NCBI GenBank assembly: GCA_032718475.1
Contig: JAUCBJ010008354.1
Coordinates: forward strand, 125,041-189,040
Direction of reading: 5' to 3'
Source of the DNA: Nemertoderma westbladi
Taxonomy: Eukaryota; Animalia; Xenacoelomorpha
Length of the DNA: 64,000 nt
Below, piece after piece: positions 1 to 64,000 of the stretch. The stretch's first letter is position 1, and the number at the start of each line of letters is the position of its first letter. The translations under genes were made by a program, and so were the position numbers. The notes beneath the pieces were generated by a model, which worked only from the letters and a program-made list of their open reading frames with translations, made no database searches and was not told where the DNA came from.

Positions 1-3
1 ATA

Positions 4-1105
4 CTACCCGTGGTGCCGTTCCCGGTTCATCGCCCAACCTGATGGTGCTCCCCGCGAAATCCATCGCCAGCTCTCATGCACCCAGGCCCGCTTGCCGGGT
101 CTATCCCAGAAGGCCCTCGCCCCGCTGGCCATCACCACTCTCCCGCCAACCCAGTCTGTGTCCGAGTGGCCGATTCTCCCGATGGGCGGCATCTCTCCGA
201 ACTCATCGTCATCCTCGTCCTCCTCTGGGAGTGGCTCCAAACCCGGATCCAGTGGATCCACTGTGTCCCTTCCCACCTTGGCTCTCGCCCGTGACTCTCC
301 ATCCTTCCAGTTCCCCTGGCATTCTCTCCACGAAATCGCCCTCGGCGCCCGCTGGTATGGGCGTCGTCCTCAATCCCGATGTCGACTGTTTCGGTGATCC
401 TACCGTCCACCCCAATTCTCGCCCTAGAGACTCGCCCGAACTCCCTGATGTCAAGTGTAGATCGTCCAAGGCTGCCTGTTCCTCGAACCCATAGCCCTCT
501 CCTCTAGCTTCCGCCTCCCTTTCTTCTGCCTCCCTCCTTTCTCGTCTAGCGATTTCTTCCAATCGCTTTGCCTCTCGTCTATCCGCCTCTCGCTGCTCCC
601 ACCTCTGATATGGCGTATCAACCTCCCTGTCTACTAGATATCGCAGTTATAATATACCGACTCGCCCTTCAGCCCCGGGTGGTCTACCAGACCCCCGAAA
701 GCCACTTTGAAGGCTCTTCTGTAGTTCAGGGGTGATCCCGATAGCAGAAATGCCGTTGGCTCTCTCTCGATAACCACGGTCATGAATAGGTTTAGCAAAC
801 CTATCATTATCCAGTCCTCCTGCAGGATATATTGCTTCTGATATATCTTTTTCGCTCCTCTCTGGAATTGATGCACCTCCAGCATCCCCACATGCATCCC
901 CACTTCAGCGAGTTCGCCAACTCCGCTCCATACTCCTCCCTGAATTTGCCCCAGTCTATTGTCTTGTGGCATACGAGCCCCATTAACTGGCCCATCGCCA
1001 CCGCTCCACAATGACCCGTGTTCTCTACTAGTCCCAACCCAGCTGGCGCTGTCATAGCCATGTAGACCGTTTGCATGTCCAGGAGGTTGGGGGTCTCCGG
1101 ACCAA
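4..1105 (-). pseudogene. Degraded, frameshifted GC-rich coding region of unknown function; weak OTU-like cysteine protease resemblance, then a charged coiled-coil and an acidic tail
   Basis: ORFs 807-1076, 634-1011, 209-562 and 4-276 join into one protein-like reading across small frameshifts (NTGHCGAVAMGQLM...GMLEVHQF...YYNCD / LVDREVDTPYQRWEQREADRREAKRLEEIARRERRE...PEEDEDDDEF). Confidence 0.35.
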
Positions 1106-1109
1106 TGAT

Positions 1110-1130
1110 CCTCTCTCTCTCTCTCTCTCT
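1110..1130. repeat. (CT)n microsatellite
   Basis: About 10 CT units. Confidence 0.9.
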
Positions 1131-1494
1131 AAAGTGCCAAATTTCCTAAATTCCATAATTTTGTCAGTTACTTTAATTATGTTCTAGAATATCCTGCCTA
1201 CTGTTACCATAATTTGTTTAATTTTGATTTTAATATTTATTTTGATCCTACAACTGTGCTATCAGTATCTATTAATGGATTATTTATTCTCTTAATCCAT
1301 ATTCTGGCCTATTCTGCAGTACAGTAGTATGTCCCGTGTGGCCTACACGATCTGTGCTGCTGTCCCCACGTGCCCCCCTCTCACTACTCACTACTAACTC
1401 TACTAACTTTCTAGCTAATTTCTACTAACTCTTACTGACTCTTACTACATACTACGTACCCTCCTACTACCAACTCTTGCTACTAACAGTACTA

Positions 1495-1814
1495 CACGTA
1501 CCCTCTTACTGACTCTTACTAACGGTACTACGTACCCTCTTACTAACTAACTCCACTAACTCTTACTAACGGTACTACGTACCCTCTTACTAACTAACTG
1601 CACTAACTCTTACTAACGGTACTACATACCCTCTTACTAACTAACTCCACTAACTCTTACTAACGTTACTACATACCCTCTTACTAACTAACTCCACTAA
1701 CCCTTACTAACGGTACTACGTACCCTCTTACTAACTAACTCCACTAACTCTTACTAACGGTACTACGTACCCTCTTACTAACTAACTCCACTAACTCTTA
1801 CTAATGGTACTACG
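1495..1814. repeat. 47-bp minisatellite, about 6-7 copies, with degenerate units from about 1380
   Basis: Head-to-tail repeats of TAACTAACTCCACTAACTCTTACTAACGGTACTACGTACCCTCTTAC. Confidence 0.9.
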
Positions 1815-1961
1815 AGTAGTAGAGGAAGAGGTGACCCCATCATACTCCTCCCTAGCTTGGGCTATGGGCTATATCTCGGAGGACTATTAAAAATGCCAAA
1901 TTCCAGTGCTAAATTGTGGTGTTTAATTGACCATCTGCCACCATCAGTATTGATTCGCGTC

Positions 1962-2102
1962 GTTGCCATCAACCAATCGTTGAATATTCACCTACGCGTA
2001 GCCTAACCACGCGATGCCTGCCTTACTCCGCCATATGTCACCATCGGCAGTTGCCATCAACCAATCGTAGCGTAGCCTAACCTCGCGATGCCCGCCTTAC
2101 TC
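1962..2102. repeat. Imperfect direct duplication containing CCAAT
   Basis: GTTGCCATCAACCAATCGT and GCGTAGCCTAACC(A/T)CGCGATGCC(T/C)GCCTTACTC each occur twice. Confidence 0.7.
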
Positions 2103-2575
2103 GACTGACTGACTAACCCTAATGTTATTCACCTTTTCGCCACGTTACCACCACTGCCACGTTACCACCACCACTGTATACTGTATATGGTGACGACGTG
2201 GCCATCTACACGCATCACGCATATATTATATTATATTGATTGCCAACTCCACGACTGCTGTCGCCAAATCAACAAACCAACCAGTATGATACATGAAATT
2301 CCGTCACGTTCCAGCTACGCGTATACGAGCATTAGTGATTATTATTATTATTATTACGCAGAACCAAATAATTTTTGTTTATACAGTAGTTCCCTACCGG
2401 CTAATCAACCAATCAATAAACCGAATTTAGGCTATTTCTCAGTTTAAGACCTGTATTATTTTTGAAAATATCTTATATATAATCTCTTGCTTTAATCACA
2501 ATTAATCATTTGTAATGGTTTTAGTTTAAAAGTTTTTACTTTGTTTGTTTGATTTACAATAAAATAAATTAAATA

Positions 2576-3019
2576 ATGTCTTCTGATTCCGATATGGTTA
2601 TGCCAATAGTAAGGCATTCATTTTTTGCAGAAGATGGTGAAGCCTATATTGTTATTGATTATACAATTTACCGTCGGGGAGATGATAAATATAAAATTGA
2701 GTTTTCTGAAAAAGCCAGGAAAGTTTTAAGCTCAATTGATATTGATGCTTCTGATAATAGTATTCATCTCTTAGATTACAACCTGAAAGTTGAGCATGAG
2801 GGAAAATTAATCAACATCTTACTATTATCCATGATAGAGGGGTTAATTGTTATTACACAATACAACGAAGCTGGTGAAAAGTTTGAAATACGGCTAAATC
2901 GGCATAGCCCCTACGAAATTATGTCTTTCTTTATTGTAATGATTTCAAAAGAATCCTTTGTCGAACCTGAAGAATCAACAGATAATGTTGAATATGTTGA
3001 TAATATCATTGATTCTTGA
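2576..3019 (+). CDS. Hypothetical protein, 147 aa, probable Polinton accessory gene
   Basis: Intact ATG ORF on the same strand and with similar composition to neighbouring Polinton genes; no recognised motif. Confidence 0.5.
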   Translation: MSSDSDMVMPIVRHSFFAEDGEAYIVIDYTIYRRGDDKYKIEFSEKARKVLSSIDIDASDNSIHLLDYNLKVEHEGKLINILLLSMIEGLIVITQYNEAGEKFEIRLNRHSPYEIMSFFIVMISKESFVEPEESTDNVEYVDNIIDS

Positions 3020-3204
3020 CTTTTCCCTCTATATTATAAATATTTTATGATTATTTATAAAATTTTGATGTTTTTAATTATGAAAAAAAACATCAAATTT
3101 TAAATAATCGAAAATTGTAGTAGTAATTGCATATACAGTATAACAGATTTGTTTGTTGTTGTGTATTGAGGTAATTATTTTCAATTTACTTTAAAATTTG
3201 GAAA

Positions 3205-3654
3205 ATGGATATTTTAAATGAAAAATGTCCAGTTTGCTATTCTAAGTTATTGCAACATCGAGATTATTATAAATGTGAAAATAAACATGCAACTTGCGTA
3301 CAATGTATTGTACAATATTCCGAAATGAATAATTATTGTTCTAAAATTTGTCCTATTTGTCACGCACCCATATCTAAATTTAATATAAAGTTGGCAAGAT
3401 ACCAACCCAATTATTGGAAAGAGCTTTGCAATATAACTTATATTTCTGCGGAAAGTAATGATCCGGGAGATTTATTTACAATATTGGAGAATATTTTTTA
3501 TAGAAATGTCGTACGACGGTGTTGCTACTATATTCCTTATTTTTTTAGCAGCGAACATAAAAAAATCATTAGCGCGAAATTCTCGGGAAGTGATTTCCAA
3601 ACCGCCGATGTTACCTATCATCATTTCGCGTATAAAGACGCTCACCATGCTTGA
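3205..3654 (+). CDS. RING-finger (C3HC4-type) protein, putative E3 ligase
   Basis: CPVC-x12-CENKHATCVQC-x14-CPIC pattern. Confidence 0.7.
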   Translation: MDILNEKCPVCYSKLLQHRDYYKCENKHATCVQCIVQYSEMNNYCSKICPICHAPISKFNIKLARYQPNYWKELCNITYISAESNDPGDLFTILENIFYRNVVRRCCYYIPYFFSSEHKKIISAKFSGSDFQTADVTYHHFAYKDAHHA

Positions 3655-3866
3655 AAATGAGTCTATACTATAATTGGAAATAACACCTTTTGTTGCAGCG
3701 AGCGTCACATACTGTAGTTGTGTCATATGTTAATTAAATATACAGTACTCTAATATTGTAGTTGCATCAATTATTGTTATATACATAGTAATGGTGATGG
3801 TTTATTGATATTGATATTTATATTATATTATATTGTATTGTTGATATATCTTAATAATAATAATAA

Positions 3867-4549
3867 ATGGCTGACTTTAATTCAGGTCCATATAATTTAA
3901 ACTTTCAAATGGGAACGAGTATGATAATTTCTGGCCCATCTGGTTCTGGAAAGTCAACATTTTTGTTAGCAATTTAATTAAATACAAGAATGGTTGTTTC
4001 AAAGAAGCCCCCTTGCGAGTATTGTATTGTTACGGGAGCAATCCCCCAACTATTCCTGGTATTACTCACCTTTACAAAGGTTTGCCAGAAAATATAGATA
4101 GTTTAGTGAATAGTCGAGATTTATTAATTATAGATGATTTATTAACAGAAACTGAGTCCAGTACAGCTTTAACTGTATTGTTTACTAAGGTAGCTCATCA
4201 TTCCAATATATTTATTTGTTTTATAACGCAAAACATGTTTTACGGTGGGAAGCATAACCGCACAAGATCAATTAATAGCCATGCTTTAGTATTAATGAAA
4301 AATCCGCGAGACAGTTTATTGGTTTTAAATTTCGCGAAGCAGATGTTACCAGGGCAGACCAAATTTTTAGTAGATTCCTATCAAGATGCGACTATTGAAC
4401 CATTTTCACATTTCTTAATTGATTTACGACAGGAAACACCCGAACATTTAAGATTTAGATCGGATATATTTCGTAATCATAATTTTTACATTAAAAATTA
4501 CATTGACTATAAACGTAGCGAAAATAATAATAATAATAATAATAAATAA
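3867..4549 (+). pseudogene. Polinton A32/FtsK-like packaging ATPase with one frameshift
   Basis: ATG 3867 gives MIISGPSGSGKST (Walker A). A frame change in the T run at 3960-3964 leads into LLIIDDL (Walker B), HHSNI..FITQN, RTRSIN..LVLMKNPRD and LIDLRQETPEHLRFRS. Confidence 0.88.
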
Positions 4550-4586
4550 TTAATATTTTGTAACAATTTTCAATAATGTTGCAACA

Positions 4587-4970
4587 ATGAATAGACTTGT
4601 GCAGAAATATCGTAACGAACTGGAATTTCTAGGCAGCGCTACCCCTCAACAAAGAACTTATTTTATTAACCATACCGCGAGTAACGAATTAATACGGCTC
4701 ATTGTAAATACTGCATTAAATGTTCTAAAAGGTAACGTACAATTGTCTCCTCATTCATTTAGAAATATTCGCCACTATAAAAAGGTATTGAAATCACTCA
4801 ACCGTAAAACAAAAAATATATCAAGTTACAGAAAAAAGTTAAACAATCAATCTGGATGCATACTACCGTTTCTAATACCCTTACTCGGCATTGGTGCGAA
4901 ACTCGCCGCGAGTGCCGGTGCCGCTGCCGCTGGAGCGGCTATTGCGAAAAAAATTAACCGCGGACGGTAA
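4587..4970 (+). CDS. Polinton PW protein (basic protein with C-terminal amphipathic peptide)
   Basis: ALNVLKGNVQLS...YKKVLKSL...QSGCILPFLIPLLG matches the PW pattern (LNxLxGNVPL...QxGGFLP) and lies after the ATPase. Confidence 0.75.
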   Translation: MNRLVQKYRNELEFLGSATPQQRTYFINHTASNELIRLIVNTALNVLKGNVQLSPHSFRNIRHYKKVLKSLNRKTKNISSYRKKLNNQSGCILPFLIPLLGIGAKLAASAGAAAAGAAIAKKINRGR

Positions 4971-4972
4971 TA

Positions 4973-5143
4973 ATGGTTAAAACAGGAGTAACATTTAGAA
5001 AATTATATTTAGTATCGAGTAAACCGTTAGCTACTGATTTAAAACCTCAAGATATACCTAGAGTAAATACTACAAAAAGAAAACCCTTTAAAACATCAAC
5101 TTCAAAGAAAATAATAAAAAAATTTCAGTTGTTTTTACGGTGA
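4973..5143 (+). CDS. Short basic ORF (56 aa), possible truncated PZ-position gene
   Basis: MVKTGVTFRKLYLVSSKP...; starts 3 nt after the PW stop and fills the PW-integrase gap. Confidence 0.3.
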   Translation: MVKTGVTFRKLYLVSSKPLATDLKPQDIPRVNTTKRKPFKTSTSKKIIKKFQLFLR

Positions 5144-5194
5144 TGCCCTTTATAAGAGATTTGAATATACATATTACTTGCGGTTGTCGAAAAG

Positions 5195-6243
5195 ATGCCA
5201 CGCAAGATGAAACCGATTTTAAGCCGAAGCTTAGACAAAAAACTGTTAAGAATTTATTTAGATCCTTCATCCCCTGCGGGATTTGCAAGTATCGCAAAAT
5301 TAGCAAAAGCTGCAAACATCAAACCAGCTCAAGCCCAGAAATGGTTGAGCGAGCAAAAGACATACTCCCTTCACGCACCACGTAGACATCATTATCCGTC
5401 AACTAAAATATTTACGGGAGGCTTAAAAGATATATATATGATAGATCTGGTGGATATGCAGCAATATAAATCGCAAAATAATAATTATAACTATATATTA
5501 ACATGTATTGATGCCTTTAGCCGGCTTGCTTTTGCCTATGGTATGAAAACAAAAAAGGGTATTGAAATTATTAGTATATTGCAAAAAATATTCCAGAAAG
5601 GAAAACCAAACAGAATCGCAACCGATCAAGGGTCTGAGTTTCTAAATAAATCTGTAAGGAAATATTTAGATACTATTGGTATAAAGTATTATGTAATGTA
5701 TTCTGTGAATAAGGCGGCTATATATGTTATATGTATATATGATATAATGTTTGGATAAAAATTTTACCGAAGCTCATTTATGCTTATAATAGGTCATATC
5801 ATAGGACAATAAAAATGACACCCATTGAAGTTAATAAATTTAATGAAACTGAATTAATGAATAGATTATATGGGAAATATAGACAGATTAATCACAAGAA
5901 AATAAAATTTAAAGTTGGAGATACAGTACGATTATCTATCGCTCGTACTGCTTTTGCTAAAGGCTATCGAGAACAATGGACACGCGAATTATTTATTATT
6001 CATCGGGTTAGATTGGATAGAGTACCAGCGGTAATGTTCGATATTAAGGACAGCGCTGGAGCTATAATAAATGGCTCATTTTATTCATACGAACTCCAAA
6101 AGGTCCACCCGAATAGTAATATTTATCTCCCGATTGATAAAAATATTGGCAAACTTAAAGAACGTGTACGCAATGGGAAAAAAGAATATTTAGTCCGATT
6201 CATCGGATCCAAGAAACAGTCGTGGGTACAGCATATTCAATAA
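5195..6243 (+). pseudogene. Polinton retroviral-like integrase with C-terminal chromodomain-like region; catalytic Glu segment lost
   Basis: YLDPSSPAGF, WLSEQKTYSLH, IDLVDM, IDAFSR, TDQGSEF, KAAI, then AT-rich filler instead of ERFNRT, then WIKILPKLIYAYNRSYHRTIKMTP, FKVGDTVR, FAKGY, GSFYSYELQ, EYLVRFIG..SWV. Confidence 0.9.
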
Positions 6244-6529
6244 GTTTAGGTTTATACTGTATATTAATTCATTTTGGGCACATATGTCCGTAATTAATTA
6301 ATCAATCAATCAATCAATATTAACTCGAATGATATTACTATACTATAGTTCATTCGCTTTAAATAAAGCCAGTAAAATATTGATCCCTCGCATATACTGT
6401 AGAAGCGCATATACTGTAGAAGCGGGGGGAATGAACGTGGTCACAGATGTCTATAATTTAACATTATACCGGACTGTACTGTACTGTATGTACAAAGGAG
6501 TCAAGTAGAGAGCTTAAATAATAATAATA

Positions 6530-7408
6530 ATGGCTGTAGATACATATATCACTCTACTTTCAGATAGCTCATTAAACACTTACCCCAATAATAACCCTAG
6601 TGAGTTTACTGTTGATTTAGCCGAAGAATTATATATTGGTCCAAACGCTAAAATTGGACTCGCGGAGATACAATATCAAGCAACATACAGTAATATTACT
6701 CTGCAAACTCAAATCTCGCTGTCAATCGGGGTAGATGCAAAAGATGCCAAATTATTCAGTTTATTTCCTGGTATGCATAGCTCTATTCAAGTCATTATTG
6801 ATGATATAAATAAACTGTTTAATTCTGAAGCGAAATATAGAGATTTCGAATTCATTTTTAATACAAATAATTCTAGAATTAAATTTAAATTTCCTAAAAA
6901 GTTGAAAAAAATACAATTAAGTCTACGTGGTGATTTAATTCAAATTCTAGGCTTAAAACCGTTATTGGATCAGAATCATCCGGGTATTCCGAATTGGGAT
7001 ATATACAGTACCACTACAGTGGATGAATTAAGCAATATAGAACAGCTGATATTAATTTTAAATTATAGTGGACCAAAAATTTCGGAAATTGGGATTTTAG
7101 ATTTTCCAGCTCCCACGAATATTACTCGTAATAAAGACACTATCTTCATATATACAGATATTATTAAGAGCTCATTTGTTGGCGACGCTTTAGCTCCGCT
7201 CTTAAGAACCTGTCCTTTAACACAATTATATCGAAAATATATTAATCACGAATACGAGAGCATTTGCTATTACCCGTTGTTGAATAAAAAACTAAAAACA
7301 ATCTTAATTACTTTACGTGACGGCCAAGGCGAATTAATTAATTTTAACGGTGGTCGCACTGTTATAACACTTAAGTTAATACGTGGTGGTGGTGGTGGTG
7401 ATGGATGA
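6530..7408 (+). CDS. Polinton minor capsid protein (penton/PX)
   Basis: YITLLSDSS..YPNNNPSEFTVDL...IGLAEIQY at the N-terminus; IFIYTDII..SFVGD..APLLR...YYPL...ITLRDGQGELINF..G at the C-terminus. Confidence 0.85.
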   Translation: MAVDTYITLLSDSSLNTYPNNNPSEFTVDLAEELYIGPNAKIGLAEIQYQATYSNITLQTQISLSIGVDAKDAKLFSLFPGMHSSIQVIIDDINKLFNSEAKYRDFEFIFNTNNSRIKFKFPKKLKKIQLSLRGDLIQILGLKPLLDQNHPGIPNWDIYSTTTVDELSNIEQLILILNYSGPKISEIGILDFPAPTNITRNKDTIFIYTDIIKSSFVGDALAPLLRTCPLTQLYRKYINHEYESICYYPLLNKKLKTILITLRDGQGELINFNGGRTVITLKLIRGGGGGDG

Positions 7409-7487
7409 GCTCTACGTTAGACTACCAAGTAACTCCTGTCCAATTGATTTTCCTCGTAATAATGGTAGTAATTATCAGATCAATTTC
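7401..7487 (+). pseudogene. N-terminus of a second minor-capsid-like gene, truncated by the LINE
   Basis: MDELYVRLPSNSCPIDFPRNNGSNYQINF parallels the penton N-terminal motif; it overlaps the stop of the first penton gene. Confidence 0.6.
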
Positions 7488-7609
7488 CATGGCAACAACC
7501 GACGATCCATTTTGAAGCTGTAGGCCTGCCGACAATAAGACCAAGAAAGATACTGGTACTAGGCCTATACAGTTTTTATCCCTGAGTCAGACTACAGCCA
7601 GACAGCACA

Positions 7610-9120
7610 ATGTCCCCGCTCTTAATCTCCACAGTTCTCATCGTTCTGGGTCGTTTCGTTGTGGCAGAACCATCCGATCCGCGGGGTAACCCTGCAACCC
7701 ACCCAATACCCGTATTGGACTGGTTTGCGGAACACCCTGTCGCTACCGTTTCGAACTGCCGCGCCGAATCGACGGAGATGTGGTCGACGAGTGGATTTAG
7801 CCTCTACTGCTCTCGTCGGGGAAGAAGATCTTGGGTCTCCTCTCCACGATCTAGAGGCCTAATCGCTAAACTCTGTCTACTGTCTCTGGCTGGGGATATT
7901 GAGACCAACCCAGGACCCAGCAGGACGCGGGCCCCGAAGATCAACTGTCCCGTCTGTCAACGAGGAACAAACTCTCGGAGTAAGATCGTCCAATGCGAGA
8001 GTTGTGACACATTTGTACATTTAAAATGTTACCGTAGGAAACGCAGTAATTTATTCTCCACCAGAAACAATATTGAACCAAGTTTTCTCTGCAATAGCTG
8101 TATTTTTACCGAACTTCCCTTTCATGATACAATTTTAGAATCAGAAACCGACGATTCATTTCTCACATCGCCTCTGCAAACTCCAAGTGATGCTGAGAGT
8201 GAAACTTTTAATTTTTTTAAGAAAAAAGGTCTGCATTTTTTGCACTTAAATGCACGATCTCTGCTTCCAAAACTTTCCGAAATTCGTATTTTAATCAATA
8301 AATCCAACCCAGCAGTTTTAACAATCTCTGAAACTTGGCTCGATGATAGTGTTTCTGATGGAGAAATTTATATTGATAATTACGTAGTTTTACGTAAGGA
8401 TAGGGACAGACACGGTGGTGGTGTCTGTACTTACATTCGATGTGATTTAGCTTTTAATCGTAGGGAAGATTTAGAGACTTGTGACGAAGTTTTACTGGTG
8501 GAACTTTTACTTCCTAAAACTAAACCTATTTTAATCGGTACTTTATATCGGCCCCCTAAACAATCAGATTTTTTGCAAAATTTTGAAAATACAATTTTAT
8601 GTAATCTTAGGTCAGACTGTGAAATATATTTCTTAGGTGATTTTAATATCTGTTACCATCACAAAGCATCCCCCATCTGTAAACAGTACCAAAGTATTTT
8701 AAATTTGTTTGGTTTAAAACAAATTATCGAGATTCTACCAGAATTACCAGTAAAACTTCTACTTTACTAGATCACATCCTTTGTAATAATACCGATATTA
8801 TTTCTCAATCTGGGGTTTTACCTATAGGTCTAAGCGATCATTTTATAGTTTTTTGCACAAGAAAGACACAAAAATCTTTTTTCGGGGATCATAAAACAGT
8901 AACAGTTAGGTCTATGAAAAATTACAGCAAGGAACGCTTTTTAAGTTTGTTAGTTAATTCTGACTGGGAACCCTGTTTTAAGGCCGCTGACATTGACCTT
9001 GCGTACACTGTTTTTAAAGATATATTTTTAACGGCACTTAATACTGTAGCACCAATTAAAGAAATTCGTCTTAAACAACGCACTGAGCCCTGGATGACCT
9101 CGGGTATTCTTAGTAATATC
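7610..9120 (+). pseudogene. LINE ORF: 2A-like peptide, PHD finger, APE endonuclease; frameshift near 8730
   Basis: LLSLAGDIETNPGP; CPVC..CESCDTFVHLKC..CNSC; HLNARSL, ISETWL, RDRHGGGV, YRPP, LGDFN; in the shifted frame TRIT..TLLDHI, LSDH, PWMT. Confidence 0.9.
7895..7918 (+). other. 2A-like StopGo motif DIETNPGP
   Basis: Fits D(V/I)ExNPGP and is preceded by a Leu-rich tract. Confidence 0.85.
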
Positions 9121-10356
9121 TGTTCGCGCTTTCAGACCTTTGGCAGTTTAACCCGCCAAATTAGGATGTCTTCTAGATAATCAATCGCTTTTAGCCTCTG
9201 ACAAGTATTTGATTCACTACACTAGTCGAAACCAATCTGTGCGCGATCATTCACCCGCTGGATATACCCGGGAGATTGGGTTCGACGGCTTAATCTTATT
9301 GCTATGTAAGCCTAATGTATTATTCGACTGACAGTATTATATAATCTCTGACAATATTATTCACCTTCGGGGAATATTAACAGTTCCTTTAGGACGTGGC
9401 GCTCTATCTATATAAACAGAGTTATGACTTAAACTACTCACAACGATATGGCTTAGTTATAATTCACATATATGGCGCATTCTTTAGGAAATGCTTCGTT
9501 ATCAGTCTCACTCATACACAATGCTGCACAATACTGCACACTAATCTGCCGATCTTCACTGATTTTAGTCACATATAAAAGGAACACAGACCGACTCATG
9601 TAGGGTCTATCAAATAACATTAGATTCACTTCAAACCACTTTAACATAAGTCACAATCGTTATATGTAACCTGTCTCTCTTACCTTCTGTATATCAAGAA
9701 TATTGGGTTTTCGGGGTTATTTATCGTTATTCCAAATATAATAATTCATCAACCATATTATGAAGAACCGACAGTAAATAGCAGTATAACAATATAAAAG
9801 TATGCACAGGTATATTAGATTAGGTATGTTGCGTTGATTGAGTATGGGCCAGTTAACCAGTGTGGTTGGTTGGTTTGTTTGATAACGGATATATGTCCTT
9901 ATAATTAAGCCTACTAGTGTTAGGCTAAAACAGAAAAGCACAAAATATTCCAAAGCCGCTCTCTCCTGGCTCAGGACAGAATGTAAACACTGCCCATAAA
10001 TGCATTGCGTGATTTCTAGGAAATTTCTGTACAAGAGCCATAAAAATGCTCTGATTGGCTGACTGAACTGAGAGACGCCGTAGAACAAAGAAAATCGACA
10101 CGTATGAATATCAGCTGTTAACCGTCGTCATAGTAACTACTGTTCAAGAGTAGCTATCACCTTTTGCGTCACGGAATTGCCATAGAATCATCAACTATGC
10201 CTTCCACAGTACACATACGGAGGAAATAGCTCTTAGATCCTCTAAAAAACACCGATACAGCAATAATACGGTCTCTTACACCTATTAAATCAACTACAGA
10301 GTATTTTAATGTAAAAATAATAAAAATAACGGGGCAATTCAGCAAAGGCTTTTACA
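9121..10356 (-). repeat. 3' LTR of copy 1
   Basis: Direct repeat of 24538-25773 (offset 15417); short purine tract GGGAGCGG at 10357-10364 on the element strand. Confidence 0.97.
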
Positions 10357-10434
10357 CCGCTCCCAGAAAATGGGATTTTCAGTCTATAAAATATAAAAAT
10401 CACAGTTTCTAAAACCTAAAGATACTCTAAACAG

Positions 10435-12537
10435 TTAGTCTTTCTTACGCGGACGGCGTTTACGCAGTTTCTTGAGGCTAGCAAGAGTCCTTTTCTCTTT
10501 GGGGCGAGCCACTTTACGAGGAGGGCTGTAGCTCCTAGGCGAAGGGTGCAATACAATTGCATCAGAAGGTGTAGGGTTATGATCGGTATACCCGCCGGTC
10601 GAAGTACCTGGTTGATTAATATCAACCTCAGTGGAGTGAGGTCTAACGGCCTTTAGAGCGCGTCTCAGGACAGCAGCTCCTACGGGTCCTTGACGGGTCG
10701 TCTGGACACTAGCGGTGGGTGGACCGTGAGTGGTGAGGAACTTTCTCGGTTTAATGGTTCTCTCCAGCTCGCGTTCTCGGGTTCGATATTCATATGGTCA
10801 CCGAGATACTTCCTGTAGTTCAGGATGCGAGTTCACAAAGATGTCGCCATACTCAGGGTCCTGACGGATAAAATTGATCAGGTGATATGTGGTTATATCA
10901 TTAGGGTTAACGTTTCTAAGGTATTTTCTGACAAACTTGGTGGAAATACACTCACCAACACGCTTCATTAACTCGTAACTTGGTACGCGTGTTTTCTGTT
11001 CAATCGACGCGAATAGATAAGGATGGAACGCGTAAACTCCCTCGTAAGCTCGTCCAGAGTAATAGCGATGTCGGGATTCGCAATGTAAATCCGCGTTCGC
11101 TTCCCAAGCTCGGATGTATCGCAGGGTGATCATCTCGTCTACGCTCTCTAAATCGCGATTAAAGGGACAATTGTAACTTTCATGTCCTTTAAGTTGACAG
11201 TAGTGACATTGAGTCATAAATTGTGGGCAGACGGCAAAAATATGAGAGTTATTAAGCCTGCAATAAGCACAATATATTTCCATCATCGGTTGTTCGAGGA
11301 AATAGGAGCAAGGTACGCTCGAGTCTAGAGAGGTGAAGTGGTCTCTCGATGCGCATAATCGACAACGTTTTCGAGAAACGTAGTTGGCGTGTCGATAATC
11401 GTACGCTGTGAGACGTTGTGGACCTTGATACCACTCTATGACATAATCATTGTCACTGCTCCGGGAAGCTGTAGGCTGAATCGCTTCTGATTCCAAGCAT
11501 ACTGGTTCATCCTCCAGCTGTATAGACGAAGTGGGTGCGTCGGTCTCAGTAAGTGGACCCACTGTCTGTATTTCCACGACAGAATAACCTGTAGGTATTC
11601 GGGGTCTTTGTATAACAGATGAATGTAAGTTCTGTATACAAACGTCTTGAAAAACGGCAAATCCAGCGCTACTCAGTTTCTCCGCAGCTGAGTCTCTCAG
11701 ACTGAGTTTGGTCAGCGCGCGGTCCTTGAACTGACTATCGACGTTACGGAACGGAGTCAGAAAGCGCCGGAAACATTCGAAACGTATGAACTTATTGTGT
11801 TCGTCTAACTTGGCGAGTTTAGTTCCAAGTATTAATGGATGAGCGCGTATGGTACGACTGCACACATCGGCTAGCCAACCAGCAAGTGCTGCGTTTTCAA
11901 AGATCGTGTATATAGCTAAGGACGGGCGAAGTGGAACACTCATAAAGCTATATACGGCACCAGGCGCAGTTAATGGTCCATCAAAATATAAACGAGAGTA
12001 ATGATCTCCATATACTTGCTGGTAATTGATAGGATTTCCAACTTTGAAATTCCATCCATATTCTTGAAAGGCAAGATGTCCGATGGATGTCCGTTGTACC
12101 TTAGTAATGTCGCTGGGTGTATTGGCATACATAGTGCGAAAGAAACCTCGGCCTTCGGCCCAAGGAGCAATCAGCTGAGTATCAACGAAAGGGTATGGAA
12201 TGTTTTCCATATTCCGGAAGTCCTTTTGGAGATCTCCATAAACAGCTGAGCCGATCTTTAGGATTCTTTCGTTAAACAACATTTCGAGCACAGGTTGGGG
12301 TAACATTGATCCATCAATACCCATGGCCGGTTTGCGCTCGGTGTCGGTGACGTAACGCTGCGCGAGCTCGAATTGTCCATGTCGAAGTTTCTTTTGTGTC
12401 TCCGTAAGGGTTTCAAAAGAATAATCAATCACATCGGAACACGCTCGAGTGAATACGTGGGTAGAATCGACAAACGCTTGTAAAGGTAGAGTATATCTCT
12501 CCCTGATACCAAGATCATCTTCTATTAATTCAGTCAT
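10435..12537 (-). pseudogene. Accessory ORF in env position, about 700 codons, Cys/His zinc-knuckle protein with basic tail; one internal TGA at 10798-10800
   Basis: The 579-aa ORF continues in frame after TGA to ...KKLRKRRPRKKD*. Copies 2 and 3 have Arg at this codon. Motifs CRLC, CAYC..H..C, CHYC..GH..C. Confidence 0.75.
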
Positions 12538-14188
12538 ATCTGCTATACGAGTTCACCAATATTATAATGAGTTTATATATTTATTAGGCGAGCAGGCGTC
12601 GCTGCCTACTTCTCCCTTGCCCCCGGACAGTGTGAGATTCTCAGCGCCGATGTACCGCTGTCGCTGTACTTTCGCCAACGACATAGCCGTACAACGACAA
12701 CGATAACCGGCACAAGTCACTCCACTGTCCGTCCCAAAGGCTTAGATGTACTTCAGGTTTTCCTTGGAGAGTTAGGTTACTTTCACGATTGCGACTAGCT
12801 ACTGTAAACACACTTTAGCAGTAACATTCACCTATAAACTCACAAATACCACACAACTGGTCACAACTACGCACATTCGGGCCATTTGTCCGTTAGTCAA
12901 TGCCTTCCAGAATGTCACTGTATTATTATGTATCCTTGGATACTAGCAGTGCGCTATTTATTCCCTATGCTATTCATTGGGACAAGCTTTCTATTGTTCT
13001 TTTAACTCAATTCTAATTCTAGCGTGGTTGTTGCTATGGTGACATTATGTAAAGCTAGCGGTAGAGTTAGGGTAATTCCCATGCATACAGATCTGGGATG
13101 TTATTTAATAGTAATTCTTTAATAGTCAATGTCCTGTTTGATACATGACTTTATGAATTTTATCGGCTATTGACTATGTTTGGGAGACTTTCGCACACTC
13201 ATACGCATAATAAGATAAATCTCCGCTCCCTTGATCTATTAATTAATGGAATTTTGGGAATGTTATAAATTGCGTAAAAATGGCAATTTATTAAATTCAT
13301 TAAAAGGCATGAATTTAAATTTATTCCCTGAAATTTTATTATTTGATAATTAAATGGACATATTTTGATTCTAGAACATGTCTGGGGACACAAGATCCTT
13401 AATTCTATGAAAATTGTCCTTTTAAGAATATCGGTAAATGCTACGATATCTTAATTGACTAGAATTGTTGAAGGATCTGAATTTTACAGATTTTGATTTA
13501 TTGGATTTGCAAATATTAAATAATTAATATTTGAGATGGGCACCGATTTATTCCAGAACTTGTCTGGGGACGTTAACCACTGATTCTAGAATTTGTCTTT
13601 CAAGTATATCGGTGGGTGCCGCGATATCTTAATCGACTAGAATTACAGATGGTCAAAGGGTTTAACAGATTTATTTTGCGTTATACGCTACTGTTAAAGG
13701 GACATCACGCTACTATATGTATTATTTAATATACGGTATGAGAGCAATATCGCACGAAGCAATGTCAGTGTGAAGAGGCAAGTCGTTTCCAAGGTCTACC
13801 CAGAGCTTGGTTTAGCCGAGACACGAGGATCTGAACTTTGCATTCCTAATACTCTGCCTACCAATAATACTTGAATATAGTAGTGGCTTTATTGTACTTT
13901 AATAAGTACGGACATTTCATCTTACGGTAGTTACGTATTTATAATATAATACGGACAGTAAGGAAAGAGAAAAACACTTGTTTCTCACCGTCACACTAAA
14001 TATAATATAAGTAATTACGTACGCAATAAACACGAACATATTGCACTATTCTACTAAATAATCGCTAAATAATATTCTACTAAATTAAATAAAACGATTA
14101 TAATAAAATTACATAGTAATACATACATAAATATAAAAATAATAAAATAATATAAAATAATAGAGTCACACGCCCACTCCGAACGATA

Positions 14189-17100
14189 TTAAGTTGGGGA
14201 GTCCCTAGATGTCGGTTGGATTAGGGAAGTGGTCGTGGGAAGAGTTTCTTGCCTTCCATAGTTTCCGGAGAGCTCTCTGTCTCTTTCCAGTAAACATAAA
14301 CGACCCACTGGGCGGTTGAGCTGTTGAGTCTCAAAGACTATCCCTGGTTTCTTAAAGTTACGCCGCATGACGACGAGCTCTACTGATCGCACCAAACCAT
14401 CGCTCGAGATATGAGTCTCGATGATACGTCCTGTTTGCCATCGCTTACGTGGGAGATCGGGGTCCACAATAAGCACCATGTCTCCAGCGCTGACGTTTTC
14501 TTGCTGCGCAAACCACTTAGTTCGAAGTTGTAGAGTGGGCAGGTAATATTTCTCGAAATGGTCAGCGAAACGACGGGATAGCAACTGCATAAGTTGCCAG
14601 GTTCGACGGCAGTACTCGTCTCCGTCTGTGATCTCCGATCGTGGGAGCATGGCTACGGGTTTCTTCAGTAGAAAGTGCGCGGGTGTTAGCGCTTCCAGGG
14701 AATCAGGACTTGAAGAGACTGGCATAAGCGGTCTTTCGTTGAGATAGGCGGCGATTTCCTCCATTAACGTCCGCAATAGTTCGTCGGTGAGATAAGCGCG
14801 ACAAGGTACAATAAAGTGGAACGCAGTCTTCACGCTCCTAATCAATCTCTCCCAACTTCCTCCCCACCAAGGGGCGTCGGCGGCATTGAAGGTCCAGCTA
14901 GACGCTGTTATCTTTAGCTGATCGTCCACCTGTCTTTTGTTCCAGTCCTTTACGTAAGCTTGAATTTCGTTGTTGGCGCCAATGAAGTTCGTTCCCTTAT
15001 CCGATCTCATCGTGTTACTGGTTCCGAAGCGAGCGATCTGTCGTCGTAAACTCAACACGAAGCTGTTGGTGGATAGATCGTTTACCATATCGAGATGGAT
15101 AGCTCTACAAGTCATACAAACGAAGATGACACACCATCTCTTGACTATAGTCCGGGCACGATATACTTCAATAGGGCCAAATAAATCCACACCGGTATTA
15201 GTAAAGGGTGGTTCATAGAAGCTTACTCTTTCCCTAGGTAATTCTGCCTCTCGCTGTGTCAAAGGCCTACTGAATGCTTTCCTACAGGGTATGCAGTTCC
15301 TAAGGACTTGGTTCAGAGCCCTACGGGGTTTATAAAAATAGTAGCGAGTTCGAATTTCGCTCAGAACTCGTTCTCTTCCAGCATGATACAGTTTGCTATG
15401 AACATCTACAATCATCTTGATTTGTATGTCAAGATTTCTAATGAGTATGGGAAACTTAGTGTCAAAGGATAATGGGGCGTTGGTAAGCCTGCCTCCAACA
15501 CGTATTAACCCATCTATCATGGTACTAGAGAAGCGATCCCTTAAGCGCATCTGCGGATTTCTTAACAACAGGAAATACTTATCGGGATCCTCATAGCATT
15601 GTAGGAGTCTCAGCATCTGTTTGTTGGTTTCATCATGCTCCTGGTAACTGATCTTCTCCTTTAGAAACCTGTCGGATATCTTGTATTTGGGAAGATCTTT
15701 AACAACATGGACTCGTGCAGATGTTGATGGAGCATCATCACTATTGGTCTTTGTCCCGGAGTAACGATGATGAAAACATCGTTTTAAATAGGTGACGGCT
15801 TTACAGAGCCGATTCCAGGAACTGTAATGACGTATCACTCTCTGCAGGAGAGGTGAGAGTCCTTGCGAAATATCTGGTATTCCAGATTTCCAATCCTTGT
15901 CACGGATTTCTAAGACTTCTTTATCTGTGGCGGTGGGTTTCTGATCCAAAGCATCCTCTCCGGAAGTAAATAATACAGATAGATCAACCGCAGGTTTAAA
16001 CAACTTCGATTTACTCGCTCGAGTTTTGGGTTTAACTTTCTCCGCTCCCTTGGCCTGTCTGATCTCTGCTGTTGTGAGATGGGGAGGCCATTCTTCTTCT
16101 TCTCTGTAGAGAAAGTCGGGTCCACCTAACCATTCGGGAGTATTTACCAATTCCTTTGGAGTCGCTCCTCGGGAAGCGATGTCTGCTGGATTAATCGTTC
16201 CGGGGCAATGTCTCCATTGATCCATCGTCGTGCGACTAAGTATGATGGCTACTCTGTTGGTAATGAAGACGCTGAACTGACAGACTTCATTGGTTATATA
16301 CTCTAACACGAGTAAAGCGTCAGTCCAATAGACAGTTTTATCTAATGGATAGTCAATCTGTTCTGTTACATTCCGGCCGATGGCTGTAGCGTATAGAGCC
16401 GCTTTTAACTCCGCTCGAGGAACTTTCAACTTGTTGTTGATTAATGCCTTAGAAGTAACCAAGGCGACTTTGATTCCATCCGGAGTTTCCACTCTTAGAT
16501 AGGCTACTATACCTATTCCCATATCGCTGGCGTCTCCAAACACATGGAGTTGATAGGAATACATAGGGAGAACATGACCAAAATATGAACGGGAAATTAT
16601 AAAATCCTCGATAGCCGGCAGAGAATCTTCCCATTTCATCCACTTCTTTAATAATTCTCCCTTAAGTGGATCGTCCCATGAGTGGTTTTCAAGCCACATT
16701 TGTTGTACCAAACTACGAGCAATCAATATAACTGGGCTAATAAATCCCAATGGATCGAAATAAGTGCTCAGTATACTTAAGCAAATCCGTTTGGTTCGAA
16801 CTGGATTATCTCGCTGTTTTAGCTGGAAAAACAGGATATCTCGCTCTGTGTCCCACTTTAAGCCGAGTGTCTTGGTTTCTGGCAGATCATCTTTGATCAA
16901 ATCTAGATCTTTCGCCCCTCGATCTTCCGCAGGGATCGACTCCAGAAACTCACGGGAGTTGCTGGTGAATTTCGTTAATCGAAACCCACCTCTTTTTAAG
17001 CACTCTACCGTTCCTTTAGCGACCTCAATGGCTTCCTCAACTGATGGGAGGGACTTCAGATTATCGTCCATATATATGTCTCGCTTGATGTTGTCGATCA

Positions 17101-20100
17101 CTTCCTTAGAGAATGCCTCTCGGTTGTCCTCTGCAGTGGTACGCACTACCGAACAGGTGTTGGAAGGGCTTGAGATTATCCCAAAGGCCTGGATGGTCAT
17201 CCAGTACTCCACCGGTTTCTGGTTGAGGTCTCCTTCGGGCCACCACAGAAATCGTAGACTATCTCGATCCCTATCTAACACCTTGACTTGTAAGAACATG
17301 CCTTCTATATCGGAGGCGAAAGCAATCGAATATTGTCTCAATCTTAAAAGAATTCCCAACAAAGATTGAAGTAAGTTGGGTCCGGGTAACAATTCAGAGT
17401 TAAGGGATTGACCCATGTAAAGAGCGGAGCCATCAAACACTACTCTCACTTCATGTGGTTTACCGGGTTTAGGAACGTAATGGTGAGTTAAGTAATACGT
17501 TCTTTCAGTCACAGGTGTTTCTTCCGGTACTCTCTCCGCGTATCCCTTACTAATAAATTTCTCCAGCTATGTTTGATACATTTCTTTAGCTGAAGAATTA
17601 GCCGTAAGGCGTCGATGGAGTTGCGCGATTCTTTTTTCCGCCAAGGGTCTGTTATTGATGAACTTCGGTTCTCTCTTGCGGAAAGGTAGACCGACTTCAT
17701 ACCTACCTTGATCTTTGAGGAAACGCGTAGTTGTTTCTTGGATCTGCTTGGCCCTTTCCTCTTCCACCGATAAGGCTTTATCGTAGGAATTGGGCTCTAC
17801 CGCCTCTTGCGTAAAGAATCATACGGCATGTTCATCTCGAGTCTTGGCATTGCAACGCTCAATGACGTCATTTAACTCGTCGTTATAAGCTTCTCGTTCA
17901 GATGGATAAAGAAGTTGACATAAGTTCACTTGGTTTTGCCAAGCCTCGTTTTCCTTAAGGAGATCGATGGTATTCTCCTCATCAAAAAGCTGGTGAACGT
18001 CGTCGTTATCTGAGGAGTATGGAGTTCCCTCAGTTAAATCGTCTCCCTCACTAGTATCATCTTCCCATTCACTCACCTGGCAGACGCGCTCTTGCGGTAG
18101 TCTTTCTCTGAGTGTTCTACGGGAAGGGCCAGTAAAGTACCAACCTACTCTAGTTCTTACCGCATAGGTCTGTAGTGGCTGCGGTTGAGCAGGCCGTTTC
18201 TCTAATGTCTCCAGCGCCTCATGCGCGTTTTGGCCGATGAGTATTTGCACTCCAGGATAATCAGTCTGGAATCGAGGTATGTTAAGATGTTGGATGCTCT
18301 CATCCTCGTCCCAATTATAAAGGTCTGCTTGAGTAGTAGCGAAGTTCTTTATAGCCACCATTTTCACTGACCTTATGCTATGTTCTCCTAGTTCGTCCTG
18401 GGGGGTGGACAACACGCCTACATAATAATCCGCTGTTACTGTAGATTTCCAAACTTGCATAATGCCGGACATGTTTAGCTTAGTTCGGAACTTGGGTTGT
18501 CCAGCAAATATGTCTTCGGCTAGCTCTTTGTCGATGAATGTTCCTGTACTACCGGAGTCAAGGAGGGCGTTCACTACATAACTCCGTTTAGGTCCGTGAA
18601 CCCTTACCTGCACCACAGGAAACTCTCGGATCCCTACATTGGAAGATGGCTCTTTCCAAGATGGTTGTCGATCAGGAGTAGTTAGAGTGAGGTCGCTGTC
18701 TGTATCTTTTTCATATGTGAGTGCTCGATACACTGCGGTATTTATCATGTAACAGGATTCGTTTTCGTCGGAGAACTCGTCCGTATAGAATCCTTCCATC
18801 TCAGATTGATCAGTGTCGTTCACATCACTGAATTGGACATGTAGTTCGGAATCACTTACCTGATTCGGACTATTTCGCTCGAATTCAGCGTGCAACAAGA
18901 TATGATGTTTCGCACCACACTTTGCACACCTTATGTCAGAGTAACAGGTTCGCCGTTGGTGTCCTTGTCTGAGGCAATTATAACATAACCGCTTATCCCA
19001 CATGACTTCTCGTCTCTCCGTTAATGATTTCTTCAGGAATTCATCACACATATTCAAACGGTGGGTCCCGTCACATAGCGCACATTTCGGTTTGATGTTA
19101 CTTACCTTATTTTGGGTAACATTGTGCACTCTCGTTCTTTCTTCGGGCTTTCTCACCTGAATTCTCTTGGGAGACGTAGGAGGAGTTTTTCTTACCTGTT
19201 CTCTCTTGTCATTGGATCGAGACTTAAATTTACTTCCCTGTTCGTTAGGTGTTTTATTGACATAATAAGATCTTTCAGTGTCTTTCCCGCTATCCTCCCC
19301 TTGGGAAGCTTGGCTTTCGCCGTCGTCGGTATAACACACTGGTGTTACCTTTCTTCTGGAGACGGGTTTCTCACTTACCTTGTTCTCCGATGTCTTCTCT
19401 CTGGACTGCTTTATGAGCTGTAATTTCACTTCGCCATCCAAGAATGTCATGAGATCAGTCATGGTAGGGTCTCGTTGTTGTTGTTCCATCATGTATAACA
19501 CTTTCTTGTCCCAGCGTGTACCTACTCCACCCTTCGGTAAAGTAGAAGCCACTGCTCTAATAACCATAGCACTCTGATACTCATGAGACTTACCTAGCCA
19601 ATCTAATTGTCTGCAGATCTCCTGAATTTCATTGGAAAACTCTATAATCCCGTTGCTAATAAACTTTCGGGGCGCTACCAACTTTGCATACAAATACCCA
19701 GCTATGTTATTCCTATTACCATATGTTTAGTGTATCCCAAACTTGTCTTAATCCGTCTGGATGTCCAATAAACTTTAACGCCATTAACTTGGGAGATCCT
19801 TCCAAGCACTCTATGAGGAATCTAAGTTTCTCTCCATTAGATAGTACAGAGTTCTGTATGTTATCTTTGTAATATTCATTAAAAGGTAACCATTTCATCT
19901 CATCTCCATTGAACTTGACGATCTCTCCCACCTTTACCGCTTGCCGGGCTTCGGTTCTAGCCATTTGACGCGTAAAACTTTCTTGGGCCATCGTGTTATT
20001 TAATATCGAATTATCGGTATATAAATTTCTCGGATTATGATCAGGTCTATAGGGAATGTCATTATCAACAGGTCTATAATTACCCTTAATAGGGTTCACT

Positions 20101-22304
20101 ATAGGAGTTTCTACTTCGCTAGCAGTGTATATGCGTGTAGGCTCCACACCTTGCGCATGAGATACTTCAGGCCTAACAGGTTGACACATTGTTACCGAGG
20201 GTGGTGGTATACCCTTTTGTGTATTTACTAATTTATCGCGTTCGAGCGCGATACTTTGCTGCACTTCTTGCAACTCTAGTCTACTTTCCCTTACTGTGCC
20301 CTTGAATTGCTGAACAGTCTCCTGCATCTGCCCGAGCAGGAGATCCATCCCCCGCCGTCTCTCGTCCACCCATTCGACCGCAGAAGCGGGAGTCGCCAAC
20401 GTTGTAGCGGGCGGACGAGGGACAACGGGTGACAAATCATGAATATTTCGCTCGGGGTCCAGGACCTGAACTGTCTCCTGGGCAGTTCTACTGGGCACAG
20501 GTAGCTTAGTGCTGTGCAGAGGGAATTTAGAGGTAGCTTCAGGGAGCACAGGTGTGTCTATCACCGAAGGGGTGATTTCAAGAACAGGCCTAATTATTTC
20601 AGGCTCATCTACTATAGTAGGGAGTCTTTCTATTTTAATTATTTGGTCTGTGGGTTCTGTACTACCTAAGTTGGTGCTATTTAGTTGCCTTCTAACAGCT
20701 GGAGGCAAATCAGGCAATTTCTGACGGTAGAATGTTCTTTTACGTCTGCTTAGACGAGATCTATTTCCTTTGCCTTCAGTATCGGTGGTATCGCCTTCCT
20801 CAGATGATGTATATCCCTGTCTTTTGGGAGTAGATCGATTCATCATCTGCATATTACTAGCTGTTAACTGTTTATTTATGCAGTCTTGATTCTCCTGAAT
20901 GTTTTCCAATTCTAATTGGGTGATTTCTTCCGCCGCTCTACGTTCTGCTTCTGCCACTGCCATTTCTGCTTTTCTTTTCATTTCGGCTGCTTTTCTTTTC
21001 GCTTCTGCCTCTGCCGCTGTCGCTGCCGCTTTTCTTTCCATTTCGGCTGCTTTTCTTTCCATTTCGGCTGCTTTACTTTCCTCTTCGGCTGCTTTCCTTT
21101 CCGCTTCGGCAGCTGCTACTGCTGCTTTCTTTCTGTCTTCTATACGTTTTTTCTTTACTTGCTCTTCTTGGACTCGTGTGATGCGGAGTTGTTCATCAAA
21201 TTTAGCCTGATTCGCAGCCCTCATTTCCACATCGATGGCATCCAACACGCGCTGAGTTCCTTCACTATTAGGGCTAAGTCCATCTAACCTTCTCCTCAAC
21301 TCGTCATCACCTAAAAAACGTTGATAGTCTGACAGATAGATGTCAATGGCATCCCTCTTATGCGGCTTCTCTGCCGTCGCTTCACTTTCCACTTGGGAAA
21401 AAGTAGCGTCTGTTGATTCTCCATGGGATGAGCGCTCCTCCAGCTGAGCTTTCCACTGAGCTGTTCCTTGAACCTGGAGACTCACCCGTTGAAACCAAGT
21501 CTTTACGGCAACTTGCAACGACGTGTCTTGTCTTCGTTTAGAAGCCTCCTCAAAGGCCGATAATATTAGCCTGATTCGTAGAATTCTTTCTCTAACTTGA
21601 TAAAGCAGTTGTCCCTGCTCTTGAGGTCCTTGTGGTTGTTGAAACAGTTGTCCTTTTACTCGCTCCATAGAGCTGAAAAATCCCTGTGCGTATCCGGCTG
21701 CGGACCTCTTCCACACAGCTGGATCTATGGTTTCCTTGGCTACTCCCATCCGGTGTATGTCTTCCCAGGCAGCTTCTGATAAATCAAACGGGAGTCCGGG
21801 TCCGGGGAAGTTCCATTGCGACTCGACAATAGACTTCAGTTCTTCCCTCGTGTATCCCGCATAACTATCTTTAGTTGATCGCTGACTTCTCGCCCAATCG
21901 ATCTGGTGTTCTTCCACTGCAATCAATAACCTAGTGAGTACGGCTGCAGGAAGGATGTGAAGGGGATCCGAATAAACCGCATCCTTCATCTTTGCTCCGC
22001 GCTCGGGTGTCAGCTCTACAGTATCCTCACTACTGGAGCGGTTGGGCCATTGAGAAATAAGTTCTTGGCTCGCGGGTTGTTGCTGTTCTGCTGCTTCTTG
22101 GTCCCGCTTGACCTGAGCTCGAGTGCCTATGATAGACCTACGATGTTGGACCAGCCTAGGTTCTGTTATTACTACTGGAGGGATGACCTTCCTCACAGTA
22201 GGAGGTGAACTGAACTTAGGTCTAGACGGTTCTACACCTCTATCTGAGTCACAGATAGTTACATCTAATAAACTGTCTGACAGGTTCTGCTTAGTATCAG
22301 ACAT
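14189..22304 (-). pseudogene. BEL/Pao gag-pol polyprotein with one 5-bp deletion and two in-frame stops
   Basis: KFNGDEMKW..F gag core; BEL knuckles CALC..H..C, CYNC..GH..C, CAKC..HH..LH; protease ALLDSGS; RT RVVFDGS, DIEGMFLQ, YMDD; RNase H FGDAS, PRAEL, WTD, NPAD; integrase HAG..CIPC, VDLFGP, SDKGTNF, WGGSWERL. Lesions near 19722, 17819 and 17567. Confidence 0.95.
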
Positions 22305-23639
22305 GTTTATGGGTACAGTTGAATGCCTACTGCTATATTACAGTCTAAGCAAGTCTAGTAATTCAGTATTAACTGCTAGCCTAGTAATTAATTACCGATA
22401 CTGCTACTCAGTGTAGCGTGATATATATAATATATTAGATTACCGGTATGCTTATAGTATATATAAGTATTATTACAGACTAGGTTTATCACAGAATACC
22501 GGTATAATTTTAGCACAGATATATATAAATATATAATAGGCCTATCGGGAATACCGGTATACAGCTTACAGTTTGTAGTATATATAATTCTGGACTAGAA
22601 TTAATTACAAGTACCGGTATAATTTCAGCCTAAATTTATAGAAATAAAGATAATAGGCCTATCGTAAATACCGGTATATCAATTATTTTAAATAATTGAA
22701 TTTCTGAATTTTAGGGTTACTTGGTTACTTTACTTACTTTATTACCGTTATTTGAGCAGTAATCCAACTGATATTGAGACCTAATGGTTGTATGGTAGCT
22801 ATGCCTGCTACCATATGCATGCTGGTAGCCTGCTATTTATAAATCGTTAGATTTGATTTATAATATATATATACCCGTTTTAATGGGTTTTGTCAATGTT
22901 TGAAATAAATGTTATTATTTCTGGGGAGTAATCACTACACAAAGCGGTGCGCTTTCAGTGAAGTGTTACTTATAGGACACTAAAACAAATAATTCTAATT
23001 TACCTAAGTTACTTAATACTACAAATTACGTACAATTCGGGTGAGATTACAATCTCTAAATAAACACAAAAATTTACAAAAACACAAAATACGAATTTTC
23101 AGGGTAATTTTACAAGAAGTCTACAAACCAGCCTAACAAAGGGTTAGAAATCTGGTTATTACAACTACTGCGGTATTTGAAAATAATACGTAGTAGTAAA
23201 TACACTGCGTTGTCCAGATAGGAAAATACCACCGCCTGACGACCTATAGCCATATCGCTATAGGTACTACGTTATGTATCACGGAGTGTTCCTACCTAGA
23301 AGTTAATAGAGCTAATCGAACGTGCCTATCAACCACTTTACAACACAAATATAATGCCTACACTAATTACTTTCGGAAAGCACTGTACACTAAACCCTAA
23401 ATTAGGTACGAGTACTTGTACAACATATAATCAGTAGTTAAATATACTTGAACAGCTAAAAGAACCACGGCATCTGCTGGAGTGACCAGTGCACAAAATC
23501 ACCAGTCTTTACCTACGCCAAGCAGCCCGTGTAGTACCGGGGTTAATTTAACTATAGCGGTATGTATAACAAACACAATTATTGTAGGAACAAACTTGGG
23601 GAATGAATGTTGCGAATAATAGCATAAACTCTGAATAAT

Positions 23640-24215
23640 AAATATTACGCTACGCGTACAAACCACTCAAACAAAATGCAGACCAAATACTGACAGACTA
23701 CTATCAAGCCTAAATAAACTACAGGACATGCAGACTCCGAAATGGTTAGGTAGTATGCGTTCTAACCCAGTAGTACGACTTATTCTTTAGATGGGGGTTT
23801 ACCTTACAGCTTTGGCTGCCCCTACTTCCTAACCGTTCTTTATCGGACAGAGGCTCTACACACACTGCAATCCGTTCAGACCTAATAACAGCCAGACAAC
23901 TATCCAGCCTACAAATTATCTAAATAAATATTATACGCTACCTGTACAGACTACACAAACAAAGCACAGACTAAACGATGGCAGACTACTCTCAAGCCTA
24001 AATAAACTACAGGACATGCAGACTCCGAAATGGTTAGGTAGTATGCGTTCTAACCCAGTAGTACGACTTATTCTTTAGATGGGGGTTTACCTTACAGCTT
24101 TGGCTGCCCCTACTTCCTAACCGTTCTTTATCGGACAGGTGATCTACACACACTGCAATCCGTTCAGACTTAACAGCAATCAGACAACAGCCCAGCCTAC
24201 AAATTGTCTGTACAA
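23640..24215. repeat. About 288-bp tandem duplication in the 5' leader; equivalent duplications in the other four copies
   Basis: CAAGCCTAAATAAACTACAGG starts at 23705 and 23993. Confidence 0.85.
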
Positions 24216-24525
24216 TATGATCAGGCTTACACGCCTTCTGTTCAATACTGGCCTACAAATAAATAAAACTGACAGAAATAAGTAAGCTCCAAAAGAAACA
24301 AGGGGTGTACAGTCCCTAATCTCTTAAACAGCCTACCGGTATGCAATAATCAAAATCGAATAATACTAATGTACTTATACTAGAAGTACCGGTTAGGACA
24401 GTTGGGCCTACAGACCTACTGAAGTACCGATTCTGGCAGTTGGACCTACGGGCCTACAGCAGTACCGTTCAGGTTTACCGGTTGACCGGTACTTTCAACT
24501 TTATTGCTTACTGCAATAAAGAAGC

Positions 24526-24537
24526 TATATCCATTAT
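24526..24537 (-). promoter_or_regulatory. PBS-position sequence of copy 1 (ATAATGGATATA), complementary to its own LTR site 25299-25310
   Basis: Abuts the LTR-terminal CA; pairs with element-strand TATATCCGTTAT with one G:U. Confidence 0.7.
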
Positions 24538-25773
24538 TGTTCGCGCTTTCAGACCTTTGGCAGTTTAACCCGCCAAATTAGGATGTCTTCTAGATAATCA
24601 ATCGCTTTTAGCCTCTGACAAGTATTTGATTCACTACACTAGTCGAAACCAATCTGTGCGCGATCATTCACCCGCTGGATATACCCGGGAGATTGGGTTC
24701 GACGGCTTAATCTTATTGCTATGTAAGCCTAATGTATTATTCGACTGACAGTATTATATAATCTCTGACAATATTATTCACCTTCGGGGAATATTAACAG
24801 TTCCTTTAGGACGTGGCGCTCTATCTATATAAACAGAGTTATGACTTAAACTACTCACAACGATATGGCTTAGTTATAATTCACATATATGGCGCATTCT
24901 TTAGGAAATGCTTCGTTATCAGTCTCACTCATACACAATGCTGCACAATACTGCACACTAATCTGCCGATCTTCACTGATTTTAGTCACATATAAAAGGA
25001 ACACAGACCGACTCATGTAGGGTCTATCAAATAACATTAGATTCACTTCAAACCACTTTAACATAAGTCACAATCGTTATATGTAACCTGTCTCTCTTAC
25101 CTTCTGTATATCAAGAATATTGGGTTTTCGGGGTTATTTATCGTTATTCCAAATATAATAATTCATCAACCATATTATGAAGAACCGACAGTAAATAGCA
25201 GTATAACAATATAAAAGTATGCACAGGTATATTAGATTAGGTATGTTGCGTTGATTGAGTATGGGCCAGTTAACCAGTGTGGTTGGTTGGTTTGTTTGAT
25301 AACGGATATATGTCCTTATAATTAAGCCTACTAGTGTTAGGCTAAAACAGAAAAGCACAAAATATTCCAAAGCCGCTCTCTCCTGGCTCAGGACAGAATG
25401 TAAACACTGCCCATAAATGCATTGCGTGATTTCTAGGAAATTTCTGTACAAGAGCCATAAAAATGCTCTGATTGGCTGACTGAACTGAGAGACGCCGTAG
25501 AACAAAGAAAATCGACACGTATGAATATCAGCTGTTAACCGTCGTCATAGTAACTACTGTTCAAGAGTAGCTATCACCTTTTGCGTCACGGAATTGCCAT
25601 AGAATCATCAACTATGCCTTCCACAGTACACATACGGAGGAAATAGCTCTTAGATCCTCTAAAAAACACCGATACAGCAATAATACGGTCTCTTACACCT
25701 ATTAAATCAACTACAGAGTATTTTAATGTAAAAATAATAAAAATAACGGGGCAATTCAGCAAAGGCTTTTACA
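24538..25773 (-). repeat. 5' LTR of copy 1
   Basis: Element strand TGTAAAAGCC...GCGCGAACA; contains GCCAATCAG and TTATAA. Confidence 0.97.
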
Positions 25774-25778
25774 ATATC

Positions 25779-26446
25779 AGAGAAAGAGATAACTATTTTG
25801 TATAAATTTAGGAAATACCGTGTTTTAGCTGATTATAATAATTACTGCAAATATAGAAACCTTGTCCAACGGGAAATAAAAAAAGCTAAATCTGAATATT
25901 TGTACAACAAAATAAGTGAGAATAAAGATAATCCAAAAAGTCTATGGTCTACCCTAAAATCTTTAGGTTATAAAAACCTTAAATCTAAATCGAATATTGT
26001 TCTGCAAGATAACGGTGAGCTGATTCATGATCATACTCTAGTTAGTAATTTATTTAATAATTATTTTACTAATGTTGCCTCTAATTTAGTTAAGAAATTA
26101 CCGTTATCAAGTAATAAATATAGTATAGGGTCCGAAACTCTAAATAATTTTTATTTAGAAAAGTTACAAAATTCAGAAAAGTTATTTTTAAAACTAGATC
26201 TAATACCTGCCCGTTTTCTTAAGGATGGTGCTGAAGTACTTAAAGTGCCTATTACTTTTATTATTAATTACTCTATCGTAGATAATGTAGTACCAGACGA
26301 ACTGAAATTAGCTAAGGTTGTTCCTCTGTATAAAAAGAATAGTAAAGTAGAACCCTGTAATTACAGACCTGTTAGTATCTTAAGTATTGTATCTAAAATT
26401 CTAGAACGTTCTGTTTTTCTACAGCTGGAGGCACATCTTAGTAGGC
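25779..26446 (+). pseudogene. LINE fragment 2 (pre-RT and RT N-terminus)
   Basis: YCKYRNLV, NPKSLWSTLK, FNNYFTNV, LDLIPARFLKD, AKVVPLYKK, NYRPVSILSIVSKILER; continues WMTSGILSNI|RERD across copy 1. Confidence 0.92.
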
Positions 26447-27679
26447 TGTACGCGCTTTTGAAGAACTTTAGCAGTTTAACCTGCCAAAATTTATATGTCT
26501 TTTGGTTTACAAATAGACTTTAGAAGTTGACAAATATTTAATACCAATAAACACAACATTAGCAGAAGCCAGCCTAGTGCGCGTCCATTCACCCGCTGGA
26601 TATACCCGGGAGACTGGATTCTGAGGGCTTAGATTATTATTGCAGTGTAAGCTTACTGTATTATTCGATTGATCGTTAATAAATAATTTCTGACTAATAT
26701 TATTCACTTTCGGGAAATATTAACAGTTCCTTTAGGACGTGGCGCTCTATCTAGGTAAACAGAGATATGACTTATACTAATCACAACGGTAAGTCGGTAA
26801 GGCTTATGATTCACGTATGAGGCGCATTCTTTAGGAAATGCTTAGTTATCAGCCACAATCATGCACGCTACCGGTAACACACAATACTGCTCACTAATTT
26901 GCCGACCGTCAATGAATTTTATCATATATAAAGAGAACAGCAACGGACCCATGTAGTGCTTATCAAATAGCATTAAATTCACTACAAACCACAACAATAT
27001 AAGTCGCAATCGCTATATATAACCCATCTCTCTAACCTGTAGTGTATCAAGAAAATTGGGAAATTTGGGTTCTTTATAAATGTTCTCCAAATAATAATAT
27101 TCAACCAAAACACAACAGTAAATAGCATTAAGACGGTAGGTTAAGATGGTAACACTGTTTGACTGGACCGATAACAGTTATACGCTCTATAATCTTAAGC
27201 CTACTAATGTTTCTTCTAAAGTCTGAAACGAATTGACTCTAGAGCCGGTGTTCCTGGCCTGGATAGAAGGAACATAACAGTATCACAAAAACAGTAAGAC
27301 TGAACACTCCTAGTATGATCGGCCGAATATCTCCACAACGACAGAAAAAATCGCTCTGATTGGCTTAAGCTAAACAAAGAACCATGTGTCCAATGGCCGT
27401 TTCCATGTCAGCAACCAGCTGTTAGATGTCGTAATCTGAATCATCAAGGCTAAGCTGTGTAAAGGTATTTGGTACATTGCGGGTTTTTTGCCTCACCGTG
27501 TCCGCCAAAACACGTATATAGAAGAATGACTTTTATGTCCGTTAAAACACCTATAACGGTACCTTGCGGGCGAGGGGAATATATATATAGTTAGAGAGCC
27601 TTTTAGAGTATTCCAGCGCCTGGGGGGAAACTGGATTGCGAAGCAAAAGGGCCAGTTATATCCCACAGAAGCTTTTACA
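26447..27679 (-). repeat. 3' LTR of copy 2
   Basis: Direct repeat of 49260-50492 (offset 22813). Confidence 0.95.
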
Positions 27680-27757
27680 CCGCTCCCAGAAAATGGGATT
27701 TGAGTCTATAAAATATACAAAATCACAGTTTCTAATATACGTAAATACTCTAAACAG

Positions 27758-29208
27758 TTAGTCTTTCTTGCGCGGACGGCGTTTACGCAGTTTTTTAAAG
27801 CTAGCCAGAGTCCTTTTCTCTTTGGGGCAAGCCACTTTACAAGGAGGGCTATAACTCCTGGGTGAAGGGTGCAATATGATTGCATCAGAGGGTGTAGGAT
27901 TATGGTCGGTGTATCCGCCAATCGAAGTACCGGGTTGATTGACATCAACGTCAGGGGAGAGGGTTCTAACGGCTTTGAGAGCTCGTTTCAAGACAGCCGC
28001 TCTTATGGGTCCTTTACGAGTGGTCTGAACGAGAGCCGTGGGTGGACCATAGGCAGTTCGAAACCTCCGGGGTTTAACGGTTCTTTCCAACTCGCGTTCG
28101 CGGGCTCGGTATTCGTAAGGCCGTCGATATACTTCCTGTAACTCGGGGTGTGAGTTAACAAATAAGTCTCCATAGTCCGGATCCTGACGGATATAATTGA
28201 TTAAGTTATAAGAATGAAGGTCGCTAGGATTAACACTCCTGAGAAATTTGCGTACGAACTTGGTTGAAATACATTCTCCGACGCGCTTCAGTAGTTCGTA
28301 ACTCGATATGCGTGATTTCTGTTCGACAGAAGCGAATAGATAAGGATGGAACGCATAAACTCCTTCGTAAGCGCGTCCAGGATACTAGCGATGGCGCGAA
28401 TCACAATGTAAATCAGTGTTCGCTTCCCAAGCTCTGATGTAACGTAGTGTGATCATTTCATCTACGCTTTCCAAATCATGATTAACAGGGCAATCGAAAC
28501 TGGCGTGTCCCTTTTAGTTGACAATGGTGACATTGAGTCATAAATTGAGGGCAAACCGCAAAAATGTGCAAGTTATTGAGTCTGCAATACGCGCAATAAA
28601 TTTCCATCGCCGGTTGTTTGTGGAAATAGGAACAGCGGACGTTTGTGTCCATGGGCGTATCATGGTCTCTCGATGCGCATAACCGACAACATTGCCTAGA
28701 AACATAGTTGGCATGTCGATAATCGTACGCAGTGAGACACTGTGGACCTTGATACCATTCTATGATGTAATCGTTGTCGCTGTTCCGGGGCGCGATAGGC
28801 TGAATCTCCTCAGATTCTAGACATATTGGTTCGTCTTCCCAGTCTGTTACGAATAGAATTTTCGTGATCTATTCTCGGTTTATCGTTACGACTCCGCTGG
28901 GTATGATATTTAAATAGAATCATTTCCCTTTCGGTGTCTACATCGTCCGTATCATGTAAATCGATAGGATGGCCGGTAGTTAGGAAGTGCATATACGTAC
29001 TATTACGATGCGTATAGTGAGCGGTGAATTTTCGATAGTCCAATTCACGCGTAAGTTGCTCTTGGGACATCGGTGGTTCGATATAACGACCATCGTCCTC
29101 CGTAATGGTTGGATCGGTTTCACCGCGTATCAAGCTATCCACAAATGCTTGTAAAGGTAGAGTATATCGCTCCCTGATACCAAGATCATCTTCTATCAAC
29201 TCCGTCAT
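27758..29208 (-). pseudogene. Accessory zinc-knuckle ORF of copy 2, deleted and frameshifted
   Basis: Same MTELIEDDLGIRERY start and KKLRKRRPRKKD end as copy 1. Confidence 0.8.
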
Positions 29209-30838
29209 ATCTGCTATCTGAGTTTATTAATATTATAATAAGTTTATGTTTAGGCGAGCGGGCGTCGCTGCCTACCTTTCTTTGCCCCCGGACAGTGGGA
29301 TTCTCAGTGCCGATGTACCGTCGTCGCGGTGTTTACGCCAACATGTAGCAACAGCACGACAACGATAACCGGCACAAGTCACTCCACTGTCCGTCCCAAA
29401 GGCTTGAATCCACTTTAGGTTCTTTCTATAGGAGAGTTGGGCTACTTTCACAATTGCGACTAGCTACTGTAAACACACCTTAGCAGTAACATTCCCCTAC
29501 AAACGCACAAATTCCACACAACTGTCACCAATTGTACACATACAGGCCATTTGTCCGTTAGTCAGTGCCTTCCAGAATGTCACGTTATTACTGTGTATCC
29601 TTGGATACTAACAGTGTGCTATGTATTCTCTATGCTATGCAATGGGACAAGCTTTCTGTTGTTCTTTTAACTTGCTTCTAATTCTAGCGTGGGTGTTGCT
29701 ATGGTGACATTATGGAATGCTAGCGGTAGAATTAGGGTAATTCTCATGCATACAGATCTGGGATGCTATTTAATAATAATTCTTTAATTGTCAATATCCT
29801 CTTTATGCATGATTTTATTAATTTTATCGGCTATTGACTATATGTTGGAGATTCTCGCACTCTAATACACTCAATAGGATGAATCTCCGCTCCCATGATC
29901 TATTAATTAATGGAATTTTGGGAATGTTATAAATTGCGCAAAAATGACAATTTATGAAATTCATTTAAAATATGAATTTAAATTTATTCCCGTGAATTTT
30001 ATTATTTGATGTTAAGATTGACACAATTTTTATTCCAGAGCATGTCTGGGGACTGAGGATCCTTAATTCTAGAAAATTGCCTTTTAAGAGTATCGGTAAG
30101 TGCTGCGATATCTTAATTGACTAGAAATTTAAAGGATCTGAATTTTACAGATTTTACTAAATATTAAATTAATATTTAAGATGGGCACCGATTTATTCCA
30201 GAACTTGTCTGGGGACGTTAACCACTGATTCTAGAATTTGTCTTTCAAGTATATCGGTGGGTGCCGCGATATCTTAATCGACTAGAATTACAGATGGCCA
30301 AAAGGTTTAACAGATTTATTTGCGTTTTACGCTACTGTTATATGGACATCACGCTACTATATGTATTATTTAATATAAGGTAGAAGAGCAATATCGCACG
30401 AAGCAATGTCAGTGTGAAGAGGCAAGTCGTTTCCAAGGTCTACCCAGAGCTTGGTTTAGCCGAGACACGAGGATCTGAACTTTGCATTCCTAATACTCTG
30501 CCTACCAATAATACCTGAATATAGTAGTGGCTTTATTGTACTTTAATAAGTACGGACATTTCATCTTACTGTAGTCACGTATTTATAATATGATACGGAC
30601 AGTAAGGAAAGAGAAAAAATAATTATTTCTCGCCGTCGCACTAAATATATTATAAGTAATTACGTACGTAGTAAACACTAATATATTGCACTAATCTACT
30701 AAATAATCACTAAAATAACATTTTACTAAAATAAAATTAAAGGAAACGATTATAATAAAATTACATAATAATACATACATAAATATAAAATAAAAACAAA
30801 TATAAAATGATATAGTCACACGCCCACTCCATATGTTA

Positions 30839-32145
30839 TTACGTTATGGAGTCCCTAGATATTTGTCGAATTAGGGAAGTGGTCGTAGGAAGAGTATCTT
30901 GCCTTCCATAGTTTCCGGACAGTTTTCAGTCTCTTTCCAGTAAACATAAACGACTAGCTGGGCGATTTAGTTGTTGTGTTACTTTCTCCGCTCCCTTGGC
31001 CTGTCTAATCTTCACCGGGGTAAGATGAGGAGGCCATTCTTCTTCTTCTTTACTTAAGAAGTCGGATCCACCTAACCAGCCTGGATTATCTATCAGTTCT
31101 TGAGGAGTTGCTCCTCTGGAAGCGATGTCGGCTGGATTAATCGTCCCAAGGCAATGTCTCCATTGATCTACATTGGAGTTAATATCGTCATTATCTGAGG
31201 AGTATGGTGTTCCCTCAGTTGGATCGTCCACATCACTGCTCTCCACTTCCCATTCCTTTACTTGGTATACCTGTTGTTGAGGTAATCTCTCTTTGAGAGT
31301 TCTACGGGAAGGGCCAGTGAAGTACCAACCTACTCTAGTTCTTACCGCATAGGTTTGCAGTGGCTGCGGTTGAGCAGGCCGTTTCTCCAATGTCTCGAGC
31401 GCCTCATGCGCGTTTTGGCCAATGAGTATTTGCACTCCAGAATAATCTGTCTGGAATCGAGGTATCTTAAGATGTTGGATGCTCTCATCCTCGTCCCAAT
31501 TATAAAGGTCTGCTTGGGTAGTAGCGAAGTTCTTTATAGCCACCATTTTTACCGACCTTATCCCTTGTGCTCCTAATTTATCCTGGGGGGTGGACAACAC
31601 ACCTACATAGTAGTCTGCCGTTAGGGTAGATTTCCAAACCTGCATAATTCCTGACATATTCAATTTAGTCCGGAATTTGGGTTGTCCAGCAAAGATATCT
31701 TCGGCTAGTTCTTGATCGATGAATGTTCCTGTGCTGCCGGAGTCAAGGAGGGCGTTCACTATGTAACTTTTGTTAGGACCATGAACTCTTACCTGCACTA
31801 CAGGAAATTCTCTGATTCCTACGTTGGAAGTTGGAGCTTTCCAAGATGGTTGTCTGGCAAAAGTAGTTGGGGGGAACTCATTGTCGGTGTCCTTTTCATA
31901 AGTAAGTGCTCGATACACTGAAGTATTTATTAGGTAACAGGATTCGTTGGCGTCAGAGAATTCGTCAGTATAGAATCCTTCCATCTCAGACTCTTGATCA
32001 GTGTCATTTACATCACTGAATTGGACATGTAGTTCGGGCTCACTTACCTGACTCGGGTTGTCTCGTTCGAATTCACTGCGTAACAAGATGTGATGTTTCG
32101 CACCGCACTTTGCACACTTTACTTCGGAGTAACAGGTTCGCCGTT
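30839..32145 (-). pseudogene. Copy 2 gag end, protease and fused pol remnants
   Basis: ALLDSGS; DINSNVDQWRHCLGTINPAD...GAEKV|TQQLNRP. Confidence 0.88.
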
Positions 32146-33380
32146 AGTAAAAGCTTCTGTGGGATATAACTGGCCCCTTTTGCTTCGCAATCCAGTTTCC
32201 CCCCAGGCGCTGGAATACACTCAAAGGCTCTCTAACTATATATATATTCCCCTTGCCCGCAAGGTACCGTTACAGGTGTTTTAACGGACATAAAAGTCAT
32301 TCTTCTATATACGTGTTTTGGCGGACATGGTAAGGCAAAAAACCAGCAATGCACCAAATACCTTTACACAGCTTAGCCTTGATGATTCATATTACGACAT
32401 CTAACAGCTGGTTGCTGACATGGGAACAGCCATTGGACACATGGTTCTTTGTTTAGCTTAAGCCAATCAGAGCGATTTTTTCTGTCGATGTGGAGGTATT
32501 CGGCCGATCATAATAGGAGTGTTCAGTCTTACTGTTTTTTCTTGATACGGTTGTGTTCCTTCTATCTAGGCCAGGAACACCGGCTCTAGAGTCAATTCGT
32601 TTCAGACTTTAGAAGAAACATTAGTAGGCTTAAGATTATAGAGCGTATAACTGTTATCGGTCCAGTCAAACAGTGTTACCATCTTAACCTACCGTCTTAA
32701 TGCTATTTACTGTTGTGTTTTGGTTGAATATTGTTATTTGGAGAACATATATAAAGAACCCAAATTTCCCAATTTTCTTGATACACTACAGGTTAGAGAG
32801 ACGGGTTATATATAGCGATTGCGACTTATATTATTGTGTATGTAGTTAATTTAATGCTATTTGATAAGCACTACATTGGTCCGTTGCTGTTCTCTTTATA
32901 TATGATAAAAATCATTGACGGTCGGCAAATTAGTGGGCAGTATTGTGTGTTACCGGTAGTGTGCATGATTGTGACTGATAACTAAGCATTTCCTAAAGAA
33001 TGCGCCTCATACGTGAATCATAAGCCTTACCGACTTACCATTGTGATTAGTATAAGTCATATCTCTGTTTAACTAGATAGAGCGCCACGTCCTAAAGGAA
33101 CTGTTAATATTTCCCGAAAGTGAATAATATTGGTCAGAAATTATTTATTAACGATCAATCGAATAATACAGTAAGCTTACACTGCAATAATAATCTAAGC
33201 CCTCAGAATCCAGTCTCCCGGGTATATCCAGCGGGTGAATGGACGCGCACTAGGCTGGCTTCTGCTAATGTTGTGTTTATTGGTATTAAATATTTGTCAT
33301 CTTCTAAAGTCTATTTATAAACCAAAAGACATATAAATTTTGGCAGGTTAAACTGCTAAAGGTCTTCAAAAGCGCGTACA
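32146..33380 (+). repeat. 5' LTR of copy 3
   Basis: Direct repeat of 43398-44632 (offset 11252). Confidence 0.95.
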
Positions 33381-33391
33381 ATAACAGTTAT
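33381..33391 (+). promoter_or_regulatory. PBS-position sequence of copy 3 (ATAACAGTTAT)
   Basis: Exact reverse complement of LTR site ATAACTGTTAT at 32647-32657. Confidence 0.7.
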
Positions 33392-35617
33392 TGACTTTAT
33401 TGCAGTAAACAATAAAGTTGAAAGTACCGGTCGACCGTTAAACCTGAACCGGTACATCTGTAGGTCAGTAGGCCCAACTGCCAGAACCGGTACTGCTGTA
33501 GGTCCGTAGGTCCAACTGCCAGAACCGGTACTTCTGTAGGTCCGTAGGCCCAACTGTCCTAACCGGTACTTCCAGTATAAGTACATTAGTATTATTTCGA
33601 TTGTGATCTATTGTATATTGTAGGCTGTCAGGGGAATAGGGATTGATCACCCCTCATTCTTTTGTATAGTTTACTTATTTCTGTCAGTTTTATTTCCTAG
33701 TAAGTTAATATTGAGCTGAAGACGTGTAAGTCTGCTCAGATTGTTCAGATAATTGTAGGCCGGACTGTTGTCGGATTGTTGTTGGGTTTGGAGAGATTAC
33801 GGCGTGTGTAGAGTTTGTCCGATAGAGTGCCAGTTAGTAAGTTGGGGCAGCCATAGCTGTAAGGTCAATCCCCTCTTAAAGAATAAGTCGTACTACCGTG
33901 TTAGAACGCATACTAACTAACAATTTTGGAATCTGCACATACTGTAGTTTATTTAGGCTTGACAGTATTCTGCCAGCGTTTTGGCCTGTGTTTGTTTGTG
34001 TGGTCTGTTCAGGTACCGTAATAGTTATTACTCAGATATTTTGTAGGCTGGATTGTTGTCTAGCTATTATTAGGTCTGAAGAGATTGCTGCGTGTGTAGA
34101 GTTTGTCTGATAAAGTGCCAGTTAGTAAGTTGGGGCAGCCATAGCTGTAAGGTCAATCCCCTCTTAAAGAATAAGTCGTACTACCGTGTTAGAACGCATA
34201 CTAACTAAACATTTCGGAATCTACACGTACGGTAGTTTATTTAGGCTTGGTGGTAGTCTGCCAGCGTTTGGTTTGTATTTTGTTTGAGTATTCTGTACGG
34301 GTAGCGTAATATTTATTATTCAGAGTTTATGCGATTATTCGCAACATTCATGTCCCCAAGTTTATTCCTACAGTAATTGTGTTTGTTACACATACCGTTA
34401 TAGTTAAATTAACCCCGGTACTACACGGGCTGCTTGGCGTAGGACAAGACTGGTGACTTTGTGCTTCGGTCACTCCAGCAGATGCCGTGGTTCTTTTAAC
34501 TGTTCAAGTATATTTAACTACTGATTATTTGTTGTACCAGTACTTGTACCTAATTTAGGGTTTAGTGTACAGTGCTTTCCGAGGTAATTAGTGTGTAGGC
34601 AGTATATTTGTGTTGTAAAGTGGTTAATAGGCACGCTGGATCTGGTAGTCCGCGGTAATTAACTTCCAGGTAGGAACACTCCGTGATACATAACGTAGTA
34701 CCTATAGCAATACGGCTATAGGTCGTCAGGCGGTGGTATTTTCCTATCTGGACAGTGCAATATATTTACTACTACTTATTATTTTCAAATACCGTAGTAC
34801 CCTGTCCGTTGTAATAACCAGTATTCTAACCCTTTGTTAGACTGGTTTGTAGACTTCCTGTAAAATTACCCTAAAAATTTCGTACGTAATATTTTTGTTG
34901 TGTTTAATTAGAGATTTAATCTCACCCGTATCGTAAGTAATTTGTAGTATTAAGTAACTTAGGTAAATTAGAATTATCTGTTTTAGTGTCCCATAGGTAG
35001 CACTTCACTGAGAGCGCACAGCTTCTGTGTAGTGACTCCCCCAGAAATAATAACATTTATTTCAAATATTGACAAAAAACCCATTTTTTAGGGTATATAT
35101 TTATTATAAATCAACTCAAACGATTTATAAATAGTAGGCCTGCCATACAACAACTAGGTCTCAATATCAGTTGGACTACTGCTTAAATAGCGGTAATAAA
35201 GTAAGTTAAAGTAACTAAGTAACCCTAAAATATTCAGAAATTCAATTATTCTAAAATAATTGACATACCGGTATTTACCATAGGCTTATTATATTTATTT
35301 CTATAAATTTGAGCTAAAATCATACCGGTATTCTGTAATTAATTCTAGTTCATAATTATACTTATATATACTATAAGTGTAAGCTGTATATCGGTATTCA
35401 CGATAGGCCTATTATATATGTATATATATTTGTGCTAAATTTATATACCGGTACTCTGTGACAAAACAAGTTTACAATACTTATATATATTATAAGTGCA
35501 TACCGGTATTCTAATATATTGCAATAAATTACCGGTACTAGGCCAACGGTCATACTGAATTACTAGACTTGCTTTAACTGTAACTATAGCAGTAAGTATT
35601 CAACTGTGTAGCTAAAC

Positions 35618-38600
35618 ATGTCTGACACTCAGCAAAACCTGTCAGACAGTCTAATCGATACAACCATCTGTGACACAGATAGGAGTGTGGAGCGATTAAG
35701 AAAGGAGTTCAGCTCACCTCCTACTGAAAGAAAAGTCATCCCTCCAGTAGTGGTATCAGACCCTAAGCTAATCCAACACCGTAGGTCTATCATCGGCACT
35801 CGGGCCCAAGTCAAATGGAACCAGGAAGCAGCTGTCCAACAGCAGCAACATCCTAGTCAAGAAACTTGTTCCCAGCGATCCGATAGCTCCAGTAGTGCGG
35901 ATACTGCAGAGCTGACCCCCGAACGCGGAGTGCAGATGGCGGCTACAGCCTACTCGGATCCCCTTCTCACCCTTCCTGCCGCAGTGCTAACTACAATATT
36001 GATCGCGGTGGAGGAACATCAAGCCGATTGGGCGAGAAGTAAGCGAGCGACCCAAGATAGTTATGCGGGATACGCCAGGGAAGAATTGATGTCTATTGTC
36101 GAGTCACAATGGAACTTTCCCGGACCCGGACTCCCGTTAGATTTGTCCGAAGCTGCTTGGGAAGATATACACAGGCTGGGAGTGACTAAAGATACAATGG
36201 ATCCAGCTGTTTGGAAGAGGTCGGCAGCAGGATATGTGCAGGGATTCTTCGGCTCCTTGGAGCGATTAGAAGAACAACTGTTTCGACAACCCCAAGGACC
36301 TCAAGAGCAGGAAGAGCTGCTATATCAAGTACGCGAAAGAACCCTGCGCATTAGACTAATCCTATCAGCCTTTGAGGAAACTTCCAAAAGAAAACAGGAC
36401 ACGTCGCTGCAGGTTGCTGTCAAAACTTGGTTCCAGCGGGTAGGTCTCAAAGTACAAGAAACGGACCAGTGGAAATCCCAGCTGTCTGAGAGACTAACCT
36501 ATGAAGAACCAACCGATGCCACCCTTTCTCAAGTGAAAGGCGAAGAGACCGCAGAGAGACCACGAACGCGAGACGCCATAGACATATATCTGTCCGACTA
36601 TCAGCGATTCCTAGGAGACGAAGAGTTGAGGAGACGGCTGTCTGGACTTTCCCCTAATAGTGAAGGAACCCAACTTGTGTTGGACGCAATTGATACTGAG
36701 ATGATAGCTGCGGACCAAGCTAAATTTGATGAACGTCTCCGCATAGCTAGAGCTCAAGAAGAACAAGTAAAGAAAAGGCGGATTGAAGACAAAAAGGCAG
36801 CAGCAATAGCAGCGGCAATGGCAACAGCAGAAGCAGACAGAAAGGCAGAAAGAAAGGTGGCAGAAGCAGCGGCCGAAGCGGAAATAAAGGCGGCGGAGGC
36901 AAAAGCAGAAGCAGACAGAAAGGCGGAAAGAAAGGCGGCGGAGGCAGTGGCAGAAGCAGAACGGAGAGCGTCTGAGGAGACCGCCCAGCTGGAGTTAGAA
37001 GATCTGCAGGAGACGCAAGACAGCATCGGTAGGCAGTTAACAGACAGTCGAATGCAGATGATGAGTCGATCTACCTCCAAACGCCAAGGCTATACATCAT
37101 CGGAGGAAGGGGATACCACCGATCCTGAAGGTGGAGGAAATCAATCTCGTCTCAGTAGACGTAGAAGAACATCTCACCGTCATAAATTGCCTGATTTGCC
37201 CCCAGCCGTTAGAAGACAATTAGCTAGCACAACAGTAGGTAGTACAGAACCCACAGACCGAATTATTACCGTCAACAGACTCCCTACTATAACAGATGAG
37301 CCTGAAATAATTAGGCCTTTTCTCGAAGCCACCCCTTTGGTGCTAGAGACACCTGTACTCCCTGAAACAAACTCTAAATTCCATTTACACAGTACTACAC
37401 TGCATGTACCCGGTAGAACAGTCCATGAAAATATCCCTGTCCTGGAAGCTGAGAGAGAAATCAAAGATTTGTCTCCTGTCGTCCCGCGTCAGCCCGCTAC
37501 AATGTTGGCGACTCCCGCTTCGGTGGTCGAGTGGGTAGAGGAGGGACGGCGGGGGATGAATCTCCTGCTCGGACAGATGCAGGAGACTGTCCACCAACTT
37601 AAGGGAAGGTAGAGCAGAGTTGCAAGAAGTGCAGCAAAGTATCGCACTAGAACGCGACAAATTAGTCAACATACAAAAGGGCATACCAATACCCCCAGTA
37701 ACATTGTGTCAACCTGTTAGGTCTGAAGTATTACATGCGCAAGGTGTGGAGCCTACACGCATCTATACTGCTAGTGAAGTAGAAACTCCTATAGCAAACC
37801 CTATTAAGGGTGATTATAGACCTGTTATTAACGATATCCCCTATAGACCTGACAATGACCCGAGAAATTTATATACTGATAATTCGATATTAAATAACAC
37901 GATGGCCCAAGAAAGCTTTACGCGTCAGATGGCTAGAACAGAAGCCCGCCAAGCAGTCAAAGTGGGAGAGATCGTCAAATTCAATGGAGATGAGATGAAA
38001 TGGTTACCTTTCAACGAATATTACAAAGATAGCATACAAAACTCTGTACTATCTAACGGAGAGAAACTTAGGTTCCTCATCAAGTGCTTGGAAGGACCTC
38101 CCAGGTTAATGGCGTTAAAGTTTATTGGACATCCAGAAGAATTAAGACAGGTATGGGATACATTAAACATCAGGTATGGTAACAAGGATAACATAGCTAA
38201 GTATTTGTATGCAAAATTAGTAGCCCCCCGACACTTCCTTAGTAGCGGGATTATAGAGTTTTCCGATGAAATTCAGGAGATCTGTAGACAATTGGACTAG
38301 TTAGGTAAGTCTCATGAATATCAGAGTTCAATGGTTATTGGAGCCATAGTCTCTACTTTACCAAAGGGTGGAGTATGTACACGCTGGGACAAGAAAGTGT
38401 TGTACATGAATGAACAACAACGACGAAGTCCTACCATGGCTGATCTCATGTCCTTCTTAGATAGTGAAGTAAAATTACAACTCATAAAGCAGTCCAGAGA
38501 GAAAACATCGGAAAATAAGGTAAGTGAGAAACCCGTTTCTAGGAGAAGGATAATACCAGTGTGTTATACTGACGACGGCGAAAGCCAAGCTTCTCAAGAA

Positions 38601-40243
38601 GAGGACAGCGGGAAAGACACAGCAAAATCTTACTATGACAATAAGACCTATAAAGGCGTAAGTAAATACAAGTCTCGAACCAGTGACAGGAGAGAACAGG
38701 TAACAACAACTCCTCCTACGTCTCCTAAGAGAATTCACAGAAGAAAGCCCGAAGAAAGAACGAGAGTGCATAACGTTACCCAAGGTAAGGTGAGTAACAT
38801 CAAACCAAAATGTGCGCTGTGCGACGGGCCCCACCGTTTGAGTGCGTGTGCTGAATTTCTAAAGAAATCCCTTGTAGACAGACGTACAGTCCTGTGGAAT
38901 AAGCGGTTATGCTATAATTGCCTCAGATCAGGACACCAACGGCGAACCTGTTACTCCGACGTAAAGTGTGCAAAGTGTGGCGCGAAACATCACATCTTGT
39001 TACACAGTGAGTTCGAACGAGACAACCCGAGTCAGGTAAGTGAGCCCGAACTACATGTCCAATTCAGTGATGTAAATGACACTGATCAAGAGTCTGAGAT
39101 GGAAGGATTCTATACTGACGAATTCTCTGACGCCAACGAATCCTGTTACCTAATAAATACCTCAGTGTATCGAGCACTTACTTATGAAAAGGACACCGAC
39201 AATGAGTTCCCCCCAACTACTTTTGCCGACAACCATCTTGGAAAGCTCCAACTTCCAACGTAGGAATCAGAGAATTTCCTGTAGTGCAGGTAAGAGTTCA
39301 CGGTCCTAACAAAAGTTACATAGTGAACGCCCTCCTTGACTCCGGCAGCACAGGAACATTCATCGATCAAGAACTAGCCGAAGATATCTTTGCTGGACAA
39401 CCCAAATTCCGGACTAAATTGAATATGTCAGGAATTATGCAGGTTTGGAAATCTACCCTAACGGCAGATTACTATGTAGGTGCGTTGTCCACCCCCCAGG
39501 ATAAATTAGGAGCACAAGGTATAAGGTCGGTAAAAATGGTGGCTATAAAGAACTTCGCTACTACCCAAGCAGACCTTTATAATTGGGACGAGGATGAGAG
39601 CATCCAACATCTTAAGATACCTCGATTCCAGACAGATTATCCTGGAGTGCAAATACTCATCGGCCAAAACGCGCATGAGGCGCTCGAGACATTGGAGAAA
39701 CGGCCTGCTCAACCGCAGCCACTGCAAACCTATGCGGTAAGAACTAGAGTAGGTTGGTACTTCACTGGCCCTTCCCGTAGAACTCTCAAAGAGAGATTAC
39801 CTCAATAACAGGTATACCAAGTAAAGGAATGGGAAGTGGAGAGCAGTGATGTGGACGATCCAACTGAGGGAACACCATACTCCTCAGATAATGACGATAT
39901 TAACTCCAATGTAGATCAATGGAGACATTGCCTTGGGACGATTAATCCAGCCGACATCACTTCCAGAGGAGCAACTCCTCAAGAACTGATAGATAATCCA
40001 GGCTGGTTAGGTGGATCCGACTTCTTAAGTAAAGAAGAAGAAGAATGGCCTCCTCATCTTACCCCGGTGAAGATTAGACAGGCCAAGGGAGCGGAGAAAG
40101 TAACACAACAACTAAATCGCCCAGCTAGTCGTTTATGTTTACTGGAAAGAGACCGAAAACTGTCCGGAAACTATGGAAGGCAAGATACTCTTCCTACGAC
40201 CACTTCCCTAATTCGACAAATATCTAGGGACTCCATAACGTAA
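35618..40243 (+). pseudogene. Copy 3 gag-protease with fused pol remnants; several stops and frameshifts
   Basis: ORF pieces 35618-37612, 37620-38300, 38331-39263, 39284-39808 and 39836-40243 are collinear with copy 1 gag-PR. Confidence 0.9.
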
Positions 40244-41870
40244 TAACATATGGAGTGGGCGTGTGACTATATCATTTTATATTTGTTTTTATTTTATATT
40301 TATGTATGTATTATTATGTAATTTTATTATAATCGTTTCCTTTAATTTTATTTTAGTAAAATGTTATTTTAGTGATTATTTAGTAGATTAGTGCAATATA
40401 TTAGTGTTTACTACGTACGTAATTACTTATAATATATTTAGTGCGACGGCGAGAAATAATTATTTTTTCTCTTTCCTTACTGTCCATATCATATTATAAA
40501 TACGTGACTACAGTAAGATGAAATGTCCGTACTTATTAAAGTACAATAAAGCCACTACTATATTCAGGTATTATTGGTAGGCAGAGTATTAGGAATGCAA
40601 AGTTCAGATCCTCGTGTCTCGGCTAAACCAAGCTCTGGGTAGACCTTGGAAATGACTTGCCTCTTCACACTGACATTGCTTCGTGCGATATTGCTCTTCT
40701 ACCTTATATTAAATAATACATATAGTAGCGTGATGTCCATATAACAGTAGCGTAAAACGCAAATAAATCTGTTAAACCTTTTGGCCATCTGTAATTCTAG
40801 TCGATTAAGATATCGCGGCACCCACCGATATACTTGAAAGACAAATTCTAGAATCAGTGGTTAACGTCCCCAGACAAGTTCTGGAATAAATCGGTGCCCA
40901 TCTTAAATATTAATTTAATATTTAGTAAAATCTGTAAAATTCAGATCCTTTAAATTTCTAGTCAATTAAGATATCACAGCACTTACCGATACTCTTAAAA
41001 GGCAATTTTCTAGAATTAAGGATCCTCAGTCCCCAGACATGCTATGGAATAAAAATTGTGTCAATCTTATCAAATAATAAAATTCACGGGAATAAATTTA
41101 AATTCATATTTTAAATGAATTTCATAAATTGTCATTTTTGCGCAATTTATAACATTCCCAAAATTCCATTAATTAATAGATCATGGGAGCGGAGATTCAT
41201 CCTATTGAGTGTATTAGAGTGCGAGAATCTCCAACATATAGTCAATAGCCGATAAAATTAATAAAATCATGCATAAAGAGGATATTGACAATTAAAGAAT
41301 TATTATTAAATAGCATCCCAGATCTGTATGCATGAGAATTACCCTAATTCTACCGCTAGCATTCCATAATGTCACCATAGCAACACCCACGCTAGAATTA
41401 GAAGCAAGTTAAAAGAACAACAGAAAGCTTGTCCCATTGCATAGCATAGAGAATACATAGCACACTGTTAGTATCCAAGGATACACAGTAATAACGTGAC
41501 ATTCTGGAAGGCACTGACTAACGGACAAATGGCCTGTATGTGTACAATTGGTGACAGTTGTGTGGAATTTGTGCGTTTGTAGGTGAATGTTACTGCTAAG
41601 GTGTGTTTACAGTAGCTAGTCGCAATTGTGAAAGTAGCCCAACTCTCCTATAGAAAGAACCTAAAGTGGATTCAAGCCTTTGGGACGGACAGTGGAGTGA
41701 CTTGTGCCGGTTATCGTTGTCGTGCTGTTGCTACATGTTGGCGTAAACACCGCGACGACGGTACATCGGCGCTGAGAATCCCACTGTCCGGGGGCAAAGA
41801 AAGGTAGGCAGCGACGCCCGCTCGCCTAAACATAAACTCATTACAATATTAATAAACTCAGATAGCAGAT

Positions 41871-43319
41871 ATGACAGAGTTGATAGAAGATGATCTTGGT
41901 ATCAGGGAGCGATATACTCTACCTTTACAAGCATTTGTGGATAGCTTGATACGCGATGAAGCCGATCCAACCATTACGGAGGACGATGGTTGTTATATCG
42001 AACCGCCGATGTCCCAAGAGCAACTTGCGCGTGAATTGGACTATCGAAAATTCACCACTCGCTATACGAATCGTAATGGTACGTATGTGGACTTCCTAAC
42101 TACCGGCCATCCTATCGATTTACATGATACGGACGATGTAGACACCGAAAGGGAAATGGTTCTATTTAAATATCATACCCAGCGGAGTCGTAACGATAAA
42201 CCGAGAATAGATCACGAAAATTCTACTCGTAACAGACTGGGAAGACGAACCAATATGCCTAGAATCTGAGGAGATTCAGCCTATCGCACCCGGAACAGCG
42301 ACAACGATTACATCCTAGAATGGTATCAAGGTCCACAGTGTCTCACTGCGTACAATTATCGCCATGCCAACTATGTTTCTCGGCAACGTTGTCGGTTATG
42401 CGCATCGAGAGACCATGTTACGCCCATGGACACAAACGTCCGCTGTTCCTAGTTCCAAGAACAACCGACTATGGAAATTTATTGCGCATATTGCCGACTC
42501 AATAACTTGCACATTTTTGCGGTTTGCCCTCAATTTATGACTCAATGTCACCATTGTCAACTAAAGGGACACGCCAGTTTCGATTGCCCTTTTAATCGAG
42601 ATTTGGAAAGCGTAGATGAAATGATCACACTACGTTACATCAGAGCTTGGGAAGCGAACGCTGATTTACATTGTGATTCGCGCCATCGCTATTATCCTGG
42701 ACGCGCTTACGAAGGAGTTTATGCGTTCCATCCTTATCTATTCGCTTCTGTCGAACAGAAATCACGCATATCGAGTTACGAGCTACTGAAGCGCGTCGGA
42801 GAATGTATTTCAACCAAATTCGTACGCAAATTTCTCAGGAGTGTTAATCCTAGCGACCTTCATTCCTATAACTTAATCAATTATATCCGTCAGGATCCGG
42901 ACTATGGAGACTTGTTTGTTAACTCACACCCCGAGTCACAGGAAGTATATCGACGGCCTTACGAATACCGAGCCCGCGAACGCGAGTTGGAAAGGACCAT
43001 TAAACCCCGGAGGTTTCTAACTGCCTATGGTCCACCCACGGCCCTCGTTCAGACCACTCATAAAGGACCCGTAAGAGCGGCTGTCTTGAAACGAGCTCTC
43101 AAAGCCGTTAGACCCCTCTCCCCTGACGTTGATGTCAATCAACCCGGTACTTAGATGGGCGGATACACCGACCATAATCCTACACCCTCTGACGCAATCA
43201 TATTGCACCCTTCACCCAGGAGTTATAGCCCTCCTTGTAAAGTGGCTCGCCCCAAAGAGAAAAGGACTCTGGCTAGCTTTAAAAAACTGCGTAAACGCCG
43301 TCCGCGCAAGAAAGACTAA
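41871..43319 (+). pseudogene. Accessory zinc-knuckle ORF of copy 3, deleted and frameshifted
   Basis: ORFs 41871-42269 and 42471-43154 are homologous to the copy 1 accessory ORF. Confidence 0.8.
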
Positions 43320-43397
43320 CTGTTTAGAGTATTTACGTATATTAGAAACTGTGATTTTGTATATTTTATAGACTCAAATCCCATTTTCTGGGAGCGG

Positions 43398-44632
43398 TGT
43401 AAAAGCTTCTGTGGGATATAACTGGCCCCTTTTGCTTCGCAATCCAGTTTCCCCCCAGGCGCTGGAATACTCTAAAAGGCTCTCTAACTATATATATATT
43501 CCCCTTGCCCGCAAGGTACCATTACAGGTGTTTTAACGGACATAAAAGTCATTCTTCTATATACGTGTTTTGGCGGACATGGTAAGGCAAAAAACCGGCA
43601 ATGCACCAAATACCTTTACACAGCTTAGCCTTGATGATTCATATTACGACATCTAACAGCTGGTTGCTGACATGGGAACAGCCATTGGACACATGGTTCT
43701 TTGTTTAGCTTAAGCCAATCAGAGCGATTTTTTCTGTCGATGTGGAGGTATTCGGCCGATCATAATAGGAGTGTTCAGTCTTACTGTTTTTTCTTGATAC
43801 GGTTGTGTTCCTTCTATCTAGGCCAGGAACACCGGCTCTAGAGTCAATTCGTTTCAGACTTTAGAAGAAACATTAGTAGGCTTAAGATTATAGAGCGTAT
43901 AACTGTTATCGGTCCAGTCAAACAGTGTTACCATCTTAACCTACCGTCTTAATGCTATTTACTGTTGTGTTTTGGTTGAATATTGTTATTTGGAGAACAT
44001 ATATAAAGAACCCAAATTTCCCAATTTTCTTGATACACTACAGGTTAGAGAGACGGGTTATATATAGCGATTGCGACTTATATTATTGTGTATGTAGTGA
44101 ATTTAATGCTATTTGATAAGCACTACATTGGTCCGTTGCTGTTCTCTTTATATATGATAAAAATCATTGACGGTCGGCAAATTAGTGGGCAGTATTGTGT
44201 GTTACCGGTAGTGTGCATGATTGTGACTGATAACTAAGCATTTCCTATAGAATGCGCCTCATACGTGAATCATAAGCCTTACCGACTTACCGTTGTGATT
44301 AGTATAAGTCATATCTCTGTTTACCTAGATAGAGCGCCACGTCCTAAAGGAACTGTTAATATTTCCCGAAAGTGAATAATATTGGTCAGAAATTATTTAT
44401 TAACGATCAATCGAATAATACAGTAAGCTTACACTGTAATAATAATCTAAGCCCTCAGAATCCAGTCTCCCGGGTATATCCAGCGGGTGAATGGACGCGC
44501 ACTAGGCTGGCTTCTGCTAATGTTGTGTTTATTGGTATTAAATATTTGTCATCTTCTAAAGTCTATTTATAAACCAAAAGACATATAAATTTTGGCAGGT
44601 TAAACTGCTAAAGGTCTTCAAAAGCGCGTACA
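43398..44632 (+). repeat. 3' LTR of copy 3
   Basis: TGTAAAAGC...GCGCGTACA, preceded by TGGGAGCGG. Confidence 0.95.
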
Positions 44633-44637
44633 CCGTT

Positions 44638-46999
44638 GGTGTCCTGGTCTGAGGCAATTATAGCATAACCGCTTATCCCACATGACTTCACGTCTGTCTA
44701 CCAGGGATTTCTTTAGGAATTCAGCACACACACTCAAACGGTGGGGCCCGTCGCACAGCGAACATTTTGGTTCGATGTTACTCACTTTACCTTGGGCAAC
44801 GTTATGCACTCTCGTTCTTTCTTCGGGCTTTCTTCCGTGAATTCTCTTAGGAGACGTAGGAGGAGTTGTTGTTACCTGTTCTCTCCTGTCCCTGGTTCGA
44901 GACTTATATTTACTTACGTCTTTATAGGTCTTGTTATCATAGTAAGATTTTGCTGTGTCTTTCCCGCTGTCCTCTTCTTGAGAAGCTTGGCTTTCGCCGT
45001 TGTCAGTATAACACACTGGTGTTACCCTTCTCCTAGAAATGGGTTTCTCACTTACCTTATTTTCCGATGTTTTCTCTCTGGACTGCTTTATGAGTTGTAA
45101 TTTTACTTCACTATCTAAGAAGGACATGAGATCAGCCATGGTAGGGTCTCGTTATTGTTGTTCCATCATATATAACACTTTCTTGTCCCAGCGTGTACCT
45201 ACTCCACCCTTTGGTAAAGTAGATGCTAAGGCTCCTACAACCATAGAGTTCTGGTATTCATGAGACTTACCTAACCAATCTAGCTGTCTACAGATCTCCT
45301 GAATCTCATCGGAAAATTCTATAATCCCTCTGCTAAGAAACTTTCGGGGCGCCATTAATTTCGCATATAAATACCTAGCTATGTTAGTCCTATTACCATA
45401 CCTGATGTTTAGAGTATCCCAAACTTGTCTTAATCCATCTGGATGTCCAATAAATTTTAACGCCATTAACTTGGGAGGTCCTTCCAAGCATTCGATGAGG
45501 TATCTGAGTTTCTCTCCGTTAGATAGCACAGAATTCTGTATGTTATCTTTGTAATATTCATTAAAAGGTAACCATTTCATCTCATCTCCATTTAACTTGA
45601 CGATCTCTCCAACCTTTACCGCTTGACGGGCTTCGGTTCTAGCCATTTGACGCGTAAAACTTTCTTGAGCCATCGTATTATTGAATATAGAATTATCGGT
45701 ATATAAATTTCTCGTTCTATCGCGTTCTAACGCGATACTTTGCTGCACCTTTTGCAACTCTAACCTACTTTCCCTTACTGTTCCCTTGAGCTGCTGAACA
45801 GTCTCTTCCATTTCCCGGACCTGCTGAGAGGAGCACAAACAGTGTTCCCTCAGCTGCTCGAGCAGGAGACCCATCTCCCGTCGTCCCTCAGCTACCCACT
45901 CAACCGCCGAAGCGGGAGTCGCCAACGTAGTAGCGGGCGAGCGAGAGACGACGGGCGATAAATTCTTGATATCTCGCTCGGCGTCCAGGACGGGTTCGGA
46001 CTCGGGAACAGTCCTACTGGGCACAGGTAGTTTAGTATTGTACAAAGGGAATTTATAGGCAGGTTCTGGGAGCACAGGTGTCTCTATCACCGAAGGGGTG
46101 ATTTCAAGAACAGGCCTAATTATTTCAGGCTCATCTACTACAGTAGGGAGTCTTTCTACTGTAATAATTTGGTCTGTGGGTTCTGTACTACCTAAGTCTG
46201 TGCTAGCTAGTTGCCTTCTCCCAGCTGGGGGCAGATTAGGCAATTTCTGACGGTGAGGCATTCTTCTACGTCTGTTGGAACGAGATCTATTTCCTCCGCC
46301 TTCAGGATCAGTGGTATCGCCTTCATCAGATGACGTAACGCTTGCGTCCTTCTTCTGAGGTTTCTCTGCCGTCGCTTCGCCTTCCACTTGAGAAAAGACG
46401 GCGTCTGTTGATTCTCCTTGGGTCATGTGCTCGGTTAGCAGAGCTTTCCATTGAGTCGTTGCTTGGACTTTAAGACTCACACGCCAGAACCAAGTCTTTA
46501 CGGCGACCCGCAACGACGTATCTTGGCTTATCCTTGAGACTTTCTTATAGGCTGAAAGAATTAGTCTGATCCACAGAACTCGTTCGCGAACTTGATAAAG
46601 CAGCTCTTCCTGCTCCCGAGGTCCGTAAGGCCGCTGAAACAGCTGCTCCTCCAATCGCCACAGAGAGCTGAAGAATCTCTGTGCATATTCTGCTACCGAC
46701 CCCTTCCACCTAGCCGAATCCCTAGTGTTCCATACCACTCCCATCCTGTATAAGTCCTCCCAGCCAGCTTTCGATAAGTTAAACGGGAGTCCGGGTCCGG
46801 GGAAATTCCATTGCGTCTCGACAATAGACTTCAGTTCCTCCTTCGTGTATCCCGCATAACTATCCTTGGTCGATCGCTCACTTTTCGCCCAATCCATCTG
46901 GTGCTCCTCCACCGCAATCAATACCCTTTTGAGTACGGCTACAGGAAGGATGAGAAGGGGATCCGAACTATCTGACAGTGCCCGTTTTGTGTCAGACAT
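44638..46999 (-). pseudogene. Copy 2 gag, internally deleted, with a stop at 45152
   Basis: 615-aa and 173-aa ORFs homologous to copy 1 gag; the coiled-coil segment is missing. Confidence 0.88.
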
Positions 47000-49248
47000 G
47001 TTTGTTTACACAGTTGAATGCCTACGGCTATAAATACAGCTAAAGTAAGTCTAGTAATTCAGTATCACTGTTATCCTAATAATTAATTACCGATACTGCT
47101 GCTCAGTGTAGCGTGATATATATATAATATATTAGAATATCGGTATGCTTATAGTAGATATATAAGTATTATTACAGACTAGATTTGTCACAGAGTACCG
47201 GTATATAAATTTAGCACAAATATATATAAATATATAATAGGCCTATCGTGAATACCGGTATACAGCTGACACTTATAGTATATATAAGTATAATTATTAC
47301 AGACTAGAATTAATTACAGAATAACGGTATGATTTCAGCCCAAATTTATAGAAATAAATATAATAAGCCTATGGTAAATACCGGTATGTCAATTATTTTA
47401 GAATAATTGAATTTCTGAATATTTTAGGGTTACTTGGTTACTTTAACTTACTTTATTACCGTTATTTAAGCAGTAGTCCAACTGATATGGAAACCTAGTT
47501 GTTGTATGGCAGGCCTACTATTTATAAATCGTTTGAGTTGATTTATAATATATATATACCCGTTTAAAATGGGTTTTGTCAATATTTGAAATAAATGTTA
47601 TTATTTCTGGGGGGAGTCACTACACAGAAGCTGTGCGCTCTCAGTGAAGTGCTATTTATTGGACACTAAAACAGATAATTCTACTTCCTAAGTTACTTAT
47701 CTACGAATTACTTACGATACGGGTGAGATTAATTCTCTAACTAAACACAACAAAAATATTACGTACGAAATTTTAGGGTAATTTTACAGGGAAACTACAA
47801 ACCAGTCTAACAAAGGGTTAGAACTTCTGGTTATTACAACAGACAGGATACTACGGTATTTGAGAATAATAAAGCAGTAGTCAATATACTGCGTTGTCCA
47901 GATAGGAAAAATACCACCGCCTGACGACCTATAGCCGTATCGCTATAGGTACTACGTTATGTATCACGGAGTGTTCCTACCTAGAAGTTAATTACCGCGG
48001 ACTACCAGATCCAACGTGCCTATTAACCACTTTACAACACAATACACTGCCTACACACTAATTACCTTCGGAAAGCACTGTACACTAAACCCTAAATTAG
48101 GTACAAGTACTGGTACAACAAATAATCAGTAGTTAAATATACTTGAACAGTTAAAAGAACCACGGCATCTGCTGGAGTGACCAGAGCACAAAGTCACCAG
48201 TCTTTACCTACGCCAAGCAGCCCGTGTAGTACCGGGGTTAATTTAACTATAACGGTATGTGTAACAAGCACAATTACTGTAGGAATAAACTTGGGGACAT
48301 GAATGTTGCGAATAATCGCATAAACTCTGAATAATAAATATTACGCTACCCGTACAGAATACTCAAACAAAATTCAAACCAAACGCTGGCAGACTACCAC
48401 CAAGCCTAAATAAACTACAGTATGTGCAGATTCCGAAATCGTTAGTTAGTATGCGTTCTAACACGGTAGTACGACTTATTCTTTAAGAGGGGATTGACCT
48501 TACAGCTATGGCTGCCCCAACTTACTAACTGGCACTTTATCAGACAAACTCCACACACGCAGCAATCTCTTCAGACCTAATAATAGCTGGACAACAATCC
48601 AGCCTACAAAATATCTGAGTAATAACTATTACGGTACCTGAACAGACCACACAAACAAACACAGGCCAAAACGCTGGCAGAATACTGTCAAGCCTAAATA
48701 AACTACAGTATGTGCAGATTCCAAAATGGTTAGTTAGTATGCGTTCTAACACGGTAGTACGACTTATTCTTTAAGAGGGGATTGACCTTACAGCTATGGC
48801 TGCAGCTACAGCTCTATCGGACAAACTCTACACACGCCATAATCTCTCCAAACCCAACAACAATCCGACAACAGTCCGGCCTACAATTATCTGAACAATC
48901 TGAGCAGACTTACACGTCTTCAGCTCAATATTAACTTACATGTAAATAAAACCAACAGAAATAAGTAAAATCTCAATAAAAAAACCAGGGCTGCAGTCCC
49001 TGATTAAATACTAAGACCTACCGGTATACAATAATCAAAATCGAATAATACTAATGTACTTATACTGGAAGTACCGGTTAGGACAGTTGGGCCTACGGAC
49101 CTACAGAAGTACCGGTTCTGGCAGTTGGACCTACGGACCTACGGCAGTACCGGTTCTGGCAGTTGGGCCTACTGACCTACAGAAGTACCAGTTCAGGTTT
49201 ACCGGTCTACCGGTACTTTCAACTTTATTGCTTACTGCAATAAAGTCA

Positions 49249-49259
49249 ATAACTGTTAT
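49249..49259 (-). promoter_or_regulatory. PBS-position sequence of copy 2 (ATAACAGTTAT)
   Basis: Reverse complement of its own LTR site 49984-49994. Confidence 0.7.
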
Positions 49260-50492
49260 TGTACGCGCTTTTGAAGACCTTTAGCAGTTTAACCTGCCAA
49301 AATTTATATGTCTTTTGGTTTACAAATAGACTTTAGAAGTTGACAAATATTTAATACCAATAAACACAACATTAGCAGAAGCCAGCCTAGTGCGCGTCCA
49401 TTCACCCGCTGGATATACCCGGGAGACTGGATTCTGAGGGCTTAGATTATTATTGCAGTGTAAGCTTACTGTATTATTCGATTGATCGTTAATAAATAAT
49501 TTCTGACTAATATTATTCACTTTCGGGAAATATTAACAGTTCCTTTAGGACGTGGCGCTCTATCTAGGTAAACAGAGATATGACTTATACTAATCACAAC
49601 GGTAAGTCGGTAAGGCTTATGATTCACGTATGAGGCGCATTCTTTAGGAAATGCTTAGTTATCAGCCACAATCATGCACGCTACCGGTAACACACAATAC
49701 TGCTCACTAATTTGCCGACCGTCAATGAATTTTATCATATATAAAGAGAACAGCAACGGACCCATGTAGTGCTTATCAAATAGCATTAAATTCACTACAA
49801 ACCACAACAATATAAGTCGCAATCGCTATATATAACCCGTCTCTCTAACCTGTAGTGTATCAAGAAAATTGGGAAAATTGGGTTCTTTATAAATGTTCTC
49901 CAAATAATAATATTCAACCAAAACACAACAGTAAATAGCATTAAGACGGTAGGTTAAGATGGTAACACTGTTTGACTGGACCGATAACAGTTATACGCTC
50001 TATAATCTTAAGCCTACTAATGTTTCTTCTAAAGTCTGAAACGAATTGACTCTAGAGCCGGTGTTCCTGGCCTAGATAGAAGGAACATAACAGTATCACA
50101 AAAACAGTAAGACTGAACACTCCTAGTATGATCGGCCGAATATCTCCACATCGACAGAAAAAATCGCTCTGATTGGCTTAAGCTAAACAAAGAACCATGT
50201 GTCCAATGGCCGTTTCCATGTCAGCAACCAGCTGTTAGATGTCGTAATCTGAATCATCAAGGCTAAGCTGTGTAAAGGTATTTGGTACATTGCGGGTTTT
50301 TTGCCTCACCGTGTCCGCCAAAACACGTATATAGAAGAATGACTTTTATGTCCGTTAAAACACCTATAACGGTACCTTGCGGGCGAGGGGAATATATATA
50401 TATATTCCTTTTCTTTTAGAGTATTCCAGCGCCTGGGGGGAAACTGGATTGCGAAGCAAAAGGGCCAGTTATATCCCACAGAAGCTTTTACA
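49260..50492 (-). repeat. 5' LTR of copy 2
   Basis: TG...CA termini, followed by TSD TAGGC. Confidence 0.95.
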
Positions 50493-50497
50493 TAGGC

Positions 50498-50621
50498 TAA
50501 ATCTGATCTATGAACTTCAGTCCGGTTTTCGTAAATCATATTCTACAGACACCTGCCTTATTAACTTAACTGATACAATTAGATGTAATAACGCAAAGGG
50601 TTTATATACTGGTATGGTAAT
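50498..50621 (+). pseudogene. LINE fragment 3 (RT core start)
   Basis: LNLIYELQSGFRKSYSTDTCLINLTD..GLYTGMVI, cut just before the expected LDxxKAFD motif. Confidence 0.9.
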
Positions 50622-51811
50622 TGTAAAAGCTTTTGCTGAATTGCCCGGTTAATTTTCCTTATTTTTCCCGTAAAATACTCTGTAGTTGGTTTAATAGGCG
50701 TAAGAGGCCGTATTATTGCTGTATCGGTGTTTTTAGAGGATCTAAGAGCTATTTCTTCCGTATGTGTACTGTGGAAGGCATAGTTGATGATTCTATGGCA
50801 ATTCCGTGACGCAAAAGAGGCGAGATACTCTTGAACAGTAGTTACTATGACGACGGTTAACAGCTGATATTCATACGTGTCGCTTTTCTTTGTTCTACGG
50901 CGTCTCTCAGTTCAGTCAACCAATCAGAGCGTTTTTATGGCTCTTGTACAGAAATTTCCTAGAAATCACTCAATGCATTATAGGCAGTGTTTACATTCTG
51001 TCCTGAGCCAGGAGAGAGCGGCTTTGGAATATTTTGTGCTTTTCTGCTTTAGCCTAACACTAGTAGGCTTAATTATAAGGACATATATCCGTTATCTGAT
51101 GTCTGATCACTGGCTAACTGGCCCATACTGTGCAACTTAACTTAACATTACTGCTTTGCTGTCGGTTATTCATTATATTTGTTGATGAATTATTATATTT
51201 GGAATAACGAGAAATAACCCCGAAACCCAATATTCTTGATATACCGAAGGTAAGAGAGAAAGGTTACATATAACGATTGTGACTTATGTTAAAGTGGTTT
51301 GAAGTGAATCTAATGTTATTTGATAGACCCTACATGAGTCGGTCCGTGTTCCTTTTATATGTGACTAAAATCAGTGAAGATCGGCAGATTAGTGTGCAGT
51401 ATTGTGCAGCATTGTGTATGAGTGAGACTGATAACGAAGCATTTCCTAAAGAATGCGCCATATATGTGAATTATAACTAAGCCATATCGTTGTGAGTAGT
51501 TTAAGTCATAACTCTGTTTATATAGATAGAGCGCCACGTCCTAAAGGAACTGTTAATATTCCCCGAAGGTGAATAATATTGTCAGAGATTATATAATACT
51601 GTCAGTCGAATAATACATTAGGCTTACATAGCAATACGATTAAGCCGTCGAAGTCAATCTCCCGGGTATATCCAACGGGTGAATGATCGCGCACAGATTG
51701 GTTTCAACTAGTGTAGTGAATCAAATACTTGTTAGAGGCTAAAGCGATTTATTATCTAGAAGACATCCTAATTTGGCGGGTTAAACTGCCAAAGGTCTGA
51801 AAGCGCGAACA
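50622..51811 (+). repeat. 5' LTR of copy 4
   Basis: TGTAAAAGC...GCGCGAACA, homologous to the copy 1 LTR. Confidence 0.93.
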
Positions 51812-51893
51812 ATAACGGATATTTAGTCTGTATTGCAGTGTAGGCACTAAATGCAGTTTAATATTGTTCTGGTAAAGAACAATAACGGATATA
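51812..51893 (+). promoter_or_regulatory. Duplicated PBS-position sequence of copy 4 (ATAACGGATAT at 51812; ATAACGGATATA at 51882)
   Basis: Complementary to LTR site TATATCCGTTAT at 51084-51095. Confidence 0.7.
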
Positions 51894-53943
51894 GCTTCTG
51901 TATTGCAGTAGGCAATAAAGCTGAAGTACCGGCAACCGGTACCCAGTAGGCCTGCCTACCTAACCACCCGGACCGGTACCTACAGCAGTACAGGTACAGC
52001 AGTATTATTCGATTTTGATAATTATATACCGGTAGGCCTTAATAATTAATCAGGGACTGCAGCCCTGGTTTTTTATTGAGATTTTTACTTATTTCTGTCA
52101 AGTTTTATTTGTTTGTAGGCCAGTATTGAACAGAAGGCGTGTAAGCCTGATCATATTGTATAGATAATTTGTAGGCTAGATAGTTGTCTGATTGTTGTTA
52201 AGTCTGAATGGATTGCAGTGTGTGTAGATCACCTGTCCGATAAAGAACGGTTAGGAAGTAGGGGCAGCCAAAGCTGTAAGGTAAACCCCCATCTAAAGAA
52301 TAAGTCGTACTACTGGGTTAGAACGCATACTACCTAATCATTTCGGAGTCTGCATGTCCTGTAGTTTATTTAGGCTTGAGAGTAGTCTGCCATCGTTTAG
52401 TCTGTACTTTGTTTGTGTAGTCTGTACAGGTAGCGTATAATATTTATTTAGATAATTTGTAGGCTGGATAGTTGTCTGGCTGTTATTAGGTCTGAACGGA
52501 TTGCAGTGTGTGCAAAGCATCTGTCCGATAAAGAACGGTTAGGAAGAAGGGGCAGCCATCGCTGTAAGGTAAACCCCCATCTAAAGAATAAGTCGTACTA
52601 CTGGGTTAGAACGCATACTACTTAATCATTTCGGAGTCTGCATATACCGTAGTTTGTTTAGGCTTGATAGTAGTCTGTCAGTATTTGGTCTGCATTTTGT
52701 TTGAGTAGTTTGTACGCGTAGCGTAATATTTATTATTCAGAGTTTATGCGATTATTCGCAACATTCATATTCCCCAAGTTTGTTCCTACAGTAATTGTGT
52801 TTGTTATACATACCGCTATAGTTAAATTAACCCCGGTACTACACGGGCTGCTTGGCGTAGGTAAAGACTGGTGATTTTGTGCACCGGTCACTCCAGCAGA
52901 TGCCGTGGTTCTTTTAGCTGTTCAAGTATATTTAACTACTGATTATATGTTGTACCAGTACTTGTACCTAATTTAGGGTTTAGTGTACAGTGCTTTCCGA
53001 GGTAATTAGTGTGTAGGCAGTATATTTGTGTTGTAAAGTGGTTAATAGGCACGCTGGATCTGGTAGTCCGCGGTAATTAACTTCCAGGTAGGAACACTCC
53101 GTGATACATAACGTAGTACCTATTGTTTGTTAGGCTGGTTTGTAGACTTCTTGTAAAATTACCCTGAAAATTCGTATTTTGAGTTTTTTGTAAATTTTTG
53201 TGTTTATTTAGAGATTGTAATCTCACCCGAATTGTACGTAATTTGTAGTATTAAGTAACTTAGGTAAATTAGCATTATTTGTTTTAGTGTCCTATAAGTA
53301 ACACTTCACTGAAAGCGCACCGCTTTGTGTAGTGATTACTCCCCAGAAATAATAACATTTATTTCAAACATTGACAAAACCCATTAAAACGGGTATATAT
53401 ATATTATAAATCAACTCAAACGATTTATAAATAGTAGGCCTGCCATACAACAATTAGGTCTCAATATCAGTTGGACTACTGCTCAAATAGCGGTAATAAA
53501 GTAAGTAAAGTAACCAAGTAACCCTAAAATTCAGAAATTCAATTATTTAAAATAATTGATATACCGGTATTTACGATAGGCCTATTATCTTTATTTCTAT
53601 AAGTTTCGGCTGAAATTATACCGGTACTGGTAATTAATTCTAGTCCAGAATTATATATACTATAAACTGTAAGCTGTATACCGGTATTCCCAATAGGCCT
53701 ATTATATATTTATATATATTTGTGCTAAAATTATACCGGTATTCTGTGATAAACCTAGTCTGTAATAATACTTATATAGTTATATATACTATAAAAGCAT
53801 ACCGGTATTCTAATATATTATATATATTACGCTACACTGAGTAGTAGTATCGGTAATTAATTACTAGGCTAGCAGTTAATACTGAATTACTAGACTTGCT
53901 TAGACTGTAATCTAGCAGTAGGCATTCAACTGTACACATAAAC

Positions 53944-56900
53944 ATGTCTGATACTAAGCAGAACCTGTCAGACAGTTTATTAGATGTAACTATCTGTGAC
54001 TCAGATAGAGGTGTAGAACCGTCTAGACCTAAGTTCAGTTCACCTCCTACTGTGAGGAAGGTCATCCCTCCTGTAGTAATAACTGAACCTAGGCTGGTCC
54101 AACATCGTAGGTCTATCATAGGCACTCGAGCTCAGGTCAAGCGGGACCAAGAAGCAGCAGAACAGCAACAACCCGCGAGCCAAGAACTTATTTCTCAACG
54201 ACCCAACAGCTCCAGTAGTGAGGATACTGTAGAGCTGACACCCGAGCGCGGAGCAAAGATGACGGATGCGGTTTATTCGGATCCCCTTCTCATCCTTCCT
54301 GCAGCCGTACTCACTAGGTTATTGATCGCTGTGGAAGAACACTAGATCGATTGGGCGAGAAGTCAACGATCAACTAAAGATAGTTATGCGGGATACACGA
54401 GGGAAGAACTGAAGTCTATTGTCGAGTCGCAATGGAACTTCCCCGGACCCGGACTCCCGTTTGATTTATCAGAAGCTGCCTGGGAAGACATACACCGGAT
54501 GGGAGTAGCCAAGGAAACCATCGATCCTGCTGTGTGGAAGAGGTCCGCAGCCGGATACGCACAGGGATTCTTCAGCTCTATGGAGCGAGTAGAAAAACAA
54601 CTGTTACAACAACCTCAAGGACCTCAAGAGCAGGGACAACTGCTTTATCAAGTTAGAGAAAGAATTCTGCGAATCAGGCTAATATTATCAGCCTTTGAAG
54701 AGGCTTCTAAAAGAAGACAAGACACGTCGTTGCAAGTTGCCGTAAAGACTTGGTTTCAACGGGTGAGTCGCCAGGTTCAAGGAACAGCTCAGTGGAAAGC
54801 TCAGCTGGAGGAGCACTCAACCCATGGAGAATCAACAGACGCTACTTTTTCCCAAGTGGAAAGTGAAGCGACGGCAGAGAAGCCGCATAAGAGGGATGCC
54901 ATTGACATCTATCTGTCAGACTATCAACGTTTTTTAGGTGATGACGAGTTGAGGAGAAGGTTAGAAGGGCTTAGCCCTAATAGTGAAGGAACCAAGCTTG
55001 TGCTGGACGCAATCGATGTGGAAATGAGGGCTGCGAACCAGGCTAAATTTGATGAACAACTCCGCATCACACGAGTCCAAGAAGAGCAAGTAAAGAAAAA
55101 ACGTATAGAAGACAGAAAGATAGCAGCAGTGGCAGAGGCAGAAAGAAAAGCGACCTTGGCAGAAGCAGCGGCAGAGGCAAAAGCTGCAGCAGCAGAAGCA
55201 GCGGCAGAGGCAAAAGCGGCAGCGGCAGAGGCAAAAGCGGCAGCGGTGGCGGAAGCAGAACGGAGAGCGGCTGAAGAGATCACCCAATTAGAATTGGAAA
55301 ATATTCAGGAGAATCAAGACTGCATAAATAAACAGTTAACAGCTAGTAATATGCAGATGATGAATCGATCTACTCCCAAAAGACAGGGATATACATCATC
55401 TGAGGAAGGCGATACCACCGATACTGAAGGCAAAGGAAATAGATCTCGTCTAAGCAGACGTAGAAGAACATCCCACCGTCATAAATTGCCTGATTTGCCT
55501 CCAGCTGTTAGAAGGCAACTAAATAACACCAACTTAGGTAGTACAGAACCCATAGACCAGGTGGTTAAAATAGAAAGACTCCCTACTATAGTAGATGAGC
55601 CTGAAATAATTAGGCCTGTTCTTGAAATCACCCCTTCGGTGATAGACACACCTGTGCTCCCTGAAGTTACCTCTAAATTCCCTCTGCACAGTACTAAGCT
55701 ATCTGTGCCCAGTAGAACAGCCCATGAGACAGTTCAGGTCCTGGACCCCGAGCGAAATATTCATGATTTGTCGCCCGTTGTCCCTCGTCCGCCCGCTACA
55801 ACGTTGGCGACTCCCGCTTCGGCGGTCGAATGGGTGGACGAGAGACGGCGGGGGATGGATCTCCTGCTCGGGCAGATGCAGGAGACTGTTCAGCAATTCA
55901 AGGGCACAGTAAGGGAAAGTAGGCTAGAGTTGCAAGAAGTGCAGCAAAGTATCGCGCTAGAACGCGATAAATTAGTAAATACACAAAGGGGTATACCACC
56001 ACCCTCGGTAACAATGTGTCAACCTGTTAGGTCTGAAGTATCTCATGCGCAAGGTGTGGAGCCTACACGCATATATACTGCTAGCGAAGTAGAAACTCCT
56101 ATAGTGAACCCTATTAAGGGTAATTATAGACCTGTTGATAATGACATTCCCTATAGACCTGATCATAATCCGAGACATTTATATACCGATAACTCGATAT
56201 TAAATAACACGATGGCCCAAGAAAGTTTTACGCGTCAAATGGCTAGAACCGAAGCCCGGCAAGCGGTGAAGGTGGGAGAGATCGTCAAGTTCAATGGAGA
56301 TGAGATGAAATGGTTATCTTTTAATGAATATTACAAAGATAACATACAGAACTCTGTACTATCTAATGGAGAGAAACTTAGATTCCTCATCGAGTGCTTG
56401 GAAGGATCTCCCAAGTTAATGGCGTTAAAGTTTATTGGACATCCAGACGGATTAAGACAAGTTTGGGATACACTAAACATCAGGTATGGTAATAGGAATA
56501 ACATAGCTGGGTATTTGTATGCAAAGTTGGTAGCGCCCCGAAAGTTTATTAGCAGCGGGATTATAGAGTTTTCCGATGAAATTCAGGAGATCTGCAGACA
56601 ATTAGATTGGCTAGGTAAGTCTCATGAGTATCAGAGTGCTATGGTTATTAGAGCAGTGGCCTCTACTTTACCGAAGGGTGGAGTAGGTACACGCTGGGAC
56701 AAGAAAGTGTTATACATGATGGAACAACAACAACGAGACCCTACCATGACTGATCTCATGACATTCTTGGATGGCGAAGTGAAATTACAGCTCATAAAGC
56801 AGTCCAGAGAGAAGACATCGGAAAACAAGGTAAGTGAGAAACCCGTCTCCAGAAGAAAGGTAACACCAGTGTGTTATACCGACGACGGCGAAAGCCAAGC

Positions 56901-59900
56901 TTCCCAAGGGGAGGATAGCGGGAAAGACACTGAAAGATCTTATTATGTCAATAAAACACCTAACGAACAGGGAAGTAAATTTAAGTCTCGATCCAATGAC
57001 AGGAGAGAACAGGTAAGAAAAACTCCTCCTACGTCTCCCAAGAGAATTCAGGTGAGAAAGCCCGAGGAAAGAACGAATGTGCACCACACAGCACAGGTTA
57101 AAGTAAGTAACATCAAACCCAAATGTGTGCTGTGCGACGGGCCCCACCGCTTGAATATGTGCGATGAATTCTTAAAGAAATCATTAAAAGAGAGACGGGA
57201 AGTCATGTGGGATAAGCGGTTGTGTTATAATTGCCTCAGACAAGGACACCAACGGCGAACCTGTTACTCTGACATAAGGTGTGCAAAGTGTGGTGCGAAA
57301 CATCATATCTTGTTGCACACTGAATTCGAACGAAACAGCTCGAGTCAGGTAAGTGAGTCCGAACTACATGTCCAATTCAGTGATGTGAACGACACTGACC
57401 AAAGTTCTGAGATGGAAGGATTCTATACGGACGAATTCTCCGACCAAAACGAATCCTGTTACCTAATAAACACCACCGCAGTGTATCGAGCACTCGTGCA
57501 TGAGAAAGACACAGACAGCGACCTTACCTTAACTACTTCTGATGCCTAAGGAGGTGAGGTCTCTATAGGGGTGTCAGAAACAGGCGGCAGCAGACTCGTG
57601 AGGGTCTGGGGGCACGTTAAATCGTAGTTATAGTGCAAGGGAGTAACTGAAGGCCCTCGTGTCTTGCGAACCATGAATCAACATGGTGCCGTGGTACCGT
57701 CTAGTTGGCCTGTTGCCGTACTGCCAGTCCTGTACACAGTAGGGGTGGTGGCTTAGTGTGATCTGTGGTTTATGTGGTTTATGTGGTAGGTCTATGTTTG
57801 GTATGTATGAGTTGACCAGACTCTGTACTGTCTCCGATCGGTTGCCAAAACGTGTTTTTTCCCAGGGTAGCACTATTGGAATGGAGGTGTTGCATCGGAA
57901 TGGACAGGTTCTGATGATTCTGTTGGTACTACTATTGGAATGGAGGTGGCACCCGGAATATCGGCTGCAAGGAGGGGTTGGTGTTGTAGTGTGGTCCGAG
58001 TGAATGATACTCTGGAATCTGTGGTTTGTGTGTGTACGTGGTATACGTGAGTGTATGTATGGCCACTGCGAGTGAGTGTGGGAAACCTTGCCGGTTGGTT
58101 TAGTCGCCGCCGGTTATTAGTAGGACCATATTTTACTGCGCCCCAGCATACTTTGTGCACACAAAGTTATTTTACCCTGTCGGTAAAATAAAGTACTCTC
58201 GACTTTTTATTAGTCGATACAATTTTGTCCCCTCTGATTTTGTCACCGATTTTGTCTTCCCCGATTATGTCCTCTGTGTATGCGTGGTATGCGTCAGATT
58301 TTGTGTTTAACGTAGTGTACTCGATTTCGTGAGCATCTATTGAGTACACGTGTACAGTGACTGGTAAGTGGTTACTTGTTCCTAGCTTTCGAGCTAGTCA
58401 GTATTGTTTGCGGAACCGCCTTCCCCTCAATACTGCCGGCGAGGCGGGTGAAAACGTGTCAATATTCCATGCTGGGTAGCGCAAGCCCACATGGGACAAG
58501 ACCGTCGGTTTGGCTCAAGGGCGACCTTGATGCTCGATCGCTATCGACTGGTCCACCCGCCGGTTGACTCTCTGAGTTGGCTCAATGTACAGTCAGGCCA
58601 CAGCAAGTTGACAGTAGCCGACCATCTGGCTACACCGACGAGTTGTGCCGGTGTGATCGGGGGATTGAAAAGTGAACCCGGGAAGCATCGGGCTACCCTC
58701 CGGCCCGGTCTGATAAAAACATCAGTCGGACTGGCCCCAAGGGTGGTGGGACAGCGTCCGCCTCATGGGTGCGCCTCGGAGTCATCGGAGAGGAGCCCAG
58801 AAGGACGCAAGCGCAACAACCATCTTGGATGCGCCAACTTCCAATATAGGAATCCGAGAATTTCCTGTAGTCCAGTTACGGGTCCACGGACCTCAGAAGA
58901 GCTATATAGTGAACGCCCTCCTGGACTCCGGTAGCACAGGAACATTCATCGATAAAGAACTAGCCGAAGTCATCTTTGCTGGACAACCCAAGTTCCGAAC
59001 CAAGCTAAACATGTCAGGGATCATGCAGGTTTGGAATTCTACTGTAGCTGCCGACTATTATATAGGTGAGTTGTCCACTCCACAGGATAAACTAGGAGAA
59101 TACAGTATAAGGTCAGTCAAAATGGTGGCAATAAAGAACTTCGCTACCACCCAAGTGGAACCTTATAATTGGGACGAAGATGATCATGTCCAACAACTTA
59201 ACATCCCTAGATTCGACACCGATTATCCTGGAGTACAAATATTAATCGGTCAAAACGCGCATGAGGCGCTGGAGACATTAGAGAAACGACCTACTCAACC
59301 GCAACCACTTCAGACCTATGCGGTAAGAACTAGAGTAGGTTGGTACCTTACTGGACCTTCCCGTAGAACGCTCAGGGAAAGACTGCTTCAAGATCGCGTC
59401 TGCCAGGTGAGTGAATGGGAAGACGATACTAGTGAGGGAGACGACCCAACTGAGGGAACACCACACTCCTCAGATAATGACAATCTTAACTCCAATGTAG
59501 ATCAATGGAGATATTGCCCCAAGACGATGAATATAGCTGACATCGCTTCCAGAGGAGCAACTCCTCAAGAACTGACAGATACTCCAGACCAGCTAGGTGA
59601 ACCCGACTTCCTGAGTAAGGAGGATGAATGGCCTCCCCATCTTACTCCGACTGAGATTAGACCAGCCAAGGGAGCGGAGAAAGTCAAACCTAAAACCCGG
59701 ACGGGTGGATCGGAGTTATTTGAACCCGGGATAGATCTGTCGGTATTACATATTGCCAGGGACGACGCCGTGGATCTGGACCTCCCCACCGCGAGTGGAT
59801 CCTTCATGAAGATCAGAGAGAGCGATTGGAGCTCTGGAACATCAGACGTCTCGCAGGGACTCTCATCTATCCTGCAGGGAGCGACAGACCACTATAGCTC

Positions 59901-60135
59901 CTGGAATTGGCTTTGTAAGGCCGTCGTGTACTTAGAGCGATGTTTCTATCGTCACTATTCCAGGACGAAGAGGAAACCTGGAATTGTATTCGGGATGCAG
60001 CGACTCAATCACCCAGTCGGTCGTTTGTGTTTACCGGAAGGGAATGGAGGACTCTCCGGAAACTGTGGAAGGCAAGATTCTCTTCCCACGACCACCTCCC
60101 TAATCCTTCAAACATCCAGGGACTCCATAACGTAA
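53944..60135 (+). pseudogene. Copy 4 gag-protease with fused pol remnants; stop at 54343 and a foreign insert
   Basis: ORFs 53944-54345, 54499-57549 and 58765-60135. Confidence 0.9.
57544..58813. other. About 1.27-kb foreign, hairpin-rich insertion between gag and protease
   Basis: Host reading ...ACTACTTCTGAT|CAACAACCATCTTGG is split here; absent from the other copies; no TSD or TIR seen. Confidence 0.8.
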
Positions 60136-60372
60136 CAACATATGGAGTGGGTGTGTGACTCTATTATTTTATATTATTTTATTATTTTTATATTTATGTA
60201 TGTATTACTACGTAATTTTATTATAATCGTTTTATTTAACTTAGTAGAATCTTATTTAGCGATTATTTAGTAGAATAGTGCAATATATTCGTGTTTATTG
60301 CGTACGTAATTACGTATATATTATATTTAGTGCGACGGCAAGAAATAATTCTTTTCCTTCTTCCTTACTGTC

Positions 60373-61363
60373 TGTTCGCGCTTTCAGACCTTTGGCAGTT
60401 TAACCCACCAAATTAAGATGTCTTCTAGATATTAAATCGGTTTTTAGTCTTACACTAGTAGGTTTAATTATAAGGACATATATCCTTTAACCTGGCTTTT
60501 AATCGCTGCTAACTGATCATACATACTGACTGCTGAAACATTGCAAACTCATAACAATCAGTGTTTTCATTGTTGTTTTATACTGCTATTTACTGTCAGT
60601 TCTTCATAATATGGTTGATGAATTATTATATTTGGAATAACGATAAATAACCCCGAAACCCAATATTCTTGATATACCGAAGGTAAGAGAGAAAGGTTAC
60701 CAATAACGATTGTGACTTATGTTAAAGTGGTTTGAAGTGAATCTAATGTTATTTGATAGACCCTACATGAGTCAGTCTGTGTTCCTTTTATATGTGACTA
60801 AAATCAGTGAAGATTGGCAGATTAGTGTGCAGTATTGTGCAGCATTGTGTATGAGTGAGTCTGTTAAAGAAGCAATTCCTAAAGAATGCGCCATATATGT
60901 GAAATATAATTGAGCCATATCGTTGTGAGTAGTTTAAGTCATAACTCTGTTTATATAGATAAAGCGCCACGTCCTAAAGGAACTGTTAATATTCCCGAAG
61001 GTGAATAATATTGTCAGAGATTATATAATACTGTCAGTTGAATAATACATTAGGCTTACATAGCAATAAAATTAAACCGTCGAACCCAATCTCCCGGGAA
61101 TATCCAGCGGGTGAATGATCACGCACAGATTGGTTTCGACTAGTGTAGTGAATCAAATACTTGACATAGACTAAAAACCGATTTAATATCTAGAAGACAT
61201 CTTAATTTGGTGGGTTAAACTGCCAAAGGTCTGAAAGCGCGAACATTAAAGGATATATGTCCTTATAATTAAACCTACTAGTGTAAGACTAAAAACCGAT
61301 TTAATATCTAGAAGACATCTTAATTTGGTGGGTTAAACTGCCAAAGGTCTGAAAGCGCGAACA
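60373..61363 (+). repeat. Rearranged LTR with 118-bp terminal inverted repeats
   Basis: 60373-60490 is the reverse complement of 61246-61363; the first ~430 bp of the normal type A LTR are absent. Confidence 0.9.
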
Positions 61364-63617
61364 TTAAAGGATATAGCTTCTTTATTGCAGTAAGCAATAA
61401 AGTTGAAAGTACCGGTCAACCGGTAAACTTGAACCGGTACTTCTGTAGGTCAGTAGGCCCAACTGCAAGAACCGGTACTGCTGTAGGCCCGTAGGTCCAA
61501 CTGCCAGAACCGGTACTTCTGTAGGTCCGTAGGCCTAACTGTCCCAACCGGTACTTCCCGTATAAGTACATTAGTATTATTCGATTTGATTGTTGTATAC
61601 CGGTAGGTCTTAATACTTAATCAGGGAACGGCCGCCCTGGTTTTTTATTGAGATTTTACTTATTTCTGTCAAGTTTTATTTGTTTGTAGGCCAGTATTGA
61701 ACAGAAGACGTGTAAGCCTGATCAGATTGTACAGACAATTTGTAGGCTGAGCTGTTGTCTGATTGCTGTTAAGTCTGAACGGATTGCAGTGTGTGTAGAT
61801 CACCTGTCCGATTAAGTACGGTTAGGAAGTAGGGGCAGCGAACGCTGTAAGGTAAACCCCCAACTAAAGAATAAGTCGTACTACTGGGTTAGAACGCATA
61901 TTCCCTAATCATTTCGGAGTCTGCATGTCCTGTAGTTTATTTAGGCTTGAGAGTAGTCTGCCATCGTTTAGTCTGTACTTTGTTTGTGTAAGTCTGTACG
62001 GGTAGCGTATAATTTTATTTAGATAATTTGTAGGCTGGATAGTTGTCTGGCTGTTATTAGGTCTGAGCGGATTGCAGCGTGTGTAGATCACTTGTCCGAT
62101 AAAGAACGGTTAGGAAGTAGGGGCAGCGGACGCTGTAAGGTAAACCCCCAATTAAAGAATAAGTCGTACTACTGGGTTAGAACGCATACTACCTAATTAT
62201 TTCGGAGTCTGCATATACCGTAGTTTGTTTAGGCTTGATAGTAGTCTGTCAGTATTCGGTCTGCATTTTGTTTGAGTGGTTTGTACGCGTAGCGTAATAT
62301 TTATTATTCAGAGTTTATGCGATTATCCGCAACATTCATTCCCCAAGTTTGTTCCTACAATAATTGTGTTTGTTATACATACCGCTATAGTTAAATTAAC
62401 CCCGGTACTACACGGGCTGCTTGGCGTAGGTAAAGACTGGTGATTTTGTGCATCGGTCACTCCAGCAGATGCCGTGGTTCTTTTAGCTGTTCAAGTATAT
62501 TTAACTACAGATTATATGTTATACAAGTACTCGTACCTAATTTAGGGTTTAGTGTACAGTGCTTTCCGAAAGTAATTAGTGTAGGCATTATATTTGTGTT
62601 GTAAAGTGGTTGATAGGCACGTTCGATTAGCTCTATTAACTTCTAGGTAGGAACACTCCGTGATACATAACGTAGAACCTATAGCGATACGGCTATAGGT
62701 CGTCAGGCGGTGGTATTTTCCTATCTGGACAACGCAGTGTATTTACTACTACGTATTATTTTCAAATAACCGCAGTACCCTGTCCGTTGTAATAACCAGT
62801 TTTCTAACTCTTTGTTAGGCTGGTTTGTAGACTTCTTGTAAAATTACCCTAAAAATTCGTATTTTGTGTTTTTGTAAATTTTGTGTTTATTTAGAGATTG
62901 TAATCTCAACCCGAATCGTACGTAATTTGTAGTATTAAGTAACTTAGGTAAATTAGAATCATTTGTTTTAGTGTCCTGTACGTAACACTTCACTGAAAGC
63001 GTACCGCTTTGTGTAGTGATTACCCCAGAAATAATAACATTTATTTCAAACATTGACAAAACCCATTAAAACGGGTATATATATATTATAAATCAAATCT
63101 AACGATTTATATATAGTAGGCCTACCATACAACCATTAGGTCTCAATATCAGTTGGACTACTGCTCAAATAACGGTAATAAAGTAAGTAAAGTAACAAAG
63201 TAACCCTAAAATTCAGAAATTCAATTATTTAAAATAATTGATATACCGGTATTTACGATAGGCCTATTATCTTTATTTCTATAAATTTAGGCTGAAATTA
63301 TACCGGTACTTGTAATTAATTCTAGTCCAGAATTATATATACTACAAATTGTAAGCTGTATACCGGTATTCCCGATAGGCCTATTATATATTTATATATA
63401 TTTGTGCTAAAATTATACCGGTATTCTGAGATAAACCTAGTCTGTAATAATACTTATATATACTATAAGCATACCGGTATTTTAATATATTATATATATA
63501 TCACGCTACACTGAGTAGCAGTATCGGTAATTAATTACTAGTCTAGCAGTTAATACTGAATTACTAGACTTGCTTAGACTGTAATATAGCAGTAGGCATT
63601 CAACTGTACATACAAAT

Positions 63618-64000
63618 ATGTCTGATACTAAGCAGAACCTGTCAGACAGTCTATTAGATGTAACTATCTGCGACTCAGATAGAGGTGTAGAACCCTCTAG
63701 TCGTAAGTTCAGTTCACCTCCCACTGTGAGGAAGGTCATCCCTCCAGTAGTAATAACAGAACCTAGGCTAGTCCAACATCGTAGGTCTATCATAGGCACC
63801 CGAGCTCAGGTCAAGCGGGACCAAGAAGCAGCGGAACAGCAACAACCCGCGAGTCAGGAGCTTGTTACTCAGCGGCCCAGCAGCTCCAGTAGTGAGGATA
63901 CTGTAGAGCTGACACCCGAGCGCGGAGCAGAGATGACGGATGCGGTTTATACGGATCCCCTTCTCATCCTTCCTGCAGCCGTACTCACTAGGTTATTGAT
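63618..64000 (+). CDS. Copy 5 gag, 5' part (truncated by the window end)
   Basis: MSDTKQNLSDSLLDVTICDSDRG..., same start as copies 1 and 4. Confidence 0.9.
   Translation, partial: MSDTKQNLSDSLLDVTICDSDRGVEPSSRKFSSPPTVRKVIPPVVITEPRLVQHRRSIIGTRAQVKRDQEAAEQQQPASQELVTQRPSSSSSEDTVELTPERGAEMTDAVYTDPLLILPAAVLTRLL

Follow-up and report, generated by a model that had tools for sequence, protein, structure and literature searches.

What primes reverse transcription in a BEL/Pao retrotransposon whose primer-binding site (PBS) does not carry the TGG of a tRNA-type PBS? According to the ICTV, the Belpaoviridae are primed by tRNA, and how they replicate is poorly understood (PMC8742986). In the window (the whole stretch of 64,000 nucleotides analysed here), the initial annotation had proposed tRNA-independent self-priming, by which the element's own RNA would take the place of the tRNA. 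This proposal is well supported and extends past the window, distant relatives having been found to share a PBS complementary to their own LTR, while parts of the original reading need correction.

Organization of the window

The window is a nest of BEL/Pao elements in five copies. Copy 1 (positions 9121-25773, minus strand; 16.65 kb) has identical 1236-bp LTRs at 9121-10356 and 24538-25773, and its insertion point lies inside LINE-like sequence. Copy 2 (26447-50492, minus strand; 5′ LTR 49260-50492) represents a second subfamily. Copy 3 (32146-44632, plus strand) is nested and inverted in copy 2, and the two are about 97% alike. All three of these complete copies are flanked by target duplications of 5 bp. 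Copy 4 (5′ end 50622-51893, plus strand; 5′ LTR 50622-51811) begins at 50622 and is broken by copy 5 near 60373. The five copies amount to about three to four independent lineages. Their LTRs are 1190-1236 bp in length, and a purine-rich end precedes the 3′ LTR.

The BEL/Pao class was confirmed by Pfam matches to PF05380, PF18701, PF17921, and PF03564 (Peptidase_A17, DUF5641, an integrase zinc domain, and DUF1759). Proteins of the Pao type with the same domains are the best homologues, at 34-45% identity; those bearing a name come from fish, echinoderms, cnidarians, a nemertean, and a mollusc. In copy 1, the RT-RNase H-integrase frame (14189-17566, minus strand) was read as having the YMDD and RNase H acidic motifs, with the integrase downstream of RT-RNase H, and gag/protease occupies two separate frames upstream of it (17819-19726 and 19716-22337, minus strand).

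Some further features of the locus may be recorded here. The 2.2-kb leader contains direct repeats of about 290 bp (23630-24210) and about 125 bp (22423-22678) in all copies. A LINE-like element with PHD and endonuclease domains is split by copy 1 into 7586-9180 and 25747-26523, and a separate integrase fragment lies at 5165-5758. When runs X1, X3, X4, and X5 were compared with 24300-25800, thousands of short variant contigs in two runs pointed to a large and diverse family. Run X4, which is labelled with another organism, likewise contains the element family.

A PBS complementary to the element's own LTR

The PBS of copy 1 (24526-24537, minus strand) adjoins the terminal CA of the 5′ LTR. It is complementary to a stretch inside that LTR, the predicted self-primer (site S, 25299-25310, minus strand; LTR positions 464-475). 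According to the initial annotation, the 11-12 nt after the 5′ LTR are complementary to a homologous LTR site in every copy. This was confirmed in all five copies, and all eleven stretches concerned were located: the site at 49984-49994 and the PBS at 49249-49259 in copy 2, at 32647-32657 and 33381-33391 in copy 3, at 51084-51095 with the PBS twice (51812 and 51882) in copy 4, and at 60479-60490 and 61364-61375 in copy 5. The reported absence of a TGG-type tRNA PBS also holds, as TGG is missing from all five. In every copy there is no spacer between the LTR-terminal CA and the PBS, and the best complement of the PBS anywhere in its own LTR is the homologous site. The S:PBS pairing spans 12 bp in copy 1 (with one G:U), 11 bp in copies 2, 3, and 4, and 12 bp in copy 5; the second PBS copy of copy 4 pairs over 12 bp.

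Is such a match expected by chance? A complement was contained in 26, 13, and 7 of 20,000 Markov-simulated LTRs for copies 3, 4, and 5, respectively, and the chance of a complement at the homologous site is about 1e-3 per copy. Among the internal k-mers of copy 1, an exact complement in its LTR exists for 2 of 14,150 11-mers and for none of 14,149 12-mers.

The initial annotation also inferred compensatory change between site and PBS. The double changes themselves stand, since both partners differ in 4 of the 11 aligned pairs and pairing is kept in 100% of the cells; selection need not be their cause. As outlined in the accessible part of PMC7175516, plus-strand synthesis of LTR elements ends in the PBS sequence. 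From this copying, which is established for plus-strand synthesis, I infer that the PBS would be regenerated from the primer in every cycle, keeping site and PBS matched. The covariation may thus come from primer copying rather than from selection. If the site is indeed the primer, the match speaks for primer use more than for compensatory selection.

The surroundings of the site were also inspected. Both subfamilies retain a CCAAT-box motif (25468-25477, minus strand), which precedes S by about 165-180 nt. A TTATA, also conserved, is found 6-11 nt upstream of the site; there is no TATA motif about 30 nt upstream. The stretch right after the site varies between the copies and coincides with a depth dip and several joints in the contigs. 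I infer that this is where strand transfer would occur. A fourth variant of the site is present in contigs of two runs. No tRNA gene was found within the window, no Rfam match in 24300-25800, and no match of the LTR motif or the Pol alignment in viral contigs. One site variant has a likeness to an anticodon loop, which was ruled out because the other variants do not fit.

Spliced and contiguous matches in distant relatives

Is the self-complementary PBS special to this lineage? A metagenome scan with the Pol alignment gave 76 loci at about 29-48% identity, most of which have no usable LTR. Seven families and 14 loci were scored, after five further loci lacking an LTR start had been dropped before the count. 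In the seven families the LTR end was fixed independently, by comparison of the 5′ and 3′ LTRs. Six of these seven have a PBS matching their own LTR. In four, the match of 10-11 nt runs across a GT-AG exon junction in the LTR, while two match a contiguous site (10 and 12 nt, at offsets 4 and 2). The corresponding null gave 0-2 of 150 for each family. None of the seven has TGG, and the duplex begins 0-4 nt after the terminal CA.

The 14 further loci, in which an LTR start could be identified, served as a blind test that demanded a match of at least 10 nt directly after CA or TA. Eleven matched (10 spliced and 1 contiguous), against 0.94 expected. Under the strict rule, one of the seven fixed-end families and three of the 14 blind loci have no match.

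It was revealed that the LTRs of these BEL/Pao relatives contain segments of 66-426 nt that resemble introns, and that the PBS complement arises once they are removed. Such a segment is present in the 5′ LTRs of L001, L008, L011/L012, L029, L034, L039, L040, L043/L044, L048, L051, L053, L055, L056, and L067. The splice donors are mostly GTAAGT or near it, about 4-8 nt of the upstream exon take part in the pairing, and the intron is kept in both LTRs wherever both were seen. In L064, a splice-junction match is visible by eye in the 3′ LTR, and the 5′ LTR did not score. As the match is present only after splicing, it cannot be a DNA inverted repeat, and transcription must start upstream of the junction. 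Judged from these sequences, the spliced matches argue for pairing at the RNA level over a DNA inversion or tRNA priming.

How are the two types related? On a midpoint-rooted RT-RNase H tree of 82 sequences, built without reference clade members or an outgroup, the long branch of copy 1 belongs to a clade (support 0.98) that includes one spliced and one contiguous locus, and contiguous types appear in four places among the spliced ones. From this scatter, it is plausible that the contiguous sites originated by intron loss. The self-complementary PBS looks like a clade-wide trait rather than one special to the lineage in the window.

Co-varying helices around the site

A blind scan of the five-copy alignment for shared long-range helices, with column shuffles as the control (n = 40), returned 41 helices, nine of which have double changes; in the shuffles there were 1.9 such helices on average and never more than 7. 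S:PBS and the helices called A, A2, A3, B, and C make up six of the nine, and one is an alternative pairing of the site, S:D′. Thus, five further co-varying helices surround the S:PBS duplex.

Helices A, A2, and A3 are nested, and in them about 43 nt upstream of the site pair with three stretches lying 65-184 nt before the LTR end. In copy 1 (minus strand), the 5′ arm at 25320-25347 supplies the strands A (25339-25347), A2 (25330-25337), and A3 (25320-25328), and the partners near the LTR end (24606-24712) are 24606-24614, 24636-24643, and 24704-24712, respectively. S:PBS crosses these nested helices. Helices B and C flank the PBS as side duplexes like those of the Tf1 "pretzel", and their partners are LTR stretches downstream of the site. 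Helix C uses the last LTR bases (24541-24546, minus strand, just upstream of the PBS) and pairs them with 24658-24663 (minus strand), within the stretch of the arm partners. It has a double change between the subfamilies and one broken pair in copy 5. Helix B uses bases 17-26 past the LTR end, and in copy 1 its 5′ strand (24712-24719, minus strand) pairs with 24513-24520 just downstream of the PBS; a double change is found in copy 4. A hairpin after the PBS (24499-24521, minus strand) competes with helix B. The 3′ half of S, together with the bases that follow it, has a complement in the internal LTR stretch D′ (24914-24921, minus strand). S:D′ excludes S:PBS, and two of its pairs change on both sides in copy 5.

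In the six-helix model, 95.7% of the cells pair and 10 pairs have double changes. None of 500 shuffles reached either value, which is not a probability, because the model was built on the same sequences that were scored and the shuffles ignore kinship. Helices B, C, and D have one or two double changes each, and in copies 2 and 3 the register of A and A3 has to be shifted. The copy-5-type letters in the partner of helix A3 (places 24706 and 24712) are common in contigs of four runs and are therefore not private decay. Since primer copying cannot produce the flanking helices, these are better evidence of a selected RNA structure than the S:PBS match. A 6-bp D′:E helix with one double change and one R-domain stem were set aside, as about two such helices are expected by chance.

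Among 12 relatives, side duplexes did not exceed chance, and an upstream helix reached p ≤0.02 in two only. In the related families of L044 and L067, an 8-9-bp helix joins the upstream exon with a stretch about 72 nt before the LTR end, in different letters. Its partner overlaps a word resembling a poly(A) signal, and its position resembles that of helix A; it is not significant alone.

Folding was predicted with a pseudoknot-free program, so crossing helices are outside its model, and the results vary with the RNA ends chosen. With the RNA started at the site, the predicted probability of S:PBS was 0.97, 0.61, 0.90, 0.11, and 0.95 in copies 1 to 5, respectively. When 50 upstream nt were added, it fell to about 0 in all four unrearranged copies, and S:D′ was predicted among them at 0.29, 0.95, 0.99, and 1.0 (in rising order). 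A longer 3′ tail lowered S:PBS to 0.03 in copy 2 and 0.10 in copy 3; with such a tail, the sites of copies 4 and 5 pair with their second PBS copy. The S:PBS duplex is modest, at -10 to -12.5 kcal/mol across a loop of 730-770 nt.

Rearranged ends of copies 5 and 4

The 5′ end of copy 5 (60373-61375, plus strand) is aberrant. It consists of an inverted U5 end, the arm, the site (60479-60490), the LTR body, a PBS (61246-61257), the complement of the arm (61258-61286), a repeated U5 end, and the PBS again (61364-61375). The block 60373-60490 is the exact reverse complement of 61246-61363. The element's left end is the inverse of the block after the first PBS, and the ends of this 118-bp inversion fall on the site and on helix A. 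Past the first PBS, the 29 nt found upstream of the site recur as their reverse complement; at the helix-A homology the sequence passes back into the U5 end, and the PBS then follows a second time.

One event would produce this structure: plus-strand synthesis reading through a primer that extended about 40 nt 5′ of the site, followed by a jump at helix A. The same structure is also explained by a DNA snap-back at the 12-bp repeat. Among the contigs listed, none bridges the copy-5 junction, which counts neither for nor against either account. Copy 5 was apparently integrated inside copy 4 with the inverted U5 end as its left attachment site. Copy 4 itself has a tandem duplication of the LTR-end/PBS junction (51812-51893), its two units separated by unplaced sequence of about 40 nt.

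A model of self-priming and its alternatives

Taken from the sequences, these data make it probable that this BEL/Pao family primes reverse transcription with its own RNA. Site S would pair with the PBS, and the RNA would be cleaved immediately 3′ of S; the predicted cutter, following the example of Tf1, is the RT-RNase H of the element itself. Minus-strand synthesis would begin at the LTR-terminal CA, by direct extension of the 3′ end so created. The LTR RNA may take two folds. In one, the arm helices and S:D′ would form, and S:D′ would hide the 3′ half of the site; in the other, S:PBS with the side duplexes B and C would be ready to prime. When or where priming from the site is possible would depend on these two folds.

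Where would the transcript start? A start about 40 nt upstream of the site would give a primer of about 50 nt with a 5′ extension, whose last 11-12 nt anneal. I hold this, weakly, to be an even possibility, and copy 5 would in that case have arisen by copying of the primer over its full length. The co-varying helices upstream of the site, the extension seen in copy 5, and the spliced relatives tip the balance slightly towards this upstream start and away from one at the site itself. The closest copy of Tf1, with the first base of the site as the transcript's first base and a primer of 11-12 nt, is a sub-variant of self-priming that I regard as possible but less likely. It has a precedent, since the Tf1 primer is described in the accessible text of PMC7175516 as the RNA's first 11 bases, released by an RNase H cut between bases 11 and 12. 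The folding predictions favour S:PBS for an RNA that begins at the site and S:D′ for one with 50 upstream nt; under this sub-variant, the arm helices and S:D′ would form only in the 3′ LTR RNA and hide the second copy of the site there. However, the folding program cannot represent crossing helices, the spliced relatives require an exon upstream of the junction of which about 4-8 nt pair, copy 5 carries the arm complement directly after its PBS, and a TATA motif is missing about 30 nt upstream of the site. Starts at other positions are improbable.

Could the duplex have another role than priming? The pairing could be a long-range structure of the RNA with a part in packaging, dimerisation, translation, or polyadenylation control, and priming would be left to a host RNA fragment or a protein. 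The many co-varying helices of the LTR RNA that do not involve the primer fit such a role, and the TTATA just upstream could put the start downstream of the site. The register argues otherwise: the duplex runs from the first base after CA in all five copies and in the 11 matching blind-test loci (where this was the search rule) and begins within 0-4 nt of it in the fixed-end families, as the 3′ end of a primer requires, and no other primer site is evident. I therefore consider a purely structural role unlikely. A DNA-level process, either a snap-back or a template switch between short inverted repeats, might instead have copied the site to the PBS position with no part in priming. The copy-5 inversion ending on the site and helix A and the duplicated PBS of copy 4 are what such a process could leave behind, but it would leave the element without any primer and the covariation of B, C, and D unexplained, and in 14 relatives or families there is no complement until the intron is removed; the probability of such a process is very low. 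Equally improbable is that the PBS variants bind host tRNA 3′ ends or halves and that the LTR match is secondary. The ICTV profile of an 18-nt PBS for tRNA-Arg or tRNA-Gly (PMC8742986) speaks for it, as does the half-tRNA priming reported for some copia lineages in the accessible part of PMC6317226. Against it, TGG is found in none of the five copies or the seven fixed-end families, and the PBS differs between families, each tracking its own LTR.

Beyond self-priming of the window family, a broader scenario can be offered tentatively. A broad animal branch of BEL/Pao may have abandoned tRNA priming. In most of its members, the spliceosome would assemble the primer at a cap-proximal LTR intron, so only the 5′ copy primes. 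The intronless window family would have exchanged control by splicing for a two-state RNA switch that hides or exposes a 5′-extended primer, and copy 5 would be a fossil in which the whole primer of about 50 nt was copied.

Comparison with known systems

The closest likeness is with Tf1/Tf2 of Schizosaccharomyces pombe, in the Tf1/sushi group, which, as far as the accessible texts describe it, also have an LTR-adjoining PBS complementary to about 11 nt of their own LTR RNA and use no tRNA. In the "pretzel" outlined for Tf1 (10.1101/2022.12.06.519325, seen in part), two side duplexes flank the PBS duplex; helices B and C match them in position, and three duplexes are found in the window element, of which B and C are short. 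Unlike the Tf1/sushi elements, which are Ty3/gypsy chromoviruses, the window element is a BEL/Pao element with Pao domains and no chromodomain match. It also differs from Tf1 in its loop of 730-770 nt, in the three extra helices upstream of the primer site and the alternative helix hiding it, in a primer that may not be 5′-terminal, and in having relatives that build the site across an intron. The cleavage has been demonstrated for Tf1, whereas for the window element it is predicted from the RNase H motifs of copy 1. The window family can be viewed as a variant of the Tf1-like mechanism in a superfamily for which I found no description of it, and not as a member of the Tf1 group. It adds co-varying pretzel-like and alternative folds and a possible fossil of an extended primer.

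Does the missing tRNA PBS affect the classification? The window element resembles the Belpaoviridae (genus Semotivirus) in its Pao-type Gag/Pol, the protease-RT-RNase H-integrase order, the TG..CA LTRs, the short purine tract, and its animal-type relatives (PMC8742986), and its LTRs lie within the family range of 0.2-1.2 kb, at the upper edge (PMC8742986). In contrast to the same profile, it has no PBS for tRNA-Arg or tRNA-Gly, copy 1 is 16.65 kb rather than 4.2-10 kb (PMC8742986), and the extra frame after pol has zinc knuckles rather than a recognised env. As the Belpaoviridae are classed by Pol, the missing tRNA PBS questions the ICTV description and not the membership.

Self-priming has been predicted from sequence before, for the copia TAR lineage (Houba, Osr-1) and for Tcn1, by the same standard of a complement of at least 10 bp to the region 0-5 bp after the 5′ LTR (PMC6317226, accessible part). 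These elements belong to different superfamilies and hosts, and in that part no splice-built primer or alternative fold is described. In the literature as far as it was accessible, no BEL/Pao self-priming or splice-built primer was found; subscription papers, Repbase reports, and supplements lay outside this scope and could contain a prior report. A word search of the accessible text of PMC554778, PMC3118150, PMC6238403, and PMC12440569 gave no discussion of priming.

A self-complementary PBS in the window and in most of the testable distant relatives would overturn the tRNA default that the ICTV assumes for the Belpaoviridae (PMC8742986). If the self-priming reading is true, this would concern much of one of the three superfamilies of LTR retrotransposons, to which Tf1-type priming would extend, and splicing and RNA folding would be tied to the start of reverse transcription. 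Annotation tools that rely on the PBS would tend to miss such elements, and these would lie beyond host control via tRNA fragments.

An extra frame after pol

Copy 1 has an extra frame of 584 aa with CCHC-type knuckles after pol (10798-12552, minus strand). Atlas placed it weakly (0.87) in a family of DEDD 3′-5′ exonuclease plus CCHC, and its one clear homologue has a faint DNA_pol_A_exo1 match (E 0.2). A separate homologue search with the frame gave none, there was no useful match among solved structures, and the predicted model (pLDDT 30) was unusable. DEDDy ORF3s occur in LTR elements of rotifers, according to the accessible part of PMC5408684. As a lead only, the product of the frame could trim or bind the primer RNA. 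Copies 1, 4, and 5 have a donor-like motif in the LTR downstream of the site (25095-25102, minus strand), and copies 2 and 3 have a variant of it. The motif could serve a subgenomic RNA of the extra frame or the suppression of polyadenylation.
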